Positions 1 through 64,000 of a DNA stretch of 64,000 nucleotides are shown here, in pieces; within the stretch, counting starts at the first letter, position 1, and the number at the start of each line of letters is the position of its first letter. The stretch is from contig LVLI01000066.1 of assembly GCA_001687465.1 (NCBI GenBank), positions 1 through 64,000 on the forward strand. Reading direction: 5' to 3'. The notes under the pieces were generated by a model. The model did no database searches. It was not told the DNA's origin and saw nothing but the letters and a program-made list of their open reading frames with translations. Source of the DNA: Halocafeteria seosinensis (Eukaryota). A program made the position numbers and the translations under genes.

Positions 1-609
1 CTCTTTGGGTCAGAATCCGGAAACGAAAATACGGAAATGCCTCCGAAGATTTCGCCGAGAATTATGCGGACGAACCCGAGGAGAGGGGTCGACTCTTTTC
101 TAACAGAGGATTTGGCAGTAATTCTGCAAAACATCCGACTCGAGGAGTGGAGGAGTCTAATCCAGGAGTGACCAAAGTAATGCCGACCCCAGAGGAGTTT
201 TGTGATCTCCCAGATCAAGCGCGTTGAAGATCCACATGGCGCCGCGCGTCCTGATACTTATCGAGAAAGGTGTTCTCTTTTGCCACAATCGCTGAACTTG
301 TTGTAGCATCTTTGCGTGATTGTTAACAAGCTGTGGCACACGCAATACACACATGTGACATGTCCCGTACCACGTGGCACCCGTATACCTCAACCTTCTC
401 ACAGTAACCTTCACAACGTGCTTCTCTGCAGGGATCTTCGATTGCGCCTAAGCTGTTCGGTGCAGCGGAGCAACTGCAGAATGCTGCGCAAGTGGTTGCA
501 TTTAGTAATGCCCAATACGGCGTATGATGGGAGGCGTAGCCTCGGCTAACGGGTACTTACTATAGTTGAAGTTGAATACACACACACGGTGACACAGTGT
601 CACACAAAC

Positions 610-1153
610 CAGGGCTGTGGCGCAGCTCGGCCCGCGGGGTATCGGGCGGGCATGGCTTTTCGCTCGGCCCGAAAGGTCCCGGGCGCCGGGCGACGGAACG
701 GGCGCCGAACTTCACAAACAGTTTCTTCCAACTTCACAAAGGTACTTCTAACATGATTTGACGCATTTCATTCCCCATTCTATTGTTAGTAACTTACTCT
801 ATTTCTATCGCTGAAGGATATTGATCCTTCTCTCCGGGTTGTTGTCTATATCATCTTCACTGAGGCAAGTAGGGGCGTTTGCAGAGGGCCCATCGGCGTT
901 CACGAAGTGGAGTCAAGGCGGCCTAGCTAAGCATGGTCGCTTAAATTAAGCCAATTGCAGCTAGCACTACCCAGTCTCCCGTGTTCCTGGTGTGAATGGG
1001 TTCCAACGAAGCCAATGTTTCTGGGAATACAGTTGTGGAATCACATATAGACCCAATACAACTGTAATAGATGGATCCCTCGAGCCTCGGGCGGACCGGA
1101 GCCCGGCCCGAGAGACCTCGGGCGGACGACATAGTCATTGCGCCACAGGCCTG
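610..1153. mobile_element. Candidate non-autonomous DNA transposon (hAT-like MITE)
   Basis: 15-bp terminal inverted repeats CAGGGCTGTGGCGCA (610-624) / TGCGCCACAGGCCTG (1139-1153), 1 mismatch. GC-rich subterminal repeats (GCTCGGCCCG x2 left, CCTCGGGCGGAC x2 right). No target-site duplication seen. Confidence 0.4.
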
Positions 1154-1509
1154 GCTGTGGTACGCCAAATATCAATATTGAGGTTACATACAGTGTATGT
1201 CATATTATACCGGTATTGGTACATAATAGACAGTAGCGTTAATATATCTGATACGTTCTCGTCTATCAATGAGTATCTAGCCTCGCAGCCAACTTTACAA
1301 ACGCCCCTCCTCTACTCAATGTAATGTATCATCCGATGTGTTGAAGAATACAAAGTGAACTTTTGGAAAGAAGTTTTAAAAGTCAAACTGAAAACTTCTC
1401 TTTTTTACTTGTTATTATATCCGTACTCACCAACAATAATACTATTCGATGCCATTGACTCGAAGAGGAATGTATGCATAGACTACTAAGAACGTGGGCA
1501 AAACATCTG

Positions 1510-2720
1510 ATGGCATCATTAGGTCTATCTGCAGCCATGGCTGCAGTACCATCTTCGTGGGGATCTTTTGAACATTGGGGAAGAATATTGGTGCACAGTA
1601 GCTACAGAAACTATTTCTATCCCTAAGAATAATAGTTATAGAACACGAAATCGACGCCGACTAGATGTCTTCGTCCGTGATACTGGAAGACGGAAGATAA
1701 ACAATGATGTAGAAAGATGGATCCACTCACTATCATGGCCAAAGTGTTACCTAGAGCTTTCTCCGAAAGCTTGTCAAGTAACGAATTTCTTTCTGTTTCC
1801 AAAAAGTTTCCGGGCGTATCGAGCTAGTTGACGGTGATAGTTGGCACAAAACTCTGGGACGAGCCTATAGCTTTGCTTCCCGTCGGTGGAGTCATTGGGC
1901 ATGGACCACGTTAAAGACAACCTCACGGATTCTGCCTTTCTCCATCTGCCCAACCTGGTATCTCTTGACTTGAGCTGGCGCAAGGAAACTACAATTACGG
2001 ATTTTACGTTTCGACATACGTCAAAGTTAACGTCACTAAAGATGAATTTAACGATTACATATGCGTCCTTCAACAGGTCACTGTAAATGCTCTGTCGCCA
2101 AGAGCACAAGATACCCGATTTTGCTTTTGTACACTTGTCTAATTTAACATTCTTGGCGATGGACGTTTGCACGTATTCACCGATTACGGATGTGGCGTTT
2201 CAACATTTGTCCAACTTGGTGTCCCTATCTATAACCGACTGCAATCCGTACACGATTACGGATTCTGCATTTGAGTCCTCCGATTAGTCAACAATTACAG
2301 ATTCTGCGTTTAAGCACTTGTCCAATTTGACGTCGCTCGATATGAGTCCATGTAATCAACCAACAATTACGGACTCTGGCTTTCGTCATATACCGAATTT
2401 GGTGTCACTAGAGATCACGAACTCTGCATTTGAACACCTGCCGAGTTTGATGTGACTCGACATGCGTACTGCAATCAACCAACAATTACAGAGTCTGCCT
2501 TTCAACACATACCACATTAAGGAGATTAATTATCATTGGTTGCGATCAACTAACTATTGCTGATTCTGCCATTCGTCCTGGCGTCACAATCATTCCGCAC
2601 TTGCCTTTCGGACAGCTGGATAGATGGTCGTCGTTTCTGGCGAGTCCCTGCACGTCACGTTATGCCATACCGCGCACTTACTGATGCGCCTTCAGCATCT
2701 GTCAGAAATTCGGTCTACCC
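1510..2720 (+). pseudogene. Pseudogene of the 24-aa cysteine-containing LRR family (paralog of 29923-31743)
   Basis: N-terminus (VYLQPWLQYHLRGDL...WIHSLSWPKC) matches the intact paralog. Followed by ITDSAF/LSNL repeats broken by frameshifts and stops (TAA 2084-2086, TGA 2453-2455). End approximate. Confidence 0.85.
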
Positions 2721-3178
2721 AGAATGAAGCTGTTGCAAATGACTTACGATAATGGATTCTCTAGTTTAATTTGGCGTTATTACGTTTTGATCAATCAACC
2801 GTCTTAATGTCTGCCCAGATGCATGCAACAAGTGGTATTCCGCGAGTGGACATTTTACAAACTTGGTAAGATGGCTGGGGAGATAAGTCCAGCATGTAAA
2901 CCGTAACACGGGAATGCAATCAACGAATCCCCAAATGTAGGTAAGTCCACTGTACACGTGTGTATCTAGGGTACGTGCTACGCTAGAGGGCGAGAATAAT
3001 CGCTTTCCGTCTATGTCTGTGTCGAATCCGTAAGTTCTATGTCCCTTTCCTGACGCATAGGCTTATATCGTATCATATGTTATATGTATTCGAGGCTGAA
3101 CCAACAAACCAGTAACAATGTGGCTTGTCAACAGTTATCGCTGTTCAACGGTAGACTCCAGACAGGGCAGTTGCTAGG

Positions 3179-4963
3179 CTACTCGAGTACCCAGCTATAG
3201 ACGTTTTGTGCGTATGTGTGTGCCTCAGCATTGGTTCCGGGCAAAAACAGACGGATGTAATACGACCTGTGATTGGCGGGACTGCGATGCATGATCAAAG
3301 TCCCCGAGAGACTGCGCTGTTTGGAAGTATCCAATGGTTGGGGAAAAAACAAAGCAGTCTGTTTCCAATGTGTCACTGGGGTCTGGCAGGCAGTCGAAAG
3401 AATGTTCGGACCTTCACCGGTATCCTCCTCCAGAGAAGTCCCTCTAGCGGCAGATTGTAAAACCGCGTGAATATTTGTAAGTGTTGTCAGTTCTGTGATC
3501 GTTTCTCGAGCATACGCATCTATAACATTATTCGAAAAGCAGCAGTCGAAAGATAGTACCAGTCCATGCAGAATATCGACAGACTCACAGTTGAGCTCTA
3601 TTCGGCGAGAGACGTCGAGGTCGAGATCTTTGACAGTTCGGACATCGAATGCGAATGCTAGCTGCCGCTCAGTGGAAACACTTGACGGGTCAACCTCCAT
3701 CACGTGAGCTTCTCGTACTGCCTTCTGTTCCATGGTTGGCATCTGGAATCCATATACGTTCTGCCAGCAAGATATCTTGTCATGGTAAAGTTTCGAATCC
3801 GTTATGCCTTCCTGCTAAGTACAATCAGTAACACAGACACAAGAAAAGGGAGAATATTAGTAAACTCTAAGACCAAGGATCATAATAGGTTACCACAAAC
3901 TTACCAAATACACACCACAAACATCAGGCAAAATATAGCCTCCAGCATTCAGCCATCTATCGCGGCAGTACAGAATGGTCGGCAGCATATTTTCGAATAA
4001 CAATCCATACCCCATCCATTCCGATACAATAACATCTACACCTTCCACAGGAAGGTTTACAGTTTCAGCTTTGCTTTTAATGATCGTAATTCTGTCTGTC
4101 ATATTGTTGGCGGCCACGGATTGGCGAGCATCTTCTGCCACCTCTGTTGCCTCGATAGCGTAAACATGTTTCGCTCCCGCTTTGGCACAAAACATGGCAA
4201 GAATCCCTGTTCCCGATCCTACATCTAACACAGTTTTATCGTGTAGAACGGGGCCCAACCTGTCGATAGCTTTCTTGTATGAAAGAGTTCTAGTTTTGTC
4301 CCAGAGCATTTCAGCATGTATGTCAGTATTGCCGTAAGACCCGAAATAGTTGCTGTCCGTGCTGGTATCATCGATTGCTTCCGTCTGGAATTGACCAGGG
4401 TCCACCGAATTCCCAGAAGTTAAGCTGTTCACGTCCGGTTCATTCTTACTCAGTAAGGCTTTCATGTGCTCAGACATCGTCATTTCGGTCCCTTGTTCAT
4501 CTTCCTCCTCCTCCTGTTCACTGTCGATTTCTTCTTGAAAGCGTTGGATCAGGGGATCTCCCGGAATAACCGGGGTCAGAAATTGGTCGTCCTTCCAAAA
4601 TGAAGCCGAAGGCTGAATTTGGGCCACTAATTTCTCCCGGTCCTCTCGAGTTTGACATGATGGTGCATTCTGTCGCAAAAAGTTCACCAAGCGGATAAAG
4701 TCGTACTCGTTGACCTCATGGTTCTCTCGATACGCATGCCAGTCAAACCCACTGTCCGCCTTGCATTGGTCCCAAATTTCAGCTAAACTCTTTGAGTCAC
4801 CGGAAAATACACCTGGAATCACTTCTTCCGACACTTCCGAGTTCCAGTCGCCCCAGGAAGCGCGCTCCTCTTCCTCCTCCTGTAATGTCTGATCCATCCC
4901 AGAGGTCGCCGCTTCGCCTGCAGCTGCGCACGCAGCTGCCGCACCTTCACCACTGGACGCCAT
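3179..4963 (-). CDS. PRMT3: Protein arginine N-methyltransferase 3-like; exons 4963-3905 and 3811-3179
   Basis: Motifs YFGSY..IHAEMLWDKTRT, VLDVGSGTG, DVIVSEWMGY, THWKQT, plus PRMT3-type N-terminal FIRLVNFLR and W.DD.FL.PV..DPL. GTAAGT..CAG intron 3904-3812 restores the frame (..VYL|EGITD..WQNVYGF). Confidence 0.9.
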
Positions 4964-5315
4964 GGATTTATAGTTACTGGAAACTCGATAATGCGGCTAA
5001 CAATCCCTGAGCTTCACAAAATATGCCTCTGACACCGTTAACAGCAGCTGCGGAATCAGGAGGAATTAAACTTATGGGGCCATTCATCTGCGTCAGATAA
5101 TCGAGGGGCACCAAAGTGACGAACGACATATGACGGAACGTAAGGTGGATAAAGTGGTAAGAAATGCGCGAAAATTTAAGGATACCGTGGATTGTTTAGG
5201 GTTCCCTGCTACTCCACTTAAGGGTATCACACTGCTACACTTCCACCCGAATCAGCCATTCTGGTTAAGGCCAGTGTTTTCCGTTTCACTCTGCTACTAC
5301 ATACTTATGGTACTG

Positions 5316-8300
5316 TTACCTCATAGTTAACATTCTCTGTAACTGAGCAATCTGCATCTCTCCAGCATGCACTTGACCCCGGAGGGCTTTCACTTCTTCT
5401 TTAAGATGGTTTACTTGAGTAACTAGCTTTTCCTTGGTTTTCGAGGCAGATTCGGCCTCCGAGCGAGCCTTGGAAGCTTCAGCCTCTTTGTTTTTAAGCG
5501 TACGCCGCAAACTATTCACTACTCGTTGCTTTTCCTGCTCAATGTTTGCTATGATTTTCTTGTCCGTCTCCGTCAGTTCCTCTATCGAGACTTCGCCATT
5601 TCCATCTGCTTCGTCTTCGTCTTCTTGAGGTTGAGAGCTAGTATCACTGGCGGAAGAACCGTTCTTGGCGACTTGGACATTTTCGTAAGCACTCATGGAT
5701 TCTTGCAATGCACGTAACCTTCGCAGGAGTTCAGCGCGTTCTTCACTCCAAGCATTTGAATCAGTTTCATATCGCTCGCGAAGTTGTCGCAGTTCAGATT
5801 CTTTCTCATTACACTGTTTCAACGCGCTTTGTGCCTCGTCTTGCATGGAATCCATTTGCTTCTGCATTTCCCGCGTCTTCTGTTTGTGTTCAGCAGTTTG
5901 CTGTTGCAATTTGCCCTCGAGGCTTGATACTTTGACAGCGTCCGAGTTCTTTCCATCCTTATCTGATTTCTGGCGGTTCTTTACTGCTTTTAGTTCTGAT
6001 TGCAATTTCCTATAATCGTTGTTCAATTCTTGGCGTTCATTTTCCAAGCTACTAACAACTGCTTCATAACTCTCTTTTTCCTCGTTTGCTGCTTTCACCT
6101 GTCGTTGTATTTCCTTTATTTGCCGAGGGATCTCTGTGAAAAAATTAGCTCCTGACAAACGGCTTTCTACTTGGGAAGTATCCTCCGAATTCAGTTTTAG
6201 CAGCTGCTTGCATATATCGCTAACGAAAGAAGAATATTTATCATTGCTATGCTCCAGCTCCTCGTACTTGTGCCTTAGTTCATTTAGCTGTTGAGATTTA
6301 TTGTTGAGTTCATTCTCTGCGACAGTCACCTTACGCCTCAAGGAAGTAGTGTCAGTTTGTGATTGACTTGCTGTCGACAATTCCTTCTCCAGATTTGATA
6401 TCTTGTCATTCTTACTCGAAATAATTTGTCTCAACTCTGCCAACTTGCTCGATACTCGTCTTATTGTCCCATGAGCAGCATCCACACTTTGGCTGACGTT
6501 ACCAATACCATCGTCGATTTCATCCACACCAATATTCAGTTGCTTGTCGAATGTTGAAAGCGAGTTGATCAAAGATTTAAATGCATGAGAAACGATAGAC
6601 GCAGCTTCACTATAAGCTTCTCCAGTGTTTAGGTGGCAGTTTTGCGGCCCTATGTTAATAGCCAGACACTGTCGTTGTCCCAGTGCATTCCACGCACTCT
6701 CCCATACCTGCTTCTTGTACGATAGAGTCGCTTCGCGTTCCACGTTTGAAACAGATTCTTGAATTGCTTTATTTTTTTCCACCTCGAACTCTTGCCGTAG
6801 CCGCTCTTCTAGTTGATGTTCTGCTTGTCTTATCGCCTCTTGGCTGCTGGTGCTCATTTGGCTCTTTGCTTCTGTCGCAGCGTTCTCCTTCTCACGCTTT
6901 ATAGCGTGTGCATGTTGGTTTTCGGCAGCTTCCAACGCCTGTCGTTTCTCTTCTTCTAGCTTTCTCTTAGTCTCGTTAAGCTGGCGATCAATTTCTTCCT
7001 CTTTTTGACGAGTTACTTGCTTCCGGACTTCTTCCTTTTCCTTTTCCAGTTTTTCCTCGAATTCCTTTCGAACTTCGTCCAGAGCATTGTCTCTTTCCTT
7101 TCGCATATTATCTTTCACTTCATTTATTCGACTCTCCATCTCCTCTTCCTTCTGCTTCGTTATCTTTTGTTTCTCTTCCTCGATTTGCTGCTGTAACCGT
7201 GTCAGCTCTTTAGCATATTCGCTCTCAACCTTCTCGCGTGTTTTTTGTTCAATATCCTCAACTAGTTTCTCTCGCTCTTCTTCCTTTGCACCCATTTCAG
7301 CCCGCGTATCCGCTATTGCCTTTTGCTGCGCGTTTTCCAACTTATTTTGCATTTCCTCACGAACCGCGTTTTCGCGTTCTTTTATTTCCTCCTCTTTTTC
7401 CGCCTTGAGTTTGGCCTCAAGCTCGCTCTTTACTTGTGATTCATGATCTAGTATGGCGTTGTACTTTTCGGCTTCATAATATTCGTCCATTTGAAGCTTT
7501 GTTTCTTCCGTAGCATTGTGTATTTCTTCCTTCATTTTCTTTTTCATTTCTTCGCGTGTTTCGGAAACGGCAGCATCTACGGCGTTTTGTTTTTCTTGCT
7601 CAAATTCCTGCTGTAACTCTGCTCTCACACGTTCTTCAGCAGCAGAAACTGCACTCTCTCTCTCTTTACTACACTCTTGGTGGGCATTTTCTCGCACACG
7701 TTCTATTTCGTTACTCATTTCTGTTCGTATTCGCTGCTCAGTCTCCGCAATTATTGACTCTTTTTCTTCCTCAAACTTCCTTGTCAACTCTTTTTCGACA
7801 TCTTCTCTAGTTCTTGCCACCGTTTCATCCTTTTCTTGCTCAAACTCCTTTCTCAGTTCCTCGCGGGTTTCCTGTAATGCCTTTTCTTTGTCCTGCTCCA
7901 TTTCACGTTCCTTCTCTTCAATGGCTTCTTTCTTGCGCAGCTCAAATTTCTCACGGAGTTGCTGTATATTCGATTTTTGCGAGTCTTCTGCAGCAGATGC
8001 ATCTCCCTGTTCTTCTAAGAGTTCTTCACGCAGCCTGGTTTCTGTTTCCTCTTCTACTCGCTTTTTTTCTGCGGCCAGCTTTTGTTCCATCTCTTCGCGA
8101 ACCTGAGCTTCCACTTCTTGTATAGCAATCCGCTTCTCCTGCTCCGCCTCCTTTCGGGCATGTTCGGTTGTTTCAGTCACTATGCGCTGCTTCTCCGATT
8201 CAAATGACTTTTCCATTTCCTTCCTTACTCTATCTTCCGTCTCCTTGATAGCCTTGTCTTTCTCATGTTGCAGCGATTGCCGAAGCTTCTCCATAGCATC

Positions 8301-10535
8301 ATCCTTGTCTTTGCTATACGATGCTTTACACTCGTCTAGTTGTTTCTGCATCTCGTTCTTTAATCTTTCTTCTTGCTCCGTAAGTGCGCTTTCGTTTTCT
8401 TGCTCCATCTTTTGGCGGACTTTCTCTTCGGCGCTATGCATAGCTTCTTGCAACTCTGTCTCATGCTTGCCTTGGAGCTCCTTTGTAGTTTGCTGCCTCA
8501 ATTCCTCCGCTAATTTCTGCTTCTCATTTTCGAACTCTTGGCGCTGGCTCTGTTTTGCTCGTTCCTCAGCCTGCTCGACCGCTTTTTGCTTTTCCTTGTG
8601 GAGACTTTCACGCAGTTCGCTGAGTTCATCATCTTTTTCCTTCCGTAGCGAGCTCTCGTTTTGTTCCAATTGTTGCTGTAGCTCCGCCTCTCTTCTCTCC
8701 ATCTGAGCCTGCTTATCTTGTAATTCCTCTTCTTTTTCTCGGAAGCTAGATGATTTGTCGGCTTCGAGCTCTTCCCTCGTCTTTTCACGCACGTTCGCGG
8801 TCGTTTTCTGAATAAGTTCTTGCTTCTCCTTCTCAAATTGTCCTTTTAACTCCTGGCGTAATTGTTCTAATCTCTCATTCATTTCTTCTTCCTTCTTTCT
8901 GTTGAACTCATCTTCCAATTGCTGACGTTGTCTGGACAGCTCTTGTTCCTTGTCGGACATATACTCATTTACCTGCTCCTCCGCCTTCCTTGTCTCAGCT
9001 TCAAATTTCTCTTTCCATTCTTGTTCTTTGGATTCTAACCGAGATTGCATCTCTTCCAGCCTCTTGTCCTTTTCATCGATATCTTTGGAATGCTGCGCCC
9101 AAACCTCATCCTTCACTCGCTGTTCCGTCTGCTCTATCGCTTGCTGTTTCTCACGCTCCAACATCTCTTGCAGTTCCTTCTTTTCACGTTCCAAATCATC
9201 TACAGTTTTATCTCTGCTAGGATCTGGGTCGGTAGCATTTGTAGCCGTTGGTCCTGAAGACACAGTGGCAGACACCGACTCGTGTTCGGTCTGAGCTGTA
9301 GTCGTCGTCACAGCAGAGCCTCTATTTGCCCGATCACGTTCAAGTGCCCCTTCCAGCTCAGAGCGGAATAAATCGATTAATAAAGGTATTGCTCGGTCTT
9401 TGTCAATACTCACAACGTTCTCAGTGACTGCTGGGTCGATAGGATGAAGGATGTTTCGCAATGATTTCGAAAGATCATCTCGCTGAAGAGCCGGGCGAGA
9501 AGTATCGGCCTTGAAGACTCCCCCTTCTTCTAATTGTTTCTTTTGTTCTTTAAATTGCTGTCTTAAGGTTTTGTATTTTGATAACATATCGGTAAGGCGT
9601 GTTTTCAACTGTTTGTTGTCATCCTCCAATTTGGAGTTCCGCTTTTTTAGCTCATCTACGTCCTGTGACGCTGATGACTCGTTCTGCCTTTTCAGTGCTG
9701 CTATCTCAGAGTTTAATTTCTCGTTTTCGTTCCTAAGGTTCTCATTTTCTTCCTTGACTTCTCTGTAACGTCCCAATAACTCTTCTGTGCGTTCCAAGAG
9801 CGAATCTCGTTCTTTGGCCAACTCTTGAATTTCTTTATCCAAATCGGACGGATCTTTCTGAGGCGGACTACCAGTTGCAGAATCGTACACTTCCTTGTTA
9901 TCGTCATCCTTCTTTGGAGTGTCTCCTCCTAGCACAGTCTGCATATGATATCTCCAACGTCTGCGTAGCATATCGGTGGTGAATTCCTCCACGGCGTCAT
10001 CATCGTATGCGCCCTCTTCATCGACCCGTTCGAATTGTTGCCCAGGGGAAACGGCAGACGTCGGAGACCCTGTTGCACCCTTCGTATCGTCATTATCTCT
10101 TGGAGGAGGAGGTAATGCTGCTGAAATAAAGGACCTTAAAGTACGGCGTTCTCGATCACTTGCCTCCAATTTTTGCTTCTGTGTCTTCATGTGACCCCTC
10201 ATCTTTTTGACCAACCCCTGGAGCTCATTCTGAGACAGCTCCTCCAACTTGCGCTGACCATGGAGAGCATGCGAAGAGGAAGATGAAGCCGATAATGGGG
10301 TTTGACTGGCAGCCGATCCTCCTCCGGTTTTCTCCGGCGTTTTCATTGCTTCCAAATGCGTCTCAGAAGGCGCCCCTGTTCTACCGCCTGTGGAAGAAGA
10401 CTGCCCATGCGAGGAACCTCCTGAATGACCTGTATGGGACCCTGAATCGGCATTATTAGCCTCTGAATCACCCTCGGAGGACAGGTCCTGAAGGAAGCCT
10501 TTGAAGCTGGTTCCCACTTTTCTGAAGCGGTCCAT
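5316..10535 (-). CDS. Large (~1740 aa) E/K/Q-rich coiled-coil protein, golgin-like
   Basis: Uninterrupted ORF with heptad-rich composition. KLEELSQNELQGLVKKM resembles the GCC185/GCC2 N-terminal motif, but no GRIP domain is visible. The ORF ends at AG|GTAACA, so a further 3' exon is possible. Confidence 0.7.
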   Translation of the reverse strand: MDRFRKVGTSFKGFLQDLSSEGDSEANNADSGSHTGHSGGSSHGQSSSTGGRTGAPSETHLEAMKTPEKTGGGSAASQTPLSASSSSSHALHGQRKLEELSQNELQGLVKKMRGHMKTQKQKLEASDRERRTLRSFISAALPPPPRDNDDTKGATGSPTSAVSPGQQFERVDEEGAYDDDAVEEFTTDMLRRRWRYHMQTVLGGDTPKKDDDNKEVYDSATGSPPQKDPSDLDKEIQELAKERDSLLERTEELLGRYREVKEENENLRNENEKLNSEIAALKRQNESSASQDVDELKKRNSKLEDDNKQLKTRLTDMLSKYKTLRQQFKEQKKQLEEGGVFKADTSRPALQRDDLSKSLRNILHPIDPAVTENVVSIDKDRAIPLLIDLFRSELEGALERDRANRGSAVTTTTAQTEHESVSATVSSGPTATNATDPDPSRDKTVDDLEREKKELQEMLEREKQQAIEQTEQRVKDEVWAQHSKDIDEKDKRLEEMQSRLESKEQEWKEKFEAETRKAEEQVNEYMSDKEQELSRQRQQLEDEFNRKKEEEMNERLEQLRQELKGQFEKEKQELIQKTTANVREKTREELEADKSSSFREKEEELQDKQAQMERREAELQQQLEQNESSLRKEKDDELSELRESLHKEKQKAVEQAEERAKQSQRQEFENEKQKLAEELRQQTTKELQGKHETELQEAMHSAEEKVRQKMEQENESALTEQEERLKNEMQKQLDECKASYSKDKDDAMEKLRQSLQHEKDKAIKETEDRVRKEMEKSFESEKQRIVTETTEHARKEAEQEKRIAIQEVEAQVREEMEQKLAAEKKRVEEETETRLREELLEEQGDASAAEDSQKSNIQQLREKFELRKKEAIEEKEREMEQDKEKALQETREELRKEFEQEKDETVARTREDVEKELTRKFEEEKESIIAETEQRIRTEMSNEIERVRENAHQECSKERESAVSAAEERVRAELQQEFEQEKQNAVDAAVSETREEMKKKMKEEIHNATEETKLQMDEYYEAEKYNAILDHESQVKSELEAKLKAEKEEEIKERENAVREEMQNKLENAQQKAIADTRAEMGAKEEEREKLVEDIEQKTREKVESEYAKELTRLQQQIEEEKQKITKQKEEEMESRINEVKDNMRKERDNALDEVRKEFEEKLEKEKEEVRKQVTRQKEEEIDRQLNETKRKLEEEKRQALEAAENQHAHAIKREKENAATEAKSQMSTSSQEAIRQAEHQLEERLRQEFEVEKNKAIQESVSNVEREATLSYKKQVWESAWNALGQRQCLAINIGPQNCHLNTGEAYSEAASIVSHAFKSLINSLSTFDKQLNIGVDEIDDGIGNVSQSVDAAHGTIRRVSSKLAELRQIISSKNDKISNLEKELSTASQSQTDTTSLRRKVTVAENELNNKSQQLNELRHKYEELEHSNDKYSSFVSDICKQLLKLNSEDTSQVESRLSGANFFTEIPRQIKEIQRQVKAANEEKESYEAVVSSLENERQELNNDYRKLQSELKAVKNRQKSDKDGKNSDAVKVSSLEGKLQQQTAEHKQKTREMQKQMDSMQDEAQSALKQCNEKESELRQLRERYETDSNAWSEERAELLRRLRALQESMSAYENVQVAKNGSSASDTSSQPQEDEDEADGNGEVSIEELTETDKKIIANIEQEKQRVVNSLRRTLKNKEAEASKARSEAESASKTKEKLVTQVNHLKEEVKALRGQVHAGEMQIAQLQRMLTMR

Positions 10536-10763
10536 GACGGCACCGTTTTTACCATGAAATATACAAAAGACAGTTTAACGTGCCTATCATATCAATGTTG
10601 ACTGCGCAATGGACTAAAGCGGCGAGAAAGGAACCTCAATAAGTAAACGACAATCATTTCGTCTACGTGGAGCAGTCCTATTCAGCGTTTCCTACAGCCT
10701 CGGTATTGGGTATGAATTTTTTTTTTTGGCGTAAATAGGATATTAGAGACTACGCAAACAGCT

Positions 10764-13700
10764 ATGGAGACTCTGGATCAGCTCAAATATGCCGTAAAAT
10801 GCATCTATGGCCTCGATCCTGTACGTGAAGGTGGTTCGCCTCACCTCATTTTTGGTCCATTTTACCACTTTAATGAGCTCATTTTACTCCAAATCGTGTT
10901 CTGCGGGTGTCCCATATGTATGCAGGATGTCACGCCGGCGCAGCAGCAGGAGATGGTGCAGAAATTGGTGGCATTTGGCCAGACCAAAGAGGCCTGGAGC
11001 CTCCTGCCACAGCTCTTATTCGCCCATAACTTGGACCATAATGGGCCCCAAGACGCTTCTCAGGCGCAGTTAATACGCTCTACGATCCAGATGTATGCTG
11101 CCAATGCCGTGTACGATAAGGTGCGCCGGGAGTGGCAGACACTGGAACCGAGCCACAAGGACCAAATCCACTTGACGCTCTGGCAAGCGCTGGAAGCTAT
11201 ATGTAATGGTGCAGGCGCTACTTCGGGTCATTCGACCGTCCATAACAACTATCCTGTCCCGGGAAATGGACCTGGAGAAGTTCACGTTGGCGTCGTTCGG
11301 CGAATCGCTCAGGCTCTGGCGGCCTCCTCGGTGCAGTCGGAATCGTTACACCTGAAACAATTGACAAATGATTCTGTTACACAGTTGATACAAACTTTGC
11401 AGCACCCTAGTTCTACCTTGGAGATGCGATACAAAAGCATGGCTGCTTTAAGGGAGGCCATTGTCAACTGGAAAGGAACTTCTGAGGGGACCTGGTCAGA
11501 CGTGGTTTCCACCTTAATGAAGATAACAGAACACATGGCCTCAGCTGTGCCAAGCTTGTGGGCTGTGACGCCTTGTCAGAGCATAAATGGGTTGAAGATA
11601 CAAAAGCGGACTCAAAATGGGTCAATCATAAAGAACGATACTGATGCAGTCTTTGAGTTATTGAGAAATTTGGGGCTTCCTGTTACGATGGTCGGACAAG
11701 ATGAAGGGCAACTTGTCACATCATCCCTTGGACATGCTTTTCTCGTGTACTCGTGCTTGCAAGTGTTAAAGGGTATACCAGAAGAGCTTAAGAGTGTAGA
11801 CATCGCTCGATCTCGAAGGGATGAAATGCAAAATGCTCTGAAACTCTGCTTACCCTATACATATTCTGTTATAACGGGTGTTACTGTCTGTCCAGATAGC
11901 ATCTCTACCCCTGCGAACGTAGCCGCTTTTCGAAAAGAGACCGGAGATCTTATGCTGCCTAATATTGGGAGCAAAGTCCCACTGGAGGTTTATGATGAAA
12001 CGGTATATCTCCATACGCTAACCGCCTTATCAACCGAAGGGCTGGCGACAGCCCTGGGAGCAATGTCATCTTGGGCGACTATGGGAGAAGCTATTGGGTT
12101 CTTAAAAAACCATTATCCGTCTCTCTTTACCTCCTTATGTGCTTCTCTGTGCTTACCATCTTCAGATCTATTGGACTCTGTGTCAAGTACTATCGATGTT
12201 GTGCTACAAATTAGAGGGTACCCTTTGGAACAAGGGCATAATGATAGCCTCGCTTGCCTGTCCATGTCTATAGGAGAGAGCCGAAACAACTGGCACTCTT
12301 TATTGAATGCTTGCTCTCGTACGTCAGCCTTCCCTCAGGACCAGAAAGATGTATGCCAACGTTTTCTACACGGGATTGCAAATACATGTAATATTCTGTG
12401 TGAAAACGAACCAGAATGGGTGGCAACGGATGATAGTGCGATGACGGCGCACCCAATGACAACGCTTAGAGAATGCCTTCTGCAATTAAGTAGCTTCCCC
12501 CTACGACGAGTCGGTATAGTAGCCAATAATGCTGTCAACTCATTGCAAATGGTGAATGATGGTTCGTATGTAAGCAACTTGGTACCGTTCTTCAAAAAGT
12601 GGTTTCTAATCTCACTACCGTATCTTTCATATCCTTGTTCGTTTGGCAAACCATATGGATGGGAGGCCGTCGAGTCAGAAGTGTACTCGACTTTAAACTT
12701 TGGCGAAATGGAAGCACCTTTAGACGAAGAAGATTTCCATATGTATCGTTATGAAACCGCTATGGTCTTGGAGGATGTATTCGCTGCTCTTGGGACCAAC
12801 ACATTTGTGACGCTTGTGTCACACTGGGTGTTTGAGGAAAACAACGCGTGCGTTCATCACCGAGGGGCTCGTCAACACTTATCGTGGCAACGCTTGGAAG
12901 CTGCTATGTTCGTACTAAAGTCTGTGGCGGAGCCCCTTCTTGAAAGCCTGAAGACGAGTGTGACATCTTCCGAGGCTCTTTCTGCCATACAGAAACTTGC
13001 TCGTACTTGTTTGGACTTGCGCAGCACTCTGGCGCATGTTCCTGCCCCGCTTTTGCGCACCTGCTGCAGATGGATCAAATCGTTCTCGTCTTTTTTACAT
13101 CTGCCCGCCAGCCAAGCGAATGACCAGCCAGACCTGTTTGGAAAGAGTCTTGATTTTTGCTTGGACGCCATGGTTACGCCAGTAGAGGACGACGAGGATG
13201 AAGAGCTTGCCGACTCAGATAGTTCCAGTGGCAAAAACACTATAGATGAGGATGCCCTACACGATGGCAGTATGGCGTGCTTGGCGGCTGCAAACGCTAT
13301 TCGGACGCTGTGCCATAAGAGTGGAAACAACCTCCAGTTTTTGCAGTCTGGGATTATGGGGAGCATGATGACGAAGTTAACGAAGGCGCTGGAAACATCA
13401 TCTTCGCTAGGGGCACCGGGCTCTGTTAGAATCAAACTTGTCGAAGGACTAGTATTTCTTGTCATATCGGGTTATAAGGGGGAAATGTTGGGTATCCAGG
13501 AGACAACCGAGCAACTATACAAAGTATGCCAACCAGGTGTTCAACGCCTGCAAAATCTGTGTGATCAGCACACTAATGGCGAGGTAGAGGATGCTGTCAG
13601 CGAAGAAGTAGACGCACAGCTCAGAGTCATCTACGCTGTGTTCAAGTTTTCTCGAGTAGATGTAGCAACTGATGGAGAACACACTGGTCAGCCTCATTTG

Positions 13701-14720
13701 CACGGGCTGGTTGAGACATGTATTCCCACTATAGTGCGAGTACTTCAGTGCTTGGGGAAAGGTGCCGAAATATCGAATGCTTGCTTGGGTGCTCTTGAGC
13801 AGATCATCTCAGCCACCGAGAGTCTGTGCCGACCGTATCTGAAACAAATTTTTTCACTACTCCTAGGACATTTGGAACAGACAGGCCACTTTAGTGTTCT
13901 AGAGACTATGGCAGTGGCAGCTGAAAGTTTTGCTACAGATTCTTATGGGGAAGCCCGTACGGATACCACCACGGCGGATGAATTTGCCCGCATGACTTCC
14001 CAGCTACAGACTATTGCGGCACAAGAGAACAGTGTAATATTCCAGGACAGTGACGCAGCATCCTCTTACTTGACTTACCTACAGCGCATTGCGCAGTACT
14101 TCCCTGATATCGTACTGAAATCGCAGCAGCAGGTTGAGCTATGTCTAGACCATGCTCTCCGTGGTGTGCTACTAGGAAGCCAAGAATGTAGCCGCCGATC
14201 TTGTAAGTTACTAAGTACCGTACTTAGTCTACCTGATAAGCGCTGGGTATCGCAGGAAATGATATCCAATTATCAGGTGGCGATACAGAATACAGGTAAA
14301 GGGTTAGTAGATACTATCGTATTTGTCTTAGTCGATGAGCAAGCACGCGCAACCTTGAGTACTGGGAAGAGCTCACTACCCGACATATTATTTCGCATCA
14401 TCTCTCAAGTTGGCGCGGGAGCAGGTCAGTGGCTGTTTTCATCGCTGAAGTCTCAGCTAGAAACAGAGCGGCAGCGTGTTTTCAATGCATCCGGAAACAC
14501 GAGTGCCGCCGGCAATGCAATGGGTGGTCTGACGGTCGAGGATATCGATATGATAGTGACGTACTTACTGGGCGCTGCCAAAGTAACGGAGCCAAATACG
14601 GAGGTCGCCCAGTGTGGTAGGAAGGGAGGATTCGGTCGCTTTAGGATGATGGTACACGATTTGAGTGATATTGCGAGAGGCAAGAATGACAGAGAAGCTT
14701 TGCTAAGTTATTTGGTCTAA
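10764..14720 (+). CDS. Importin-beta family karyopherin (importin-13/transportin-SR-like); probable intron 10821-10925
   Basis: IBN_N-like YAANAVYDKVRREW, Xpo1-like LKGIPEEL, WQRLEAAMF, and HEAT-like helical composition. A GTACGT..TGCAG 105-nt stopless in-frame intron removes an uncharacteristic insert. Confidence 0.75.
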   Translation: METLDQLKYAVKCIYGLDPVREGGSPHLIFGPFYHFNELILLQIVFCGCPICMQDVTPAQQQEMVQKLVAFGQTKEAWSLLPQLLFAHNLDHNGPQDASQAQLIRSTIQMYAANAVYDKVRREWQTLEPSHKDQIHLTLWQALEAICNGAGATSGHSTVHNNYPVPGNGPGEVHVGVVRRIAQALAASSVQSESLHLKQLTNDSVTQLIQTLQHPSSTLEMRYKSMAALREAIVNWKGTSEGTWSDVVSTLMKITEHMASAVPSLWAVTPCQSINGLKIQKRTQNGSIIKNDTDAVFELLRNLGLPVTMVGQDEGQLVTSSLGHAFLVYSCLQVLKGIPEELKSVDIARSRRDEMQNALKLCLPYTYSVITGVTVCPDSISTPANVAAFRKETGDLMLPNIGSKVPLEVYDETVYLHTLTALSTEGLATALGAMSSWATMGEAIGFLKNHYPSLFTSLCASLCLPSSDLLDSVSSTIDVVLQIRGYPLEQGHNDSLACLSMSIGESRNNWHSLLNACSRTSAFPQDQKDVCQRFLHGIANTCNILCENEPEWVATDDSAMTAHPMTTLRECLLQLSSFPLRRVGIVANNAVNSLQMVNDGSYVSNLVPFFKKWFLISLPYLSYPCSFGKPYGWEAVESEVYSTLNFGEMEAPLDEEDFHMYRYETAMVLEDVFAALGTNTFVTLVSHWVFEENNACVHHRGARQHLSWQRLEAAMFVLKSVAEPLLESLKTSVTSSEALSAIQKLARTCLDLRSTLAHVPAPLLRTCCRWIKSFSSFLHLPASQANDQPDLFGKSLDFCLDAMVTPVEDDEDEELADSDSSSGKNTIDEDALHDGSMACLAAANAIRTLCHKSGNNLQFLQSGIMGSMMTKLTKALETSSSLGAPGSVRIKLVEGLVFLVISGYKGEMLGIQETTEQLYKVCQPGVQRLQNLCDQHTNGEVEDAVSEEVDAQLRVIYAVFKFSRVDVATDGEHTGQPHLHGLVETCIPTIVRVLQCLGKGAEISNACLGALEQIISATESLCRPYLKQIFSLLLGHLEQTGHFSVLETMAVAAESFATDSYGEARTDTTTADEFARMTSQLQTIAAQENSVIFQDSDAASSYLTYLQRIAQYFPDIVLKSQQQVELCLDHALRGVLLGSQECSRRSCKLLSTVLSLPDKRWVSQEMISNYQVAIQNTGKGLVDTIVFVLVDEQARATLSTGKSSLPDILFRIISQVGAGAGQWLFSSLKSQLETERQRVFNASGNTSAAGNAMGGLTVEDIDMIVTYLLGAAKVTEPNTEVAQCGRKGGFGRFRMMVHDLSDIARGKNDREALLSYLV

Positions 14721-14724
14721 GCTT

Positions 14725-17700
14725 CTATGAGTTTTGCAGAATCAAAGCTGTTCCTGCTAGGACGAATTTAGTGTGAGCGTTTTTTGGAATGGGGAGTGAA
14801 AATCTCGTCAGTAGCTGCTCGCGGTTGATGCTCACATAGAGTGGCGTTGCACTTGCCTCTTTGGCATCATAGGGTTCTTCCTCCTGTGTTGGAGCCCATT
14901 TTACGTGCAACGCGGGAAGCGGTTGAACCTCGGGAGCATCCGCGCGCACCTCTTGCAGAACCTCGTTCGTTTCATCGAGGGCAGCGCCCTGCAGCAGCAA
15001 CCCTCGCAAACTGATTATAGGAGATTTGGAGCTAACTTCCAATCTAGATTTGTCAAACGCGGCTAAAAGCTTTAGCTCGTCGGTGCTCACTCTTGCCACG
15101 CGTGCAGTCGTCTGTCTTAAAGCATTAAGGAACGCCTGAGGGCGATAGAGGGTGCCAAGATCTAACTCCTTGTTCAACACAGTGCGCTCAATACTCGACG
15201 GAATCCACTCCGTACCAAGTGCCTGTTGCCGCATCATGAAGGCCCGCAACCAAGCTCGTGGGGCTTCTGGTCCCTCAAACTCCTTGACCCACTTTTGGGG
15301 TACCGTATCTGTTAGCAGCGCTTTACCAAGCGCTTGCAAATCGGATGTCAGAGGAGCAGTCCCGTAAAGCAATTGTTTAAGCGCCTCCATGTCGCGCTTT
15401 ACGATATTGCGGATTCGAAGACTAAGTTCCGATTCAAGTCTTATGAAATCAGTCACCGGGGCCATAGAAGCAGCCTCCTGTTCTTTTAAGCGCTTGGAAT
15501 TGCGAACTTCTCTAACATCCACCACACCAGCTAGCTGCTCCCACAGATCAATTATGGGACCTAGCTTTTCGCTCCAAGCTTTCTTATCAAAACCTTCTTC
15601 CACTTGAGCGGCAACATGCATGGATTGCAGGCCAGAAAGTATAGATAGAGAATTAGCTCTCTGAACTGACTTTTCAATATTTGGTGGCAAGAAGAAAACT
15701 GAAGGATGATCCGTCTCCGACAGGTTTTCTATCAACGGCAGGAAGTCTTGTACTTTGTTCGAATGAGGCAGTTCAATCCCACGTGCAAGCTGGTTGCCAC
15801 CACCACCGCAACGCTGAGAAAGCACACCATTCTGGAACCAATACTTCAGATAACATCTCAGTACTCTTGCATCATATCCATTGTCAATCCGCCCACCGTA
15901 AATCGCGTTTTCAATAAGGCCTTGTAGGAATGTCCAAGGTACATCTGTAGCTTCTTGTGGATCCTTCCTCTTCGAGAACATGTGGAGCATAGCATCAAGG
16001 GTTTGAACCGCCGCACGCAGGTCAGCAAACGAGAACTCGTACGGCTTGGTCCATCCTTGTGGAACGTAAGTTCTTCGCTCCTGTACAATGCCATGGAACC
16101 ATGCTAAGAGGAACAAGAGCTGAGCGCGTACTTCAGAGCCTTTTTCGATTAAACCGGCTGGCCAGGCATCATATGTTCGTTTGATATTCTTCTTTAACCC
16201 TGGCGGAGCTTCATACGTTACTTTCAGACTATCCTGTAAGAGTGTTGAGGGGAACGAGTCGTGGGCTTCCGTTGTCAGCCATAGGCGGAAGCGAGAATCC
16301 GTGCTCGCGTTCTTGTACAAGATGGCAACTTCTTTGGTTAAAGTTGACAACCAGTCCATAACTAAGTGTAAATTTTTCAAGCAGACCCAGTGTCCATTTG
16401 CTGCCCCATCTCTCAAAGCCTGTAGGGCAATGTCTTGTTGTCCTCCTCCCATAGCAACTTCGGAGTAGTTGCTCTCGCCAATTTCGGCACAAGCAAATTC
16501 TTTCAGATCAGCACTCGGATCGGCACCTGGCGTCGTAATCATCAAAACCGGCTTGTTGGCGGATTCATCGCGCAAACTTCTGAACGATGAAGGAGGCGGA
16601 TCCACGGTGTCCAACTCTAATGCTTCACATACAAAGTTAGCCATTGCGGAGACGAGTCTATCGGGCCGTAGTACTTGCACGATAAGGACTTTTTCAAATT
16701 TCGTTAAGCCATTAGCGTGGGATGGGAAATCTATCTCCGGTTGGGGAGAGTGGGACCATCGCTCCCACGAGCCATCATGGAGCTGGAGTTGGGAATACAT
16801 TTGTGGGAATGTCTGGACAAAAAGACCAAACAGGGAGTGACGATCCGGTGGACCCCATGAGGGAAACTCTGGGTGTTGTTTTTCACTAACGTCTGGAACC
16901 AGTTCGCCGACGAAAAATTCCCATTCGTTGGGCGCAAACATGTCCTTGCGCATGCCATGGACTACATGAAGTGCAAATATCAGTCGATCAGCTTTGAACA
17001 ATGACCTGCCTACAGTAGTTACGACGCGTTTCTCTAAGGCAGGAATGAGGTCCTGAACTCGCTTAGACACATCCTCCTCGTCAGAGCTTTCGTCTAAAGT
17101 TTGCTGAAACCATTCAGTGTACGTCTCCAGGGAAAATTGATACATGTGATTGTGAGTACGAACAGAGGTAATCAAAAAGTACAACTCTCCACCTGCTGTT
17201 GCAAACGGTTGATAAACATTTCGTTGTCGATCAAGCTCAGCAGACGCTTTAGCCGATCCCTCCAAAGCAGATTCGATCTCCGCGGACTTTGTCTTCGTTG
17301 CAGTGAGGCTCTGTATAAGCGCATCATTCTCAAGAATATTTCCTTGAGACGTCGCTAAAAGTTCGATCAGCTGTCTCTCTAGTTGAGATAGTTGCATCTT
17401 GTAAGCTTCTTCCTGAGCAAGCAGTTGTGTTTTCTGCTTTTCTAACTCTGGCTTTTCATGTGCAATAGTGACACCGAGTAGTTGTCCTTGAAGGCCGCTA
17501 CGGGTCACCGTAAAATTTGCCTCGGTTACTAAAGCGGCGGCATTCGGAGGCAACATGGGATTCGGATTCTTGGTAGCGATGTAAACTTCGAAACCTTCAT
17601 TGAAGTCGAGAATCTTGTCTCCTACAGGAATCATGGTTCTCGATCCTTGGTTATACAGATCCCTACGTAGAATCGGATAAAGAGCTGGTTCAATGGAATC

Positions 17701-20700
17701 CATCCCAGTGATCAAAATTGTCTTACCAAATCGAACAGCCAGCTCAATTTGCGTTTGCAGCTTGTTGTCGCCAGCGCTTACTACCTCCATTGAGTTACCT
17801 TTCATCATAGTCCATTCGCTGCTTAAGCTCTTCGCTCCAGCTTGAGTGTCTCCTTCTTTGCTCTCCCCTTCTCCGGAATCCTCCACGGTAAACATTCGCT
17901 GGAGCCATCGAACTGCTGTACCAGCAGGATCTATGATGTAAGGTGTTCTCTTTGTCATGCTATTCGACGCTAAAATGATCAATGCGTTTTCCACCGACAG
18001 CGCGTCAGCAGGGAGGCCTTTGCTCTTCCATTCAAGTACCTCGCTTTCATTAACCAGCATACTTCGGAAGTCTGAATCCGACTTAAGCGGGCATACCTCT
18101 TTCCACGCAGAGAAGGCCTCCTCACGCAACTGCTCATCGCAGCCGCCGAGATAAGTCATGAACGCAGCGGCAAGCAGCATTTGTGGGGACAGTTGTTCAA
18201 TCGAATGTTCCAACTGACTCACTGTTGATCGCCATCTTTCCCTCTCCCCACTTAGCTTGTCTAATAGATTTTGGGCTTTGTCCAGTGTCTTCTCCGTCTT
18301 TTCGAGGTCACTTCGGACCTTTTCAGCTTCTGACGTTCTCACCTTAAACTGTTCCTTGAGATCAGCAACCTTTTCATCGATTTCCGAAATTTCCCTTTCA
18401 CTCTCTTCTATTTTGTTCCGGCTACTGGTCAATTCTTCTTCCGCCTGCTGCCTCTTGTTTTCCAATGGAGCCACCTTTTCAAGTTGTGCACTATACTGTA
18501 GGTTAGCTTTTACCCAAGAGGCGAGAGGAGCTGCAGCACGAGAGGTTCGTTGGATATTGGACGGATCAAAACTACTTGACTTTTCATTTACGATCTTTTC
18601 TACTTCCGTACGAACAGAAGGTGTCATAGAGCGCGCGTCGTATTGTAGCACCTGGTCTTTTACGCCTCTTTGACCCAAGAATTTCTTCATGCTCAACCAT
18701 GACGTGTCTCTAATACCAAGAAGCTTTAGCACAGCGGAAAGCACATCCACAATGGCGGGTGGTGGAGTTTTGAAGGAGCGTATTTCATTGAGATTGTCGC
18801 TCTGAATTTGACCCACAGCTGCTTTGGCAGCATCTAGCACGGGTTGCACGTCAGCTAATTCTTCATCGATCTTCTCTTTATCTTTGAGAATATCCTCCTC
18901 TGCTTTTGATAGTTTTGCCTGCAACTCTTTCATTTCATGTCGGCGGGATGATGCAGTTTCCAAAGCCTCAGTAATCTGCGTCATAGCGTTATCCGCTTCC
19001 GCTTGCTTTTGGGAGACCGTTTCCTTATATTCTGCTGCTTCTTGTGCCAGCTCATCAACATGAGACTCCGCCTCTTGCAATTTCTCGAGACCTGCTGATA
19101 AATGATCAAGTTCCTCTTGAACTCCTTTAACTTTTTTCTGATATAAACCTTGGTACGCATGCAAGAAACTAATGAAATCGAGCGGAGTAGCTCCTGAGGA
19201 CTTGGTTATGTATCGTTCGGCCGACGTGTGAATATTGACCATCTGTCGTAGAAGTTCATCCACCTCCGATAATTTATCTGCACTGAACATATCTGGTATC
19301 AACTTTGGTGGGATTTTCGAAAGAGAGTCGTGACGCCACGATCCCATCCATAGGATGCTCGTACGACTGAAAAAGGCTGGGTTGCTCTCCCCAAGTCGCC
19401 TAAAATGAGGGTGAGCGGGATCCAGAGATATTACAATTCGAAGATGCTGCTTAACTCTTCGAACGAATGCGGCGTACAGCGATGCTTGTCCTGTAGCCTC
19501 TGACTCCAACTCATCCTTCAACGGAGATAAAACGGTCTCCAGTTCATCGTGTGCATACAGTCCAGGTACCTCACCGGAAGATAGCAGTGAATTGATGGCT
19601 TCAGCCACTGATGGCAACTGCTCAATAATGTGGTCTTCGACGAATACGCAGACATCATACCCGTCCACCCCTGCACGGGCCAGTATGGATTTCAAGTCAC
19701 TTTGAAATTGCTTCCGCCCGTACGTGCGCGAAACAGAAAAGGTCTTGAATTCGATCCCAAGCATAAATGATACCAAGGAAGCCGCTGAACGACGGCCGAC
19801 GCCAGACCTACCCACAAGCGCCAAAGATCCTCCTTCACACGACAAAGCCCTGTCCACAGCCGCAATGTTTTCCAACACCTCTGGAAACAAGACCAGTCGT
19901 AATTCTCGCTCTTCTCTCTCATAAAGTGTTATCCCTCGTTCTACAATACCCTGCAAGTCACTGCGTCTAATCCGCTGAAGTACACGTTCGCGCGATGATC
20001 CTTCACTTAAACAACTGAACAGTTCACGATCCTGAGACGAATCCTCCCGCGGAAATCCAAACCCTTGGTCTAGGGGGACACGCCATGTTGACTTTAGCAT
20101 GGATACTAACAGTGTATCGAACCCTGAAACGTCTTTGGTCGAGACTAAACGATCGCGAAACACACGTTGGCACTCATACGCCAATAACTCCGCAGCAGGT
20201 TCAGTTTTCAAGTCGTAGCGACACAAAGCAGAGATCCAGGTTGTTACCTCCCGAGGAGTAAACGCGTAGTGCTGGTTTGTCGTCGTGGCAAATTTACTAC
20301 GAATCTGATCCCAAATAGAGACAGTAACCTTGGCAAGCTCTTCTCGAGTCTTCGGGTCATCGAGCGTGCTCCCTGAACCACCGATAGTCTCGCGCACTGA
20401 GTACAAGTACGTCGCTGCGACAGACCTCAGTTCGTCCAGCGAAGGATAGTCCATGTACGCAATCCTGATGCTGCTTGTAAAACGCGAAGACATACGATAA
20501 CGCCCCACAGTGCTTGAGGGATTCATAGAAGCAACAATCTGCACTTTCTCCAGTCTCAAAAACTGAAGACTTTCGTCATAAAAGCCATTGAAAGCAACTA
20601 GTTGATGCAGGAATGCAACGAGGGGACACGTATCATACTTGTCAGGCTTGGGCAAGTTGATGTTCCGGAGGAAGAGAACAAGCCTATCGCCCTCCCGAGG

Positions 20701-23700
20701 TCGGAAAACCTTCCCGCGACTCGAAGTATACAGACCACAAGATTGTCGCAAACGGTCAACAACATGTGCTGGGTGTGTCTCGGAATTACAATCCAGAACT
20801 GTAAGAGAAACGCCAGCTTTCTCTTCAACCAGACTCTTGATGAGCATAGCTTTGCCGGAACCCTCAGGCCCAACGAGGACGAAAGGCTGAAGAGTGTCTA
20901 TCCAGGGAGAGACCATATCTTTAGTACGCTGGACAGTCACCGTGTCGACAAGGGGAACCACATCATCTTCTGACTCTTGAGAAATATCCAGCGGGGCATC
21001 AGGGATTTTCGTTTGATATTGTTGTAAGCTACCATGTTCATCACAGAAATAATCCAGGGGCTTTTTCGGGTCTGGAATGCGGTCCCCGACGCGTTCAAAA
21101 ACAAATTTTGCGAATTCGCATCTCTTTTCAGTCTCTAGATTTCCTCCAAGTCCCCGAATTAAGCCAAGCGCAAAGCCAGCAGGAGTCGTAGCTGATTCAA
21201 TATGGCTGAGTACGTTCTTCACCATACCGACAAGAGTTGTTTCTACCACAAAATCGACACTCGCTTCCGCCTTACCCTTATCCCCTTTATTCCGAACGTC
21301 GTAGCCAAAAATCCATTGTAGTGCGGGATAAAACGCCGAAATCATCCACGTCTGCAACGCCTCGCGGACTCCTTCAGACTTGGACTCTAGCCACTTGCCC
21401 ACTAACCGCTGAATGTCAATATCGTCCTCAGAAAGAAATATCATACCCATACGAGATATGGTAGCAGGACTCGCATATGTAAGATCATGAGTTTCAAACA
21501 AAAAGTTGATGTTATCACCGAACGAAATTCTCTCGCCATTAGGCAATGTTAGCAAATGGTTGTCGTCAAGAACCGAATTTAGCGACTCAATCCACTCAGG
21601 ATCGATGTCCCCATCACAGACAATCCAACATCGGGTAGTTTGCGGTTCTCTGACAACAGCCCTTGCCGCAGCCGTCAAAGCCCCATCATGCCACTCCCGG
21701 GTATCTGGATCCATCCAGCCAAGCAGTCTCTCTCGAGGCATAGATTTCGGATTCATCACATGAGTAACGATTTTGATACCCTGCAAGGAAAGTGCCTTTT
21801 CTAAGACTCTCCACAAAGTAGTCTTCCCACACCCAGAAGGTCCCACCAGAACACAACCCATTCTCTGGTCCAACGCTTCTTTCAGTTGCTGCATCTTGTT
21901 GACTTGGCTCTCATCTACCTGAAGATGCAAACTTGGATCTTGCATAGAACGCCGCAGCGCATTTGCCAAGTCTTCATACTCGATATCTTCATTTATAGCC
22001 CCCGGGAAAACATCGGAGAGAAGGGAAGAAAATTTCATGGAATCGTCATAAGTTAACTTACTCATAGTATTGACTCTAATAGCCTTAACGAGCAAGTTCG
22101 TTTCCCGCATCCCTTCATTGGGATGCTCTTTCTCATTTCGCGATGAAGATCGTATCAATGCTCCACCAGTGTTCAGAACAGTTTTCATAGCACGCAAACC
22201 CCAATCATAATGTTGCTGAATGGATAACAACTGGGACGCCATCGCAAACAACGATGCCACCTTTCTACCTAGCTCCTCGGCATCCTTGAACCCCTCAGAG
22301 AAGAGTAAAGTTTCTGCTATTTGTTCATTGTCAGGGCGAGACATAGCTACCGGGCGGAACAACGCCTTTAAATTGTCTGGAAGTTTAGATCTTCCGCCAT
22401 AACCCTTACCAGCTGGGTTCATTGTTACAAATATTCCTGCGTGAGGATTGACATCGATGCTGTTTCCAAGCAGTTCCATTTCGCTCCTGCCCTCCTTTAT
22501 ACTTGCTTGGATAACCTGAATTTGTCCGCTAACAGCAGATAGTTGGTCCGCTTTCAGCCGATTAAACTCATCAAAACAGCCCCAAGCACCACACTTGACC
22601 AGACCAGTGAAAATCCTTCCCATGCTTTGGAAGTCAATCCCTTCATCACAATTGAATACAAGCACTTGCCGTCCCAAAGCATTACCCAATGCTTTCACGG
22701 ACTCGGTTTTTCCAGTACCCGCGGGCCCATATGGATTACCACCACAGCCAGAGGCTATACCTTGAGTCAGAGTCAAATAACACTTATCTGTCAGTGGAGT
22801 ATACACGAGTTTCGGAGCATTTCCCTGATACTCATAAGTGTAGTTCAGTGTAGCATCACACATGTTGATGACACAAAGGGAGGACTCTATGGAGGGATGG
22901 CCGTTAGCAGGTTGAGGAAGACCCTCATGAGGAACGCTTGAGGGTTTGCACAGGTAATACCGTAACTGTTTCTGCCAGTTCCAGTCAAATCTATCACTGA
23001 CATTCGCTCTTTCCAGCTGCGAGCAAATATCTACCTGATGGATAAGGTCTAGAACCAAACTCTTCACTTTAAGACGAAGTAGCTCGGAACCCTCCATAGC
23101 GGAGAAGTCAATGGAAGTATACTCATCCATCTGGTTTTGTACCTGAGCTTTGACCGCGGGAATGTCTCCCTTCTTTAGTGCGGTTTCAATTGCAGAAGTA
23201 AATCGGATGGACTCGGCTACAGACAAAATCTGCGACGGGTATTTCTCAAGATAGTCAGGTTCATCTCGACCGTGGCGCACACAATCGTCTAGGAGTTTCC
23301 GGAGAGTAAATACCATCTCTCTAGAGAGATTCTCAAGCCATGAGGTGACGTTGGAGTCGACAGTCACAGGGTTGCACAAACTTACTACCTCATCGGCTGA
23401 GCTGATGATCTGGGTTATGCACTGCGTTCCCTTTCGAGTTTCAATTTTGACCCGGTTTATACCTTGGAAGAGTTTCTTGAGATGACTTTGAATTACTTCA
23501 GGATCTTCAGCCCGGCCCAGAATCTCCAAGAGGTCGTCGTCTCCGAGGAAATAAAAGCGAGGCATCTTATTTCTTTTCTCTTCAAGGAATGAGCTCAATG
23601 CTTTCATGCATCGATCTAATTGATCGCTCATAGAGGTTAAGGTGCTTTGCAAATTTGGAAACAGTGCATCATCGGCTAAGTTAATGACCTTCGGGTCTGA

Positions 23701-26700
23701 CTCGAGTTTGCCCATTATATTCTTAAACTCTTTGTCAACCCGATTAAATCGGGGAGCTTCTGATGGCAATGATCCGCGACCAAAAATAGGTTCAAGATAC
23801 ACCCACCTTCTCTGTATCGAATTCAAAGAATCCATACATCCATCAAGAGTGTAAAAACGCGACTCGTAATATGCAGCCTGATCGGCAAACGGTTTGAAGT
23901 AGGGACTATCGCGCAAACTTCCAACTAGACTTTGGTTGTCTCCCACTTCCGCGAAAACATCTCCCCAGTCTCGAATGATGGGCGTTTTCTCACCGTTCAC
24001 GCTGGATTCATGGTATGTAATGTTAAACTCAGATGTCTCGCACCATGCCTGGAGTTCTTGAAGCGCTTCTCTAATTGCAACTTCCCCTTGAGCCCGGCTA
24101 TTCAAGTCCTTCAACCACTTGACAATATCAGCGTTTGTAAGTTTCTCCAAAACGGATCTCTCAAGAAAATGTGAAACATACAGATTTTCCAATCTCATTC
24201 CTTTAGGCATCCCTAATTTCCGGAACACAGTCGACCAGTGTTCTTCCTTGAAGGCATCTCCTCGGGCAAATTTCAAGCCAGGGACAGCCCTCCTGATTAA
24301 GTCAGCATCCCCACTTATCAAGCGTAAAACTTTTTCAGCAATACTTCCACTCTCTTGCTTCTCTCGCTTCTCCTTAACTGTGTCTAACCATTTCGAGGTA
24401 AAATCCTGCAAATCAAACACATGCGCCCGAAAAGAGATCCAATCTTGTCGTAGTAATTGGTCTTTGTCATCGGAATACTGCTTGTAGATGCTCGACTGGT
24501 TTATCAGCTCATTGATCTGATTCTTAACTGACTCTAAATCGTCGAAGGTTGGTTCCTGCAACCCAAAACTTTGGCTGTGTTTGCTCAATGTTTGAGCTTC
24601 TTCATCAAAACTTTCGACTTCTTTCTTCCAATCCTCTAAGGATTCAAATATCTCGAGGACTTTGTCCTTAGACACATTCTCTTCACTTAGTTTACTTGCA
24701 GGATTCAGTTCCTCCCACCGTGCCGCGAACCGTTTTACACGCCTATTAAACTCAACAATATCGCTGGATATCTTTTGCTTTAAATTCTCCCTTTGCTCGT
24801 CAATCATATCGTGGAACGCTTCCATGGCAATTTCTAAGTTTCTCCAATCTTCTGGTATACTCGACAGGCGTTGCGCTACATCAGACAAATCTATGCGCCC
24901 ACCACTGGCACTGCTCTCCGAAGACGTCAAACGGAATAGCATCTGCTTTTCGCTCTCACAGTGTTTATATACTTCCTGCATCTGAGGTTTCTCGTCAGCA
25001 ATTGCTTTCCAATTGCTCTGGGCCTCGGAAATTTCATCAATCGAATTTGGACGCTCGTTCAATTGTTCAATTGAGTTGTGCAAGAACCCCTCGAGCTTTT
25101 TGATGCGATCAACCAGTCGATGTCGGAGTCCCCAAAGAAGTGAGTTGCTCAAACGGTCCAAATGGTCCTCAATAGTAAGCTTCAACTTCGATAGAGATAC
25201 CGTCACGCAGTCTACTCGCTCATAGTCGGGAAGACGCTCAGCCTCTTTTCGAACTTGCTTCAGCGATTTAACGTTGCGTTCCCAATCTTCTGCTGAGATC
25301 ACATGATCCTCCACCAGGTTATCAATATCCCCTTTAATGCACCCTACAACCACCCATTTCTCATACTTTTCCTTTAACTTCGCTAGCCTTGCAAAAAGTA
25401 TTTCAGCCTTCCTATACACTTGTGATAAGCTGTTGGCGTTGAGAGCACGCATTCTTGCAAACAGCCTTGAACGTTCGGTGGACTCCTCTTGGCCGGCTTC
25501 ATCATCGTGCAGTACGCTTTGCAGCGGACGAATAGAGTCTGGAAGCGCTATGAACCGCCTCATTTCACTATAATATTGCGAACGCAATTCTTCTAGTGTC
25601 GGTTGGAATGCGATACTTTTTTCACCCGCTGCAAACACTAATTCGGCACGTAAAGAACCTTCTCCCTGTGAAGATCCTCCAAGATGTTCATTCAAGCTTT
25701 CCAGCCCGAACCTGTAACCTATTTCAACAGCCTTGTATAGTTGGGAGTCCCAATGCCGAAGCCACTGAATCACCTGCTCTTCGCGATAATTACCACTGTG
25801 TATTAGTCGTCGCAAATAATCCTTGATTCCGATTAGTTTTGTCTTCCACGTTGGTTTTTGACGCAGAATGTCAAGTTGCATGAGCGACACCACTTCCCTA
25901 CACAACGTTGCGTGTGTTTTCCGCAGTTTGCGATTGGTGCTCGATACCTTTTCGCTAGATTTTTGTAACTGCTCAACGAACTGAGCACATTTTTTCGGAT
26001 CATTCCATTTTACTGGCTCGCCCGATTGGGACGTTGCGCCAGCTACACGCTCCTCGAACTCCATTAAGGGCTCCAAGAGCATGGGCTTCTGTGAAGGTAT
26101 AATTTGTGTCCCCATGGTGTTGTAAAATTGCGCAACCTTCTGTAATTGCAGGCCATATCTAAAATAATTTTGCGCATTTTTCGTTTCGTCAGAAATTGTT
26201 TTCGGTAGCCGAAGTCCCAGCTCACTTAGCTGTCTTGCTTCCCGCAGCAGTTGTACGAGCCCCTCCGAGTAATTTACAACTAGGTTTCCTTGTTCATCAA
26301 ATTCGACTACTTTTTTATTTAAGTGCAAGTTTAGGCCGTCGCTACCTCTCCTACTTATCGCTTCCTCTGTTGCATTTCTCCATTCTTCAAAGACTTCATT
26401 TTGCCAAGCCGTACAACTAGCCTGAAGATCGTGAGCCACACTAACGAAGTCCTCCCATTCTGGAAGCTCTGCAAGGAACGGTTTCGCTGAGTCTACCATT
26501 TCACGGATCCGAGATCTAGTAGCCTGAGCCCAGACTACGTAGTCTACGACTCGTGATGAAAATTTTCCCGTAAATCCCGCTGATGCGCCACGAACACCAC
26601 TGCTGCCTCCCCCCGAAGATTCTCCGGGAGCTGCGATTTGTCCACGTGCGGACTGAGATTCGAATTCTCCCTCTAGGTTTCTCATAATGGTCGAGAGAAG

Positions 26701-28261
26701 CGCAAGGACCTGCTGCCGCTGGTCGGAGAGCGCCTGTCGAATGTTCTGGCGAGAAAAAACATAAGAGAACCTCGAAAACTCAGCCAGAACCTCACTTGGT
26801 TTATCGAGCATCGACTGATTTTGAGCATTGTCATCCTTCAGCTTTTTATCCTTGGACAATGCTTCTTTTAAGCGGTTTCTCAATGCGTCAATCGCCTCCG
26901 TCTCAAGTGGTTTCAACAAATTTTCAAACTGAGCGACGGCGTTTTCCCAAGAATTTTGAGTGTACACACTGGGCAGCAATGCGATGTTACTACATTTCTT
27001 CAGAGGTTCCATCACTCTCTCTGCCTGTAATTCTTTTATAGTACCGGCTGGAAGAAGCCTGACAAGCTCATTGTAAGTAGCTCGACACTCCAGGATGTTC
27101 CGAAGACGCTGAGCGAAGCGTTCCATAAGATTATCAACGTAGGGACCATGACTCCAGGAATGTTGTGGATGATCCTTCCATAGTTGAGAGGTTAATTCAG
27201 ATGACACTTTTTGCCACGTTTCGCACAGTTTTACACAATCGCGAACTTGCAAGCGGACATCTGTAAAGTCATCCTCCCAAAAGTTTAATGAGCCACAACC
27301 GCTGGGGCTTTGAATGACACGAACAAGGGCATTGGAAATGACCGAAAAGAGATGCCCCATTCTCCATTCTGAAAATCCAATTTCCACATTTTTAGAAGAA
27401 AATGGAATCTTCCATGCTTCGTCAAGGGCGTTCGAGGTCTCCTCCACTAGTTCGATAACTGCTGCTAGTGACTTCCTACCTGCTGTCGCATCCTCAAACG
27501 AGGACAGCACGGGCTCCAATTTTTGCCGCACTTCGGAAGCGTACTCGTAATTCTGTCCTCTAGCGGTCTCTTCCCACTGTTTCCAGTACTTCAGCTCATC
27601 GGCAGGCGTGACGACGCCGGCAATCTTACGAACACTAAACTGCTGAGACCCACCGCTACCAGTAGATCGCTGAACGGCGGTGTTCAAGTTGTCCTCCAAG
27701 TTCGTTAGCATTGTTTGGATTTTATCACCCATAGCGACACTATGATTAGGGTTTTGTAACAACTCTGGTGAAAATATTTCATGCAGAAAGCGGAACAGTG
27801 TATGCAGAGGACCCTCTGCACTTTCGGTAGAGATCAGAACGTTCGATTGCACATTCTCTTCGTCGAGTTCAACAGGTTCTGTTTTAACAAAGTTTATCTC
27901 CCTCACTAGTTGGGATGAGTCCGAATCCGTCTTTTGGGAGGCTTGGGACGCCGCGTTACTTAATGAAACACTTAACGTTGAATTCTGTTGGTCCATCAGG
28001 ATTCTAGCTTGAAGTAGCATGTCACTGCAGCCCATGAAAGCAAGCACCATCCATAGATACACGCAAGGGCATCTACGAAACAATGCCGCATGAACATGTT
28101 CCTCCTTACCTTGGAGTGGATAGGAATTTCGTTAAACAAGTTTCTGAAGCCTCATTCCAGAGCTCCTGACTGTCCCAGGGCCCTATCGCCACAAGTACAT
28201 GTCGTATCCACTGGCGGGCACCCTTGCTCCCCCCTTGGACACCATTCTGATCTGTGCTCAT
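14725..28261 (-). CDS. DYNC2H1: Cytoplasmic dynein-2 (IFT dynein, DHC1b) heavy chain; exons 28261-28110 and 28024-14725, ~4483 aa
   Basis: P-loops GPAGTGKT, GPSGCGKT, GPEGSGK and the dynein-2-type P4 GRSGVGRR; CFDEFNR; stalk/MTBD; YGGRIDN. GTAAGG..TGCAG intron 28109-28025 joins ATG 28261 in frame. Confidence 0.95.
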
Positions 28262-28481
28262 CCTGTGGGAAAGAAGGGAGAGGTGAATATGCAGGTATTA
28301 TCGAACTAAACGGGAGCCAAAGGCCTCCGTCTCTTTTTTGAAATATTTGTTTCGGCTAAAAAGCTTCCCACTCGCTCTTTCCGCCCAATTTTCCTTGTCT
28401 ACCCCTATGAGGCGTTAGTTAAGTAGTGGATACAAGTGCCAATGCAGGATTATACCCGCTGTATACTCGTGTATCAACTGT

Positions 28482-28786
28482 GTAGTCTGATTCGCAACCT
28501 GACGAAATGATTGTTGCCTCGGGAATCTCAGTTCGCGATTCGCGAGAGGCTGCAACAACGGCCATGACCAATCCCAGGAGATGGGAATCTACCTCTGACA
28601 GTTGTGCAAACAGGTTTTAGAAACGCAAAGTGAGCGGATGAAATTTAGCCTGGACTCCTTGGTGGAGGGATTTCATTGATGTTCCGCCGTGGGAGCACGT
28701 AGTTCCACACACATAAAAGGCCTACCGACTAAGTGGAAATGTAGTACACATATGTTCCACGCAGGCGACCTGCGGAATCAGACTAC
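28482..28786. mobile_element. Candidate MITE (~305 bp)
   Basis: Inverted termini GTAGTCTGATT-CGCA (28482-28496) / TGCGGAATCAGACTAC (28771-28786), 1-nt indel. Flanked by direct TGT (28479-28481, 28787-28789) as a possible 3-bp TSD. Confidence 0.5.
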
Positions 28787-29922
28787 TGTACCACGTCTAC
28801 CATCATTATTGATCATGTATCATGTTGCTCGGGCTGAAGCAACGTAACTATCGTGGTGGGTGATAAATAGTACCGTATCCCTGTAAGAACGACATATACG
28901 CACCCATTTGCCGGACACCTGGCCTGGCGTTATAGCAAAACAATCCAATTGGGAAGACTGGAGAATTGAAGACAAGCTCGTAAATTGTCTCAAGCTTCAG
29001 CATGTACCGGCAGTACGTAGGTACTGACTGCATCAGGCTAGAATGGTGTCGATCAATATGTTTCTAAATGCATTGTATCCGACAGGGTAATGCGAAATGG
29101 AAAACTCTATCAGCTCGATCATTCATCTTGAGAAAACAGGAATCAAACTTGTTGTAAATATCCCGTATGTGAACAAAGGGCTCGCTACAACGAAAGGAAA
29201 TGAGCTCTCCTTTACCTTAGCCTCATTCATGAGCTATTCTCGGTCAACCGGTTTGACTCAACCTTGAATTCTCCGTGGCCAAGGATTCATCTCTTGCCAG
29301 AACTTCCCTGGCAGCATATTTCCACTAGTAATCCACATACCAGCCATTCCGACGCAATATATGTAGCTTTAACATCGTCCACAAGAAGCAAGGCTTACAT
29401 TCTCTCATGATCGTAATTATATCCGGCCATATGATTGGCAAGCATTCCGGGGTTAAGTTCAGTCGCAGCAATTCTATAGCCGGGTACAACCAGAGGAGTA
29501 TAGCAACTGCTTCACGCGAAAACATCAGAAAATAAAAAACCATGTAGCAGCATTCTTTATTTTTTGCCTTTGACCCGGCGGACAAAGCCTCATCCTCAAA
29601 GCCTCTCTTCTCCTGAGGTGCAGAACGCGCAGGGCTACGAGGGAAAAGGTTGCTCTTTGCAGTACCGTCGAAAACGACGACACCATTGAAATTATCTTCA
29701 ATACCAACATTACCGGTAAAGACAGTATACCTGTTTTTGAATGGAGCTACACATAGTGCTGACGCATTGCTGAGTCGCCCACATGAACAAGTACTATACC
29801 GAGTACTATGATGCTAGCAGTTACAGTCGATTGTTTCCGCAATGTCACGACATTGACTCTTGGATCCTCAGAGACTGCCACGAAATGTGTTCCTCTACGA
29901 CAACGCAGATACACTGGTGGAA

Positions 29923-31743
29923 TCAGCAAATAATATCGTCCAAAGAGAAAATATCACTCATACCAGGTCGATGATGCGCGCTATATATATAGCCTCGGCA
30001 TCCCATGAACGTCTCCAAACTAGACAAATACCGAAAGCCAGAAGATGTAATTGTTGACTGACTGCATTGATGCATGAGGAGCCACGTCAACCTTGCCATG
30101 TGTTCAAAGGCAGAATCTGTAATTGTTGACTGGTTGCAGGATCCCATGTCGAGTGACTTCAAACTGGACAAGTGTTGAAAAGCAGCATCCGTTATTGTTT
30201 GTTGATTGCATTTACTCATATATAGTGACGTCAAATTGGACAAATATCGAAAAGCGGAATCCGTGATTTCAGGCTGGTTGCAACGCCCCATATCTAGTGA
30301 CTCCAAATTAGATAAATGTCCAAAAGCAGAATCCGTGATAGTTCTTTGATTGCATTGATTCATACCCAGCAATGTCAAAGTTGCGAAGTGCTCAAATGCA
30401 GAATCCGTAATAGTCGACTGGTTGCAGGATCCCATGTCGAGTGACTCCAAATTGGACAAATGTCGAAAAGCAGAGTCCGTGATAGTTCTTTGATTGCATT
30501 GATTCATGTCGAGCCACGTCAACCTTGCCATGTGTTCAAAGGCAGAATCTGTAATTGTTGACTGGTTGCAGGATTCCATGTCGAGTGACTCCAAATTGGA
30601 CAAGTGTTGAAAAGCAGCATCCGTTATTGTTTGTTGATTGCATTTACTCATATATAGTGACGTCAAATTGGACAAGTATCGAAAAGCGGAATCCGTGATT
30701 CCAGGCTGGTTACAACGCCCCATATCTAGTGACTCCAAATTAGATAAATGTCCAAAAGCAGAGTCCGTGATAGTTCTTTGATTGCATTGATTCATACCTA
30801 GCAATGTCAAAGTTGCGAAGTGCTCAAATGCAGAATCCGTAATAGTCGACTGGTTGCAGGATCCCATGTCGAGTGACTCCAAATTGGACAAATATCGAAA
30901 AGCAATATCTGTAATTGTTGACTGAGTACAGTCGTCTATGTTCAATGACGTTAAATTTGACAGGTATTGAAAGGAAGAATCTGTGATCGTCGACTGATCA
31001 CAGTAGCTCATCTCTAGTGATTTCAAACCGGACAGATGCTGAAAGGCCGCAGATGTAACCGTCGATTGATGACAACCAACCATCTTCAGTGTCGTCAAGT
31101 TGGACAAACGTTGAAACGCAAAATCCGTTATCGTAGACTGACGGCAGCGACTTATTTCCAGTGACTTTAAGTTCGGTAAGTATTGAAACGCCGCAGACGT
31201 AACCGTCGATTGATTGCAGTCTATCATGTTTAGTTTTGTCAAGTTAGACAAATGTTGAAACGCAAAATCCGTTATTGTGAATTGACGGCACCAGCTTATT
31301 TCCAGTGACCTTATGTTCTGCAGATGTTGAAAGGCAGAATTGGTCAGTACTCTAGTAAGACATCGCATGCCCACTGACTCCACCGCTGGAGGAAGACGGG
31401 CTATCACAGTGTCCCAGGTTTCCTCTGGACCAGCTACTTCTCTGTCGACTAGCTGGACATGACCGGAATAGTTTGGAAACAGTAAGGGACTAGTATGGCT
31501 ACGGAACTTCCAAGAACACTTTGGCCATGATAGTGAGTGTATCCACGCTTCCCCAGAATCACTTGCCTTCCCGGAGATGTCCAGGCGACCTCGTTTTCGC
31601 CTGTTGCAACGAGTATTGCCAGCGGTGCCAATTTTCCTTGAAGCTATTGTACGCCAGTAGTCTGCGACCGTTTTCTGAAGATCCCCGCCAACGTGGTGTT
31701 GCAACCATGTCTGCAGATAGACCTGGAGCACCAATGCCATCAT
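29923..31743 (-). CDS. Intronless LRR protein (606 aa) with ~18 tandem 24-aa cysteine-containing LRRs
   Basis: Repeat consensus LSNLxxLxMxxCNQxTITDSAFxH. About 135-aa N-terminal cap shared with the pseudogene at 1510. C-terminus looks degenerate (QSTVTAS remnant beyond the stop). Confidence 0.85.
   Translation of the reverse strand: MMALVLQVYLQTWLQHHVGGDLQKTVADYWRTIASRKIGTAGNTRCNRRKRGRLDISGKASDSGEAWIHSLSWPKCSWKFRSHTSPLLFPNYSGHVQLVDREVAGPEETWDTVIARLPPAVESVGMRCLTRVLTNSAFQHLQNIRSLEISWCRQFTITDFAFQHLSNLTKLNMIDCNQSTVTSAAFQYLPNLKSLEISRCRQSTITDFAFQRLSNLTTLKMVGCHQSTVTSAAFQHLSGLKSLEMSYCDQSTITDSSFQYLSNLTSLNIDDCTQSTITDIAFRYLSNLESLDMGSCNQSTITDSAFEHFATLTLLGMNQCNQRTITDSAFGHLSNLESLDMGRCNQPGITDSAFRYLSNLTSLYMSKCNQQTITDAAFQHLSNLESLDMESCNQSTITDSAFEHMARLTWLDMNQCNQRTITDSAFRHLSNLESLDMGSCNQSTITDSAFEHFATLTLLGMNQCNQRTITDSAFGHLSNLESLDMGRCNQPEITDSAFRYLSNLTSLYMSKCNQQTITDAAFQHLSSLKSLDMGSCNQSTITDSAFEHMARLTWLLMHQCSQSTITSSGFRYLSSLETFMGCRGYIYSAHHRPGMSDIFSLDDIIC
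30028..30891 (-). repeat. Near-identical tandem duplication of a 432-bp (six-LRR) block
   Basis: Block 30891-30460 is repeated as 30459-30028 (e.g. AGCAGCATCCGTTATTG at 30181 and 30613). Protein blocks differ at only a few residues until the last repeat. Confidence 0.95.
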
Positions 31744-32458
31744 GTACAGTAGTGTGTCTAGTCCATGCGTCTTGTACGCAGTACAGTAGTCTTCTTATGC
31801 ACTCCTGTACTGTTGAATCAATTTTTTGTTTACAACAATTTCGTTTACTACGTGCTTTAAGTATAGAAGTTTGCGGCTTGACTTCGAAAACTCTCTTTAG
31901 GGAAGTTCAATTGATATACTGAACTTCAAAATGCTGAGCCGTGCCTTGACCAGGTACTGTACTCTCCACATCAGCGACGTCTTATCAAGTTAAGTTCAAA
32001 GATCTACTGTGCAGTTGTACACGTGTACCGGTACAAATGCACAATATTCCGTATCTGTACAGATATAAATGAAAACGCGAGGCTGCGGCAGGCAGATCTG
32101 GCAGATCATCTGGGGTACCAGTGCACCAGCGTGGACCAGTGGCAGTGGTATCATCCATCACAACCTGCGGAAAGCCAGAGTACTGCAGCTTCAGGTACCA
32201 CATGCCACGTAAACTTCCATAACTTGCGTCCAGCTGCGATTCGCGAAGTGGGGTGGAAACTCCCTGAAACTGAAACATGGAACCATTATGAATCATGTAG
32301 AATCGACTGATTGCAGGAATGGCGAATTGGGCAGGCGATGAAAGTCTGCGAGCCCCTTCCAACAGACTGGGCGCATGGCGGATGCTGGTCAACTTTGTGC
32401 AACAACTGTTGTCAAGTACCACTGTAATTGACTTGAAGTACCAGAACTTTCAACTTCG

Positions 32459-32569
32459 TTTGAATTGGCGAGTTCGTTCAAGAAGAGTCATGACCGAAAA
32501 AGCCTCCTCCCCTTTTTGCAGCCATTCAATTTGAAGCTCTTTATGGCCATTTATACAAGATTTTGGCGG
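32459..32569 (+). promoter_or_regulatory. CHR-like (TTTGAA) and E2F-like (TTTGGCGG) motifs upstream of NDC80
   Basis: TTTGAATTGGCGAG at 32459, TTTGAA near 32529 and TTTGGCGG at 32562-32569, 110-220 bp before the ATG. Confidence 0.35.
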
Positions 32570-32680
32570 ATTGCCGTGTCCTATTTTGGTTCTATACAAC
32601 ATACACAGTCATAGAGCTGTCTTTGTAGAAAGTTGAAATTTTACACCATCCTGAGTGTATAGCTCTTGAGGCTTTTCGGG

Positions 32681-34954
32681 ATGAGACGACAGACGCTGAG
32701 TGCCATTGATGGCAACTCACGCCAGCCTCGCGGCTCCATTGGAGGCGCTGCGCGTCGCTCCATGGGTGCCCCAGCCTCCAGAGCCAGTATCCCCAAGAAG
32801 CGCTCTACGAGTCTGTCAAGGTGAGCTACCATATGGTTTACTCAGGGTGTCGTTGGAGCTGTCGTTTGAATCCCCCTTTGGCTCCCCCTTGGAATTGTCC
32901 CTCTGGCCGTTAACTTTCCCCGCGCGCGTCCCTTGCGTATTTATGCGTATACAGCACTTAACCGAGTGTATTTTTTTCATGATGCCCCTGCAGACGGTCG
33001 AGCGTCATGGGAAAGGGGTCATCGAAGAACTCGGACCCGCGCCCGTTAAACAACAAGCAATACCAACAGGAAGAAATTCGAGCTCTCATTACTTTTCTCA
33101 TCAACAACGACTTCCAGGAACGCATTAGCACGAAAATTTTGACGCAACCCACCGCTCGAGATTTCCAACAAATTGTCAAATTTTTGTTCAAACTCATCGA
33201 CCCAAATTACGTCCCCGGCAAAGTGGAAGACGATGTACCGGCTGTCTTTAAAGCCCTCGGGTACGCTTCAGCTCATAATTAACATTTGAGTTCAGAAAAC
33301 CACGCAATTGGTCTGACCTCGATCTGCAGGTACCCATTTGGAATTTCCAAAACGAGTTTGACGGCCGTTGGCTCGCCTCATACATGGCCGTCTCTCCTGG
33401 GAAGCTTGTCGTGGATGGTCGAACTCCTGGAAGTACGCCCCGGAAATTGAATTTGCTGTGTACAGTCATGTATGATGTTTTCTTTTGTTTTGCAGTATGA
33501 CCGCGAGGTACAACAGGCGGAGGAAGAACGGAATGCGAATGGTGACGATGACCAGGCCTTCTTCTTTAATTATTTGCGTGATAGCTACCAAGCATTTCTG
33601 TCGGGAGATGACGATGCGTACGACGCGCTGGACCAACAAATTGCAGCCACTTTCGAGGAAAAATACACATCCATGGAAAATGAAATGAAAGAACTGGAAA
33701 GCCATAATGAGAAGCTTCGCAAGCAGATAGAGGAAATGAAGTCCGCAGAAGTATGTTGGTTTTATTAGTGAGGTTGCTCGTTTTGACATTGACTCACCGC
33801 ACCATCTTGTTTCCGTACTGCCGGTACAGTCTTCTCTGCCTTCATTGAAGCAACGAAAGGAGGACTATGAATCGGACCTGGAGAAACTGACGCAAGCTGT
33901 AAAGCAGAGAGAGAAGAATAAGACAGACATGCAGAACTATCGGGATTCCGTGCAGGCGAAGTACAACGACAAGGTCGAAAAGAAGAACTACCTGGTACAA
34001 CGAATTTCAGAAATCAAAGAAATAATAAGCACTCAGGAAATTTCCCCCGCTGGACTAGAGTCCCTACGTACTCGCAAACAGGAGTTATCAAACGAACACG
34101 AGAAGCTTCAAGAAGAACAAGAAGACTTCAGACGACAAATATCCGAAAATGAGACCCAGCTCTCTCAGAACATGGACAAGGCGGAGGAAAAAGTTGGGCA
34201 TTATAAGCATTATGCGAAAGAGCTTACTGATATTGACAGGCATAACCTTCAGATTGAAGGATCTGACGTGTCGGAGTGGCCTGATTTCCTACAGCAACAA
34301 CTGGTTCCTGCATTAAAGTCCATATTGACGAAGATAAAGAAGAAATCTTCCTCCACTTCGATGGAAATCATTGAAAGCAAAAATAACCTGGATGAGAAGA
34401 AGGAAGAACTTCAGAGTAAACAACAGGAGATCCAGGATATTGAAAGGAAGAGCTCGCAATTAGAGCATGACTATTCAAAAGAAAAAGCAACGTTTGACAA
34501 GCATCAGCATTCACACACCGATAACATGGACACCTTGGAAGAGCAAATTTCTGCAGCACGCGAGCGAAAACTTCGCAATGAAGAGCTGGCGAGAGAATAC
34601 GATGATGCCTATATCGATACGAAGGAAGCTGAGGCTGAGTCGGAGAAAGCCAAGTTAAAAGAGAGCGAAGAAGCAATGCAAAAGAAAATTGACGCTGCCT
34701 TTGGAAAATTAATCAAGCATCGCCAGCGGGTGGACAGCCGGCTAGAGTACGTGATCTCGACATACAAGCAGGAGGCAGAGAAAGTGAACGGAACGGATAA
34801 ACTGGCTTCCTCGTCGGCGTCGGTGTTTCGAAATTCCCAACAAGCTGCTCGACCTCCTCCAGTCCAAGAGTCTGAGACAAGCTTCAGATTTGATTTGGAC
34901 GCTTCCGGGGAAATGGATGACGAGGGACTTCTTTACGTTGATGAAGCACAGTAA
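32681..34954 (+). CDS. NDC80: Kinetochore protein NDC80/HEC1; exons 32681-32820, 32994-33260, 33330-33432, 33496-33750, 33830-34954
   Basis: Basic N-terminal tail (MRRQTL), DPRPL, and CH-domain signature LGYPFGISKTSLTAVGSPHTWPSLLGSLSWMVEL across GT-AG introns, followed by FFFNYL..SY..FL and a long coiled coil. Confidence 0.93.
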
Positions 34955-35274
34955 GTCTACTAGGATGTAAAATATACACCCTGAAGCACGTGTTGCACTC
35001 ATCTCCACTATTTCGGTTGTAATTCTATTCTTTATACCATTTCAGGGAATAGCGCCCCCGAGTAAGCAGAACAAAGTGGCCTGCTGGTCACAAATGAGAA
35101 CGGACTGGAGATTTATGTCTGTCCTGACAGCACCAGCTACGAGATGAAGTTTCACATGATCCGTTGAAACCTGAAAAGTCCACATTCATGACGTATTCAA
35201 TCTTGGACCCACTGCACGATAGGCAATAAAGAAGAAATTCCGTGGCAGTCCTGAGGAGGAGGTGAATGGTGTTG

Positions 35275-36125
35275 GCTTCAATTGACGTCTCCGGATATGA
35301 GTAAGTGCGGGCATTTAACTATTACGCTTTCGACATCTGTGCAATTTGAAGGAGCGACGTATTTACAATTGCAACCAGTCCGGAATCACCGATTCCGCCT
35401 TGCAATACTTGTCAAATTTGACGTCATTGGATATTGATAGATGCTCCCGATTAGCAAGTACGGGGGCTGCCGTCCAATATATGTACCCTTGAAGTCGCTA
35501 CGCATCTGGAACTGCAACCAGTCCGGGATCACTAATTCCACCTTTTAATACTTAACTGATTCGACGTCACTGGAAACAGATGGATGCAAGCAATTAAAAA
35601 TTACTAGTGATGCCTTTCGGCACCTCTCCAACGTGGTTTTACTAAGCATGAGTAACTGCAACCAGTCAGAGATTACAGATTTTGCATTTCAACGCTTGGC
35701 AAATCTTAGATCGCTGGACATTTCTCAATGCAACCAGCGAACCATCACAGATTCTGCTTTCCGACATTTGTTTAATCTGAAGTTGCTAGCGATGCGGGAT
35801 TGCATCCAGTTGGAGATCACCGATTCTGCGTTCAAACACTTGTCAATTTTGATGTATCTGAGTATGAGTCGATGCAACCAACAAACAATTACAGCTTCTG
35901 GCTTTCGGCACTTGTCGAATTTGAGGTCACTGGAGATACGTGAATGCAATCAACGAACAATAACAGATTTCGTCTTTCTGCATTTGTCTAAGTTGGAACA
36001 GTTACGTATGCGATCTTGTAACCAGTCGGAGATCACGATATGCGTCGTTGCAATCAAGGAACTATAACAGATTCTGCCTTTCAACACTTGTAAAATCTGA
36101 TGGAACTACTTATTGTGGGTTGTGA
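35275..36125 (+). pseudogene. LRR-family pseudogene fragment (24-aa CNQxxITDxAF repeats)
   Basis: About 11 recognisable repeats, partly in ORF 35633-36067, with stops (TAA 35546-35548, TAA 36091-36093) and frameshifts. No recognisable N-terminal cap. Confidence 0.85.
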
Positions 36126-37065
36126 TCAACTATCTACGTGTATTTCTTTTCCCGCTGGCATTTCGATATACATATCGTTGTACCAGGTTAAAGGTGCCCT
36201 CGGCTCATTCCAATAGCAGAAGTGAGAGTGGAGTTTCCTGCACGACTTGCTCTTTAACACTTGTTTCAAAGGATTATAGGTCGGCAACAAGGAAAGAAGC
36301 GACCTGTGCAACGCTAACTTAATGTACCCATATATATCCTGTGTGTGTGTGTTAGCTCCAGCAACGGGGTGCATCTGTCGGGCTAGTTACTGGAAGGCTA
36401 CCGGTATTCGCTCCTCGGTGGCGTACGCCCCGTAACAGGCGCGTATGACGAATTTCTATCTTAAATTCGCACAACGTATTTGCTAGTCTACTCTAGTACG
36501 CTGGGTATTATACCCGGCCACAAAAATTCTGTGGCTGTAGATGTGCCGGACCACTGTACAACCTTGCGCTTCAGCTGTGAGTTGTTCCTGTCATGTGAGC
36601 TGAAACGTCCCATCATTGATCATTTGCTCTCTTACACCTGATAATGTGAAAAATTACCCTTACCGCACAACTCTGATGGGTTTTTGCTATCTACTGTTCG
36701 ACGGATTCTCGTCTTGTTCCACGCTAATCTGTGCTTGCGATAGGTACGTCGCACTTCGGAGTTGGGCTTCACACCGTGAGGCGCACAGTGAGGTCAGTCA
36801 CCGATTTACGGTGCGTGTTCGGTGTTACGTGGTTCACAGTAGACGTCTATAACAGGCGTTAATAGGTCATTTGTAGTACTAAGTCGGGTTTGCCAGGTGA
36901 CTGTAACTTTCCGCAGTACGTGTATTCTTCGTCAAGTGTAAAGTTTGAGACTTCGTGAATGGTGAGCTGCAACCTGAATACTGTACTTGGCGAACAACCC
37001 TCCACATCACCGCACCGCCTCTCACTTGCTATTGGTGAGGCGATAGCAGTAGCTTTTGTGGAAGA

Positions 37066-38424
37066 ATGAATATCAAGAGTCGTCCACCTTCAGTCTTCGC
37101 GAAACTGATACAGCTTATCGTTATTTTCATTGGGAAATGGAACACCTGTGCGTCGTCGAACCTGGTGGACTTCCGATACATCAAGTGGGACATCACAGGA
37201 ATCAGAGATGAAAGCGATCATGGCGATATTTGTGGGCTCTGTGGATTGTGTGTTCAGGCAAGCAAATTTCATCTGAAAAATGGAGACTCTCATCTGTCTA
37301 TGGGGAGTTTCGAGAACCCAGGTGGTTCCCAGTCCGAGTCGTTCGACGAAGATCCTAGCAATCTTGGTGGCTCCGGCAAATGGGTGGACCACAACTTCAT
37401 GGAGAACGAAAAAGGTTCTGTAATAATATCCGATGCTGGAGCGACGTCATCCTACGTCTTTGATCGATATGAATGGTTTACGGGAGGAGACTGCGAGGTA
37501 AGAGATCCTATCTCGTGGAAGCTCTACGGAAGCAACCACAAGGAAAGTTGGATTTTGCTCGATGAGAGAACCAATAAAGATGTAACTACTGCTAGGGAAG
37601 AGTCAGTTGGTGTATTCGATGTCAAACCACCGACTCCGACGCCTTCACCCACCCGTACACCGACTTCCACACGAACGGGGACCCCAAGCCACACGCCAAG
37701 TCACACTAGAACTCCGACCTCCAGTAACACGAGATCTCCAACTTCCAGTAGAAGCAGAACCCCTACTCCAAGCAGGACGGCTACTCCAAGCAACACGCCA
37801 AGCCGTACTCCGACCCACACGAGAACACCAACTTCCAGCAGGAGTGGAACTCCCACTCCGAGTAAGACGGCAAGTCCAAGCAATACGCCAAGTCGTACCT
37901 CGAGTAGCTCGACGACCCCGACAGCCAGTAGGAGTGGAACTCCCACCCCGAGCAAGACAGCAAGTCCAAGCAATACGCCAAGTCGTACCTCGAGTAGCTC
38001 GATGACCTCGACGGCCAGCAGGAGCGGTTCACGCACTCCGAGCACGACCATCACGCCAAGTACCACCCCAAGCCAAAGCCCGAGTAACACGAGGACTCCC
38101 ACTTCCAGCGGTAGCGCAACACCGACTTTGAGCGGGACCACAACTCCAGGTAGTACGCCGAGTCCGACGCCGAGCGGAACGAGAACGCCGACTAACAGTC
38201 GGAGCAGATCACCAACGAACACAGCAACAGTTAGTCCTACATCGAGTATTACTTCAAGTGTTACCCCTACTCACTCGGCAACCGTCAGCCATACTCCAAC
38301 TGGGACTCCATCGTCCAAAGAAACGGCCACGCATACTAGCACTCCTTCGCTTACACCTACATATGCGACATTGAAACGACTTGCCAAAGAGATTTCTGCT
38401 CAAAGAGCTAAAAGGAAGTACTAA
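37066..38424 (+). CDS. Probable secreted protein: discoidin/F5-8 type C (CBM32)-like domain plus T/S/P-rich mucin-like stalk
   Basis: Hydrophobic N-terminus (FAKLIQLIVIFIG); motifs FRYIKW, NPGG, KWVD, RDPISWKLYGSN..W.LLDER; about 240 aa of TPSxTP repeats with a 90-bp duplication (37840 vs 37930). No TM or GPI signal at the end. Confidence 0.65.
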   Translation: MNIKSRPPSVFAKLIQLIVIFIGKWNTCASSNLVDFRYIKWDITGIRDESDHGDICGLCGLCVQASKFHLKNGDSHLSMGSFENPGGSQSESFDEDPSNLGGSGKWVDHNFMENEKGSVIISDAGATSSYVFDRYEWFTGGDCEVRDPISWKLYGSNHKESWILLDERTNKDVTTAREESVGVFDVKPPTPTPSPTRTPTSTRTGTPSHTPSHTRTPTSSNTRSPTSSRSRTPTPSRTATPSNTPSRTPTHTRTPTSSRSGTPTPSKTASPSNTPSRTSSSSTTPTASRSGTPTPSKTASPSNTPSRTSSSSMTSTASRSGSRTPSTTITPSTTPSQSPSNTRTPTSSGSATPTLSGTTTPGSTPSPTPSGTRTPTNSRSRSPTNTATVSPTSSITSSVTPTHSATVSHTPTGTPSSKETATHTSTPSLTPTYATLKRLAKEISAQRAKRKY

Positions 38425-38489
38425 ATGAGGCCCCACGTTACTAACACAGAACCATTAGCCAAAAATCACCCACACCACACCATGACAAA

Positions 38490-38670
38490 GTGTGTATTAG
38501 TATTGCTCCTACCGGAAGACGTGGGTATACTGTAGGCTACAGGCTACGTTACGCCGTGTAAGCTTCACGCTGTGGCGCATCAACGTGACTGACAGTTTGA
38601 CCGTCATCAACATGGGAAGTTCCGCTGCCCCAGCGGTAGTCCGGTACTTTCCTGGCAATTCTCTTGAGGA
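38490..38670 (+). repeat. Dispersed repeat homologous to 59291-59620 (secreted-protein gene fragment)
   Basis: Shares TATTGCTCCTACCGGAAGACGTG and GTGGCGCATCAACGTGACTGACAGTTTG-CCGTCATCA with 59306-59433. Confidence 0.8.
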
Positions 38671-38902
38671 ACTTAATTGCAGATGTCCGTATTTTGTCCG
38701 CTTCTGCCGCGATGGTGAGGGTTCTTCGGGCCATAAGTCACATTTCCGTCGTCGAATGAAGGAAGTTACCAGTACTGTCACATGCTGAACCACATAACGA
38801 CCAATGATAATGTCAGATTGTATGTGTGTGGACAGGCGAGCGCTGCAATAGTAGGAAAGAGACAACCGAATGTTGGTTTGAGTACAGTGTAGTGTCGAGA
38901 AG

Positions 38903-38963
38903 TTTGACGGTACCGCTTTCCTTGAGGCGACCTCCGAAAACTTTGGAAACAATTCTGCCGCAG
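38903..38963 (-). repeat. 61-bp duplicate of E2F coding sequence 39439-39499
   Basis: 6 mismatches in 61 nt; encodes FPKFSEVASRKAVPSN vs FSKFSEVAARKAVPSN. Confidence 0.85.
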
Positions 38964-39281
38964 AGGGTCACATTGCTTACCTAGCTATAAACAATTGCAT
39001 TTATAAAATTTCAATGATATTCTGTCTGTGTTCACGTGTCGCACCACCACACCTCATAGTGCTTCGACTGATGTGGACTAACATCAGTGAGGTGTCTATA
39101 GTGACAAGAAAGATAATGGACGGAGCGATTCCCACCCACTGAACTACAGCAAGTGGAGTAAGTAGAGCCTTGGCGATGAAGACAGTTGTATTTATATTAG
39201 CACAGTCTACTTACGGTAAATATACACACGGGACTCTTCTATGTGTACATCTGTGTTTGCCAAAGCCGGCAATATTGCTCT

Positions 39282-42200
39282 TTATTCACTGTCACTACTC
39301 GTGCTCCGCCCAGAGAAGTTACTGGATCTGCTACCTGCACTTCGGCGAGCAATTACGAACCCCTGGGTGTCATACTTCTCAGAGGCAGCCGACGAATTGC
39401 AATCTCTCTGCATGTTTTTATCGTCAGCATTATTGCAATTTGACGGTACGGCTTTCCTAGCGGCGACCTCCGAAAACTTCGAAAACAAGTCTGCCGCAGG
39501 GCAGGGAGAACCCTTTGTTGAGGTTTGACTACTCGTCTGGTGGTTTAAAGACATACTTTGTTTCTTGTCGGCTTCACCGACGGTGCACTCTGTGTCCCCC
39601 TTCGACGTTGGACGCGAAGAGTTTTGATTGCCTCTAGCAGTTGGGTTTTCACTGACAGTATTCGTTGTCCAACCGGCTGTTTGAGACTGGGCAGTGGGTT
39701 CGTCTGTCGCCTTGGACAAGTGAGCCCCAGGGGCCGGCCTTTCTGAAGTGACCAATGATACGGGACGGAGGGCGCTAATCTTTTCATCTGCTGCTTGGGC
39801 TTCTCGCTTCTTAGTACTGCTCACAGAGGGAGTGTCCACACCGGTACACGGTGTATTGCCAAAGCGGAATTGGTATGGCGTTGCATCTGCTCCAGCAACA
39901 GGGGTATCTACTGCTTTTGACGCGGCAACATCTTGCGTAGGGCTAGTTACTTGAGGGATACTTGCTCCAACTGTGGCATACGCCGCAGAGACGGCTGAAG
40001 CATTAATTTCAACTTTTTGAGCACTTGTTTCTGCGTCCTCTTCATGAACTTTCTGGCGTTTGGCGTCGCCATTTGACACATTTAGCTGCTTTTCTGAGAA
40101 CAAGCCCCTAACCTGAGGAGAACAGAATGCAGCTCCGGCCTGAAACCTCATGGAGGTAAACTGCGACTTTATCGTAGCAGGAGGAGACTTTTGCCTCCCT
40201 CCTTTGTCCGTACTGAATGCGAATGAGGAGTCTCTGTCCCCAAATGGAGGTGTAAACACGTCATCATACGGATAGTCATCGTCCAAAAAGCTAGTGGCAA
40301 ACGGCCCACCATCATCCATGAGAGCAGTTACATCTGCATTTTCATACTCCATTTCCGGCATATTTGTGTTTGCAGCGGCAGGTTCAGAACCCTGGTCGAC
40401 ATCATTCTCTTTACCACTGCGGATGCTTGCTCGCACCACGGTTGCCTGCGGGTGATTATCGGAGGAGTCACTGTATCCAAAAACCTCGGCGTGGGATGGA
40501 AAGAAAGACAAAGTCGTCACTTCTCGTGCAGGGGCTTGAGGCTCGGGAACTGACAGACGCCGTCCATCCGTTCTACTCTGGTTCTCTGATATTTCGATAC
40601 GCCTCAATATGTCATCATATTGATCATGATAGGCGTTGCAAGTATTCCGGGGATCTTTGCCCTTCTTTTTCTTCTTTCTCGAGAGACGGGCTTCTCCTTC
40701 CACGGCTGCAGCTGCAGCTCTGCGGGAAACGCCATCCAACATTGGTACTTCCGCCATGCCACGCCATTGAAATGCTGGTTTTCTGGAATTGGGCACCGGT
40801 ATCTTGTCAATTATTCTTAAGATACACATGACATTAGCAATATCATAGAGCCTCCGAACTGTAGTCTTCAACTTGGCGTTACTTCCATTGTCAGGGGATG
40901 ATAACAGGGCAGCGGCATCTTCTAGTGACAATACTTGCCTACCCAGCAAGAAAATCTGAATAAATTTGCGGGCAAGCGATCCCATGCTATTTTCCTTTCG
41001 TTCCGAAAGCTTCGAGGTTTTACTAGAGCTAGTAGTATTTGGAATCCGAGGATGTTCATCGTCGTACTGACACAGCTCTAGACAATAATGTTCATCTTCA
41101 CTTGAAAAGGGATCGCTAGCTGCAACATGAAATGTCTCAGGAATCTGGTCAATGCTGCTGTGTTCGAATGGGTGTATAGTCACATGATCTTGTCGATCGG
41201 GAAGAAGATACGTGCGCTCAGCCATGGCTTCTTCCTGAAGCAGGAACAGAGGTGGCAGGAAGGGATTAAAGCAGCTAATGGAAAATTCAAGGGCACATTG
41301 ATACTCACCTTTAATTCAAGCAAAGTTAAGTGCAGATGACACGTTCCATGCCACCAGTAAGTGTTCTTTTCCTTCCTTGAAACGATGTCAAATGCTTCCA
41401 AAATGTTGATAACATCGTAAATTCTTCTCCGTTCTATACCTGTATATTGCCACCCACAGATCAAAAATACCATGAATATATATGAAATGTAGCAATGGCA
41501 TCTACATACCAAGTTTCGCAGCTGCGTCATCTAACGAAATGCCTCGGGGTTTGGTCGTCCGAAACATGATCATAAATCTGCCCCACAGAGCATGAGGATC
41601 CAAATGATTTTATTTAGTTAAGCATTCCATATAGCTTAGGAGACAGGCAAAATCTTACCTTTCACATAGACTTCCTAATGACTTATCGCTTGGGTCGGAT
41701 CTATCCGGGAACCCTTCCACCAAGAACGCTTGGTTTTGGGGATTATATTCATGTCCATGATTATGCTGGAACACAGTTTCTTCACCGTATCTCTCCTCTG
41801 TTGCCGTAGCCGTATGGAGCTTATGACCTTTACGGCTCCTCTTATGCGACTTCTTGGAAGACTTGCCCATATTTGCTGTAGAAGCCTCTAAACGTGCGTC
41901 AAACGATGTCTGCAAACCAGAGTATGATGACACCTGTGATACCCCTGAGACATTGAATCAAGACTATGGACAATGCTCTATGACATATTCAGTCCAGAAG
42001 AGGCTGATGAAGGACATAAACCTTCCAAAATGGGGTTGTTAAGCCCTCCCTCAAGAACAAATCCGTTAGTGCCTTGCTCTTCCCCTATGCCATACCCTTC
42101 CAAAATGATACAAGATGAGGACCAAGATACCACCCAGCCAGTGCATAGTCCATATAAGTCTCTCCCCTTCTATATGTGCCCCCTAAAGGCACTCCTGATG

Positions 42201-43343
42201 GACTGTAAAACTTGCTACAGGGACCAGAAAAGCCCCTTAACGGCTGCCTCAAGGCCCTTTCGGGGCCAGGAACCACTCTTTACTCACGCATAAGCACCCA
42301 AGCAGCAGCACTCTCCCCACACAATATTAACAATTAGGAGTGCCAGCATTCAAACTATACATATACATAGAGAGTGGGGAGAACGGAAATTCAACACAAA
42401 CACTTCTGTATACAACTTTGTGGAGCATGTCAATGAACCCATTTTCCGCACCCGTTAACACTTTGTCTCCTCGCTTGAAGAAGCATCTCCACAGATGACT
42501 TGGTTATTGTTAGCCAATTCGAGGAAAGGAAGAACAATAAACACGCACGTATGTATAAATGCAGGAGACTAAAAAAAAAAGAAGAAAAAAAAGCAATTAC
42601 TTACCGTCTGGGTACTACTGCTAGTGGTAGTAGTTGTACTGTGGGAGACTGCAGGATCCGCGTTTTCGTCTGCCGCTTGCCCAAAAGTGGCATTCAAGTC
42701 GTGAGGAGAGGCAAGCTGAGAAAAGGTTCGCCGCTCTTTTCCTGTGGAGGCGATTTCCATCATGGCATACGCCGCAAGACTTCTTGAGGGACTGCGCAGC
42801 ACGGATATTCCCGTCTGTGAGTAGGAGCATCATCACATGTGCGAGTCGGACTCGGACCTACCTTAAATGAAGTGACTGGGATCCGTACGTATCCTGCAAT
42901 CGATAGAAAAAGGTTATTAAATTCCGGGGTGCCTTCGACTATACTGGGGCCAGTATATTCAAAGCACTCACTTGTTCGGGGGTCCAGTTTTTTGTGGGCC
43001 GGGGAGGCGTAGTCGAAGTTTGCGGAGGTGTCTTCGGAGAACTGGACGTACTAGTGTTGCTCTTACTACTAGTAGTTGCAACATGGCTTTTGGTTCGATT
43101 GCTCTTTTTCATTGACTTGGGATCATCGCCTCGTTTTTGTCGCGAGCTCGGGGTATGAGTATGTGCTGACTTTGAATTTGAACCCGTCTTCCTGCTTTTC
43201 GTCGAGGCGGAAGATGACGATCTAGCCCGCTTCTTCTGTGTCGATTTCCTGGAGCTAGAGGGTGTAGGTTCCTCTTTTGCTTCCTGTTCATTCTCCTGCC
43301 TCCACGCTGGAAGTTTAATTTCTCGCGAAGTTCGTCGGACCAT
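39282..43343 (-). CDS. Atypical E2F transcription factor with two DNA-binding domains (E2F7/8, DEL-like). Firm exons: 41933-41659, 41577-41510, 41439-41309, 41234-39282. Tentative 5' exons: 43343-42972, 42893-42862, ~42792-42605
   Basis: DBD1 KSLGSLCERF..ISLDDAA..GIERRRIYDVINILE..YWWHG; DBD2 RKENSMGSLARKF..LEDAA..VRRLYDIANV..KPAFQW. GT-AG junctions keep phase. The 5' exon linkage is inferred from phase compatibility only. Confidence 0.85.
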
Positions 43344-43685
43344 TGCTTCTACTTGTTTTTCTTCCTCTTTTTCACTCTCTACTGCCTCATTGACGACACT
43401 CCCCGTGCGATAAATACTCTATGGGATCCAATTGGCCAAAATATGCTTATACTGGGTCGAATCGAGTAGCTAAAGACCTTGTATAGAACACCCAAAATCC
43501 CAGCGCAACTTTTGAAAACCAAACCTCAGTGTCCTTAGCGTAATTTTCCCTCTCTCTAAATACCTACAACTACCCTACACCTATTGAGCGTGATCTGCAA
43601 CGTGAATGGAAAATGAAACAATCCTGTGAATGGAGCACTGAATGGGCCTTTACAAGGTCTTTGAGCTCGTCGCCGGCGAGCGCAA

Positions 43686-43708
43686 TTTGAAAATTTGGCG
43701 CGCGCGCC
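43686..43708. promoter_or_regulatory. Adjacent CHR-like TTTGAA and canonical E2F site TTTGGCGC upstream of the E2F7/8-like gene
   Basis: TTTGAAAATTTGGCGCGCGCGCC about 350 bp upstream of ATG 43343. Confidence 0.5.
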
Positions 43709-44585
43709 CTGAACAAGTTTTCGCCGAAGGTGTGGGCTTCGCCCACACACATGGTATGTATGTTGCTGAATAATGGAAAGGTAAGGAGAAAGAGGTGCAG
43801 GGAAAGGAGAAATGGGATATAAAACAGAGGAAAAGCGCTTGTTTGAAGTCATCATGGGGACCTTTTTTGTAATTATGTTTCAGGGGGAGTTCAAGGGGAG
43901 CCAAGATTCCCACAAGTGGAAGTACCTTGGTCGAGGAATCCTGAATGAAGGATTCTGACTCAGGATGATCACAGGTGACCAACAACATCCGCTGTTGCAG
44001 CCTGTTGGCTAGCTTTATGGAGAAGATTGCCTTGGAGGGAAGTACTGTATATTCAACGTGCTACGAGTACCCGATAGTACGCTGTTATCTTGAACGATAC
44101 ATGCACATAAAAACCAATATGAATCCATCGAAGATCATCCAGGTTAAAGCCTCGTACAGCGAGACGAGGCTTCGTATCGCATACAATACAACAGCCTCCC
44201 TTTCACCGGGTAAAGTTCACCCCTTCCAAGTACGGGTTGGTCTTTCGGATTGACGGTGTTCGTCGAACGACCCGGAACGCTCTCCGTGGAGTGTAGGCCA
44301 TTACTGTTTGGGAACGGTCGTCTTAGTCCCTTTTCCTTTAACCAAAAGGGTTTACACTCATGCTCTGGCTGCACGTCTCACATCTCCTCAGAAGGCCGGT
44401 ATCGGTACCATCTCGTCCACAAGTGCTGTAGAGACATTCACATGGACATTGCCCGACCGCACATTACTACTATATGGGATTTGTATGGTGTTGTCCTATT
44501 CACCACATCGATGTATCTTGTCTTGCCACAGTAAAATACACGGCACTTGTTCTAACAACCTTTTTAGCTCGTATTTGCCTCGAAT

Positions 44586-46671
44586 ATGGCTGCTGCCGGC
44601 GAATCCCAACCGTCGCACACCAAATCCGGTGTATTATCATGGATCCTCTCCAAGATGCCCATGGAGGATGTGCGGCATGATTTGAGCTTGGGGGTGAATG
44701 TCGCCTCGCTGCAGCTGCGTGTGTATCATCAAGTGCAGCATCAGATTTTGCTACCGGATATGCTGGAATGCGCAGCTGATAAGTGGCCTGAGAAGATCGC
44801 ATTAATTGGACTGAATGACGAGCCTTCGAGGAGCGATGCCTCCCAGGAGTATAGCATCAAAGAATTACTGTGGCCGAATACGTGGACGTATCGTCAATGG
44901 GATCAGTACGCAAACCAAGTGGTACGAGTTTGGCCGCTCTGTCGGGGATTCATCGCCCTCTTCACCGTGTTCATTTGATGCTTTGCAGGCACATTTTGCC
45001 ATGTCCAAGTTGCAACTACAAGCGGGGGATAATGTCGCTCTCTTCATGTCGAATGATGTGCAGTTCTTGGGCATATGGCATGGACTCAATAAAGCTGGTG
45101 TATCGGTGGCGCTTGTGAATTCGGGCCTAACGGGCAAGTCTCTGATACACAGCGTCCGTATCGCAGATGCCAGGGCTATTTTATTTTCAGACAAGTTAGA
45201 ATCAGTTGTAGCAGATGTGGAGGAATCACTTCGAGATGCTATGCGGCCGAGTTCACCCGTGGATCATCGGCCATGTGGAACGTTTGTACGAGTACTTACG
45301 AGACATTCGGTCTTGGAAGATACTGGACCACAAATACAAGGAGCGTCGATCCTGCAAAAAGAGATGAAGAACATGCCTTGGCAGAGACCCAATCCTCGCG
45401 TTCGAGAAACAATTGGAGCAAATGATTCTTCGGCATTCATCTATACCTCAGGAACTACCGGGTTACCGAAAGCGGCCCTCGTACCTCATGTAAAATTTCT
45501 CTTGGGTGGAGTTGGATTCTACCGCATTTACAACTTTCGCTCATCGGATAAGATGTATCAGGTGTTACCACTTTTCCACAGCGCGGCTGGTATAATTGGT
45601 CATGGTCTGTGCGTGCTGTGCGGTATCCCCATGGTGATTAGAGAGAAATTCTCCATTCGGAATTGGTGGTCGGATATAGTAGTTCATCAGTGCACAGTGG
45701 CGCAATATATCGGCGAGTTATGCAGATATTTGGTGTCTGCTCCTCCTCATCCTCTCGAATTGGACCAGCCTCCGCATCATAAACTTCGAATGGTGTTTGG
45801 AAACGGCCTTCGACCTGATGTATGGGCGCGATTTCAGAGTCGGTTTGGTATCCCACAAGTGGGAGAATTCTACGGAGCTACTGAAGCAAATACCATGCTA
45901 TTCAATCACTGCACTACAACCCGTGCTCAAGGAGCTGTTGGAACACTTGGACGACTCATTCGCTCCCTCAAAATCATTGAAATCATCAAGTTCGATGACG
46001 ATGAAGAGATGCCAGTACGAGACAAAAACGGCTGGTGTATTCCTTGCCAAACAGGTGAGCCAGGAGAGCTCGTTTCCAAGATTGGTGATGACTCAAGGAA
46101 CAGATTTCATGGCTATAAAGGAAATGAAGAAGCCACGAAGAAGAAAATCCTGTGGAACGTATTTAGGAAAGGGGATGCGTATTTCCGTAGCGGCGACTTG
46201 GTGCGGGTGGACGACTCTGGATATGTCTACTTTGTGGACCGCATTGGTGACACATTCCGATGGAAAGGTGAAAATGTAGCCACAACCGAAGTTGCGTCAG
46301 CAATGGGAGAATATCCTGCGATCGAAGAGGCTAATGTATACGGAGTTCCAGTTCCACATGCTGATGGAAAAGCAGGCATGGCAGCCATTGTGCTAAGTGA
46401 TGGATACCGCCTCGAAGACTTGGACACGAGTGACCTATTCTCCTTCTTAAGGGAACGCTTACCTGCTTATGCTATACCCGTATTTCTAAGGATTCTTCCG
46501 AAACAGCCAATCACTGGAACTTTCAAACAACAGAAAACGCAATTGCGAAAAGAAGGTGCCGATCCAACCACGGTCAAGGACGATCCTCTGTTTGTCCTAG
46601 AGGGCCGGCAATACACTCGATTGGATGAGAAAAAATGGAAGAAGATTTCTGCGGGAGAGGCCAAGTTATAG
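44586..46671 (+). CDS. Fatty-acid transport protein / very-long-chain acyl-CoA synthetase (SLC27/FATP family); exons 44586-44921 and 44989-46671
   Basis: YTSGTTGLPKA, QYIGELCRYL, GNGLRPDVW, EFYGATE, YFRSGDL..YFVDRIGDTFRWKGENVATTEV, TGTFKQQK. Intron GTACGA..TGCAG. C-terminal AKL is PTS1-like. Start codon tentative. Confidence 0.92.
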
Positions 46672-47049
46672 ATGGTAGATTTTTACTTCTCATGTCACAT
46701 GTATGTATGTGTCAGAGGATGACACTTGGAGATCCGTTGGCGGGTTCCACAGTGGAACTTCCACTCAGTCTTAGTAGATGAGAGAAGTGTCTAGGCACTT
46801 CCCACTCCCAAATTCTAATGTGAAACTATCCATTTCTTCTCTTTTTCCTTACCAGTACATCTGTGGACGCTTTTGTAAAAAGTCATGAAAAGTTGTTCGA
46901 CGAAGGAAAAGGTGGTACATCCTGGGATTCCGACCCGCCGCCGACCGGAAAAATTGACTCCTCCGCAGAAGAATTGGTTTCCAGAGGATTGTCCTTCCCA
47001 ATTTCATTCGCACGTCGTGTGGTAACTAGCAGAGCGAGACAAAAGCAAA

Positions 47050-48291
47050 ATGGCGGAAGTGGTCCAAGGGGTAGCGAAAAGTGACGTCAGACGCTCCCTG
47101 CATTGGGTGTTCAAAATCGGCAATCTCGGCCGTGCGTTGCGATTTTACAATGAAGTGTTCCACATGAGGGTTCTCCGGAGCGAAGAATTCGCGGAGGGGT
47201 GTGCCGTACGTAGCCGCATAGTTTGTGTGGGGAAAATTCAGCTTACCCTTGTTCTACGCGATGTGGAAGTCTGCAGGCTACCTGTAATGGCCCGTACGCC
47301 GGGCGCTGGAGCAAGACCATGGTGGGGTACGGCCCCGAGAAGGACAATTTCGCGTTCGAGTTGACCTACAACTACGGAGTGGACCACTACGAGAAGGCGG
47401 ATGATTTCCGGTTCATCGCCATTCGTTCGGACGAAACGGAGCAAGAATTCGCCCCGTTCCGACGAGAGTACCAAATTCGGAAAGCCAAAGAACTGGGGTA
47501 CAACGTAATCGAAAATGAGGAAGGAACTTTTATTGAAGGCCCGGATCAGTATTGCTACAAACTAGTGAATACTGCCAAGAAACAGTCACCCGAGGATGAG
47601 CATCCGACTTCCACCAGTGTGCATGAGCCTTGCTTATTCGTCTCGATCTATGTGTCAGATTTGGATAAGAGTCTGAAGTTTTGGAGAGATCGTAAGTGTA
47701 TTCCTGTATGCATAGTCTTAAAAGATATGTGATATGGTTCTGAGTTGCTCTGGTACAGATCTTGGTCTGCGGCAGTTAGATGATGTTGCTGGCAAGACTC
47801 CGGCCACCAAGAAGCATGGCGAAGGTGTAATGCTTGGGTACGATAAATCGCAAACCTTATTAGAGCTTGTTCCCCTTTACGGGGAAGATGGGGAACCAGT
47901 CAGCAAAATCGAGCATGGGAGTGCTTACGGTCGTATCGCCTTTGCTACTCGAAATGGTCCTCAGCCTATTTATGACGAACTGAAGAAGCTGGATTTCGCG
48001 GGTGGTGGAGTCATGAATGATCCTATCACCCTTCAGACTCCAGGGAAAGCCGATGTAGTTGTTACCATACTACAAGACCCAGATGGTTATGAGATTTGCT
48101 ACGTCAATGAGGATGGGTTTTACGACCTCAGTGCAACAAAACCTGCGGACGATTTCATTGACTGGGATTCTCGTGCTTACTACGGCGCCGATGGCAATCC
48201 TCCTCCGAGTGTGAGGCGAAAACAAGAAATCAAAGCACGGAGAGAGAGAGAAGCTCGGGAAAAAGAAGCTGCTGAACAAGAACGTGCATAA
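47050..48291 (+). CDS. GLOD4: Glyoxalase domain-containing protein 4; exons 47050-47205, 47277-47691, 47759-48291
   Basis: RRSLHWVFKIG, EEFAEGC|ATCNGPYAGRWSKTMVGYGPE..FAFELTYNYGV, AYGRIAF, LQTPGKADV.V.ILQDPDGYEIC. Confidence 0.92.
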
Positions 48292-48429
48292 TTTGACGAA
48301 GGTGGGGCGAATACCAGTTTAAGTGAACAATACACTGTTGAATCGTTTATGTGTATCAAGGAACGCGTCGTGTCGAATTTTTTACGCGTTTATCTTCACA
48401 CTTGCGAGAGGGATGAATGGAGATTGCAC

Positions 48430-49068
48430 CTAATTTCCTTTATATTTTGTCCGTTTCTTCATTTCACTCTTCACGTTAACATGACTCTTCTGGCAACATT
48501 TACATTTCCAGCAATTGTGCATCTGTGCCAAATCAAAACCAATATGCGGTATATATGCGGTATGTGTTATGCTCACCAGCATATAGGTGGCAAAAGCACA
48601 AACTGTGCTTCGTGCCAACACTGTTCGACAGGACGAATGATTTCCTCGTCGTTGGGTTCCTTACACCGTCTCCGAAAACGTTTCCGATACTCGAAGTTTA
48701 CAATACCTCGGTCTTCCACTAAGATGCTGCAGTTGTCCCAACTGGCTCTCGCCAGCATTTTCCACAACATCCTTTCAGCAGAAAGAAATGACGTTGTTGT
48801 CTTGAGCATTTTCTAGCAATCCATTGGATGTTAGCCGCAAGCCAAGGTTTTCGTGTTTAAACATTGCTAATGTGAGACTACCGGGGCTCTCCGTAGAACG
48901 TTGGCAATCGGGTCGTCGGAGGCCCCTGGTGAATTCTAAAGGACTTCGGCCACCCAATTCATCGGCAGCATGGATAGACATCCCAATTCTTTGCGCTCCT
49001 ATGAGAACTGTCCAAAGCCATGAACCATTGTTCGCGCAATGTAGTGGTGTCATATTGTTATGGTTCAT
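48430..49068 (-). pseudogene. Degenerate fragment of the NACHT genes' N-terminal domain
   Basis: WTVLIG..SPLEF..FKHENLGLRLTSNGL and YRKRFRRRCKEPNDEEII match WTELIG..CPVEF..KRENYGLRLTSSAL and YRERLRRWCNNPSDEEIL of the NLR-like genes. Split across frames. Confidence 0.8.
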
Positions 49069-49204
49069 TTAAGACACAAGTGATGTTCATTTGATAGAAA
49101 TTACCTGTACGAATTAATGCGTAGTTAAATGCGGACGATACAACTTTAAAAACGTACTGTACTGACGCTCTTCTAACTGACAAGCATAAGGAACAAGTAA
49201 ACGT

Positions 49205-50347
49205 TCACCACTTCCCGGTTATAGCCCGCTCAAATCGGAAAGAATCATATGAAAATTGATCGCATCCAAGCATCTCTAATTTTCGCAATTGAGATAGCTC
49301 AGAAATATGTTGGACGGCATCATCTGTAATGGTGGACTGATTGCACCCTTGCATATCCAATTCGTGTAAGTGGGATAGCTGACCAATATATCGGAAAGCA
49401 AAATTACCAAACGTGGTTTGATTGCATCCTGAAAAATCCAACGTTTGCAACTGGTATAATTCCCCAATATATTCAAACGCATCATCTGTGATAGTGGATT
49501 GATGACACCTGGCCATCCTCAACTTTTTCAAATGGTATAGGCGACCAATATGCTGGAATGCATTGTCTGTAATTGTAGTTTGATTGCACCCTCCCATAAA
49601 CAGTGTTTGTAATTGGGATAGTTGAGCAATGTGTTCAAAAGCTTCATCTGTAATGGTGGATTGACAACACTCTTCCATACACAATTCTTGCAATTGTGAT
49701 AGTTCAGCAATATGTCGGAAAGCATCATCTGTAATACTGGACTGATTGCACTTTTCAAGGTTCAATTTCTGCAATCGGGATAATTGCCCGATATGCCGAA
49801 ACGCATCATCAGTAATGGTGGATTGAGTGCACCATCTCATATCCAATCTTTGCAGTTGGGTCAATTTACCAATATGCCGAAAAGCATCATCAGTAACGGT
49901 GGAGCGGTTGCATAAAGATATATCCAATATTTCAATCCTAACCCCCAGGTTATTGGCATTACCATTCTCTGGTATCGAGCTGGATGCATCCACGTTGTCG
50001 CTAGACTGATGGTGACGATGATGATCAGTCTCACCTTCCACTCTGGCTGCTTGGGAGATACTAGAGACTGTTGAGTATGAAGGCAGTGCTTTGAATAGAT
50101 TGTCTACAATAGTCTTCGCATTCACCTCAACCATATGGACTCTATTCTGGAGTTGTGGATGAACAATATGTTCAGTTAGCTCACAAGGAAGTGAAACGAG
50201 GTTATCCAGACGAGCTATCCACTTCGGTTGGATTCTTAGCATATGCTGCCCGTTTATGGTCGTTTTCGTAGGCATGACAAAGTTGATACATTCCGGAGAG
50301 TCCACTACACAAGCCGCATGAAGAGGTAAGAGTCCCGATAAAGAAGT
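49205..50347 (-). CDS. C-terminal ankyrin + LRR module (nine 27-aa repeats), in frame with the upstream NACHT ORF beyond a single TGA
   Basis: Reads TSLSGLLPLHAACVVDSPECINFVM (ankyrin core), then a cap, then LQxLxMxxCNQSTITDDAFxHIGxLSx repeats. The tracked ORF start at 50305 is GTG. Confidence 0.8.
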   Translation of the reverse strand, partial: TSLSGLLPLHAACVVDSPECINFVMPTKTTINGQHMLRIQPKWIARLDNLVSLPCELTEHIVHPQLQNRVHMVEVNAKTIVDNLFKALPSYSTVSSISQAARVEGETDHHRHHQSSDNVDASSSIPENGNANNLGVRIEILDISLCNRSTVTDDAFRHIGKLTQLQRLDMRWCTQSTITDDAFRHIGQLSRLQKLNLEKCNQSSITDDAFRHIAELSQLQELCMEECCQSTITDEAFEHIAQLSQLQTLFMGGCNQTTITDNAFQHIGRLYHLKKLRMARCHQSTITDDAFEYIGELYQLQTLDFSGCNQTTFGNFAFRYIGQLSHLHELDMQGCNQSTITDDAVQHISELSQLRKLEMLGCDQFSYDSFRFERAITGKW

Positions 50348-53300
50348 TCAAGAAACATCGTCTTCATCAGATGCTAGCTGCTTTAGGCAATTTACATTTC
50401 CGCTCAAGGCTGCTGCAAACACAACAGTCTCACCTTCGTCCGAGACTTCGCTCGCACTAGCTTCATAGTCTCTTAACAAAGATGCTACTAATTCGGCATG
50501 GCCATTCAAAGCCGCCAAAAACAATAAAGAATAATGTTCCTGTTGCGTGAACAATCGAAGGGGCTGCACATGCAGTTTGCCTACCAAGCTTTCAAGAACA
50601 TGCTGCGAGCCGTGCTTTGCAGCTAGGATTATGTGCTCTTCGCTCAATCCAACAAACTCGCGAGAAAAACTCTCCGAACAGCAGGACGCAATTGTTTCCA
50701 AGCAACGTGCTGCATTTGCTGTGACCGCATCATTGATAGTTAGGTTGGCCACGTAAGGCGTGGCAACGATTGCCTGCTTCAGTTCCGTCTCACTGAGTAA
50801 TGTTTTCACACAGCATCCACTGTCTTTTTCTAAACAAAACCGGAAGCAATGTAAAATAAACTCCTGCATATTCAATTCGTTCGCTTTACAAGTCATATCC
50901 TTCCATTGCTCTACATGGAGCAATTCGGCTAGACAGTTTCCACTGTCTTGCTCTAAACATTCTTGGAAACAGTAACTGACTAACCCTTCGAGAGAGTATC
51001 CCCTATGCTCACATAATAAACTCCTCCATTGAGTTGCACTCAACAATTCTAAGAGGCAGTTTCCGCTGTCTTTTCTTAAGCATAAGTGAGCGCAATAAGT
51101 GATGAACTCCTCAAGAGAACATCTCTCCTCTTCGCAGAGTAGACGTCTCCATTGAGTTATACTCAGTAATTCTACAAGGCACTTCCCGCCGTTTTTCTTT
51201 AAACATAGCTGAAAGCAGTGAGTAATGAACTCGTCTAGGGAATAACCCTGGTGTTCACACAGCAGGCATCTCCATTGAGTTGTGTTCAGCAGTTCAACGA
51301 AGCACTTCCCACGATCTTGCTCTAGGCATAGGTGGAAGCAGTAAGAAATGAGCCCTTCCTCAGATGCGTACCCTATGTTCCGACAAAGAAACGTTCTCCA
51401 TTTCTCTGTGCTCAACAAATGAGCGAATCCTTTGCCCTTATCTTCATCTATACACCACTGAAAGCAAATCTGAATGAACTCCGCTTCACTGGATTCCACC
51501 CGGTGACAAAGCCATTGTCTCCATTCGTCTACATTAAGCAATTCCTCAAGACACTTCGCCCTATCTACATCTATCGACAGCTGGAAGCAATGAAAGACGA
51601 AGTCGTCCATATTGCACCCCTCTCGTTGACACAACAGATTGGCCCATTGCTTTGTACTGAGTAAAGCCCCAAGACAATGCCCGCTATCACCCTCCAGGCA
51701 CATTTGGAAACAAAGGTTGACAAAATCCTCCCTGCTCAGCTGCCCATCCTGATAGAGCGGTTCTGTACATGGCGTCTGAGAAAGTAAATATTCGAAAATT
51801 GCACCTCGATCAAATCGAATGGATTCCTGGATTAACTCTGCATCTAAGTCCTCTTCGCTGCAAAGGCGTTTCACGCACTTTAGCTGGCCCGTTCGCACTG
51901 CTGCTCTCAGAGGCCCGAGAGTCAGGCATTTATCATCCCGGAGGGGCACCTTCGTTTGCTCCAGAGCGTCCACGCAGTCCATGTGCCCTAAACTGATGGC
52001 TAAAACATAAGGTGTGAGTTCCGTCTCTTCCTCAACGGACAGCTCCTGGTCCAGCCAGCATCCTATCTCGTATTCTTGTGCCGGACAGACTTCCTCGAAG
52101 ACTAACTTTATACATTGATAAGGTAGCACCTCATCGATAGCTGCATTGCACGTATACAATGGTAGTATTGTGTTTGGCCTGTTCAATGCAACAGCAGCCC
52201 ATACAGGGGAGTAACAGGTTTTTTCACCCTTCCTTGAAAACTGCAAGCTAACATCTTTTCCGCTATCGTTGAGCATATACAGGTGGTCCAAATTTTCGTC
52301 CTGCAGCGCTTGCAATAATTCTTCAAAGCAATTCAAATCGCATTTAGCGAAATTTACGCTCTCTCTTGGATCCAATGACACCCCCAGAAGCTGTGCTGTT
52401 GCTTCTCCAATATCGCCGTCACACCAAATCAAGAGGGACGACAGGGAGTAGCTGCAATTGTGTTGCCCGGCAACTTCCATGGATTGTCGCTTGATATGTG
52501 CACATGTTTCTGACGGTTTATCGAAAGCCAGTAACAACTGCAGACACGATGCACAACCATCTCGCGATGCAATGTATATAGCTGACCAGGCAAGGTCACG
52601 CATCAAATGAAAATTAGTTTCTAGGGTATTCAAAAGAGTTCGACAACAGTCAAAGCGTTTTCCTGTGACAGCTCCAGTAAGCGCAATTTGGTGCAGCGAC
52701 ACTTGGTTCACGGACCGTTCGGATTCATCTTTGCTCGTCTCTAAAATCCAGCGAATAAGACGGTAGCTACCGACTTCTCCCGCCGAGAAAAGCAGACGCT
52801 TAACTTCGGGTGTACTAGACGCGATTGCACTCAACGATAACTGTTTCAAACGGCTAGGCTCTACTTCCAATAGGACTTGAACAAACCTGATACGCCCATT
52901 CAGCTCCGTAACAAGTGAGCTGTATAAACAGATCAGAAGACGTGTGGTCTCCTCTACCGATTGCTCTTCACTGAAGGCGCTAACGAAGAACTCCAGAAAT
53001 CTGTCTCCAAAGCGTAAGCCCTCATTGATCACGTCTTCTATCTGGGAAGTACCAATAGTGTTAAATCGTCGACGAGCAAGGAAGTACTCCCAGTACGACC
53101 GGTGAATAAACTCGTAAGTTTGTTTCTCATCTCCTGTGGGAGAGACTACTTGCATTAATCCGACACCCTCGAAAAACTCACTCGCTTCGCGTATTGCTTT
53201 CAACGGTCCTCGAAAGTCTTTGCGATGATTCTCAAATGCTTGTCGTAACACCTTCAGCGGAACCTGTTTATCCGAACAGACGTCATCTCTCTCTAGGTGA

Positions 53301-56300
53301 GAAGCTACCTCCTCCAGGATCGTCAAAGCAACCTCATGGGGATCATTATCTGCACGGACTGTGTGTGACCTCCACCATTTCTCCAATAGATGGTCCACTG
53401 TTCGACTATAGATCGGAGTCACACGGACGTCTTCTGCCGTGGATTCAAAGAAGCTACCTCCGCTCTTCACATACGCAAAACAAATTCCTTCAAGAAGAGT
53501 TGGATTAGCGCTTAAAGCATTCAGTCGATCATTGAGTCGGAAAGACAATTGTAGAGTCCGACAGAGCCTCGAATAATCACTTCTATCAGAATAACATTCC
53601 AAAGCGTAGTGCTCAATGAAACTCTTGCGAGCCTCAGAAGTAAGCCCCTCCACCTCTACAAAATAGCCGATATACTTATTGACCAACGGAATCCCATTGC
53701 GATGACTTGCTGTATGACTTGAGAATCGCGATGATACGAAAACGAAGGCTTCCATCTGTCGAAGTACTGAGAAAATTCTCCCACCGGCAGCTCCAGGTTC
53801 GAATGGATTATTTCGTACTTCATCACATCCATCTAGGAGAAAAAGAACACTGGGTCGTTTGTCGCGCAAGTGTTGCACAATTCTTATGGCTTCATCCGTG
53901 GTGATATTTCGTGCGGCAACATTGTCATCGAAGGTTTCCTTAAGATTCACGAAGCTCTTGGAGAGGAGCATCCCCAAACAAGTCTCTCCGTCAGCGTCTG
54001 GGTAATGTTTTTCCACATGTACCAGATGATACAGTTGAAGATATATTACCCAACTGAAACTATCTTTCAACACGCGACCTATTTCGTTTTCCTCCGAATT
54101 CCCAAGAGACCACGACTGGGCAAAATGCTTGAAGAGTGTGGTTTTCCCAACGCCTGCTTGCCCTTCGAAGAGGATCCACTTCCTCCTGGAATTTGAGAGC
54201 GCAAATAAATCTCTCGCTTCCACCTCGCGCTTTCTTCCCGACGCTCCAGAGTGTTTGTCCCGCAGTGTCAATTTCTGATAGCACCTATTCAATTTTGGTC
54301 GCTTGGTTAGGTCCACAGCTTCATCTTCACGGTGTCGGAAAAGTCGATGGAGTCTCCAACTTCGATAAAGCATATACAAATTATCTCGCTTATACAATGG
54401 GGGCAATTTGTTCCAGTTAAATTTCACTGTCGAAGTTGTTCGCGAAAACGTAAGTAAACGATCGTGTATAATTCCCGCATGAACTCGTCTACTACACTCA
54501 ATTTGAAACTTGAACGGGACAGAAACGGTGTCGTCGGCGCTAGAGTAGAGAGAGGTTTCCGTGGGACGCAGACTGTGCTGTTCTGGGCGTCGAAGTAACT
54601 GTCCCATGGAAACTCGGTGGGCAGCGGTAGAACAGAATTTCACCGGACTGTCATCACACAATACAACAAAAATATCTAACATTGGGACAACATCCCTCCA
54701 AAATTGTTGTTCGTCTACCGACCATATTGGATTCCTGAAGAAATTGCTTTCTACAGATTCTATGACGGGGAAACTCAGCTTTCCCTCAGGAGCGAGAACT
54801 TCGCGAAGAATTTCTTCATCACTGGGATTGTTACACCACCGACGTAAGCGCTCGCGATATTCCGCCTGCTGGAAGACACGCTGGTCCTTCGAAGGAGCGG
54901 ACAGTTGGCAGTACTGCAAATTGTCGCTCAATTGTTTCATGTAGAATCGGTTTCGCAATCCAATAACAGCCTTCAAATAGAACTCAACAGTTCCACCCTC
55001 AAGACCATAGCCTTCCACTAACGCACTCGAAGTGAGCCGGAGACCGTAGTTTTCCCTTTTAAGTGTCTCTAAGTTGAGATGTCGTCGGCCGCGCAGGGCT
55101 CGCCGGCGATCAGGCTCCCCGTTTCGCTGGGCGGTAAATTCGACTGGGCAATCGTTTTCCGATTGACAGGCATGCAGAGAAATTTGAATACTCTCCTCGC
55201 CTATTAGTTCGGTCCACGGATTTACTAGTATATTTCCTGTAGAATACCATGGATTATTCGCAGGCTCATTTACTATATCACTCCAGTGCATGTCTACGGA
55301 AATAAAATCCGGGTCAATCTGAGCTTCAGCATAGTTCAGAGACAAAGACAAGGGAGGGTCTCTCAGTCTAACAGTATTTGCCGTATAAAATGGTGACGAG
55401 GCTATCTTCTTGCACCACTTGCGGAAAGTATCACGCTTTAAATTTAGGGATGCACTTGGCTCCAGCTCTTTCGGCGATATCACTTTACCCAAGCAAAACA
55501 CGCTTCGGCACCAGCCCTTCCTCTTAATCACAAACTGCTGCCGATCTTGCAGCCTTGTTTCGTGACCCACTTCATGTATTTCTGGTGGATCACCGCGGCC
55601 ATTCTCCAATGCCGAAGCGAACCAAAGTGCAAAGCGGCTTAGGTCAGCCGTTATACCCTCCTCTCTTAACCAAAGGCAAAGATGGCGGGCTTTATGCCCC
55701 CATTTACGAAAATAAGAAAAGACAGACACGTAAGAACATTCTTGTTCGGACCAGATAACTAGAAGTTGAGAATTGGCTTCAATATACTGACGCAGCAATT
55801 CTGGACGGTAATCACTGGGAGAGTGCAAAGAATTCGGGTCCGAATGAGCATACGCAGTGGAATCTAAGTCCAGTTTTCTCGCTACGCGATACGAGAAAGG
55901 GTCCTCTTTGCGAAACTGATAGGTTACACAGGTTTTCCATAACCAGCGTCCAAGAATTCCTAAGAAGCCGCTTCCTCCTATCATACCCAACACCCAGTTC
56001 GCCCAATTCGGCAAGGATGATGTTTCAATCAGATGCCTTCTATGCACTGAAGCAAATCCCTCTGGCACAGCCTTCTCCATAGGATGAGAAACAGAATGGC
56101 GTAGAAATTGCGACTGTGTCCTCCAGGAACCCGAGGACTGCTCTTCCAGTTGAGGGATATCCGGTGGTGTCGTATCCTCCGTCCCACCGGCCGCAACGGA
56201 TATGACCACCGCAACAAGCACGATAATAATTAATATCAACTCAGGTACTAATGCTTCGCTTCTCATCCTCTCTGCCGGCTTTGTTGTTATATATGCTGAC

Positions 56301-56326
56301 CGTGGGAAAACGATGGTTGTCCTCAT
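50348..56326 (-). CDS. NLR-like STAND NTPase 1: signal peptide, TM helix, unknown domain, NACHT, ankyrin-like and 41-aa repeats
   Basis: Walker A GQAGVGKT (~54163-54140), Walker B LFLLDGCDE, sensor FVSSR, EVEGL, NPTLL, WHD YEFIHRSYWEYFLA, ankyrin cores (TPYVLAISLGHMDCV, LFLAALNGHAELV). First ATG 56326, alternative 56266. Intronless. Confidence 0.88.
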   Translation of the reverse strand: MRTTIVFPRSAYITTKPAERMRSEALVPELILIIIVLVAVVISVAAGGTEDTTPPDIPQLEEQSSGSWRTQSQFLRHSVSHPMEKAVPEGFASVHRRHLIETSSLPNWANWVLGMIGGSGFLGILGRWLWKTCVTYQFRKEDPFSYRVARKLDLDSTAYAHSDPNSLHSPSDYRPELLRQYIEANSQLLVIWSEQECSYVSVFSYFRKWGHKARHLCLWLREEGITADLSRFALWFASALENGRGDPPEIHEVGHETRLQDRQQFVIKRKGWCRSVFCLGKVISPKELEPSASLNLKRDTFRKWCKKIASSPFYTANTVRLRDPPLSLSLNYAEAQIDPDFISVDMHWSDIVNEPANNPWYSTGNILVNPWTELIGEESIQISLHACQSENDCPVEFTAQRNGEPDRRRALRGRRHLNLETLKRENYGLRLTSSALVEGYGLEGGTVEFYLKAVIGLRNRFYMKQLSDNLQYCQLSAPSKDQRVFQQAEYRERLRRWCNNPSDEEILREVLAPEGKLSFPVIESVESNFFRNPIWSVDEQQFWRDVVPMLDIFVVLCDDSPVKFCSTAAHRVSMGQLLRRPEQHSLRPTETSLYSSADDTVSVPFKFQIECSRRVHAGIIHDRLLTFSRTTSTVKFNWNKLPPLYKRDNLYMLYRSWRLHRLFRHREDEAVDLTKRPKLNRCYQKLTLRDKHSGASGRKREVEARDLFALSNSRRKWILFEGQAGVGKTTLFKHFAQSWSLGNSEENEIGRVLKDSFSWVIYLQLYHLVHVEKHYPDADGETCLGMLLSKSFVNLKETFDDNVAARNITTDEAIRIVQHLRDKRPSVLFLLDGCDEVRNNPFEPGAAGGRIFSVLRQMEAFVFVSSRFSSHTASHRNGIPLVNKYIGYFVEVEGLTSEARKSFIEHYALECYSDRSDYSRLCRTLQLSFRLNDRLNALSANPTLLEGICFAYVKSGGSFFESTAEDVRVTPIYSRTVDHLLEKWWRSHTVRADNDPHEVALTILEEVASHLERDDVCSDKQVPLKVLRQAFENHRKDFRGPLKAIREASEFFEGVGLMQVVSPTGDEKQTYEFIHRSYWEYFLARRRFNTIGTSQIEDVINEGLRFGDRFLEFFVSAFSEEQSVEETTRLLICLYSSLVTELNGRIRFVQVLLEVEPSRLKQLSLSAIASSTPEVKRLLFSAGEVGSYRLIRWILETSKDESERSVNQVSLHQIALTGAVTGKRFDCCRTLLNTLETNFHLMRDLAWSAIYIASRDGCASCLQLLLAFDKPSETCAHIKRQSMEVAGQHNCSYSLSSLLIWCDGDIGEATAQLLGVSLDPRESVNFAKCDLNCFEELLQALQDENLDHLYMLNDSGKDVSLQFSRKGEKTCYSPVWAAVALNRPNTILPLYTCNAAIDEVLPYQCIKLVFEEVCPAQEYEIGCWLDQELSVEEETELTPYVLAISLGHMDCVDALEQTKVPLRDDKCLTLGPLRAAVRTGQLKCVKRLCSEEDLDAELIQESIRFDRGAIFEYLLSQTPCTEPLYQDGQLSREDFVNLCFQMCLEGDSGHCLGALLSTKQWANLLCQREGCNMDDFVFHCFQLSIDVDRAKCLEELLNVDEWRQWLCHRVESSEAEFIQICFQWCIDEDKGKGFAHLLSTEKWRTFLCRNIGYASEEGLISYCFHLCLEQDRGKCFVELLNTTQWRCLLCEHQGYSLDEFITHCFQLCLKKNGGKCLVELLSITQWRRLLCEEERCSLEEFITYCAHLCLRKDSGNCLLELLSATQWRSLLCEHRGYSLEGLVSYCFQECLEQDSGNCLAELLHVEQWKDMTCKANELNMQEFILHCFRFCLEKDSGCCVKTLLSETELKQAIVATPYVANLTINDAVTANAARCLETIASCCSESFSREFVGLSEEHIILAAKHGSQHVLESLVGKLHVQPLRLFTQQEHYSLLFLAALNGHAELVASLLRDYEASASEVSDEGETVVFAAALSGNVNCLKQLASDEDDVS
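50792..51709 (-). repeat. About 7.5 tandem 41-aa (123-bp) Cys/Trp-rich repeats inside NLR 1
   Basis: Consensus FQxCLxxDxGxCLxELLxxxQWRxLLCxxxGYSLEEFIxxC; period 123 nt (51337 vs 51214). Confidence 0.9.
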
Positions 56327-57305
56327 GATGCTCTCCCGCACGTCCGGTGAACTGGCTTGCTTGGCGATCGCGTAGGAAGCGCAAGAGATGAACGTAGGAT
56401 TTGCTTATTCTCTCCTTCGAAATGATGATGTTTCTCCTTTCTTTGGTGTCTTCGAGACACAAAGATACTTTCTCGGCTTTCTGTCTGGAAGGACACGGTC
56501 GGCTCGGCTTCGTTCACGAAGAGAGAAATATATTACCGTATAGACTGCAGTCAACAAAGAAGCAAGAACATGACGATGATCCCGATACGAGACTTTTGCT
56601 GTAATGGATGGACCAACTAGTTCTAATACATGCAGACAGACAAGCCCGCTCCCTGTGAATCACTGCGAGTCTGCGACGCGCACTGCAGTCTGCGGAATCC
56701 CAGCAGCGCCGCGACGCGGCGACGCCCCACCGCGTCTATGGGTACGTCTACATTGCGCCTCGAGGCGAAGTGCTGTAAATATGAGCCCCGTCCGGTTTTC
56801 TGTACGGACTCGCTTTGACAAATAGCGCTGCGGTTTCTCAGGAATTCCGAGTAGAAACCATTCGCACGACTGAATAGGAGAGAGCTACCGCTGGATACTT
56901 TCCTTGATCGACCCAGTTGTAGAGAAACCTCCGTACAACTGCCAACGTATCTCTTACAGTCGCTTTGAGTCAACGATGGTCGGTAACTGTTAGCATCCTA
57001 CCTACATCTGGATAGAAGGCGAATGATTGCGTTGTGGTGGCTGCTCCGATGTGGTACAGCACCCTCCACTGATATGGCGGTAACCCCCAGGCTGCGGGGC
57101 CTTGGCAACGCATAACAGTAGTCAGCGTGGTAAATACAGTGAGTCTGGTATGCATCTGGAATGCTCCATTGTTCAGAAAGACTTCGATTGTATTTGTCTC
57201 TGAAGGAATGCCGATTTCTGGGCAATCTTCACAGTGGTGCAATGCGCTTGTTGCTCTTCTATATTTCGGGCAACCCCTTAAGTACAGTTTAGAGGTCGGA
57301 ACACC

Positions 57306-58881
57306 TCAATAGTGGCATTGTCTGCTGCCTAGTTCTACGGATTTTGTGTTACCGCGGGTGACGTATGCTGTCAGGGGGTTATTCGTTGGATACGTGGTTT
57401 TTTCCTCATCCGTTTGGTTTCCGCTGACCCCACTGTCATCGTCATTGCTTGCCATTCTATTTCTGAGCACCATGGCAATTCCGATAGCAGCGGCGATTGC
57501 TAATGCCGCTGTAAGTCCGATACGACTTGACCCGATACTCTTTTCCTTATTGGATCGGTATATAGACAAAAGTCCGTAGTACTCCGTACTACTACCGCTG
57601 AACCGGTAGAATCCTGAACGGACAAGGCATACCGACCTTCACTATCAGTTTCGAAGCCTCTGCCAGAGAAGGCGGAAATCCGTGCATGTTAATGGTGGCC
57701 GATTATGTCTCAGTGCATTATTTGTAGGACGTACGTTCCCACAAACTCTTCACATCCAGCAGGAAAGTTAGATAGCACATTCCCTTTCTGACAAATACTA
57801 ACGGGACCTCCATTTTCGTCCAGGGTCTCCAGATTTATCGGAATACATCTTTCTTCAGAGCTGCTCGACACACTCCATACTTACCTGTGTTTCGTCAGAT
57901 TTACTCGGGTATGGTTCCTTTGTCTTATCATCTCTCACGGGAGACTCATCTGACATCATGATGAGCGCCGGTATCACCATTACGACTGTCGTCGTCTTGA
58001 GTAGTTCTCTGTGGGACCTCTCGGCTGGATGGGACGGAAGCATATTCTAACAGATACAGAACAGCTTAGCTTTCGGCGACACGCATTGCGAACTTACGCT
58101 CCACATCGAACGTCGTGGACGGCACCTCGGCACCGCCATTTTGGCAAGAACCTTCTTCGATTTGGACCTTCTCTTGTTTGAACTTAGAAAGATACAAGAC
58201 GTTGCGCCAGATGACGTTGCGACTTCCACGGTGTACCACGTAATACCGTTGTACGTATACGACCCTTTAAATCTGCCTACTTGTTTCACAGCGACATAGA
58301 GTATATCTTGAACCGTGTTCGAACGCTTCCGTACCAGACTTTGAATCAATTTATGGAAAGTGAATGAGTAAAGTAAAGTACATTTACCTTAGCAGTTACA
58401 TTTCAAATTGTGTCTCCTACGGTGAAATCTCAGTGCCAGATACTATATCGTAACGATCATTCAACTCTCCCGATCTAGTGTCGTATCCGACAGACAGAGA
58501 ATTTGTGTCCTAGAGGACATGCCAACGACGTGTGGCGTTGCGCAACCAAGCCTACAAGGCTGACTGAGTACCAGCGCTACCTGAATCAATTTATGGAAAG
58601 TGAATGAGCAATGTAGAGTACATTTACCTTAGCAGTTACTGTTCAAATTGTGTCTTATACGGTGCAATCTCAGTGCCATGCTATATCGTAACGATCATTC
58701 AACTCTCCCGATCTAGTGTCGTATCCGACAGACAGAGAATCTGTGACATAGAGGACATGCCAACGACCTGCGGCGTTGTGTAACCAAGCCTACCAGACTG
58801 AGCGCTACCTCGACCAGATGGTAACTCTGAACGCACTGCACTGCAAGGATGACTTTCAACTTTGCTTACGGTAAAACGCAC
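57306..58881 (-). pseudogene. Degenerate multi-exon gene for a probable type-I membrane protein between the two NLR-like genes
   Basis: C-terminal TM IGLTAALAIAAAIGIAMVL followed by RNR and a short tail. Splice donors CAG|GTAAGT (~57884) and AAG|GTAAAT (58387, 58627). Upstream frames carry stops and frameshifts. Boundaries uncertain. Confidence 0.4.
58342..58810. repeat. Tandem duplication, 240-bp period
   Basis: TGAATCAATTTATGGAAAGTGAATGAG starts at 58342 and 58582; both copies end in AGCGCTACC. Each contains a minus-strand exon plus short-intron unit. Confidence 0.95.
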
Positions 58882-59290
58882 TTCATCAGCTTACGTCGCG
58901 TGGTCGACCAGTACGAAGGGTATGCACAAGTTTTGAAGAAGTACTGTAGTTAGATGGGTGCGGAATCTGCACTGCAGATTTAAATCTCGCCCAGGCCTGC
59001 GCAACCAGCAATCATTGACATCCACTAATCACGTTAAAACATTGCCCATATACATATAGTATGCCGACAGTGAATCGTGATCTGACCGGCAACGGCCACG
59101 ACCGGCGGGGCCAAGCTCAGTGACCAGTGGTCACCAGCGGCAGCGGCGGCAGTGGTTCACACAGTTTACCACGCCGGAAGATACTGTATTGTCCGTCCGA
59201 CTGAATGTGTTGGAACTGGTACATACGTACATACATACAGCCATTCCCTACAGTCTCATCCTCATCTTGTTCTTTTACCATTACTGTACA

Positions 59291-59620
59291 CCGTCATCAT
59301 ATATATATTGCTCCTACCGGAAGACGTGTCTGCTGCAGGCTACGCTAAGCCGTGTGAGGGGTGAACCCTACCCGGAACCGGTCCAATATCACGTGGTGGC
59401 GCATCAACGTGACTGACAGTTTGGCCGTCATCAGCTTGCGGATCATCTGGTGTGTATTGGTATTGCTTCTACCGGAAGACGTGTCTGCTGCCGTGTGCGG
59501 GGTGAACCCTACCCGGAACCGGTCCAACATCTTCTGGTGGCATCGTACAAGTACAAGCTGTACAAGTACAGTATAGTTCTCGCTCGCGTGGTGTATTTCT
59601 CCAGGGAAAGCTCTCCGAAG
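59291..59620 (+). repeat. Local tandem duplication (~135-155 bp unit) of a signal-peptide-encoding fragment; third copy at 38490
   Basis: CTACCGGAAGACGTGTCTGCTGC and GGGGTGAACCCTACCCGGAACCGGTCCAA each occur twice; encodes ..YILLLPEDVSA|A..NPTRNRSNITWWRINVTDSL. Confidence 0.85.
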
Positions 59621-59818
59621 GCCACGCCAGGAGACAGTGGAACTGGGTCTCCCCCACAACACATACACTCAAGTCTTTTCATTCCACGCGAAGAAACCAA
59701 GGGGAAGGGGCCCCCATCCCGCTTCGTGGAGCCTGTATAGGCGACTGGAGCCACCAAACAAGAAGCTAAAGAATCAACATTCTCGAGAGGGAGAACAGTT
59801 ACGTTTCTAAGCATTGTA

Positions 59819-62800
59819 ATGGTCACTGATAGCACCGAGAGTCGATTAAGAATGGAGAAGAGAGTATCCTCGGTATACAAATCGATGCTGGTTTGCATCG
59901 TAGCTTTGCTTGTGGCAAGTGGTATCTCCTCAGCCATGGCCACGGCAGCAGAAGACGAGGATATCCAGGAAGAGCAGCTATTCATGAGTTCCTACTCCCG
60001 ACCACCAACTTATTTTCTTCGACATTCCATTCCTCCTCGAGAGGAGAAGAAGCAACAACATGCGCCAGTGCATAGACGAAATCTGATTGAAACGTCAGCT
60101 CTGCCAACTTGGGCGAACTGGCTGCTTGGCGCCCTCGGCGGAAGTGGCTCTGTCGGTTTGGTAATCTTGTGGATATGGAAATCCTGTTTAAAGTATCAGT
60201 TTCGGAAAGAAGATCCTTTCTCATATCGTGTGGCCACGGAACTGGATTTGGACTCGACCACTTATGCTCCTTCCAATCCGGATGCCCAGCGCTCTCCCAA
60301 TGAATACCGTCCAGATCTGTTAGTCCAATATCTTCGAGCCAATCTACAATTGTTGGTGATTTGGTCCAGAAAAGAGGGTTCAAGTATATCTTTGTTTGAT
60401 TATTTTCGTAAATATGGAGATGACGCGCGTCATCTTTGTCTCTGTTTCGGGAAGAAGGGCACAACGGCTGATCTAAGCCACTTCGCATCTGCGTTCGCGA
60501 CTGCATTGAAGAATGGTCAAGGTGACCCACTTGAGATGCATGAAGCAAGTACGGACACAAGGCTTCAAGGACGGCAGCAGTTTGTCCTGAAACGGAAAGG
60601 GTGCTGTCGAAGGATGTTTTGCTTGGGTAAACTCATTTCACCGGAAGAACTACAGCCGCGGGCATCTCCAACGTTGAAGCGTGACGTTTTCCTCCGATTT
60701 TGCAAACTGATAGCCACATCGCCCGATCACTCGGTAAGTACAGCTAAATTGAGGGATCCTCCTTTGTCAATATATCTAGACTGTACTGACACTGAAATGG
60801 ACCCGGATTTTATTCCTGTGGACATTGCGTGGAGGGGTATGAACGACCTCTCCAAGAATCCGTGGGAAAACATGGGAAGTCCCTTACTGATCAATCCGTG
60901 GACCGTCCTGCTAGGTGACGAAAACATTCAAATCTCTTTGTATGCCTACCATTCGGAGGAAAACTGCCCCATTGAATTTGCTACCAAGAGGAACGGGCAA
61001 CCTGATAGGCAACGTGTCACTTCCGGCCAAAGTCATCTTAACTTGGCGACATTTAAGAGAGAAAGCTGGGGTCTGCGGCTCACTTCGAGTGCACTAGTCG
61101 AGAGACATGGTATTGAGAATGGAAACATCGTCTTCCATCTGAAGGCCACAATTCAGAATCGCGAAGAATTCCAGCTTAAGCAACTAAGCGAAAATTTATC
61201 GTACTGCACACTACCGGCTCCGTCAATGGATCGACTTGTCTTCAAGCAGGCGCAATATCGTGAACGCTTTCGACGCTGGTGTAACGATTCCAGTGATGAA
61301 GCAATTCTTCAGGCAATCCACGCTCCTCGATTAAAGTTGAATATCCCTACCATCGAGTCTGTAAATAGCAATCTCTTAACGGATCCAATAGGGTGGGCAG
61401 ATAAGAATGAAAAGCTGTTCTGGACCGGTATCGTTCCATTGTCAGACATGTTTGTTCTGTTTTGTGACGATAGTCCAGTTGAATTCTGCGATGCAAGCAC
61501 CAATCGAGTTCCTATAGAGCGACTAGTTCAATGCCCGGAGGAGTACAGTTTGCGTCCTACCGAGTCCTCTTTATACACCGTCGACAGCGTATCTGCTCCG
61601 TTCAAGATTCAGCTTGAATGCAATGACCAAGTTCATTCCGAAATAAGACAACGGAAGTCATTCACGGTTGGTCAGAGCAGCGTTAACGTAATATTTGACT
61701 GGAGTAAGCTACCTCCTCTATATAAGTGGGATGAGCTTACTCTGCTCTATCGAAGTTGGAGACTTCACCGTCTCTTTGGGCAGCAGACAGATGAGGCTGC
61801 ACACCCAGTCAAGCGACCGAAATTGAATAAATGCTATCAAAAGTTGACACTACGAGACAAGTACTCTAACAAAACGTCAGGGGAAGGGATCCAGACGAAG
61901 AATTTATTTTCCCTGTCAAATCCCAACAGGAAGTGGATTCTCTTCGAAGGAGAAGCAGGAGTTGGGAAGACCACCTTATTCAAGCATTTTGCTCAGTCAT
62001 GGTCTCTCGAAGAGACCGAGGGTAATGAGATAGGTGAGGTGATGAAGGATAAGTTCACGTGGGTACTATATCTTCAAATGCATCATTTGATACATGTAGA
62101 AAATGAGTACGCGAAAGCTGATGGGGATACATGCTTGGGGATTCTTCTCTCCAAGAGCTTCATGAAGCTTAAGGAAACCTTTAGCGACGAGGTTGCTGCG
62201 TGCGATATTACCGCGCAGCAAGCAGCGTAAACAGAGTGATATTCTTTTCCTCCTGGATGGGTGCGACGAAGTAAAAACTAATCCATTTGAACTTGGTTCA
62301 CTCGGTGGGAGAATGTTTTCCGTTCTTCGCCAAATGGGAGTGTTCGTTTTTGTATCGTCGCGATTCTCGAGTCATACGGCGAGTCGTCAGGATGGTATCC
62401 CCTTAGTTAACAGGTACTTTAGCTCTTTTGTAGTGGTGGAGGGACTCACACCGGAGGCTCGCAAACTTTTTGTGGAACAATATGCTCAAGAACGTTATCC
62501 AGACAGCAGAGGTAACCAACTGCATCTTTCCCAGACACTGCAGCTCTCCTTCCGGCTCAACGATCGGCTTGACTATCTCGGTGCTAATCCGACGCTCCTG
62601 GAAGCGATATGTTTTGTATATGTAGAGAGCTCAGGAAGCTTCTTTGAATCTACAAAGAAGGACATTCGCATCACGCCAATTTACGCTCGGACTGTGAAAC
62701 ATTTGGTGCACAAATGGTCGACGATATCATGCTCGTCTTCACCCGACGATGATCCCCTTGACGTGTCACTAAAAATGTTAGAGGATGTAGCCTTACGACT

Positions 62801-64000
62801 GGACGAAGATGGAGAAAATCTTCATGAGGAGAACGTTTCCACTGATAAAGACGTGTCTCTACATCGTTTGCAAAAGATCTTTGCAAAGTATCGCGAGGAA
62901 TTTCGGGGACCACTAAAGTCTGTAGAGCGGGTGACCGAGTTTTTCGAGCGTGTTGGTCTGTTGAGGATTGTGTGCCGCACGGGTGACGCAGATCAAACCT
63001 ATGAATTCATTCATCGTTCTTACTGGGAATATTTTGTGGCTCTAGGGGAATTTAGAAAGAGTAAGTCTCGCCCCGCCAGATACCTTATTCAATCTGAGTC
63101 TCGACTTTGGGATCGGGTTTTCGACTTCTACGTCAGCATATTTAGCGAACAGCAAAACATTAACACTATTACTGATTTGCTTCATAGCTTACATGGTTTG
63201 CTATGTGGGGAGCATGTATCCGGTTGTACACCAGATCAAGGCCCCCATCGGTTCACCGAACTTTTACTTGAAGTGCATCCAGATAAATTGGAAAAAGTAT
63301 CGCTTCACATGATAATGTCGGCTTCAGACGAAATACGATCGCTTTTGTTTTATGCAGGTGAAATAGGCAGTTTTCGTCTTGTTAGCTGGATCCTAGCTCA
63401 GACTGCTCAGCGTAACTATCAATGTGGCGAGAAGGAAACCTATAGCGAGCAAAGAGCACTTGTCCAAGTTGCACTCGCGGGATCTTCGAAAGGAGGACGA
63501 TCTGCTTGTTGCCGAAGGATACTGGATACCATGGATACTGATTTTTATCGGGTTGAGGAAACTTCGTGGTCAGCTATTTACATAGCATCGCGAGAAGCTA
63601 GTGCCCCGGGAGCTGCCGCATGTTTGCAGTTGCTACTGGCTGAAGCTAAGCTGTCCGAAACCCCGGAGTTTATTAAACAGGAATCTATGAAAATCGCAGG
63701 AGAACGGAGTCACGAACGTTGCGTCGCCCTGTTCTTAATCTGGTGTGACGGTGTTGTAGGTGAAGTCGCTGCACAAGTATTGGGTGACGCCTGGATGTCG
63801 ATGGCCCCACAAAAAAGAATAAATGCCGCAAAGAGTGAACTTAATTGTTTTGAAGAGTTAGTACAAGCGTTGCAACGGGATGATGTGGAACGACTTTACG
63901 CACTCAATGATGGCGGAAAGGATGTAAGCTTACAGTTCTCTCGAAAGGGACATGAGAATTGCTATTCTCCCGTATGGATTGCTGTGATATTAGACAGACC
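59819..64000 (+). pseudogene. NLR-like STAND NTPase 2, paralog of NLR 1, with one frameshift at ~62227; runs off the window
   Basis: ORF 59819-62230 is collinear with NLR 1 through Walker A (GEAGVGKT, 61949-61972). A second frame from 62226 (RKQSDILFLLDGCDEV..NPTLL..YEFIHRSYWEYF..CYSPVW) is stop-free to 64000 by manual translation. May be a recent pseudogene, an allele, or an assembly error. Confidence 0.85.

Follow-up and report, generated by a model that had tools for sequence, protein, structure and literature searches.

A predicted membrane-anchored NACHT-ankyrin-LRR gene family, with one member interrupted by a TGA codon within its ankyrin repeats

Introduction

STAND and NLR proteins follow a tripartite plan, as laid out in the available text of Kibby et al. 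(10.1101/2022.07.19.500537). Outside animals, NACHT domains have been found only together with ankyrin (ANK), TPR or WD40 repeats, according to the available part of a survey that also describes metazoan proteins with transmembrane (TM) helices at the N-terminus, three to four in anthozoans and one to two weak ones in sponges (Yuen 2014, PMC3879445). Leucine-rich repeats (LRRs) were not found in a survey of fungal NLRs, as far as its available text goes (Dyrka 2014, PMC4986451), and choanoflagellates carry NACHT+LRR proteins according to the available text of Richter 2018 (PMC6040629).

Here, we describe a locus in a 64,000-nt stretch of DNA, hereafter called the window, in which a NACHT domain, ankyrin repeats and LRRs lie in one frame with a single internal TGA. 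We consider it quite probable that this is one gene of a lineage-specific, predicted membrane-anchored NACHT-ankyrin-LRR family, and that its TGA is real and likely a recent nonsense mutation. The window has a GC content of 46.9%; the available text of the Halocafeteria seosinensis genome preprint gives 46.8% GC and a diploid genome (10.64898/2026.06.25.734631). A dynein heavy chain (by eye), E2F and GT-AG introns mark the window as eukaryotic. The available text of PMC5447177 and of 10.64898/2026.07.28.741278 has no mention of NACHT or ankyrin, and their supplements may list such genes. Our literature search gave no paper pairing NACHT with a bicosoecid and no title on such a family.

One reading frame with an internal TGA codon

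Translation of positions 56326..49205 on the minus strand gave a single frame of 2373 codons with one internal stop, intronless where contigs of RNA type cover it. Its start codon is Met1 at 56326 or, alternatively, Met21 at 56266, both on the minus strand. The premature TGA (50348..50350, minus strand) is codon 1993, in the context TCT TGA ACT, and lies in the loop between two ankyrin repeats. An initial annotation of the window had proposed that the two ORFs found here are one frame split by this TGA, and both the translation and the Pfam matches agree with it. When the stop was read as X, the best Ank_2 stretch (aa 1935-2019) crossed the TGA with 77 bits; the 5' ORF alone gave 70.7 bits. 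The ankyrin repeat is completed beyond the stop and nine LRRs follow, as had been described; the LRR units are of 27 aa. The joined frame indeed has 2373 codons, and the 380 codons of the tail are open, with a chance of ~8e-11 from base composition. TAA, TAG and TGA all terminate ORFs in the window, and a changed genetic code is therefore not indicated. Translation and domain matches support that the two ORFs are one ancestral frame.

The TGA codon in sequencing data

The stretch is present in four runs (X1 to X4) of two samples, all from one study. None of the runs is recorded as RNA, and their character was judged from two GT..AG introns of the neighbouring glyoxalase gene (47206-47276 and 47692-47758; 71 and 67 nt). 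X1 retains both introns, whereas X2, X3 and X4 skip them and have no cover inside, so X1 is presumably DNA and X2-X4 are presumably RNA.

Contigs of three of the four runs bridge the TGA: one of 10205 nt in X1 (depth 60), one of 5236 nt in X2 (depth 12), unbroken from 53669 to 48434, and one of 531 nt in X3 (depth 4.6). Among the matches listed, these contigs have no other letter and no gap at the codon, and none of the pieces listed for X4 bridges it. The TGA is real. The initial annotation had suggested inspecting reads at 50348-50350 and had allowed for a sequencing error; the same codon in three runs, in both samples and in contigs of DNA and RNA type rejects that option. Because X2 and X3 are of RNA type and carry the TGA, the codon is unedited and unspliced in RNA-type contigs, which also speaks against the objection that no transcript crosses it. 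The mRNA of the gene would extend at least 1.9 kb past the TGA, and the RNA cover of the gene could partly represent read-through from the convergent glyoxalase gene. The contigs are unstranded, lose rare forms and show no single transcript. The two samples have heterozygous sites in common and could come from one strain; within the runs of this one study, neither a second strain nor a sense allele of the gene itself was found.

Relatives and interrupted copies

The ankyrin-to-LRR join was also found in P0001 (EukProt record GECG01014195.1, 1401 aa), the sole match among 4774 long candidates. The prefix of this transcript-derived record we take to denote the bicosoecid Halocafeteria seosinensis. 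P0001 has an open frame from the C-terminal half of NACHT to a series of ~19 LRRs, of which 17 were recognized by pattern, with the ankyrins and the same linker in between, and is without both Walker motifs. The TGA aligns to a Gln in P0001, or to an Ala in the ungapped register. As P0001 has a sense codon at this position and no break around it, the join of ankyrins to LRRs is real and ancestral. Two loose ends of X1 contigs, translated by hand, yielded another relative, with Lys at the TGA site and a matching continuation. An X1 contig of depth 184, also present in X2-X4, connects the linker to LRR sequence and points to further family copies. Thus the paralog with a sense codon and an LRR tail that the initial annotation had proposed to look for exists in P0001, and the idea that no paralog joins ankyrins to LRRs fails; the suggested origin of the stop by CGA>TGA finds no backing in relatives with Gln or Ala, and Lys, at the site.

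Within the window, a second copy (paralog 2; 59852..64000, plus strand) lies head-to-head with the gene, is 53-57% identical to it and extends beyond the window. A 23-nt deletion shifts its frame at ~62222, just before Walker B inside NACHT. Its sequence has no differences in the X1 contig, and no RNA-type cover of it was found in the runs examined. P0003 (EukProt GECG01014196.1, 798 aa) covers aa 83-829 and stops at Walker B, and P0001 starts at the first Met past Walker B. Given the adjacent record numbers and the complementary cover, P0003 and P0001 are probably one third paralog broken at Walker B; the break may instead be a retained intron or an assembly fault. Two breaks just before Walker B within ~14 codons have P ~0.08, which is not significant, and their closeness could be chance. 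After a shift of frame, the tail of P0004 aligns with P0001 at a score of 47, which none of 200 controls reached. A family relic that corresponds to aa 371-510, within the N-terminal domain (48627..49014, minus strand; tblastn E 2e-12), contains stops and frameshifts. All five assessable copies are interrupted, a count that leaves aside the short-contig fragments P0005 and P0006. The window also has three stand-alone genes whose LRRs are of the type described here, and two of them are broken as well. The relic at 49014-48627 adjoins the downstream side of the gene.

No uninterrupted full-length member was found in the homolog searches. The full architecture is therefore a composite of this frame and P0003 plus P0001, and a hidden full-length receptor as the current product, as initially proposed, is not upheld. 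Sixteen of the 21 entries in the homolog list were distant NACHT proteins of mixed kinds (E 1e-5 to 1e-3). Eleven of these were scanned; six had HEAT repeats, one had ankyrins and one was a Death-NACHT-LRR protein, and none had ankyrins and LRRs together. A search with the junction returned one of 4670 candidates, a generic ankyrin protein, and a search with aa 60-860 none of 7995 shorter candidates. No relatives were found among pattern matches in metagenome contigs (0/458 and 0/210) or viral contigs (0/73). PADLOC gave weak ankyrin and P-loop matches and nothing else, and Rfam no match in 56300-59900. Gene callers split the gene and its relatives, so that the family is hidden.

The region around the gene appears to differ between haplotypes. 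Contig depth suggests a block at single-haplotype depth and without allele bubbles at 48298..58472, and the second haplotype departs at ~48298-48304, where an X1 contig of depth 58 leaves. In X1, the two alleles of the glyoxalase gene form pairs of 52/44 and 50/44 in depth, and the parts where they merge reach 76-98; the 10.2-kb contig of the gene is bubble-free at depth 60, and that of paralog 2 has depth 55. Single-haplotype depth without bubbles suggests that the block is on one haplotype, or that its partner is <80% alike. It gives a hint that the block is haplotype-specific, and only a hint, because depth in contigs tracks copy number poorly.

Domain anatomy of the protein

Near the N-terminus of the protein lies the hydrophobic core of a predicted signal peptide (56195..56251, minus strand, as are all features of the protein given here; aa 26-44, KD 3.09). 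A similar stretch is present in paralog 2 and P0003, and the signal peptide likely starts from Met21. About 65 residues separate it from a predicted TM segment (55937..55993; aa 112-130), after which come basic residues. The resulting type I membrane layout is a prediction from hydropathy only, in which the second segment is marginal here (KD 1.24) and clearer in paralog 2 (KD 1.73) and P0003, where an aligned hydrophobic stretch is found.

A family-specific domain of ~555 aa follows in the position of an effector (54257..55924) and matches no Pfam family. The region aa 60-700 gave no Pfam family at E<=0.05, the domain gave no PDB profile match, and Pfam and PDB profiles detected no Death-fold domain (CARD, PYD, Death) at the N-terminus. 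The domain is 57% identical in paralog 2, with a dN/dS of 0.23-0.25, and has relatives in P0003, P0005 and P0006. AF2 modelling from an alignment of two sequences returned no fold (pLDDT 30).

The NACHT NTPase (53606..54175; aa 718-907) matches Pfam PF05729 with E 3e-12 (47 bits, cut-off 26.7). It contains GQAGVGKT at aa 722, LLDGCDE at aa 830 and SSR at aa 865, and FIHRSYWE (53087..53110; aa 1073-1080) lies further on; we take these to be Walker A, Walker B, a sensor-1-like site and a winged-helix motif, respectively. The winged-helix part weakly matches the same part of NLRC4 (E 0.006). By domain and motifs, the protein classifies as a predicted NACHT STAND NTPase.

Downstream lies a degenerate ankyrin-like helical region (51737..52699; approximate limits ~aa 1210-1530), with three Ank_2 stretches and Ank matches also at the aligned parts of P0001. 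It is followed by eight Cys-rich repeats of 41 aa (50750..51736), seven recognized by pattern and one by eye, which matched no Pfam family above cut-off. AF2 predicted an alpha-solenoid with three helices per unit (pLDDT ~60), and P0001 has only ~1 copy of this repeat. The C-terminal ankyrin repeats, delimited by Pfam and the P0001 alignment, span 50270..50644 with the TGA inside. A linker with a 44-aa in-frame insert (49937..50269) leads to the LRRs; the linker is conserved in P0001 and the insert is absent there. Around the TGA, the ankyrin-linker part had a pLDDT <50, so the predicted fold is uninformative on the ANK-LRR junction.

Pfam and the repeat pattern define nine 27-aa, Cys-containing LRRs (49232..49936), modelled by AF2 as a beta-alpha solenoid (pLDDT 60-89). 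In Foldseek, FBXL2 (6o60_C) ranked first (E 6e-7) and NLRC4 11th, and LRR_6 was not among the Pfam matches. The models thus tentatively suggest F-box-type rather than animal NLR-type repeats, a soft class call, as the scores of other LRR classes lie no more than tenfold to hundredfold from that of FBXL2.

Origin and age of the stop codon

Identity to P0001 is 41% on both sides of the TGA (38/93 before and 36/88 after). The dN/dS values, 0.23-0.26 between paralogs 1 and 2, where dS is saturated in the C-terminal half, and 0.24 among the LRR units, reflect long past purifying selection. A neutral tail should, with 95% probability, acquire a second break within 0.024-0.066 substitutions per site, about the level at which the glyoxalase alleles differ (two bubbles, of 148 and 153 nt, together holding 16 differences). 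With its tail undecayed, the TGA is probably recent, or the tail is still used; an undecayed tail is equally compatible with a young stop and with readthrough that is maintained. Of the three origins put forward initially, a recent nonsense allele is thus the favoured one, an error is rejected and a readthrough switch is without support. In our judgement, the TGA is most likely an ordinary young nonsense mutation, so that the gene would now yield a protein of 1992 aa without LRRs.

Readthrough of a leaky TGA, yielding a minor full-length form with LRRs beside a major form without them, appears improbable. UGA is the leakiest stop, the codon sits at a repeat boundary, RNA-type contigs pass through it and the tail is open for 380 codons without decay. 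However, the context UGA-ACU differs from the readthrough consensus UGA-CUA, shuffling the 150 nt downstream gives folds just as good (z +0.64; 140 of 200 shuffles), both relatives covering the site, which are paralogs and not orthologs, have sense codons there, and other copies are broken elsewhere. We give marginally less credit to a split gene, in which the LRR tail would be made separately, starting at Met2018 (50275) through re-initiation or a promoter of its own, and act in trans with the NACHT-ANK part. In-frame Met codons at 50275, 50242 and 50134, the stand-alone genes of the same LRR type in the window and an RNA-type depth rising toward the tail in X3 and X4 are compatible with it. 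On the other hand, the X2 contig is continuous across the stop, the higher tail depth is due to contigs that are fusions with the 3' end of the glyoxalase gene, and the linker matches an internal part of P0001 rather than the start of the stand-alone LRR proteins.

Splicing had initially been considered unlikely on the grounds that a 52-nt GT..AG pair around the stop would shift the frame. The conclusion stands, since none of the contig joints listed removes the TGA, but that pair is not the sole option: 45 in-frame GT..AG pairs of <=330 nt surround the codon. Among these, an intron of 129 nt (50433-50305; AAG|GTGAGA..TGTAG) would drop the TGA and leave a minor full-length form minus 43 ankyrin aa. 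Its donor is good, one of two such in the 7.1-kb frame, its length is divisible by three, and the verified introns of the organism have no strict branch motif. It is the read data and not the frame that exclude it: none of the 11 listed contig joints corresponds to it or takes out the TGA, the X2 and X3 contigs are gapless, the segment is conserved as coding in P0001 and the verified introns have 67 and 71 nt, which makes this splice very unlikely. Finally, a sequencing or assembly error or a selenocysteine codon, to which a single break in 7.1 kb and a Cys-rich protein might point, has next to no probability, given the agreement of the runs, an Rfam search of 47500-51000 without a match at E<=5, no well-folding SECIS-like pattern (0/3), and relatives with neither Cys nor a stop at the site.

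Proposed function and comparison with known systems

By analogy with the workings of STAND/NLR proteins, the following steps may be envisaged for an intact member. The signal peptide and TM helix would anchor the protein in the membrane with a short peptide outside, and the ankyrin, 41-aa and LRR repeats would keep NACHT, on the cytosolic side, inactive as long as they have bound no signal of foreign origin or damage. Nucleotide exchange would then lead to NACHT oligomers and the 555-aa N-terminal domains would cluster at the membrane. The truncated product of the present gene, with NACHT intact and its end at an ankyrin repeat boundary, might act as a NACHT-ANK protein; the TGA-bearing mRNA would be a likely decay target, or the source of a fungal-style NACHT-ANK remnant. 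An immune role of the receptor family may be supposed on the same analogy, and the family probably turns over via duplication, change of repeat number and disablement like immune receptor families.

We somewhat favour the view that the NLR-like, membrane-anchored family arose by convergence and has some member that is intact. We have little confidence in a bolder reading, an independent NLR assembly from NACHT-ankyrin, a new effector and its own F-box-type LRRs, with the breaks as recoding switches. If true, TGA readthrough would give forms with and without LRRs, and the Walker B breaks would free the anchored effector from the NTPase. The TGA itself is probably ordinary. A real family would mean that the NLR plan was assembled independently once more, in a probably stramenopile flagellate, would bring an effector domain of no known family and could offer a way into the study of cell-autonomous immunity in protists. 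The breaks in the family and its apparent restriction to one haplotype resemble immune-gene turnover in a single-celled eukaryote.

Like the animal NLRs NLRC4 and NLRP1, the gene encodes NACHT and a winged helix and then C-terminal LRRs; apart from ATP synthase noise, NLRC4 (E 0.006) and NLRP1/14 (E 0.3-0.7) top its PDB list. Unlike these, it has no Death, CARD or PYD domain, a predicted signal peptide and TM segment, ankyrin and 41-aa repeats between NACHT and LRRs, and 27-aa Cys-containing LRR units with FBXL2 as the best fold match. The LRRs of animal NLRs are of the ribonuclease-inhibitor type, with 28-29 aa; the units of 27 aa, the Pfam matches without LRR_6 and the rank of FBXL2 above NLRC4 do not agree with that type. 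NACHT and LRRs in one open frame, by which the available text of PMC3879445 defines an NLR, are found here only with the stop read as X, since the TGA lies between them; in P0001, the C-terminal NACHT half is joined to LRRs, yet both Walker motifs are absent. By architecture, the gene is best regarded as NLR-like and is not classed as an animal NLR.

The fungal NACHT-ANK NLR-like proteins, as described in the available literature, share NACHT followed by ankyrins, variation in repeat number and a variable N-terminal domain, and the truncated 1992-aa product, in which ankyrins follow NACHT, has their layout. The gene differs from them in the LRRs after the ankyrins and in an N-terminal domain without a Pfam match. 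Like the gene, the TM-NLRs of anthozoans and sponges are putative membrane-bound NACHT-LRR proteins, but they are without C-terminal ankyrins in the available text (PMC3879445). The choanoflagellate proteins likewise combine NACHT and LRR in one protein of a unicellular eukaryote without Death or CARD; they belong to a different lineage, and ANK and TM are not part of their description in the available text (PMC6040629). F-box/LRR (FBXL) proteins share the repeat length, the conserved Cys and, through FBXL2, the best Foldseek match, whereas the gene has no F-box and its LRRs are fused behind NACHT-ANK. A signal peptide, TM segment, NACHT, ankyrins and LRRs in one protein, which the initial annotation had called very unusual, would indeed be so against the NLR layouts surveyed in the available texts.

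Breaks directly before Walker B

The frameshift in paralog 2, the relative arranged head-to-head with the NACHT gene (paralog 1), and the C-terminal end of P0003, another family member, were compared. Both breaks lie directly N-terminal of Walker B, that of paralog 2 within 62190-62260, and they are at most about 14 codons apart; the chance of two breaks falling so near each other was about 0.08. Paralog 1 carries a T-rich run at the corresponding place.

Space between the paralogs

Contig depth revealed a high-copy repeat at 59306-59540, with a summed depth of 8276 in the inferred DNA contig set X1 vs about 55-60 in the flanks. The repeat is likewise contained in contigs of X2-X4, the inferred RNA sets, and related pieces sit at 38490-38609. 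A search of this repeat against Rfam gave no matches. It is possibly a SINE- or MITE-like element. The same space holds a tandem duplication of about 220 nt (58342-58801; copies 91% identical). Upstream of the NACHT gene, a short reverse-strand frame with a hydrophobic stretch (57330-57500), touched by low-depth contigs of X2 and X4, possibly encodes a small membrane protein.

Neighbouring genes

A glyoxalase-family gene (47050-48291, forward strand) is convergent with the NACHT gene, which its 3' end faces. Its two introns (71 and 67 nt) were confirmed by contig joints, and its heterozygosity is strong. Three stand-alone genes (1521-2620, 29923-31794 and 35328-36135) carry Cys-containing LRRs of the same type as the NACHT gene tail, here in 24-aa units. 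The first and third contain frameshifts or stops; the first and second have a common N-terminal region (64% DNA identity). A Thr/Ser/Pro-rich, mucin-like ORF (37039-38424, forward strand) had no Pfam matches. On the reverse strand, a dynein heavy chain, judged by eye to be of the cytoplasmic dynein-2 type, occupies an open frame of 4468 codons (14725-28131), suggesting that the organism is an intron-poor flagellate.

Follow-up and report, generated by a model that had tools for sequence, protein, structure and literature searches.

Two divergently transcribed genes, A and B, lie in a 64,000-nucleotide stretch of the genome of the unicellular stramenopile Halocafeteria seosinensis (contig LVLI01000066.1, positions 1 to 64,000; hereafter the window). 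We interpret them, with a probability of about 0.62, as members of a lineage-specific family of membrane-anchored NACHT-ankyrin-LRR proteins, predicted to be defence sensors, which turns over by birth and death, is carried here on one haplotype and was broken recently. To our knowledge, work on NLR-type receptors has centred on plants, animals, fungi and bacteria and has hardly touched free-living protists.

Gene A (49205..56326, minus strand) is intronless and 2,373 codons long, is interrupted by one in-frame TGA, and is seen in both DNA-like and RNA-like contigs. Its paralogue B (59819..64000, plus strand) continues beyond the window edge, with about 58% visible and the last ~1,000 codons outside. 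An earlier note on this DNA had described the pair as collinear yet well diverged and as departing from a spacer of ~3.5 kb, and this description holds: the start codons at 56326 (minus) and 59819 (plus) leave 3,492 nt between them, and B aligns with A in one frame over codons 4-813 (56% identity) and in another over codons 823-1383 (53%), corresponding to open reading frames at 59819-62230 (803 aa) and 62166-63998. The spacer (56327..59818) contains a 240-nt unit duplicated in tandem (58342-58801, copies 91% identical). A dispersed high-copy repeat is also present there as two partial copies (59306..59541), 277 nt upstream of B, and a further member of its family is found in the window at 38490-38609; an Rfam search of the spacer returned zero matches.

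The proteins had also been called NLR-like, an identity that profile matches and core motifs support. Gene A encodes predicted N-terminal signal/membrane segments followed by NACHT-ANK-(41-aa repeat)x8-ANK-LRRx9. Its NACHT module (52997..54229, minus strand) holds Walker A, Walker B, sensor-1 and a winged-helix FIHxSYxEY motif, and matches Pfam PF05729 (NACHT) at aa 718-907 with E=2.9e-12 and 47.2 bits, against a cut-off of 26.7. The related protein P0003 also exceeds this cut-off (43.3 bits); the two pieces of B, at 22.4 and 18.1 bits, each fall below it because the domain is split by a frameshift. Walker A, Walker B, the sensor-1 Arg and the winged-helix His motif are nevertheless intact in A, B and P0003. 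The best sequence match to the NACHT of A in the PDB is NLRC4 (E=0.0044), with the P-loop and His motif aligned, while the Pfam NB-ARC family stays below its cut-off in A/B (E=0.076, 12.7 bits versus 23.5) and no TIR or CC family matches.

Toward the C terminus, A and P0002 carry repeats of the superstructure-forming kind (ANK, LRR), and B shows only the start of this region. Pfam Ank_2 matches A with E=1.6e-19, and LRR families match the reading frame beyond its stop. Between the ankyrin blocks lie eight tandem, helical-looking, Cys/Trp-rich repeats of ~41 aa (50756..51739, minus strand; 123-nt spacing), whose best Pfam match (E=0.0043) is below cut-off; a per-column test of these repeats had three units out of register and was excluded from the evidence. 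The nine 27-aa LRRs (49208..49936, minus strand) are located behind the stop, and repeat positions 3, 5, 7 and 8 hold most of their variation. Stand-alone LRR genes elsewhere in the window have the same repeat type.

Membrane segments were called from Kyte-Doolittle peaks at a threshold of 1.6. The first segment of A (aa ~29-46; 56189..56242, minus strand), a predicted signal peptide or signal anchor, peaks at 3.09 in A and 2.3 in B and is below threshold in P0001. The second (aa 108-130; 55937..56005, minus strand), a predicted transmembrane helix, passes the threshold in B (1.73) and P0001 (1.98) and falls below it in A itself; a dibasic RR motif precedes it in both A and B. The remaining ~570-aa N-terminal region includes two predicted beta-sandwich modules. 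Module 1 (aa ~326-455; 54962..55351, minus strand; AlphaFold model, mean pLDDT 61) finds best fold matches of Z about 4. Module 2 (aa ~511-640; 54407..54796, minus strand) best resembles a CSPG4 cadherin-like repeat, with VIA Z values of 6.7 and 6.5 that lie below the caution level of Z 8 and an rmsd of 3.8-4.4 over 112-125 aligned residues, the next-best row reaching Z 4.8; Pfam gave no cadherin family in the N-terminal modules at E up to 10. Foldseek returned nothing at E up to 0.001 for both N-terminal models (the first with mean pLDDT 50.5), the ESM Atlas held zero usable matches for aa 130-700 or aa 98-315, and Pfam, NCBIfam, PADLOC, PDB and Atlas searches gave no effector domain in the region, for which the models are of low confidence. 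A resemblance to ZU5/UPA domains is unsupported by profile searches.

Each gene carries a single lesion, as had been claimed, in B for the visible part. In A this is an in-frame TGA at codon 1993 (50348..50350, minus strand), its sole internal stop, inside the last ankyrin block, where the aligned residue of P0002 is Gln. P0002 is open from ANK to LRR with no stop, a comparison that identifies the long frame as the ancestral state. Gene A likely yields a product of 1,992 aa that lacks the LRRs and could be inactive or retain function in NACHT-ankyrin form. In B, a DNA alignment places a net 23-nt deletion relative to A at about 62224..62240 (plus strand), between Walker A and Walker B, in a segment of equal length in A and P0001. 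Because the first frame of B consequently ends at TAA 62228-62230, ahead of Walker B, the gene is likely null. It lacks 7-8 residues of the helix preceding Walker B, which would stay missing after a +1 shift at the stop, and an intron restoring the frame is unlikely, since B is already shorter than A at that place.

Neither lesion is an assembly slip. The sequencing runs all come from one study: X1 is unspliced and DNA-like, perhaps from the same sample from which the window was assembled, and X2-X4 are spliced and were classed as RNA-like by GT-AG joints absent in X1. Contigs of X1 hold both lesions, with 0 differences over 10,205 nt of A and 4,481 nt of B, where they extend 624 nt past the window end. 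The TGA of A is also unchanged in X2 and X4, whose contigs run across it unspliced, and an intron excising it is therefore rejected. RNA-like contigs cover gene A, in keeping with the expression that had been set against simple decay; these contigs are unstranded, and the glyoxalase gene, itself highly covered, could be the source of the cover through antisense read-through. The cover of B in X2-X4 is near nil (one bin at 0.54) and was given no evidential weight. Simulated neutral decay leaves A free of further stops with a probability of 0.04 at 1% divergence, and B with a probability of 0.013 at 2%; set against a dS between A and B above 1, this makes it likely that both breaks are of recent origin.

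Selection on the pair is purifying, with dN/dS of 0.21 over 1,353 aligned codons (95% bootstrap 0.17-0.26) and of 0.24-0.29 in every segment upstream of the frameshift; after codon 823 dS is saturated, and dN/dS values there are upper-type estimates. At 0.5 neutral divergence 47-84 stops would be expected, compared with one lesion in each gene, and together with the dN/dS of 0.21 this excludes a simple decaying inverted duplication, for which the earlier note had foreseen dN/dS near 1 throughout. The same note had proposed a comparison by domain, with purifying selection on the NACHT and diversifying selection on the repeats; purifying selection is seen over the aligned codons, and the LRR face of A, with pN of 0.48-0.69 versus pS of 0.60, does not demonstrate positive selection.

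A and B are, by sequence identity, each other's closest known paralogues (55-57% identical, versus 36-45% to the third), and they likely derive from an old local inverted duplication. That third expressed paralogue of the same species, P0001/P0002, is split at Walker B, a break that may be a transcript-assembly error given that it is known from transcripts. Four-fold sites differ between A and B at 0.47 in the 5' halves versus 0.70, with the shift located near codon 869 of A (p=0.003 by permutation), a pattern that would fit exchange between inverted duplicates. Repeat numbers vary between A and P0002 (eight versus one of the 41-aa repeat, about 9 versus 16 LRRs), and at 48615..49014 (minus strand) lies the N-terminal region of a decayed third family member, with one stop and one frame change, matching B at E=2e-14 and A at 2e-12 by tblastn. 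A tree of 15 rows groups A, B and P0003 with the joined P0001/P0002 in a single clade (support 100/99) that has no supported outside sister and inside which an A+B sister relation is not resolved; P0004 and P0005, which lack a NACHT, and P0016-P0019, which match over fewer than 250 aa, were not included in the tree.

A half-depth block (48268..63998, no strand) encloses both genes, their spacer and the decayed remnant. Contigs of X1 have depths of 60.3 and 54.5 in this block versus 84-113 in flanking single-copy stretches, contig depth being a crude measure of copy number, and allele bubbles in X1 have depths of 44-60. The block shows 0 differences in 14,686 nt of X1 contigs, compared with 59 upstream in about 16,900 nt among the eight X1 contigs listed, and X1 yielded no second allele across it at 85% identity or above. 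From half depth and the absence of differences, the block is likely hemizygous or opposite a very divergent allele. The decayed third copy, the split third paralogue and this block agree with the birth-and-death evolution that had been suggested.

A search of 1.84 billion representatives gave 20 matches, only 5 of them with E below 1e-10. A word-index protein search gave 0 of 6,186 candidates for A 90-1100 and 0 of 6,965 for B 80-803, blanks that reflect search sensitivity, since relatives do exist. None of 10 window proteins had an exact copy in the protein collection, and locus scans were empty in metagenome stretches (0/36 and 0/592) and prokaryote genomes (0/139); two hits among 86 in the viral scan proved on inspection to be unrelated P-loop proteins (one ABC-like, one small ATPase). 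Literature searches on NACHT/NLR proteins in stramenopiles, protists and Cafeteria, and on membrane-anchored forms, did not return the A/B family, although supplementary gene tables may list it. The word NACHT is absent from the main texts of PMC4987115, PMC5447177 and the Halocafeteria virophage preprint, and the sections covered of the Halocafeteria genome preprint do not mention the family.

Several other explanations deserve consideration. The breaks might be functional, the N-terminal halves of B and P0001/P0002 serving as inhibitors, decoys or recoding substrates and read-through of the TGA in A switching the LRRs on or off. All three near-complete family members seen (A, B and P0001/P0002) are interrupted, two of them within about 15 codons of one another (~814-822 in B and ~829 at the end of P0001, on the codon scale of A), which random loss explains poorly; open, conserved frames flank every break, and RNA-like contigs contain the TGA. 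We hold this unlikely, however, because the breaks in B and P0001 differ in position and type, a shifted B would yield an abnormal NACHT, the P0001/P0002 break is perhaps artefactual, and open frames are equally expected from recency. CTA is a stop read-through context motif, from which the context of the TGA in A differs, and with Gln rather than Cys aligned to it selenocysteine is unlikely. A bolder combination, in which this stramenopile has its own membrane-anchored immune or non-self system, with truncated N-halves that stop short of Walker B restraining intact copies, stop read-through toggling an LRR sensor, a new effector region and haplotype-specific loci, is likewise unlikely. It is similarly improbable that A and B are a co-dependent, plant-like sensor/helper pair sharing a promoter and both inactivated on this haplotype, the analogy to RPS4/RRS1 and RGA4/RGA5 drawn by the earlier note. 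The head-to-head layout with a few-kb spacer recalls validated pairs, loss in both genes would fit co-dependence, some plant pairs arose by duplication (in the part of PMC9528088 covered), and the repeat end of B outside the window could carry an extra domain. The visible architecture nonetheless does not support the analogy: both genes have identical domains and intact ATPase motifs, no integrated domain occurs over A codons 4-1383, and the four-fold pattern fits exchange between inverted duplicates. Partners in plant pairs come mostly from different clades, with exceptions (same part of PMC9528088); A and B belong to one.

An allorecognition or mating-type-like locus, at which unlike, highly divergent alleles cause incompatibility, would account for the half depth and missing allele; the het genes of fungi encode NACHT NLRs (PMC10197012), and membrane anchoring is predicted here. 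The predicted ectodomain is tiny, though, and loss or gain explains hemizygosity equally well, leaving this very unlikely. About as improbable is a non-immune signalling family, for instance a stress or trafficking sensor, that merely expands and decays in a repeat-rich region; the lack of a known effector domain and the repeats in the spacer are compatible with it, but repeat-number variation, a variable LRR face, one-haplotype presence and frequent breaks resemble defence genes elsewhere. Finally, the layout could be an artefact of assembly across the high-copy repeat, with A and B unlinked or alleles on opposite haplotypes. Among the contigs listed none spans 59335-59518, A and B each have half depth, and summed X1 depth at the repeat is about 9,000 in its bin and 17,000-21,000 at single places. 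Yet the window sequence is without any N, and a chance join among what depth implies are hundreds of copies would rarely hit the closest paralogue in inverted orientation, making this highly improbable.

Taken together, A and B point to a fast-changing family with a probable role in defence. From NLR biology, the signal peptide and transmembrane helix would set the protein in a membrane with the remainder cytosolic, and the ankyrin, 41-aa and LRR arrays would keep the NACHT ATPase in a closed state until they bind a ligand that is foreign or altered self; the NACHT module would then oligomerise and cluster the N-terminal regions, which might signal or kill the cell. The N-terminal region may be a new module for signalling or killing. 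One family would combine a predicted membrane anchor, a candidate effector region and a stack of three repeat types, with turnover like that of defence genes inside one diploid cell line. Halocafeteria is culturable, with a chromosome-scale genome and endogenous virophages, as described in the covered parts of two preprints (10.64898/2026.06.25.734631, 10.64898/2026.07.28.741278), and such a host would make NLR-triggered defence in unicellular grazers directly testable.

Among known systems, animal NLRC4/NLRP and fungal NACHT-ANK and NWD/het proteins share with A/B the P-loop, Walker B, winged-helix His motif and C-terminal repeats, and Podospora NLRs show strain-level pseudogenes and presence/absence similar to the pattern here (excerpts of PMC13449251). 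Unlike these animal and fungal NLRs, A/B add a predicted signal peptide and one membrane helix, have a ~570-aa N-terminal region without a known effector, stack three repeat types in gene A (ANK, 41-aa, LRR) and form a separate clade in the 15-row tree. Anthozoan transmembrane NLRs are NACHT-LRR proteins with N-terminal membrane segments like A; compared by description, they have 3-5 clustered helices against one or two hydrophobic segments in A/B, which also have a long unrelated N-terminal region and ankyrins and occur in a unicellular stramenopile (excerpts of PMC5094078). Choanoflagellates, also unicellular, have proteins with NACHT and LRR and, as in A, no CARD or Death domain; unlike for A/B, the excerpted text of PMC6040629 describes for them neither a membrane anchor nor ankyrins nor restriction to a haplotype. 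The head-to-head arrangement with a few-kb spacer is shared with plant RRS1/RPS4, RGA4/RGA5 and Pik-1/Pik-2, which differ from A/B in having NB-ARC with TIR or CC and one partner with an integrated domain (PMC9528088, in part). Within the stramenopiles, the Ectocarpus NB-ARC-TPR and ROCO families form clusters of genes and pseudogenes with high birth and death and repeat variation, as here; these candidate receptors of a multicellular alga use NB-ARC/TPR or ROC-COR with one exon per repeat (excerpts of PMC3341825), whereas A/B, in a single-celled grazer, use NACHT/ANK/LRR, in gene A without introns.

Gene A, on the minus strand, runs from its ATG at 56326 to 49205 (2,373 codons) with a single internal TGA at codon 1993, and gene B runs on the plus strand from its ATG at 59819 past the window end, leaving about 58% of A's length visible and the rest outside. 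The earlier description of two collinear head-to-head paralogues with one visible break each is thus borne out. They share 56% identity in codons 4-813 and, after a frame change, 53% in codons 823-1383. A DNA alignment makes B 23 nt shorter than A at this point, and since the segment has equal length in A and in P0001, a paralogue from the protein databases, B is the copy that lost bases. The TGA of A sits within an ankyrin repeat; a second database relative, P0002, has Gln at the aligned position and a frame that continues past it into leucine-rich repeats (LRRs). The locus is flanked by an E2F/DP-family gene (39282-41315, minus), a fatty-acyl-CoA ligase (44815-46671, plus) and a glyoxalase-domain gene (47214-48291, plus), with GT-AG introns of 63-173 nt in these flanking genes.

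The protein encoded by A begins with a strong hydrophobic segment, a dibasic motif and a second, weaker hydrophobic segment, followed by about 570 residues without assignment, a NACHT domain (Pfam E=2.9e-12), ankyrins, eight Cys/Trp-rich repeats of ~41 aa, further ankyrins and nine 27-aa LRRs. Downstream of these two segments, hydrophobicity stays under the threshold used, which predicts a cytosolic location for the NACHT and the region preceding it. Both A and B retain intact versions of Walker A, Walker B, sensor-1 and the winged-helix His motif. An AlphaFold model from six sequences (pLDDT 61) contains two beta-sandwich modules; for the second, as predicted, the closest fold is the CSPG4 cadherin-like repeat, at Z 6.7 and 6.5 (4.8 for the next match), a resemblance that we treat as a lead only.

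The stretch is present in four sequencing runs of one study, of which X1 is unspliced and X2, X3 and X4 splice out the GT-AG introns of neighbouring genes. Both lesions lie in X1 contigs with 0 differences from the window, X1 possibly being the window's own source sample, and the TGA is crossed unspliced by contigs of X2 and X4. Comparing A with B across 1,353 codons gave a dN/dS of 0.21 (0.17-0.26), dS exceeding 1. When neutral decay was simulated (300 runs each, substitutions only), 1% left 4% of runs without additional stops in A, and 2% left 1.3% in B. Together, these results argue that both genes stayed conserved through almost the whole period after they duplicated, and that the breaks have roughly the same young age as this strain's allelic differences.

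Among the spliced runs, 48434-53669 is spanned in X2 by a contig of 5,236 nt, with shorter ones continuing up to A's start and past it, and X3 and X4 provide scattered pieces over A. As these contigs are unstranded and the glyoxalase gene, convergent with A, is highly covered, sense transcription of A is only likely. Contigs of 1.6 kb in X3 and X4 (48147-49758, depth about 135) run from the glyoxalase gene's terminal part through a decayed family copy into A's LRR end, and are possibly a long 3' extension, antisense to A.

Contig depth, a crude measure, separates the locus from the DNA upstream, where the eight X1 contigs listed have depths of 84-113, except one of 164 adjoining an LRR gene, and carry 59 differences over about 16,900 nt when compared with the window. 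Allele bubbles in X1 have depths of 44-60. From 48268 onward, the long X1 contigs have depths of 60.3 and 54.5 and match the window without a single difference across 14,686 nt; another contig, of depth 58.1, departs from the window at 48298-48321. Across this block in X1, no alternative allele at 85% identity or more was found other than a small fragment (52121-52142); its depth matches that of the contig over B, and it fits the continuation of B. Half depth and missing heterozygosity point to a block that is hemizygous or whose other allele is very divergent.

Searches among 1.84 billion representatives returned 20 matches passing E 0.001, five of which pass 1e-10. P0001 and P0002 derive from neighbouring GECG transcripts and tile a third paralogue that stops at Walker B and resumes after it; we infer that they are one gene. 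The flanking ligase differs from EukProt gb/GECG01012118 at 3 of about 560 residues, from ligase residue 59 onward, which places the window and these transcripts in one species; the GECG prefix we take to denote Halocafeteria seosinensis, a halophilic bicosoecid. In a tree, A, B, the P0001/P0002 paralogue and P0003 fall into a single clade (100/99), with neither resolved branching inside nor a supported sister outside. P0003-P0005 are fragments, possibly from a sister lineage. P0003 (33-34% identical to A) and the ligase orthologue P0025 (78% identical) lie on contigs of 45 and 56 kb, suggesting that a sequenced sister lineage exists. The decayed copy adjoining A lies at 48615-49014. Divergence at the four-fold sites of A and B rises from 0.47 ahead of A codon ~869 to 0.70 behind it (permutation p=0.003), a pattern that suggests former exchange between their inner halves. 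The window's GC of 46.9% agrees with the 46.8% stated, for a diploid genome with 19% repeats, in a section of the genome preprint (10.64898/2026.06.25.734631).

Elsewhere in the window, three stand-alone LRR loci (29923-31794, minus; 35450-36135 and 1913-2506, plus) carry the CxQxTITDxAF-type repeat that A also has (E 4e-46 to 3e-21 in tblastn), and the X1 depth of 164-248 across 29.3-31.3 kb indicates near-identical copies of that region elsewhere. A 4,468-codon open frame, dynein heavy chain-like by eye (14725-28131, minus), is convergent with a HEAT-repeat, importin-like frame of 1,334 codons (10716-14720). Another frame (37039-38424, plus; 461 codons) contains a long mucin-like tract of Ser, Thr and Pro, gave no match in a Pfam search and ends at a short dispersed repeat. 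This repeat, at 38490-38727 and 59306-59541, has very high summed depth in X1 as well as in the RNA-like runs, gave no Rfam match at 59306-59541 and may be a SINE- or MITE-like element that has yet to be classified. The spacer also holds a 240-nt tandem duplication (58342-58801, 91% identical) with no further copy in the window.

We favor, at a probability of about 0.62, a membrane-anchored NLR family in birth-and-death turnover, in which, by analogy with known NLRs, the repeats would sense, the NACHT would oligomerize and the N-terminal region would act. B is probably a null; A may be one as well, or may persist as a NACHT-ankyrin protein. Counting against the favored reading are the lack of an intact member among those examined, of an effector domain of known kind and of positive selection demonstrated by the test applied, together with the clustering of two of the three breaks ahead of Walker B. 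That clustering keeps alive a model in which the breaks are functional splits, which we nevertheless consider unlikely. The sensor/helper pairing of plants, raised in the earlier note, is just as unlikely: judged by what the pertinent part of PMC9528088 sets out, A and B have the layout of such a pair but neither its mix of clades nor its domain class. An allorecognition locus, also raised in the note, is more doubtful still, a role outside immunity slightly more so, and a false join of A to B through the spacer repeat is very improbable.

Our searches of open-licence main texts turned up neither this architecture nor any account of bicosoecid NLRs. Comparable proteins are reported from other lineages: fungi have NACHT-repeat proteins with rapid turnover (PMC13449251, PMC10197012), brown algae have candidate receptors (PMC3341825), choanoflagellates combine NACHT with LRRs (PMC6040629), and sea anemones possess membrane NLRs (PMC5094078).

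Follow-up and report, generated by a model that had tools for sequence, protein, structure and literature searches.

A predicted RxL processing site next to a predicted single membrane helix in truncated NACHT NLRs from a protist

The window studied here, i.e., the whole stretch of 64,000 nucleotides that was analyzed, raises the question of what a secretory leader and an R-x-L motif set directly before a membrane helix are doing on NACHT-type NLR proteins. The initial annotation had described this arrangement in two paralogues, genes A and B, and all of its elements (leader, spacer, motif and Gly-rich helix), as well as the pattern W-A-N-W...G-G-S-G...W-x-W-K, were located in both genes at the positions assigned to them (Table 1). 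In the explanation that we favor, and to which we give about an even chance on the basis of the sequence, A and B would be single-pass, membrane-tethered NACHT NLRs, and the conserved RxL would be a routine secretory maturation site at which a lumenal pro-piece of ~50 residues is removed.

Translation of gene A likely starts at Met21 (second ATG, position 56266, which is also where the annotated interval ends), the point at which A and B align. Identity between the two proteins is 56% over 810 aa. Gene A contains the NACHT-type Walker A, Walker B, sensor-1 and winged-helix motifs, the last of them at aa 1073, and a weak NLRC4 match (E 0.006) extends over the winged-helix stretch. With regard to a C-terminal repeat sensor of the NLR type, ankyrin repeats (ANK) are present, and LRR are found in frame only past one TGA. 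The window is intron-poor and eukaryotic, and also encodes a cytoplasmic dynein-2-type heavy chain and an E2F, which makes a flagellated protist the likely host.

Table 1. Positions of the features of genes A and B in the window.
Feature	Position	Strand	Details
Gene A (P0001)	50348..56326	(-)	Intronless ORF, 1992 aa
A, hydrophobic leader, aa 27-46	56189..56248	(-)	Predicted signal peptide or signal anchor; KD 3.09, dG -1.83
A, FLRxS motif, aa 74-78	56093..56107	(-)	Within lumenal spacer; 4/5 columns invariant (A, B, P0003)
A, H-R-R-x-L-x-x-T-S-x-x-P block, 12 aa	56009..56044	(-)	Predicted RxL processing site; HRRHLIE at 56044-56024; Leu99 lies 8 residues before helix
A, predicted single TM helix, aa 108-130	55937..56005	(-)	dG -0.44; hydrophobic moment 0.04; conserved S-xxx-G stripe
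A, basic juxtamembrane block, aa 131-160	55847..55936	(-)	Cytosolic by positive-inside rule; strongly conserved
A, region without family match, ~540 aa	54227..55846	(-)	No Pfam match
A, NACHT NTPase, aa 718-907	53606..54175	(-)	PF05729, E 2.9e-12, above cut-off; Walker A and B intact
A, eight tandem 41-aa Cys/Trp-rich repeats, aa 1529-1856	50759..51742	(-)	Period 123; no Pfam family
A, ankyrin repeats, aa 1900-1989	50360..50629	(-)	PF12796, E 1.6e-19
A, single in-frame TGA	50348..50350	(-)	Interrupts ankyrin array
A, in-frame continuation past TGA	49205..50347	(-)	380 codons: one more ankyrin repeat, linker, LRR array
Gene B (P0002)	59819..62230	(+)	Divergently oriented paralogue; 803 aa up to premature stop
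B, hydrophobic leader	59885..59941	(+)	Predicted signal peptide; KD 2.30, dG -0.07
B, FLRxS motif, aa 66-70	60014..60028	(+)	Alignment with A and P0003
B, RxLxxTS block	60071..60106	(+)	HRRNLIE at 60071-60091; Leu89 lies 8 residues before helix
B, predicted single TM helix, aa 98-120	60110..60178	(+)	dG -0.02
B, lesion	62215..62240	(+)	Net 23-nt loss versus A; frameshift and stop just before Walker B
B, remainder past lesion	62226..64000	(+)	Open for at least 590 codons to window end; 53% identity to A aa 823-1383

A HMMER search with aa 1-700 of gene A over 1.84 billion representative proteins gave four matches (P0003, P0004, P0005 and P0006). P0006 was dropped as a relative, being a false match to a low-complexity repeat, and the family found is narrow, with five sequences (A, B, P0003, P0004 and P0005). 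The sole homologue outside the window with a complete N-terminus is P0003 (798 aa, 41% identity; EukProt transcriptome entry GECG01014196.1), whose GECG prefix is perhaps that of the bicosoecid stramenopile Halocafeteria seosinensis; the prefix does not occur in PMC4987115. P0004 is a 304-aa fragment on a 1322-nt contig, which keeps the block that follows the helix; its called first 40 residues, with a start that is possibly mis-called, hold no leader, no aligned RxL and no helix. P0005 is an internal fragment. Word-based protein searches returned nothing at E<=0.001, but these blanks are weak, since one run missed P0003 even though it was in its query. None of the candidate stretches scanned at the DNA level held a related locus (0/592 and 0/37 in metagenome contigs, 0/143 in prokaryote genomes), and the ESM Atlas gave no usable match to aa 20-700 of gene A and, for P0003, generic NACHT clusters only, under 0.9. 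When contigs were aligned to the motif region at 80% likeness, paralogue B itself was missed, so that further paralogues are beyond the reach of that comparison.

With regard to topology, hydropathy and charge bore out the proposed secretory leader and TM helix: the N-termini contain two hydrophobic segments, the second of which is of TM grade and followed by basic residues on its C-side. Signal peptides were called from hydropathy and (-3,-1) sites, which lie at aa 43-48 in gene A; the leader of P0003 is short, classical and weakly hydrophobic (dG +0.90), with one clean (-3,-1) site at residue 24. The helix begins behind the leader, at aa 98-116 in A, B and P0003, and its dG, estimated on a position-dependent insertion scale, reaches from -0.44 (A) to +0.10 kcal/mol (P0003; B in Table 1). 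The next non-leader segment gave values of 2.40-2.91 in the same three proteins, and the best segments of five soluble window proteins 2.26-6.75, while the values for two further window ORFs were 2.00 and, for a small one that has a hydrophobic helix of its own, -1.23. Lys and Arg number 5-7 in the 25 aa after the helix versus 1-3 before it, and 15 of the 29 columns of the juxtamembrane block (aa 132-160) are invariant among A, B and P0003. A leader combined with a helix that has a basic C-side would place the spacer in the lumen and the NACHT domain in the cytosol.

The R, L, T and S of RxLxxTS are invariant, and the distance from the RxL Leu to the first Trp of the helix is eight residues, in all three complete N-termini (A, B and P0003), two of which, A and B, are close and non-independent paralogues. 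The motif was assessable in three of the five family sequences, is missing from one doubtful fragment (P0004), and its alignment was stable under L-INS-i. Between A and B, identity is 10/12 in the motif block versus 13/47 in the spacer (Fisher p 7e-4), and pN is 0.07 versus 0.45. In the three-way comparison, the block has 6 invariant columns out of 13 (H, R, L, T, S and P) and the spacer 7 out of 46 (p 0.027), with block boundaries that were set after the alignment had been inspected. The idea that the motif is better conserved than its flanks therefore holds with respect to the lumenal spacer but not to the cytosolic part, in which 147 of 540 columns are invariant (p 0.20) and 21% of the 13-aa windows reach six invariant columns. 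The spacer, at first described as poorly conserved, is not uniformly so: it contains the FLRxS motif, which the initial annotation had not noted, with four of five columns invariant in A, B and P0003.

The assignment to the RxLxE consensus of PEXEL fared less well, because the site of P0003 that aligns with the motif reads RNLFATS, with Ala in place of the PEXEL-specific Glu. A second copy, RQLEETS, which does read RxLxE, lies upstream in the lumenal part of P0003, 26 residues further from the helix; a second RxLxxTS arises there in 0.25% of 200,000 shuffles. Glu is found at the fifth position in three of the four RxLxxTS copies. Given its loss at the aligned P0003 site, the family consensus is R-x-L-x-x-T-S rather than RxLxE, and the term PEXEL is too specific. 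As to chance levels, RxLxE occurs in 4.6% of all 60-aa windows of the 12 long ORFs in the window (A and B included), and RxL is of low information, with 33% of shuffles of the P0003 lumenal part containing one. A leader combined with RxL was found elsewhere in the window in only one likely spurious 116-aa ORF, among 40 ORFs scanned, six of them with a hydrophobic start. The spacer between leader and RxL measures about 50 aa in A and B, and the lumenal part, which is acidic, short and devoid of Cys, in these respects resembles a pro-piece more than a folded ectodomain.

On the other side of the helix, aa 94-700 of gene A matched nothing in Pfam, NCBIfam, PADLOC or PHROG. Within this region, aa 321-480 (55366-54887) were modelled with low confidence as an Ig/cadherin-like beta-sandwich, with an AF2 pLDDT of 50-70 in parts; compared with known folds (VIA), the best hit was under the trust level (Z 5.9, rmsd 4.8, 122 aligned). 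Overall AF2 pLDDT was 33 for the single-sequence model and 38 for the three-sequence model, and Foldseek with the AF2 model gave no match at E<=0.001. A duplication of aa 318-480 in aa 508-645 is visible by eye and was not significant in hhalign (probability 0.9%). Structure prediction for two copies of aa 100-145 was uninformative (score 0.02). The ~570-aa membrane-proximal region would be the likely effector or adaptor, and may represent a new effector module.

The three long members of the family (A, B and P0003) include no intact functional copy: A is truncated before its last ankyrin repeat and the LRRs, and B and P0003 just before Walker B. When gene A was translated with X at the TGA, an Ank_2 match crossed the stop codon and another Ank repeat was found beyond it, followed by LRR_14, LRR_4 and LRR_8 matches in an ORF (50275-49205) that shares the frame of A. 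Since the Ank_2 match crosses the TGA and the LRRs are in the same frame, gene A amounts to 2373 codons that encode NACHT, ANK and LRR parts and are interrupted by a single stop. This TGA was seen without alternative letters in public contigs X1, X2 and X4, and X1 agrees with the lesion of gene B without gaps, although the contigs backing both lesions all come from one study and X1 is possibly identical with the window's own source.

The simplest reading of the gene A TGA is a recent nonsense change; read-through may be an alternative, and an Rfam scan of 47500-50500, around the TGA, gave no match, SECIS included. Twenty-four GT-AG pairs could remove the TGA in frame and none stands out; an intron there is unnecessary, as the ankyrin repeat continues through the codon. 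A code in which TGA is generally sense is unlikely, a 4441-aa dynein ORF being open under the standard code. Over 784 codons, dN between A and B (0.29) is far below dS (1.19), which indicates purifying selection while the two genes diverged, lasting until recently. A and B are best read as truncated members of an NLR family undergoing birth and death.

In the maturation scheme that we favor, signal peptidase would remove the leader and the helix would halt transfer, its basic flank facing the cytosol, so that the NLR would be a type I membrane protein. The cut after the RxL Leu, as suggested by the conservation of the site, its duplicated copy and precedent, would fall to an RXL/S1P-like or plasmepsin-V/ASP5-like protease and would leave an 8-residue stub outside. 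Since the mature protein would lack an ectodomain proper, sensing would be cytosolic, through the 41-aa repeats, ankyrin and LRR, and would take place at the face of a post-ER membrane, e.g., the plasma or food-vacuole membrane. On oligomerization, the NACHT domains would bring the ~570-aa membrane-proximal regions together, and the small-residue stripe would permit packing of the helices, with the helix acting as a tether and not as an inducible executioner.

Because conservation in the block does not exceed that of the cytosolic region, a structural role beside the helix would account for it too. In the alternative that survives best, which we hold to be possible though doubtful, the protein is likewise a single-pass NLR, and R-x-L-x-x-T-S-x-x-P-x-W, uncut, would be a helix cap or a sorting or partner-binding element. 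This would agree with a block that continues unbroken into the helix (T, S, P and W invariant), with a conservation equal to that of ordinary folded parts and with the frequency of RxL by chance. However, the additional RxLxxTS of P0003, rarely recovered in shuffles and lying farther out, fits a duplicated protease site more easily than a cap, and the order leader-spacer-RxL is that of described RXL pro-domains.

Other alternatives accept the cut and assign more to it. From the sequence features taken together, a combined scheme can be drawn, which we consider unlikely, in which the cut to an 8-residue stub licenses the NLR, and the helix is then either cleaved within the membrane, Notch-like, freeing the NACHT-ANK-LRR sensor, or bundled into a channel on NACHT oligomerization, with the truncated copies as tethered decoys. 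Taken by itself, regulated intramembrane proteolysis, in which the RxL cut would be the first step and a presenilin- or rhomboid-type protease would then free the cytosolic NLR or move it elsewhere, on the pattern of Notch and ATF6, appears improbable to us. Intramembrane proteases favor short stubs and small-residue helices, and the stub here would have eight residues in 3/3 complete N-termini, next to a helix with 6-9 small residues (A, B and P0003) and a basic C-flank; however, small-residue helices are common in single-pass proteins at large. The topology predicted here is also type I, whereas substrates of S1P/S2P are type II. The sites of A and B do fit the S1P consensus RX(L/I/V)Z, in the form given in the excerpted text of PMC11231238.

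Pore formation, in which the pro-piece would be removed and NACHT oligomerization would assemble the helices into a channel, with death or depolarization of the cell as the outcome, is in our judgement more improbable still. It would be in line with the intact NACHT motifs of gene A and with the conserved small-residue stripe, which reads S-xxx-G in 3/3 and A-xxx-S-xxx-G in B and P0003, such stripes permitting tight helix bundles. Nevertheless, the Gly-richness that the initial annotation had taken as a trait of the helix is not conserved (six Gly in A, five in B and only two in P0003), the hydrophobic moment is 0.04-0.05, with no charged or polar face and, in A and B, no acidic face, and the helix would be constitutively inserted, with ~590 residues, including the predicted beta-sandwich, between it and NACHT. 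Executioner helices sit at the extreme N-terminus and are exposed only upon activation, according to the portions of PMC6944444 that deal with them. The lack of separate hydrophobic outer and polar inner faces, the signal peptide ahead of the helix and the ~590 residues to NACHT thus set it apart from such helices, contrary to the role first proposed for it.

The least probable alternative, an uncleaved leader that serves as signal anchor in a two-helix hairpin with RxL in its lumenal loop, as in SREBP, would suit the long, very hydrophobic leader of A (dG -1.83, up to 26 residues ahead) but not the short, weakly hydrophobic leader of P0003 with its clean cleavage site, nor the poor conservation of the leader (2/27 columns invariant). 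The hairpin topology likewise leaves NACHT in the cytosol.

NLR biology has been little studied in free-living protists, and NLRs are regarded as cytosolic save for the predicted multi-TM forms of anthozoans and sponges, as far as excerpted accounts of the latter go. In the main texts of the open literature, as distinct from supplements, which may list such genes, we found no description of an NLR with signal peptide, RxL and a single TM pass; the terms 'NACHT' and 'NLR' had no occurrence in the main text of PMC5447177 and bioRxiv 2026.06.25.734631, nor 'NACHT' in PMC4987115. If true, an NLR that is sent to the membrane by a signal peptide, spans it once and carries a pro-piece would place NLR signalling at a defined membrane in a phagotrophic cell; RXL processing would extend past biosilica proteins and parasite effectors, and the NLR would offer a non-parasite substrate for finding the RXL protease. 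The value of the case is limited by the narrow family (five sequences), the truncations and the predicted nature of the cleavage.

Among known systems, the plant CC-NLR ZAR1 likewise has a helix at its N-terminal end, ahead of a STAND NTPase. There, the MADA motif is located at the extreme N-terminus (ZAR1 alpha1), which forms a funnel only after activation (PMC6944444, in part), whereas the helix described here comes after a signal peptide, lacks amphipathicity and lies far from the NTPase. PEXEL, defined as RXLXE/Q/D ~35 residues after the signal, and TEXEL, defined as RRL (both in the relevant passages of PMC7355975), are cut by plasmepsin V and ASP5, respectively, and share with our sites an R at P3 and an L at P1 downstream of a signal sequence, with A, B and the upstream copy of P0003 reading RxLxE. 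With regard to PEXEL, the NLR site differs by the Glu lost at the aligned P0003 position and by lying ~50 rather than ~35 residues past the leader; with regard to TEXEL, none of the family sites is R-R-L. If cut, the NLR sites would nevertheless function in the manner of these two motifs. In addition, the cargo here would be a membrane-tethered cytosolic NLR, and nothing points to export into a host.

The consensus of S1P (S1P/SKI-1, plant SBT6.1), given as RxxL/RxLx in the text available from PMC13082318 and PMC11231238, is closer: A and B fit both RxxL and RX(L/I/V)Z, the aligned site of P0003 is RXLZ and its upstream site RxxL, although the predicted topology here is type I and the conserved T-S after the site is outside the S1P consensus. 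In diatom silicanin-1, a signal peptide precedes a 30-aa stretch with RRL at its end, which is followed by one TM helix and a tail in the cytosol; silaffins lose their RXL domains to an unknown protease (both as stated in excerpts of PMC5525289). The SAPs (SAP1-3) follow the same order of parts, according to passages of PMC5647440 (see also PMC10328945 for diatom and parmalean RXL proteins). The trait of the stramenopile RXL pro-domain, a short stretch with R-X-L at its end directly behind a signal peptide, is found, on hydropathy, in 3/3 complete N-termini of the NLR family, and one TM helix and a cytosolic C-terminal part are shared as well. In silicanin-1 and the SAPs, however, a large lumenal domain follows the RXL and the tails are short, whereas in the NLRs the RxL is eight residues from the helix and the cytosolic part exceeds 1,800 aa; there is no sequence relationship, no role in silica is implied, and the diatom precedent is possibly distant. 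A closer precedent than PEXEL is offered by the RXL pro-peptides of single-pass diatom proteins, or else by S1P-type sites (RxxL/RxLx).

As for NLRs at membranes, NACHT proteins of anthozoans and sponges with N-terminal TM segments have been proposed to be membrane-bound (PMC5094078, PMC12909245, both as excerpted). Those forms have 3-5 N-terminal TM helices, and the excerpts mention no signal peptide, pro-piece or RxL; the protist NLRs described here differ from them in their one predicted helix, novel 570-aa region and ANK-LRR tail. What would be new is the combination of a membrane-tethered NLR with an RXL-type pro-piece, each kind being already known.

The LRR ORF that seemed to be a separate gene was found to be the in-frame extension, past a TGA, of gene A (the minus-strand NACHT-ankyrin ORF), and this codon represents either a nonsense lesion or a read-through site. 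Several other contigs matched the LRR part of gene A at lower identity, which, together with the other LRR ORFs sharing its repeat type, suggests that the LRR family is expanded. The 41-aa repeats of gene A, which lack a Pfam family, are a candidate variable sensor.

Features of the NACHT paralogues and further LRR ORFs
Feature	Position	Strand	Remark
Additional LRR ORF	29923-31743	minus	TITDxAF-type repeat as in gene A tail
Additional LRR ORF	35648-36067	minus	TITDxAF-type repeat as in gene A tail
LRR continuation of gene A	49205-50347	minus	in frame beyond one TGA
Single TGA	50348-50350	minus	splits ankyrin array of gene A
Eight tandem 41-aa Cys/Trp-rich repeats	50759-51742	minus	between NACHT module and ankyrins of gene A
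Gene B lesion	62215-62240	plus	just before Walker B

The ends of gene B, the divergent paralogue, and of P0003 (the outside homologue; residue 798) lie at most about 16 codons apart, both just before Walker B, and the lesions differ from each other. This may reflect chance coincidence, a transcript artefact in P0003, or selection for half-NACHT decoys.

Between the two paralogues, a 238-bp tandem duplication (58342-58801, 90% match) and a small 87-aa ORF (57306-57569, minus) were observed. This ORF, which may be an exon, encodes a single, strongly hydrophobic helix (dG -1.23). A dispersed high-copy repeat with two internal copies (59300-59540), matched by dozens of contigs, lies just upstream of gene B.

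Elsewhere, a 452-aa ORF (37066-38424, plus) without a Pfam match may begin with a leader and contains a mucin-like repeat, rich in Thr, Pro and Ser, of considerable length. An intronless dynein heavy chain of 4441 aa (14725-28050, minus) matches a cytoplasmic dynein-2 domain and points to a flagellated host.
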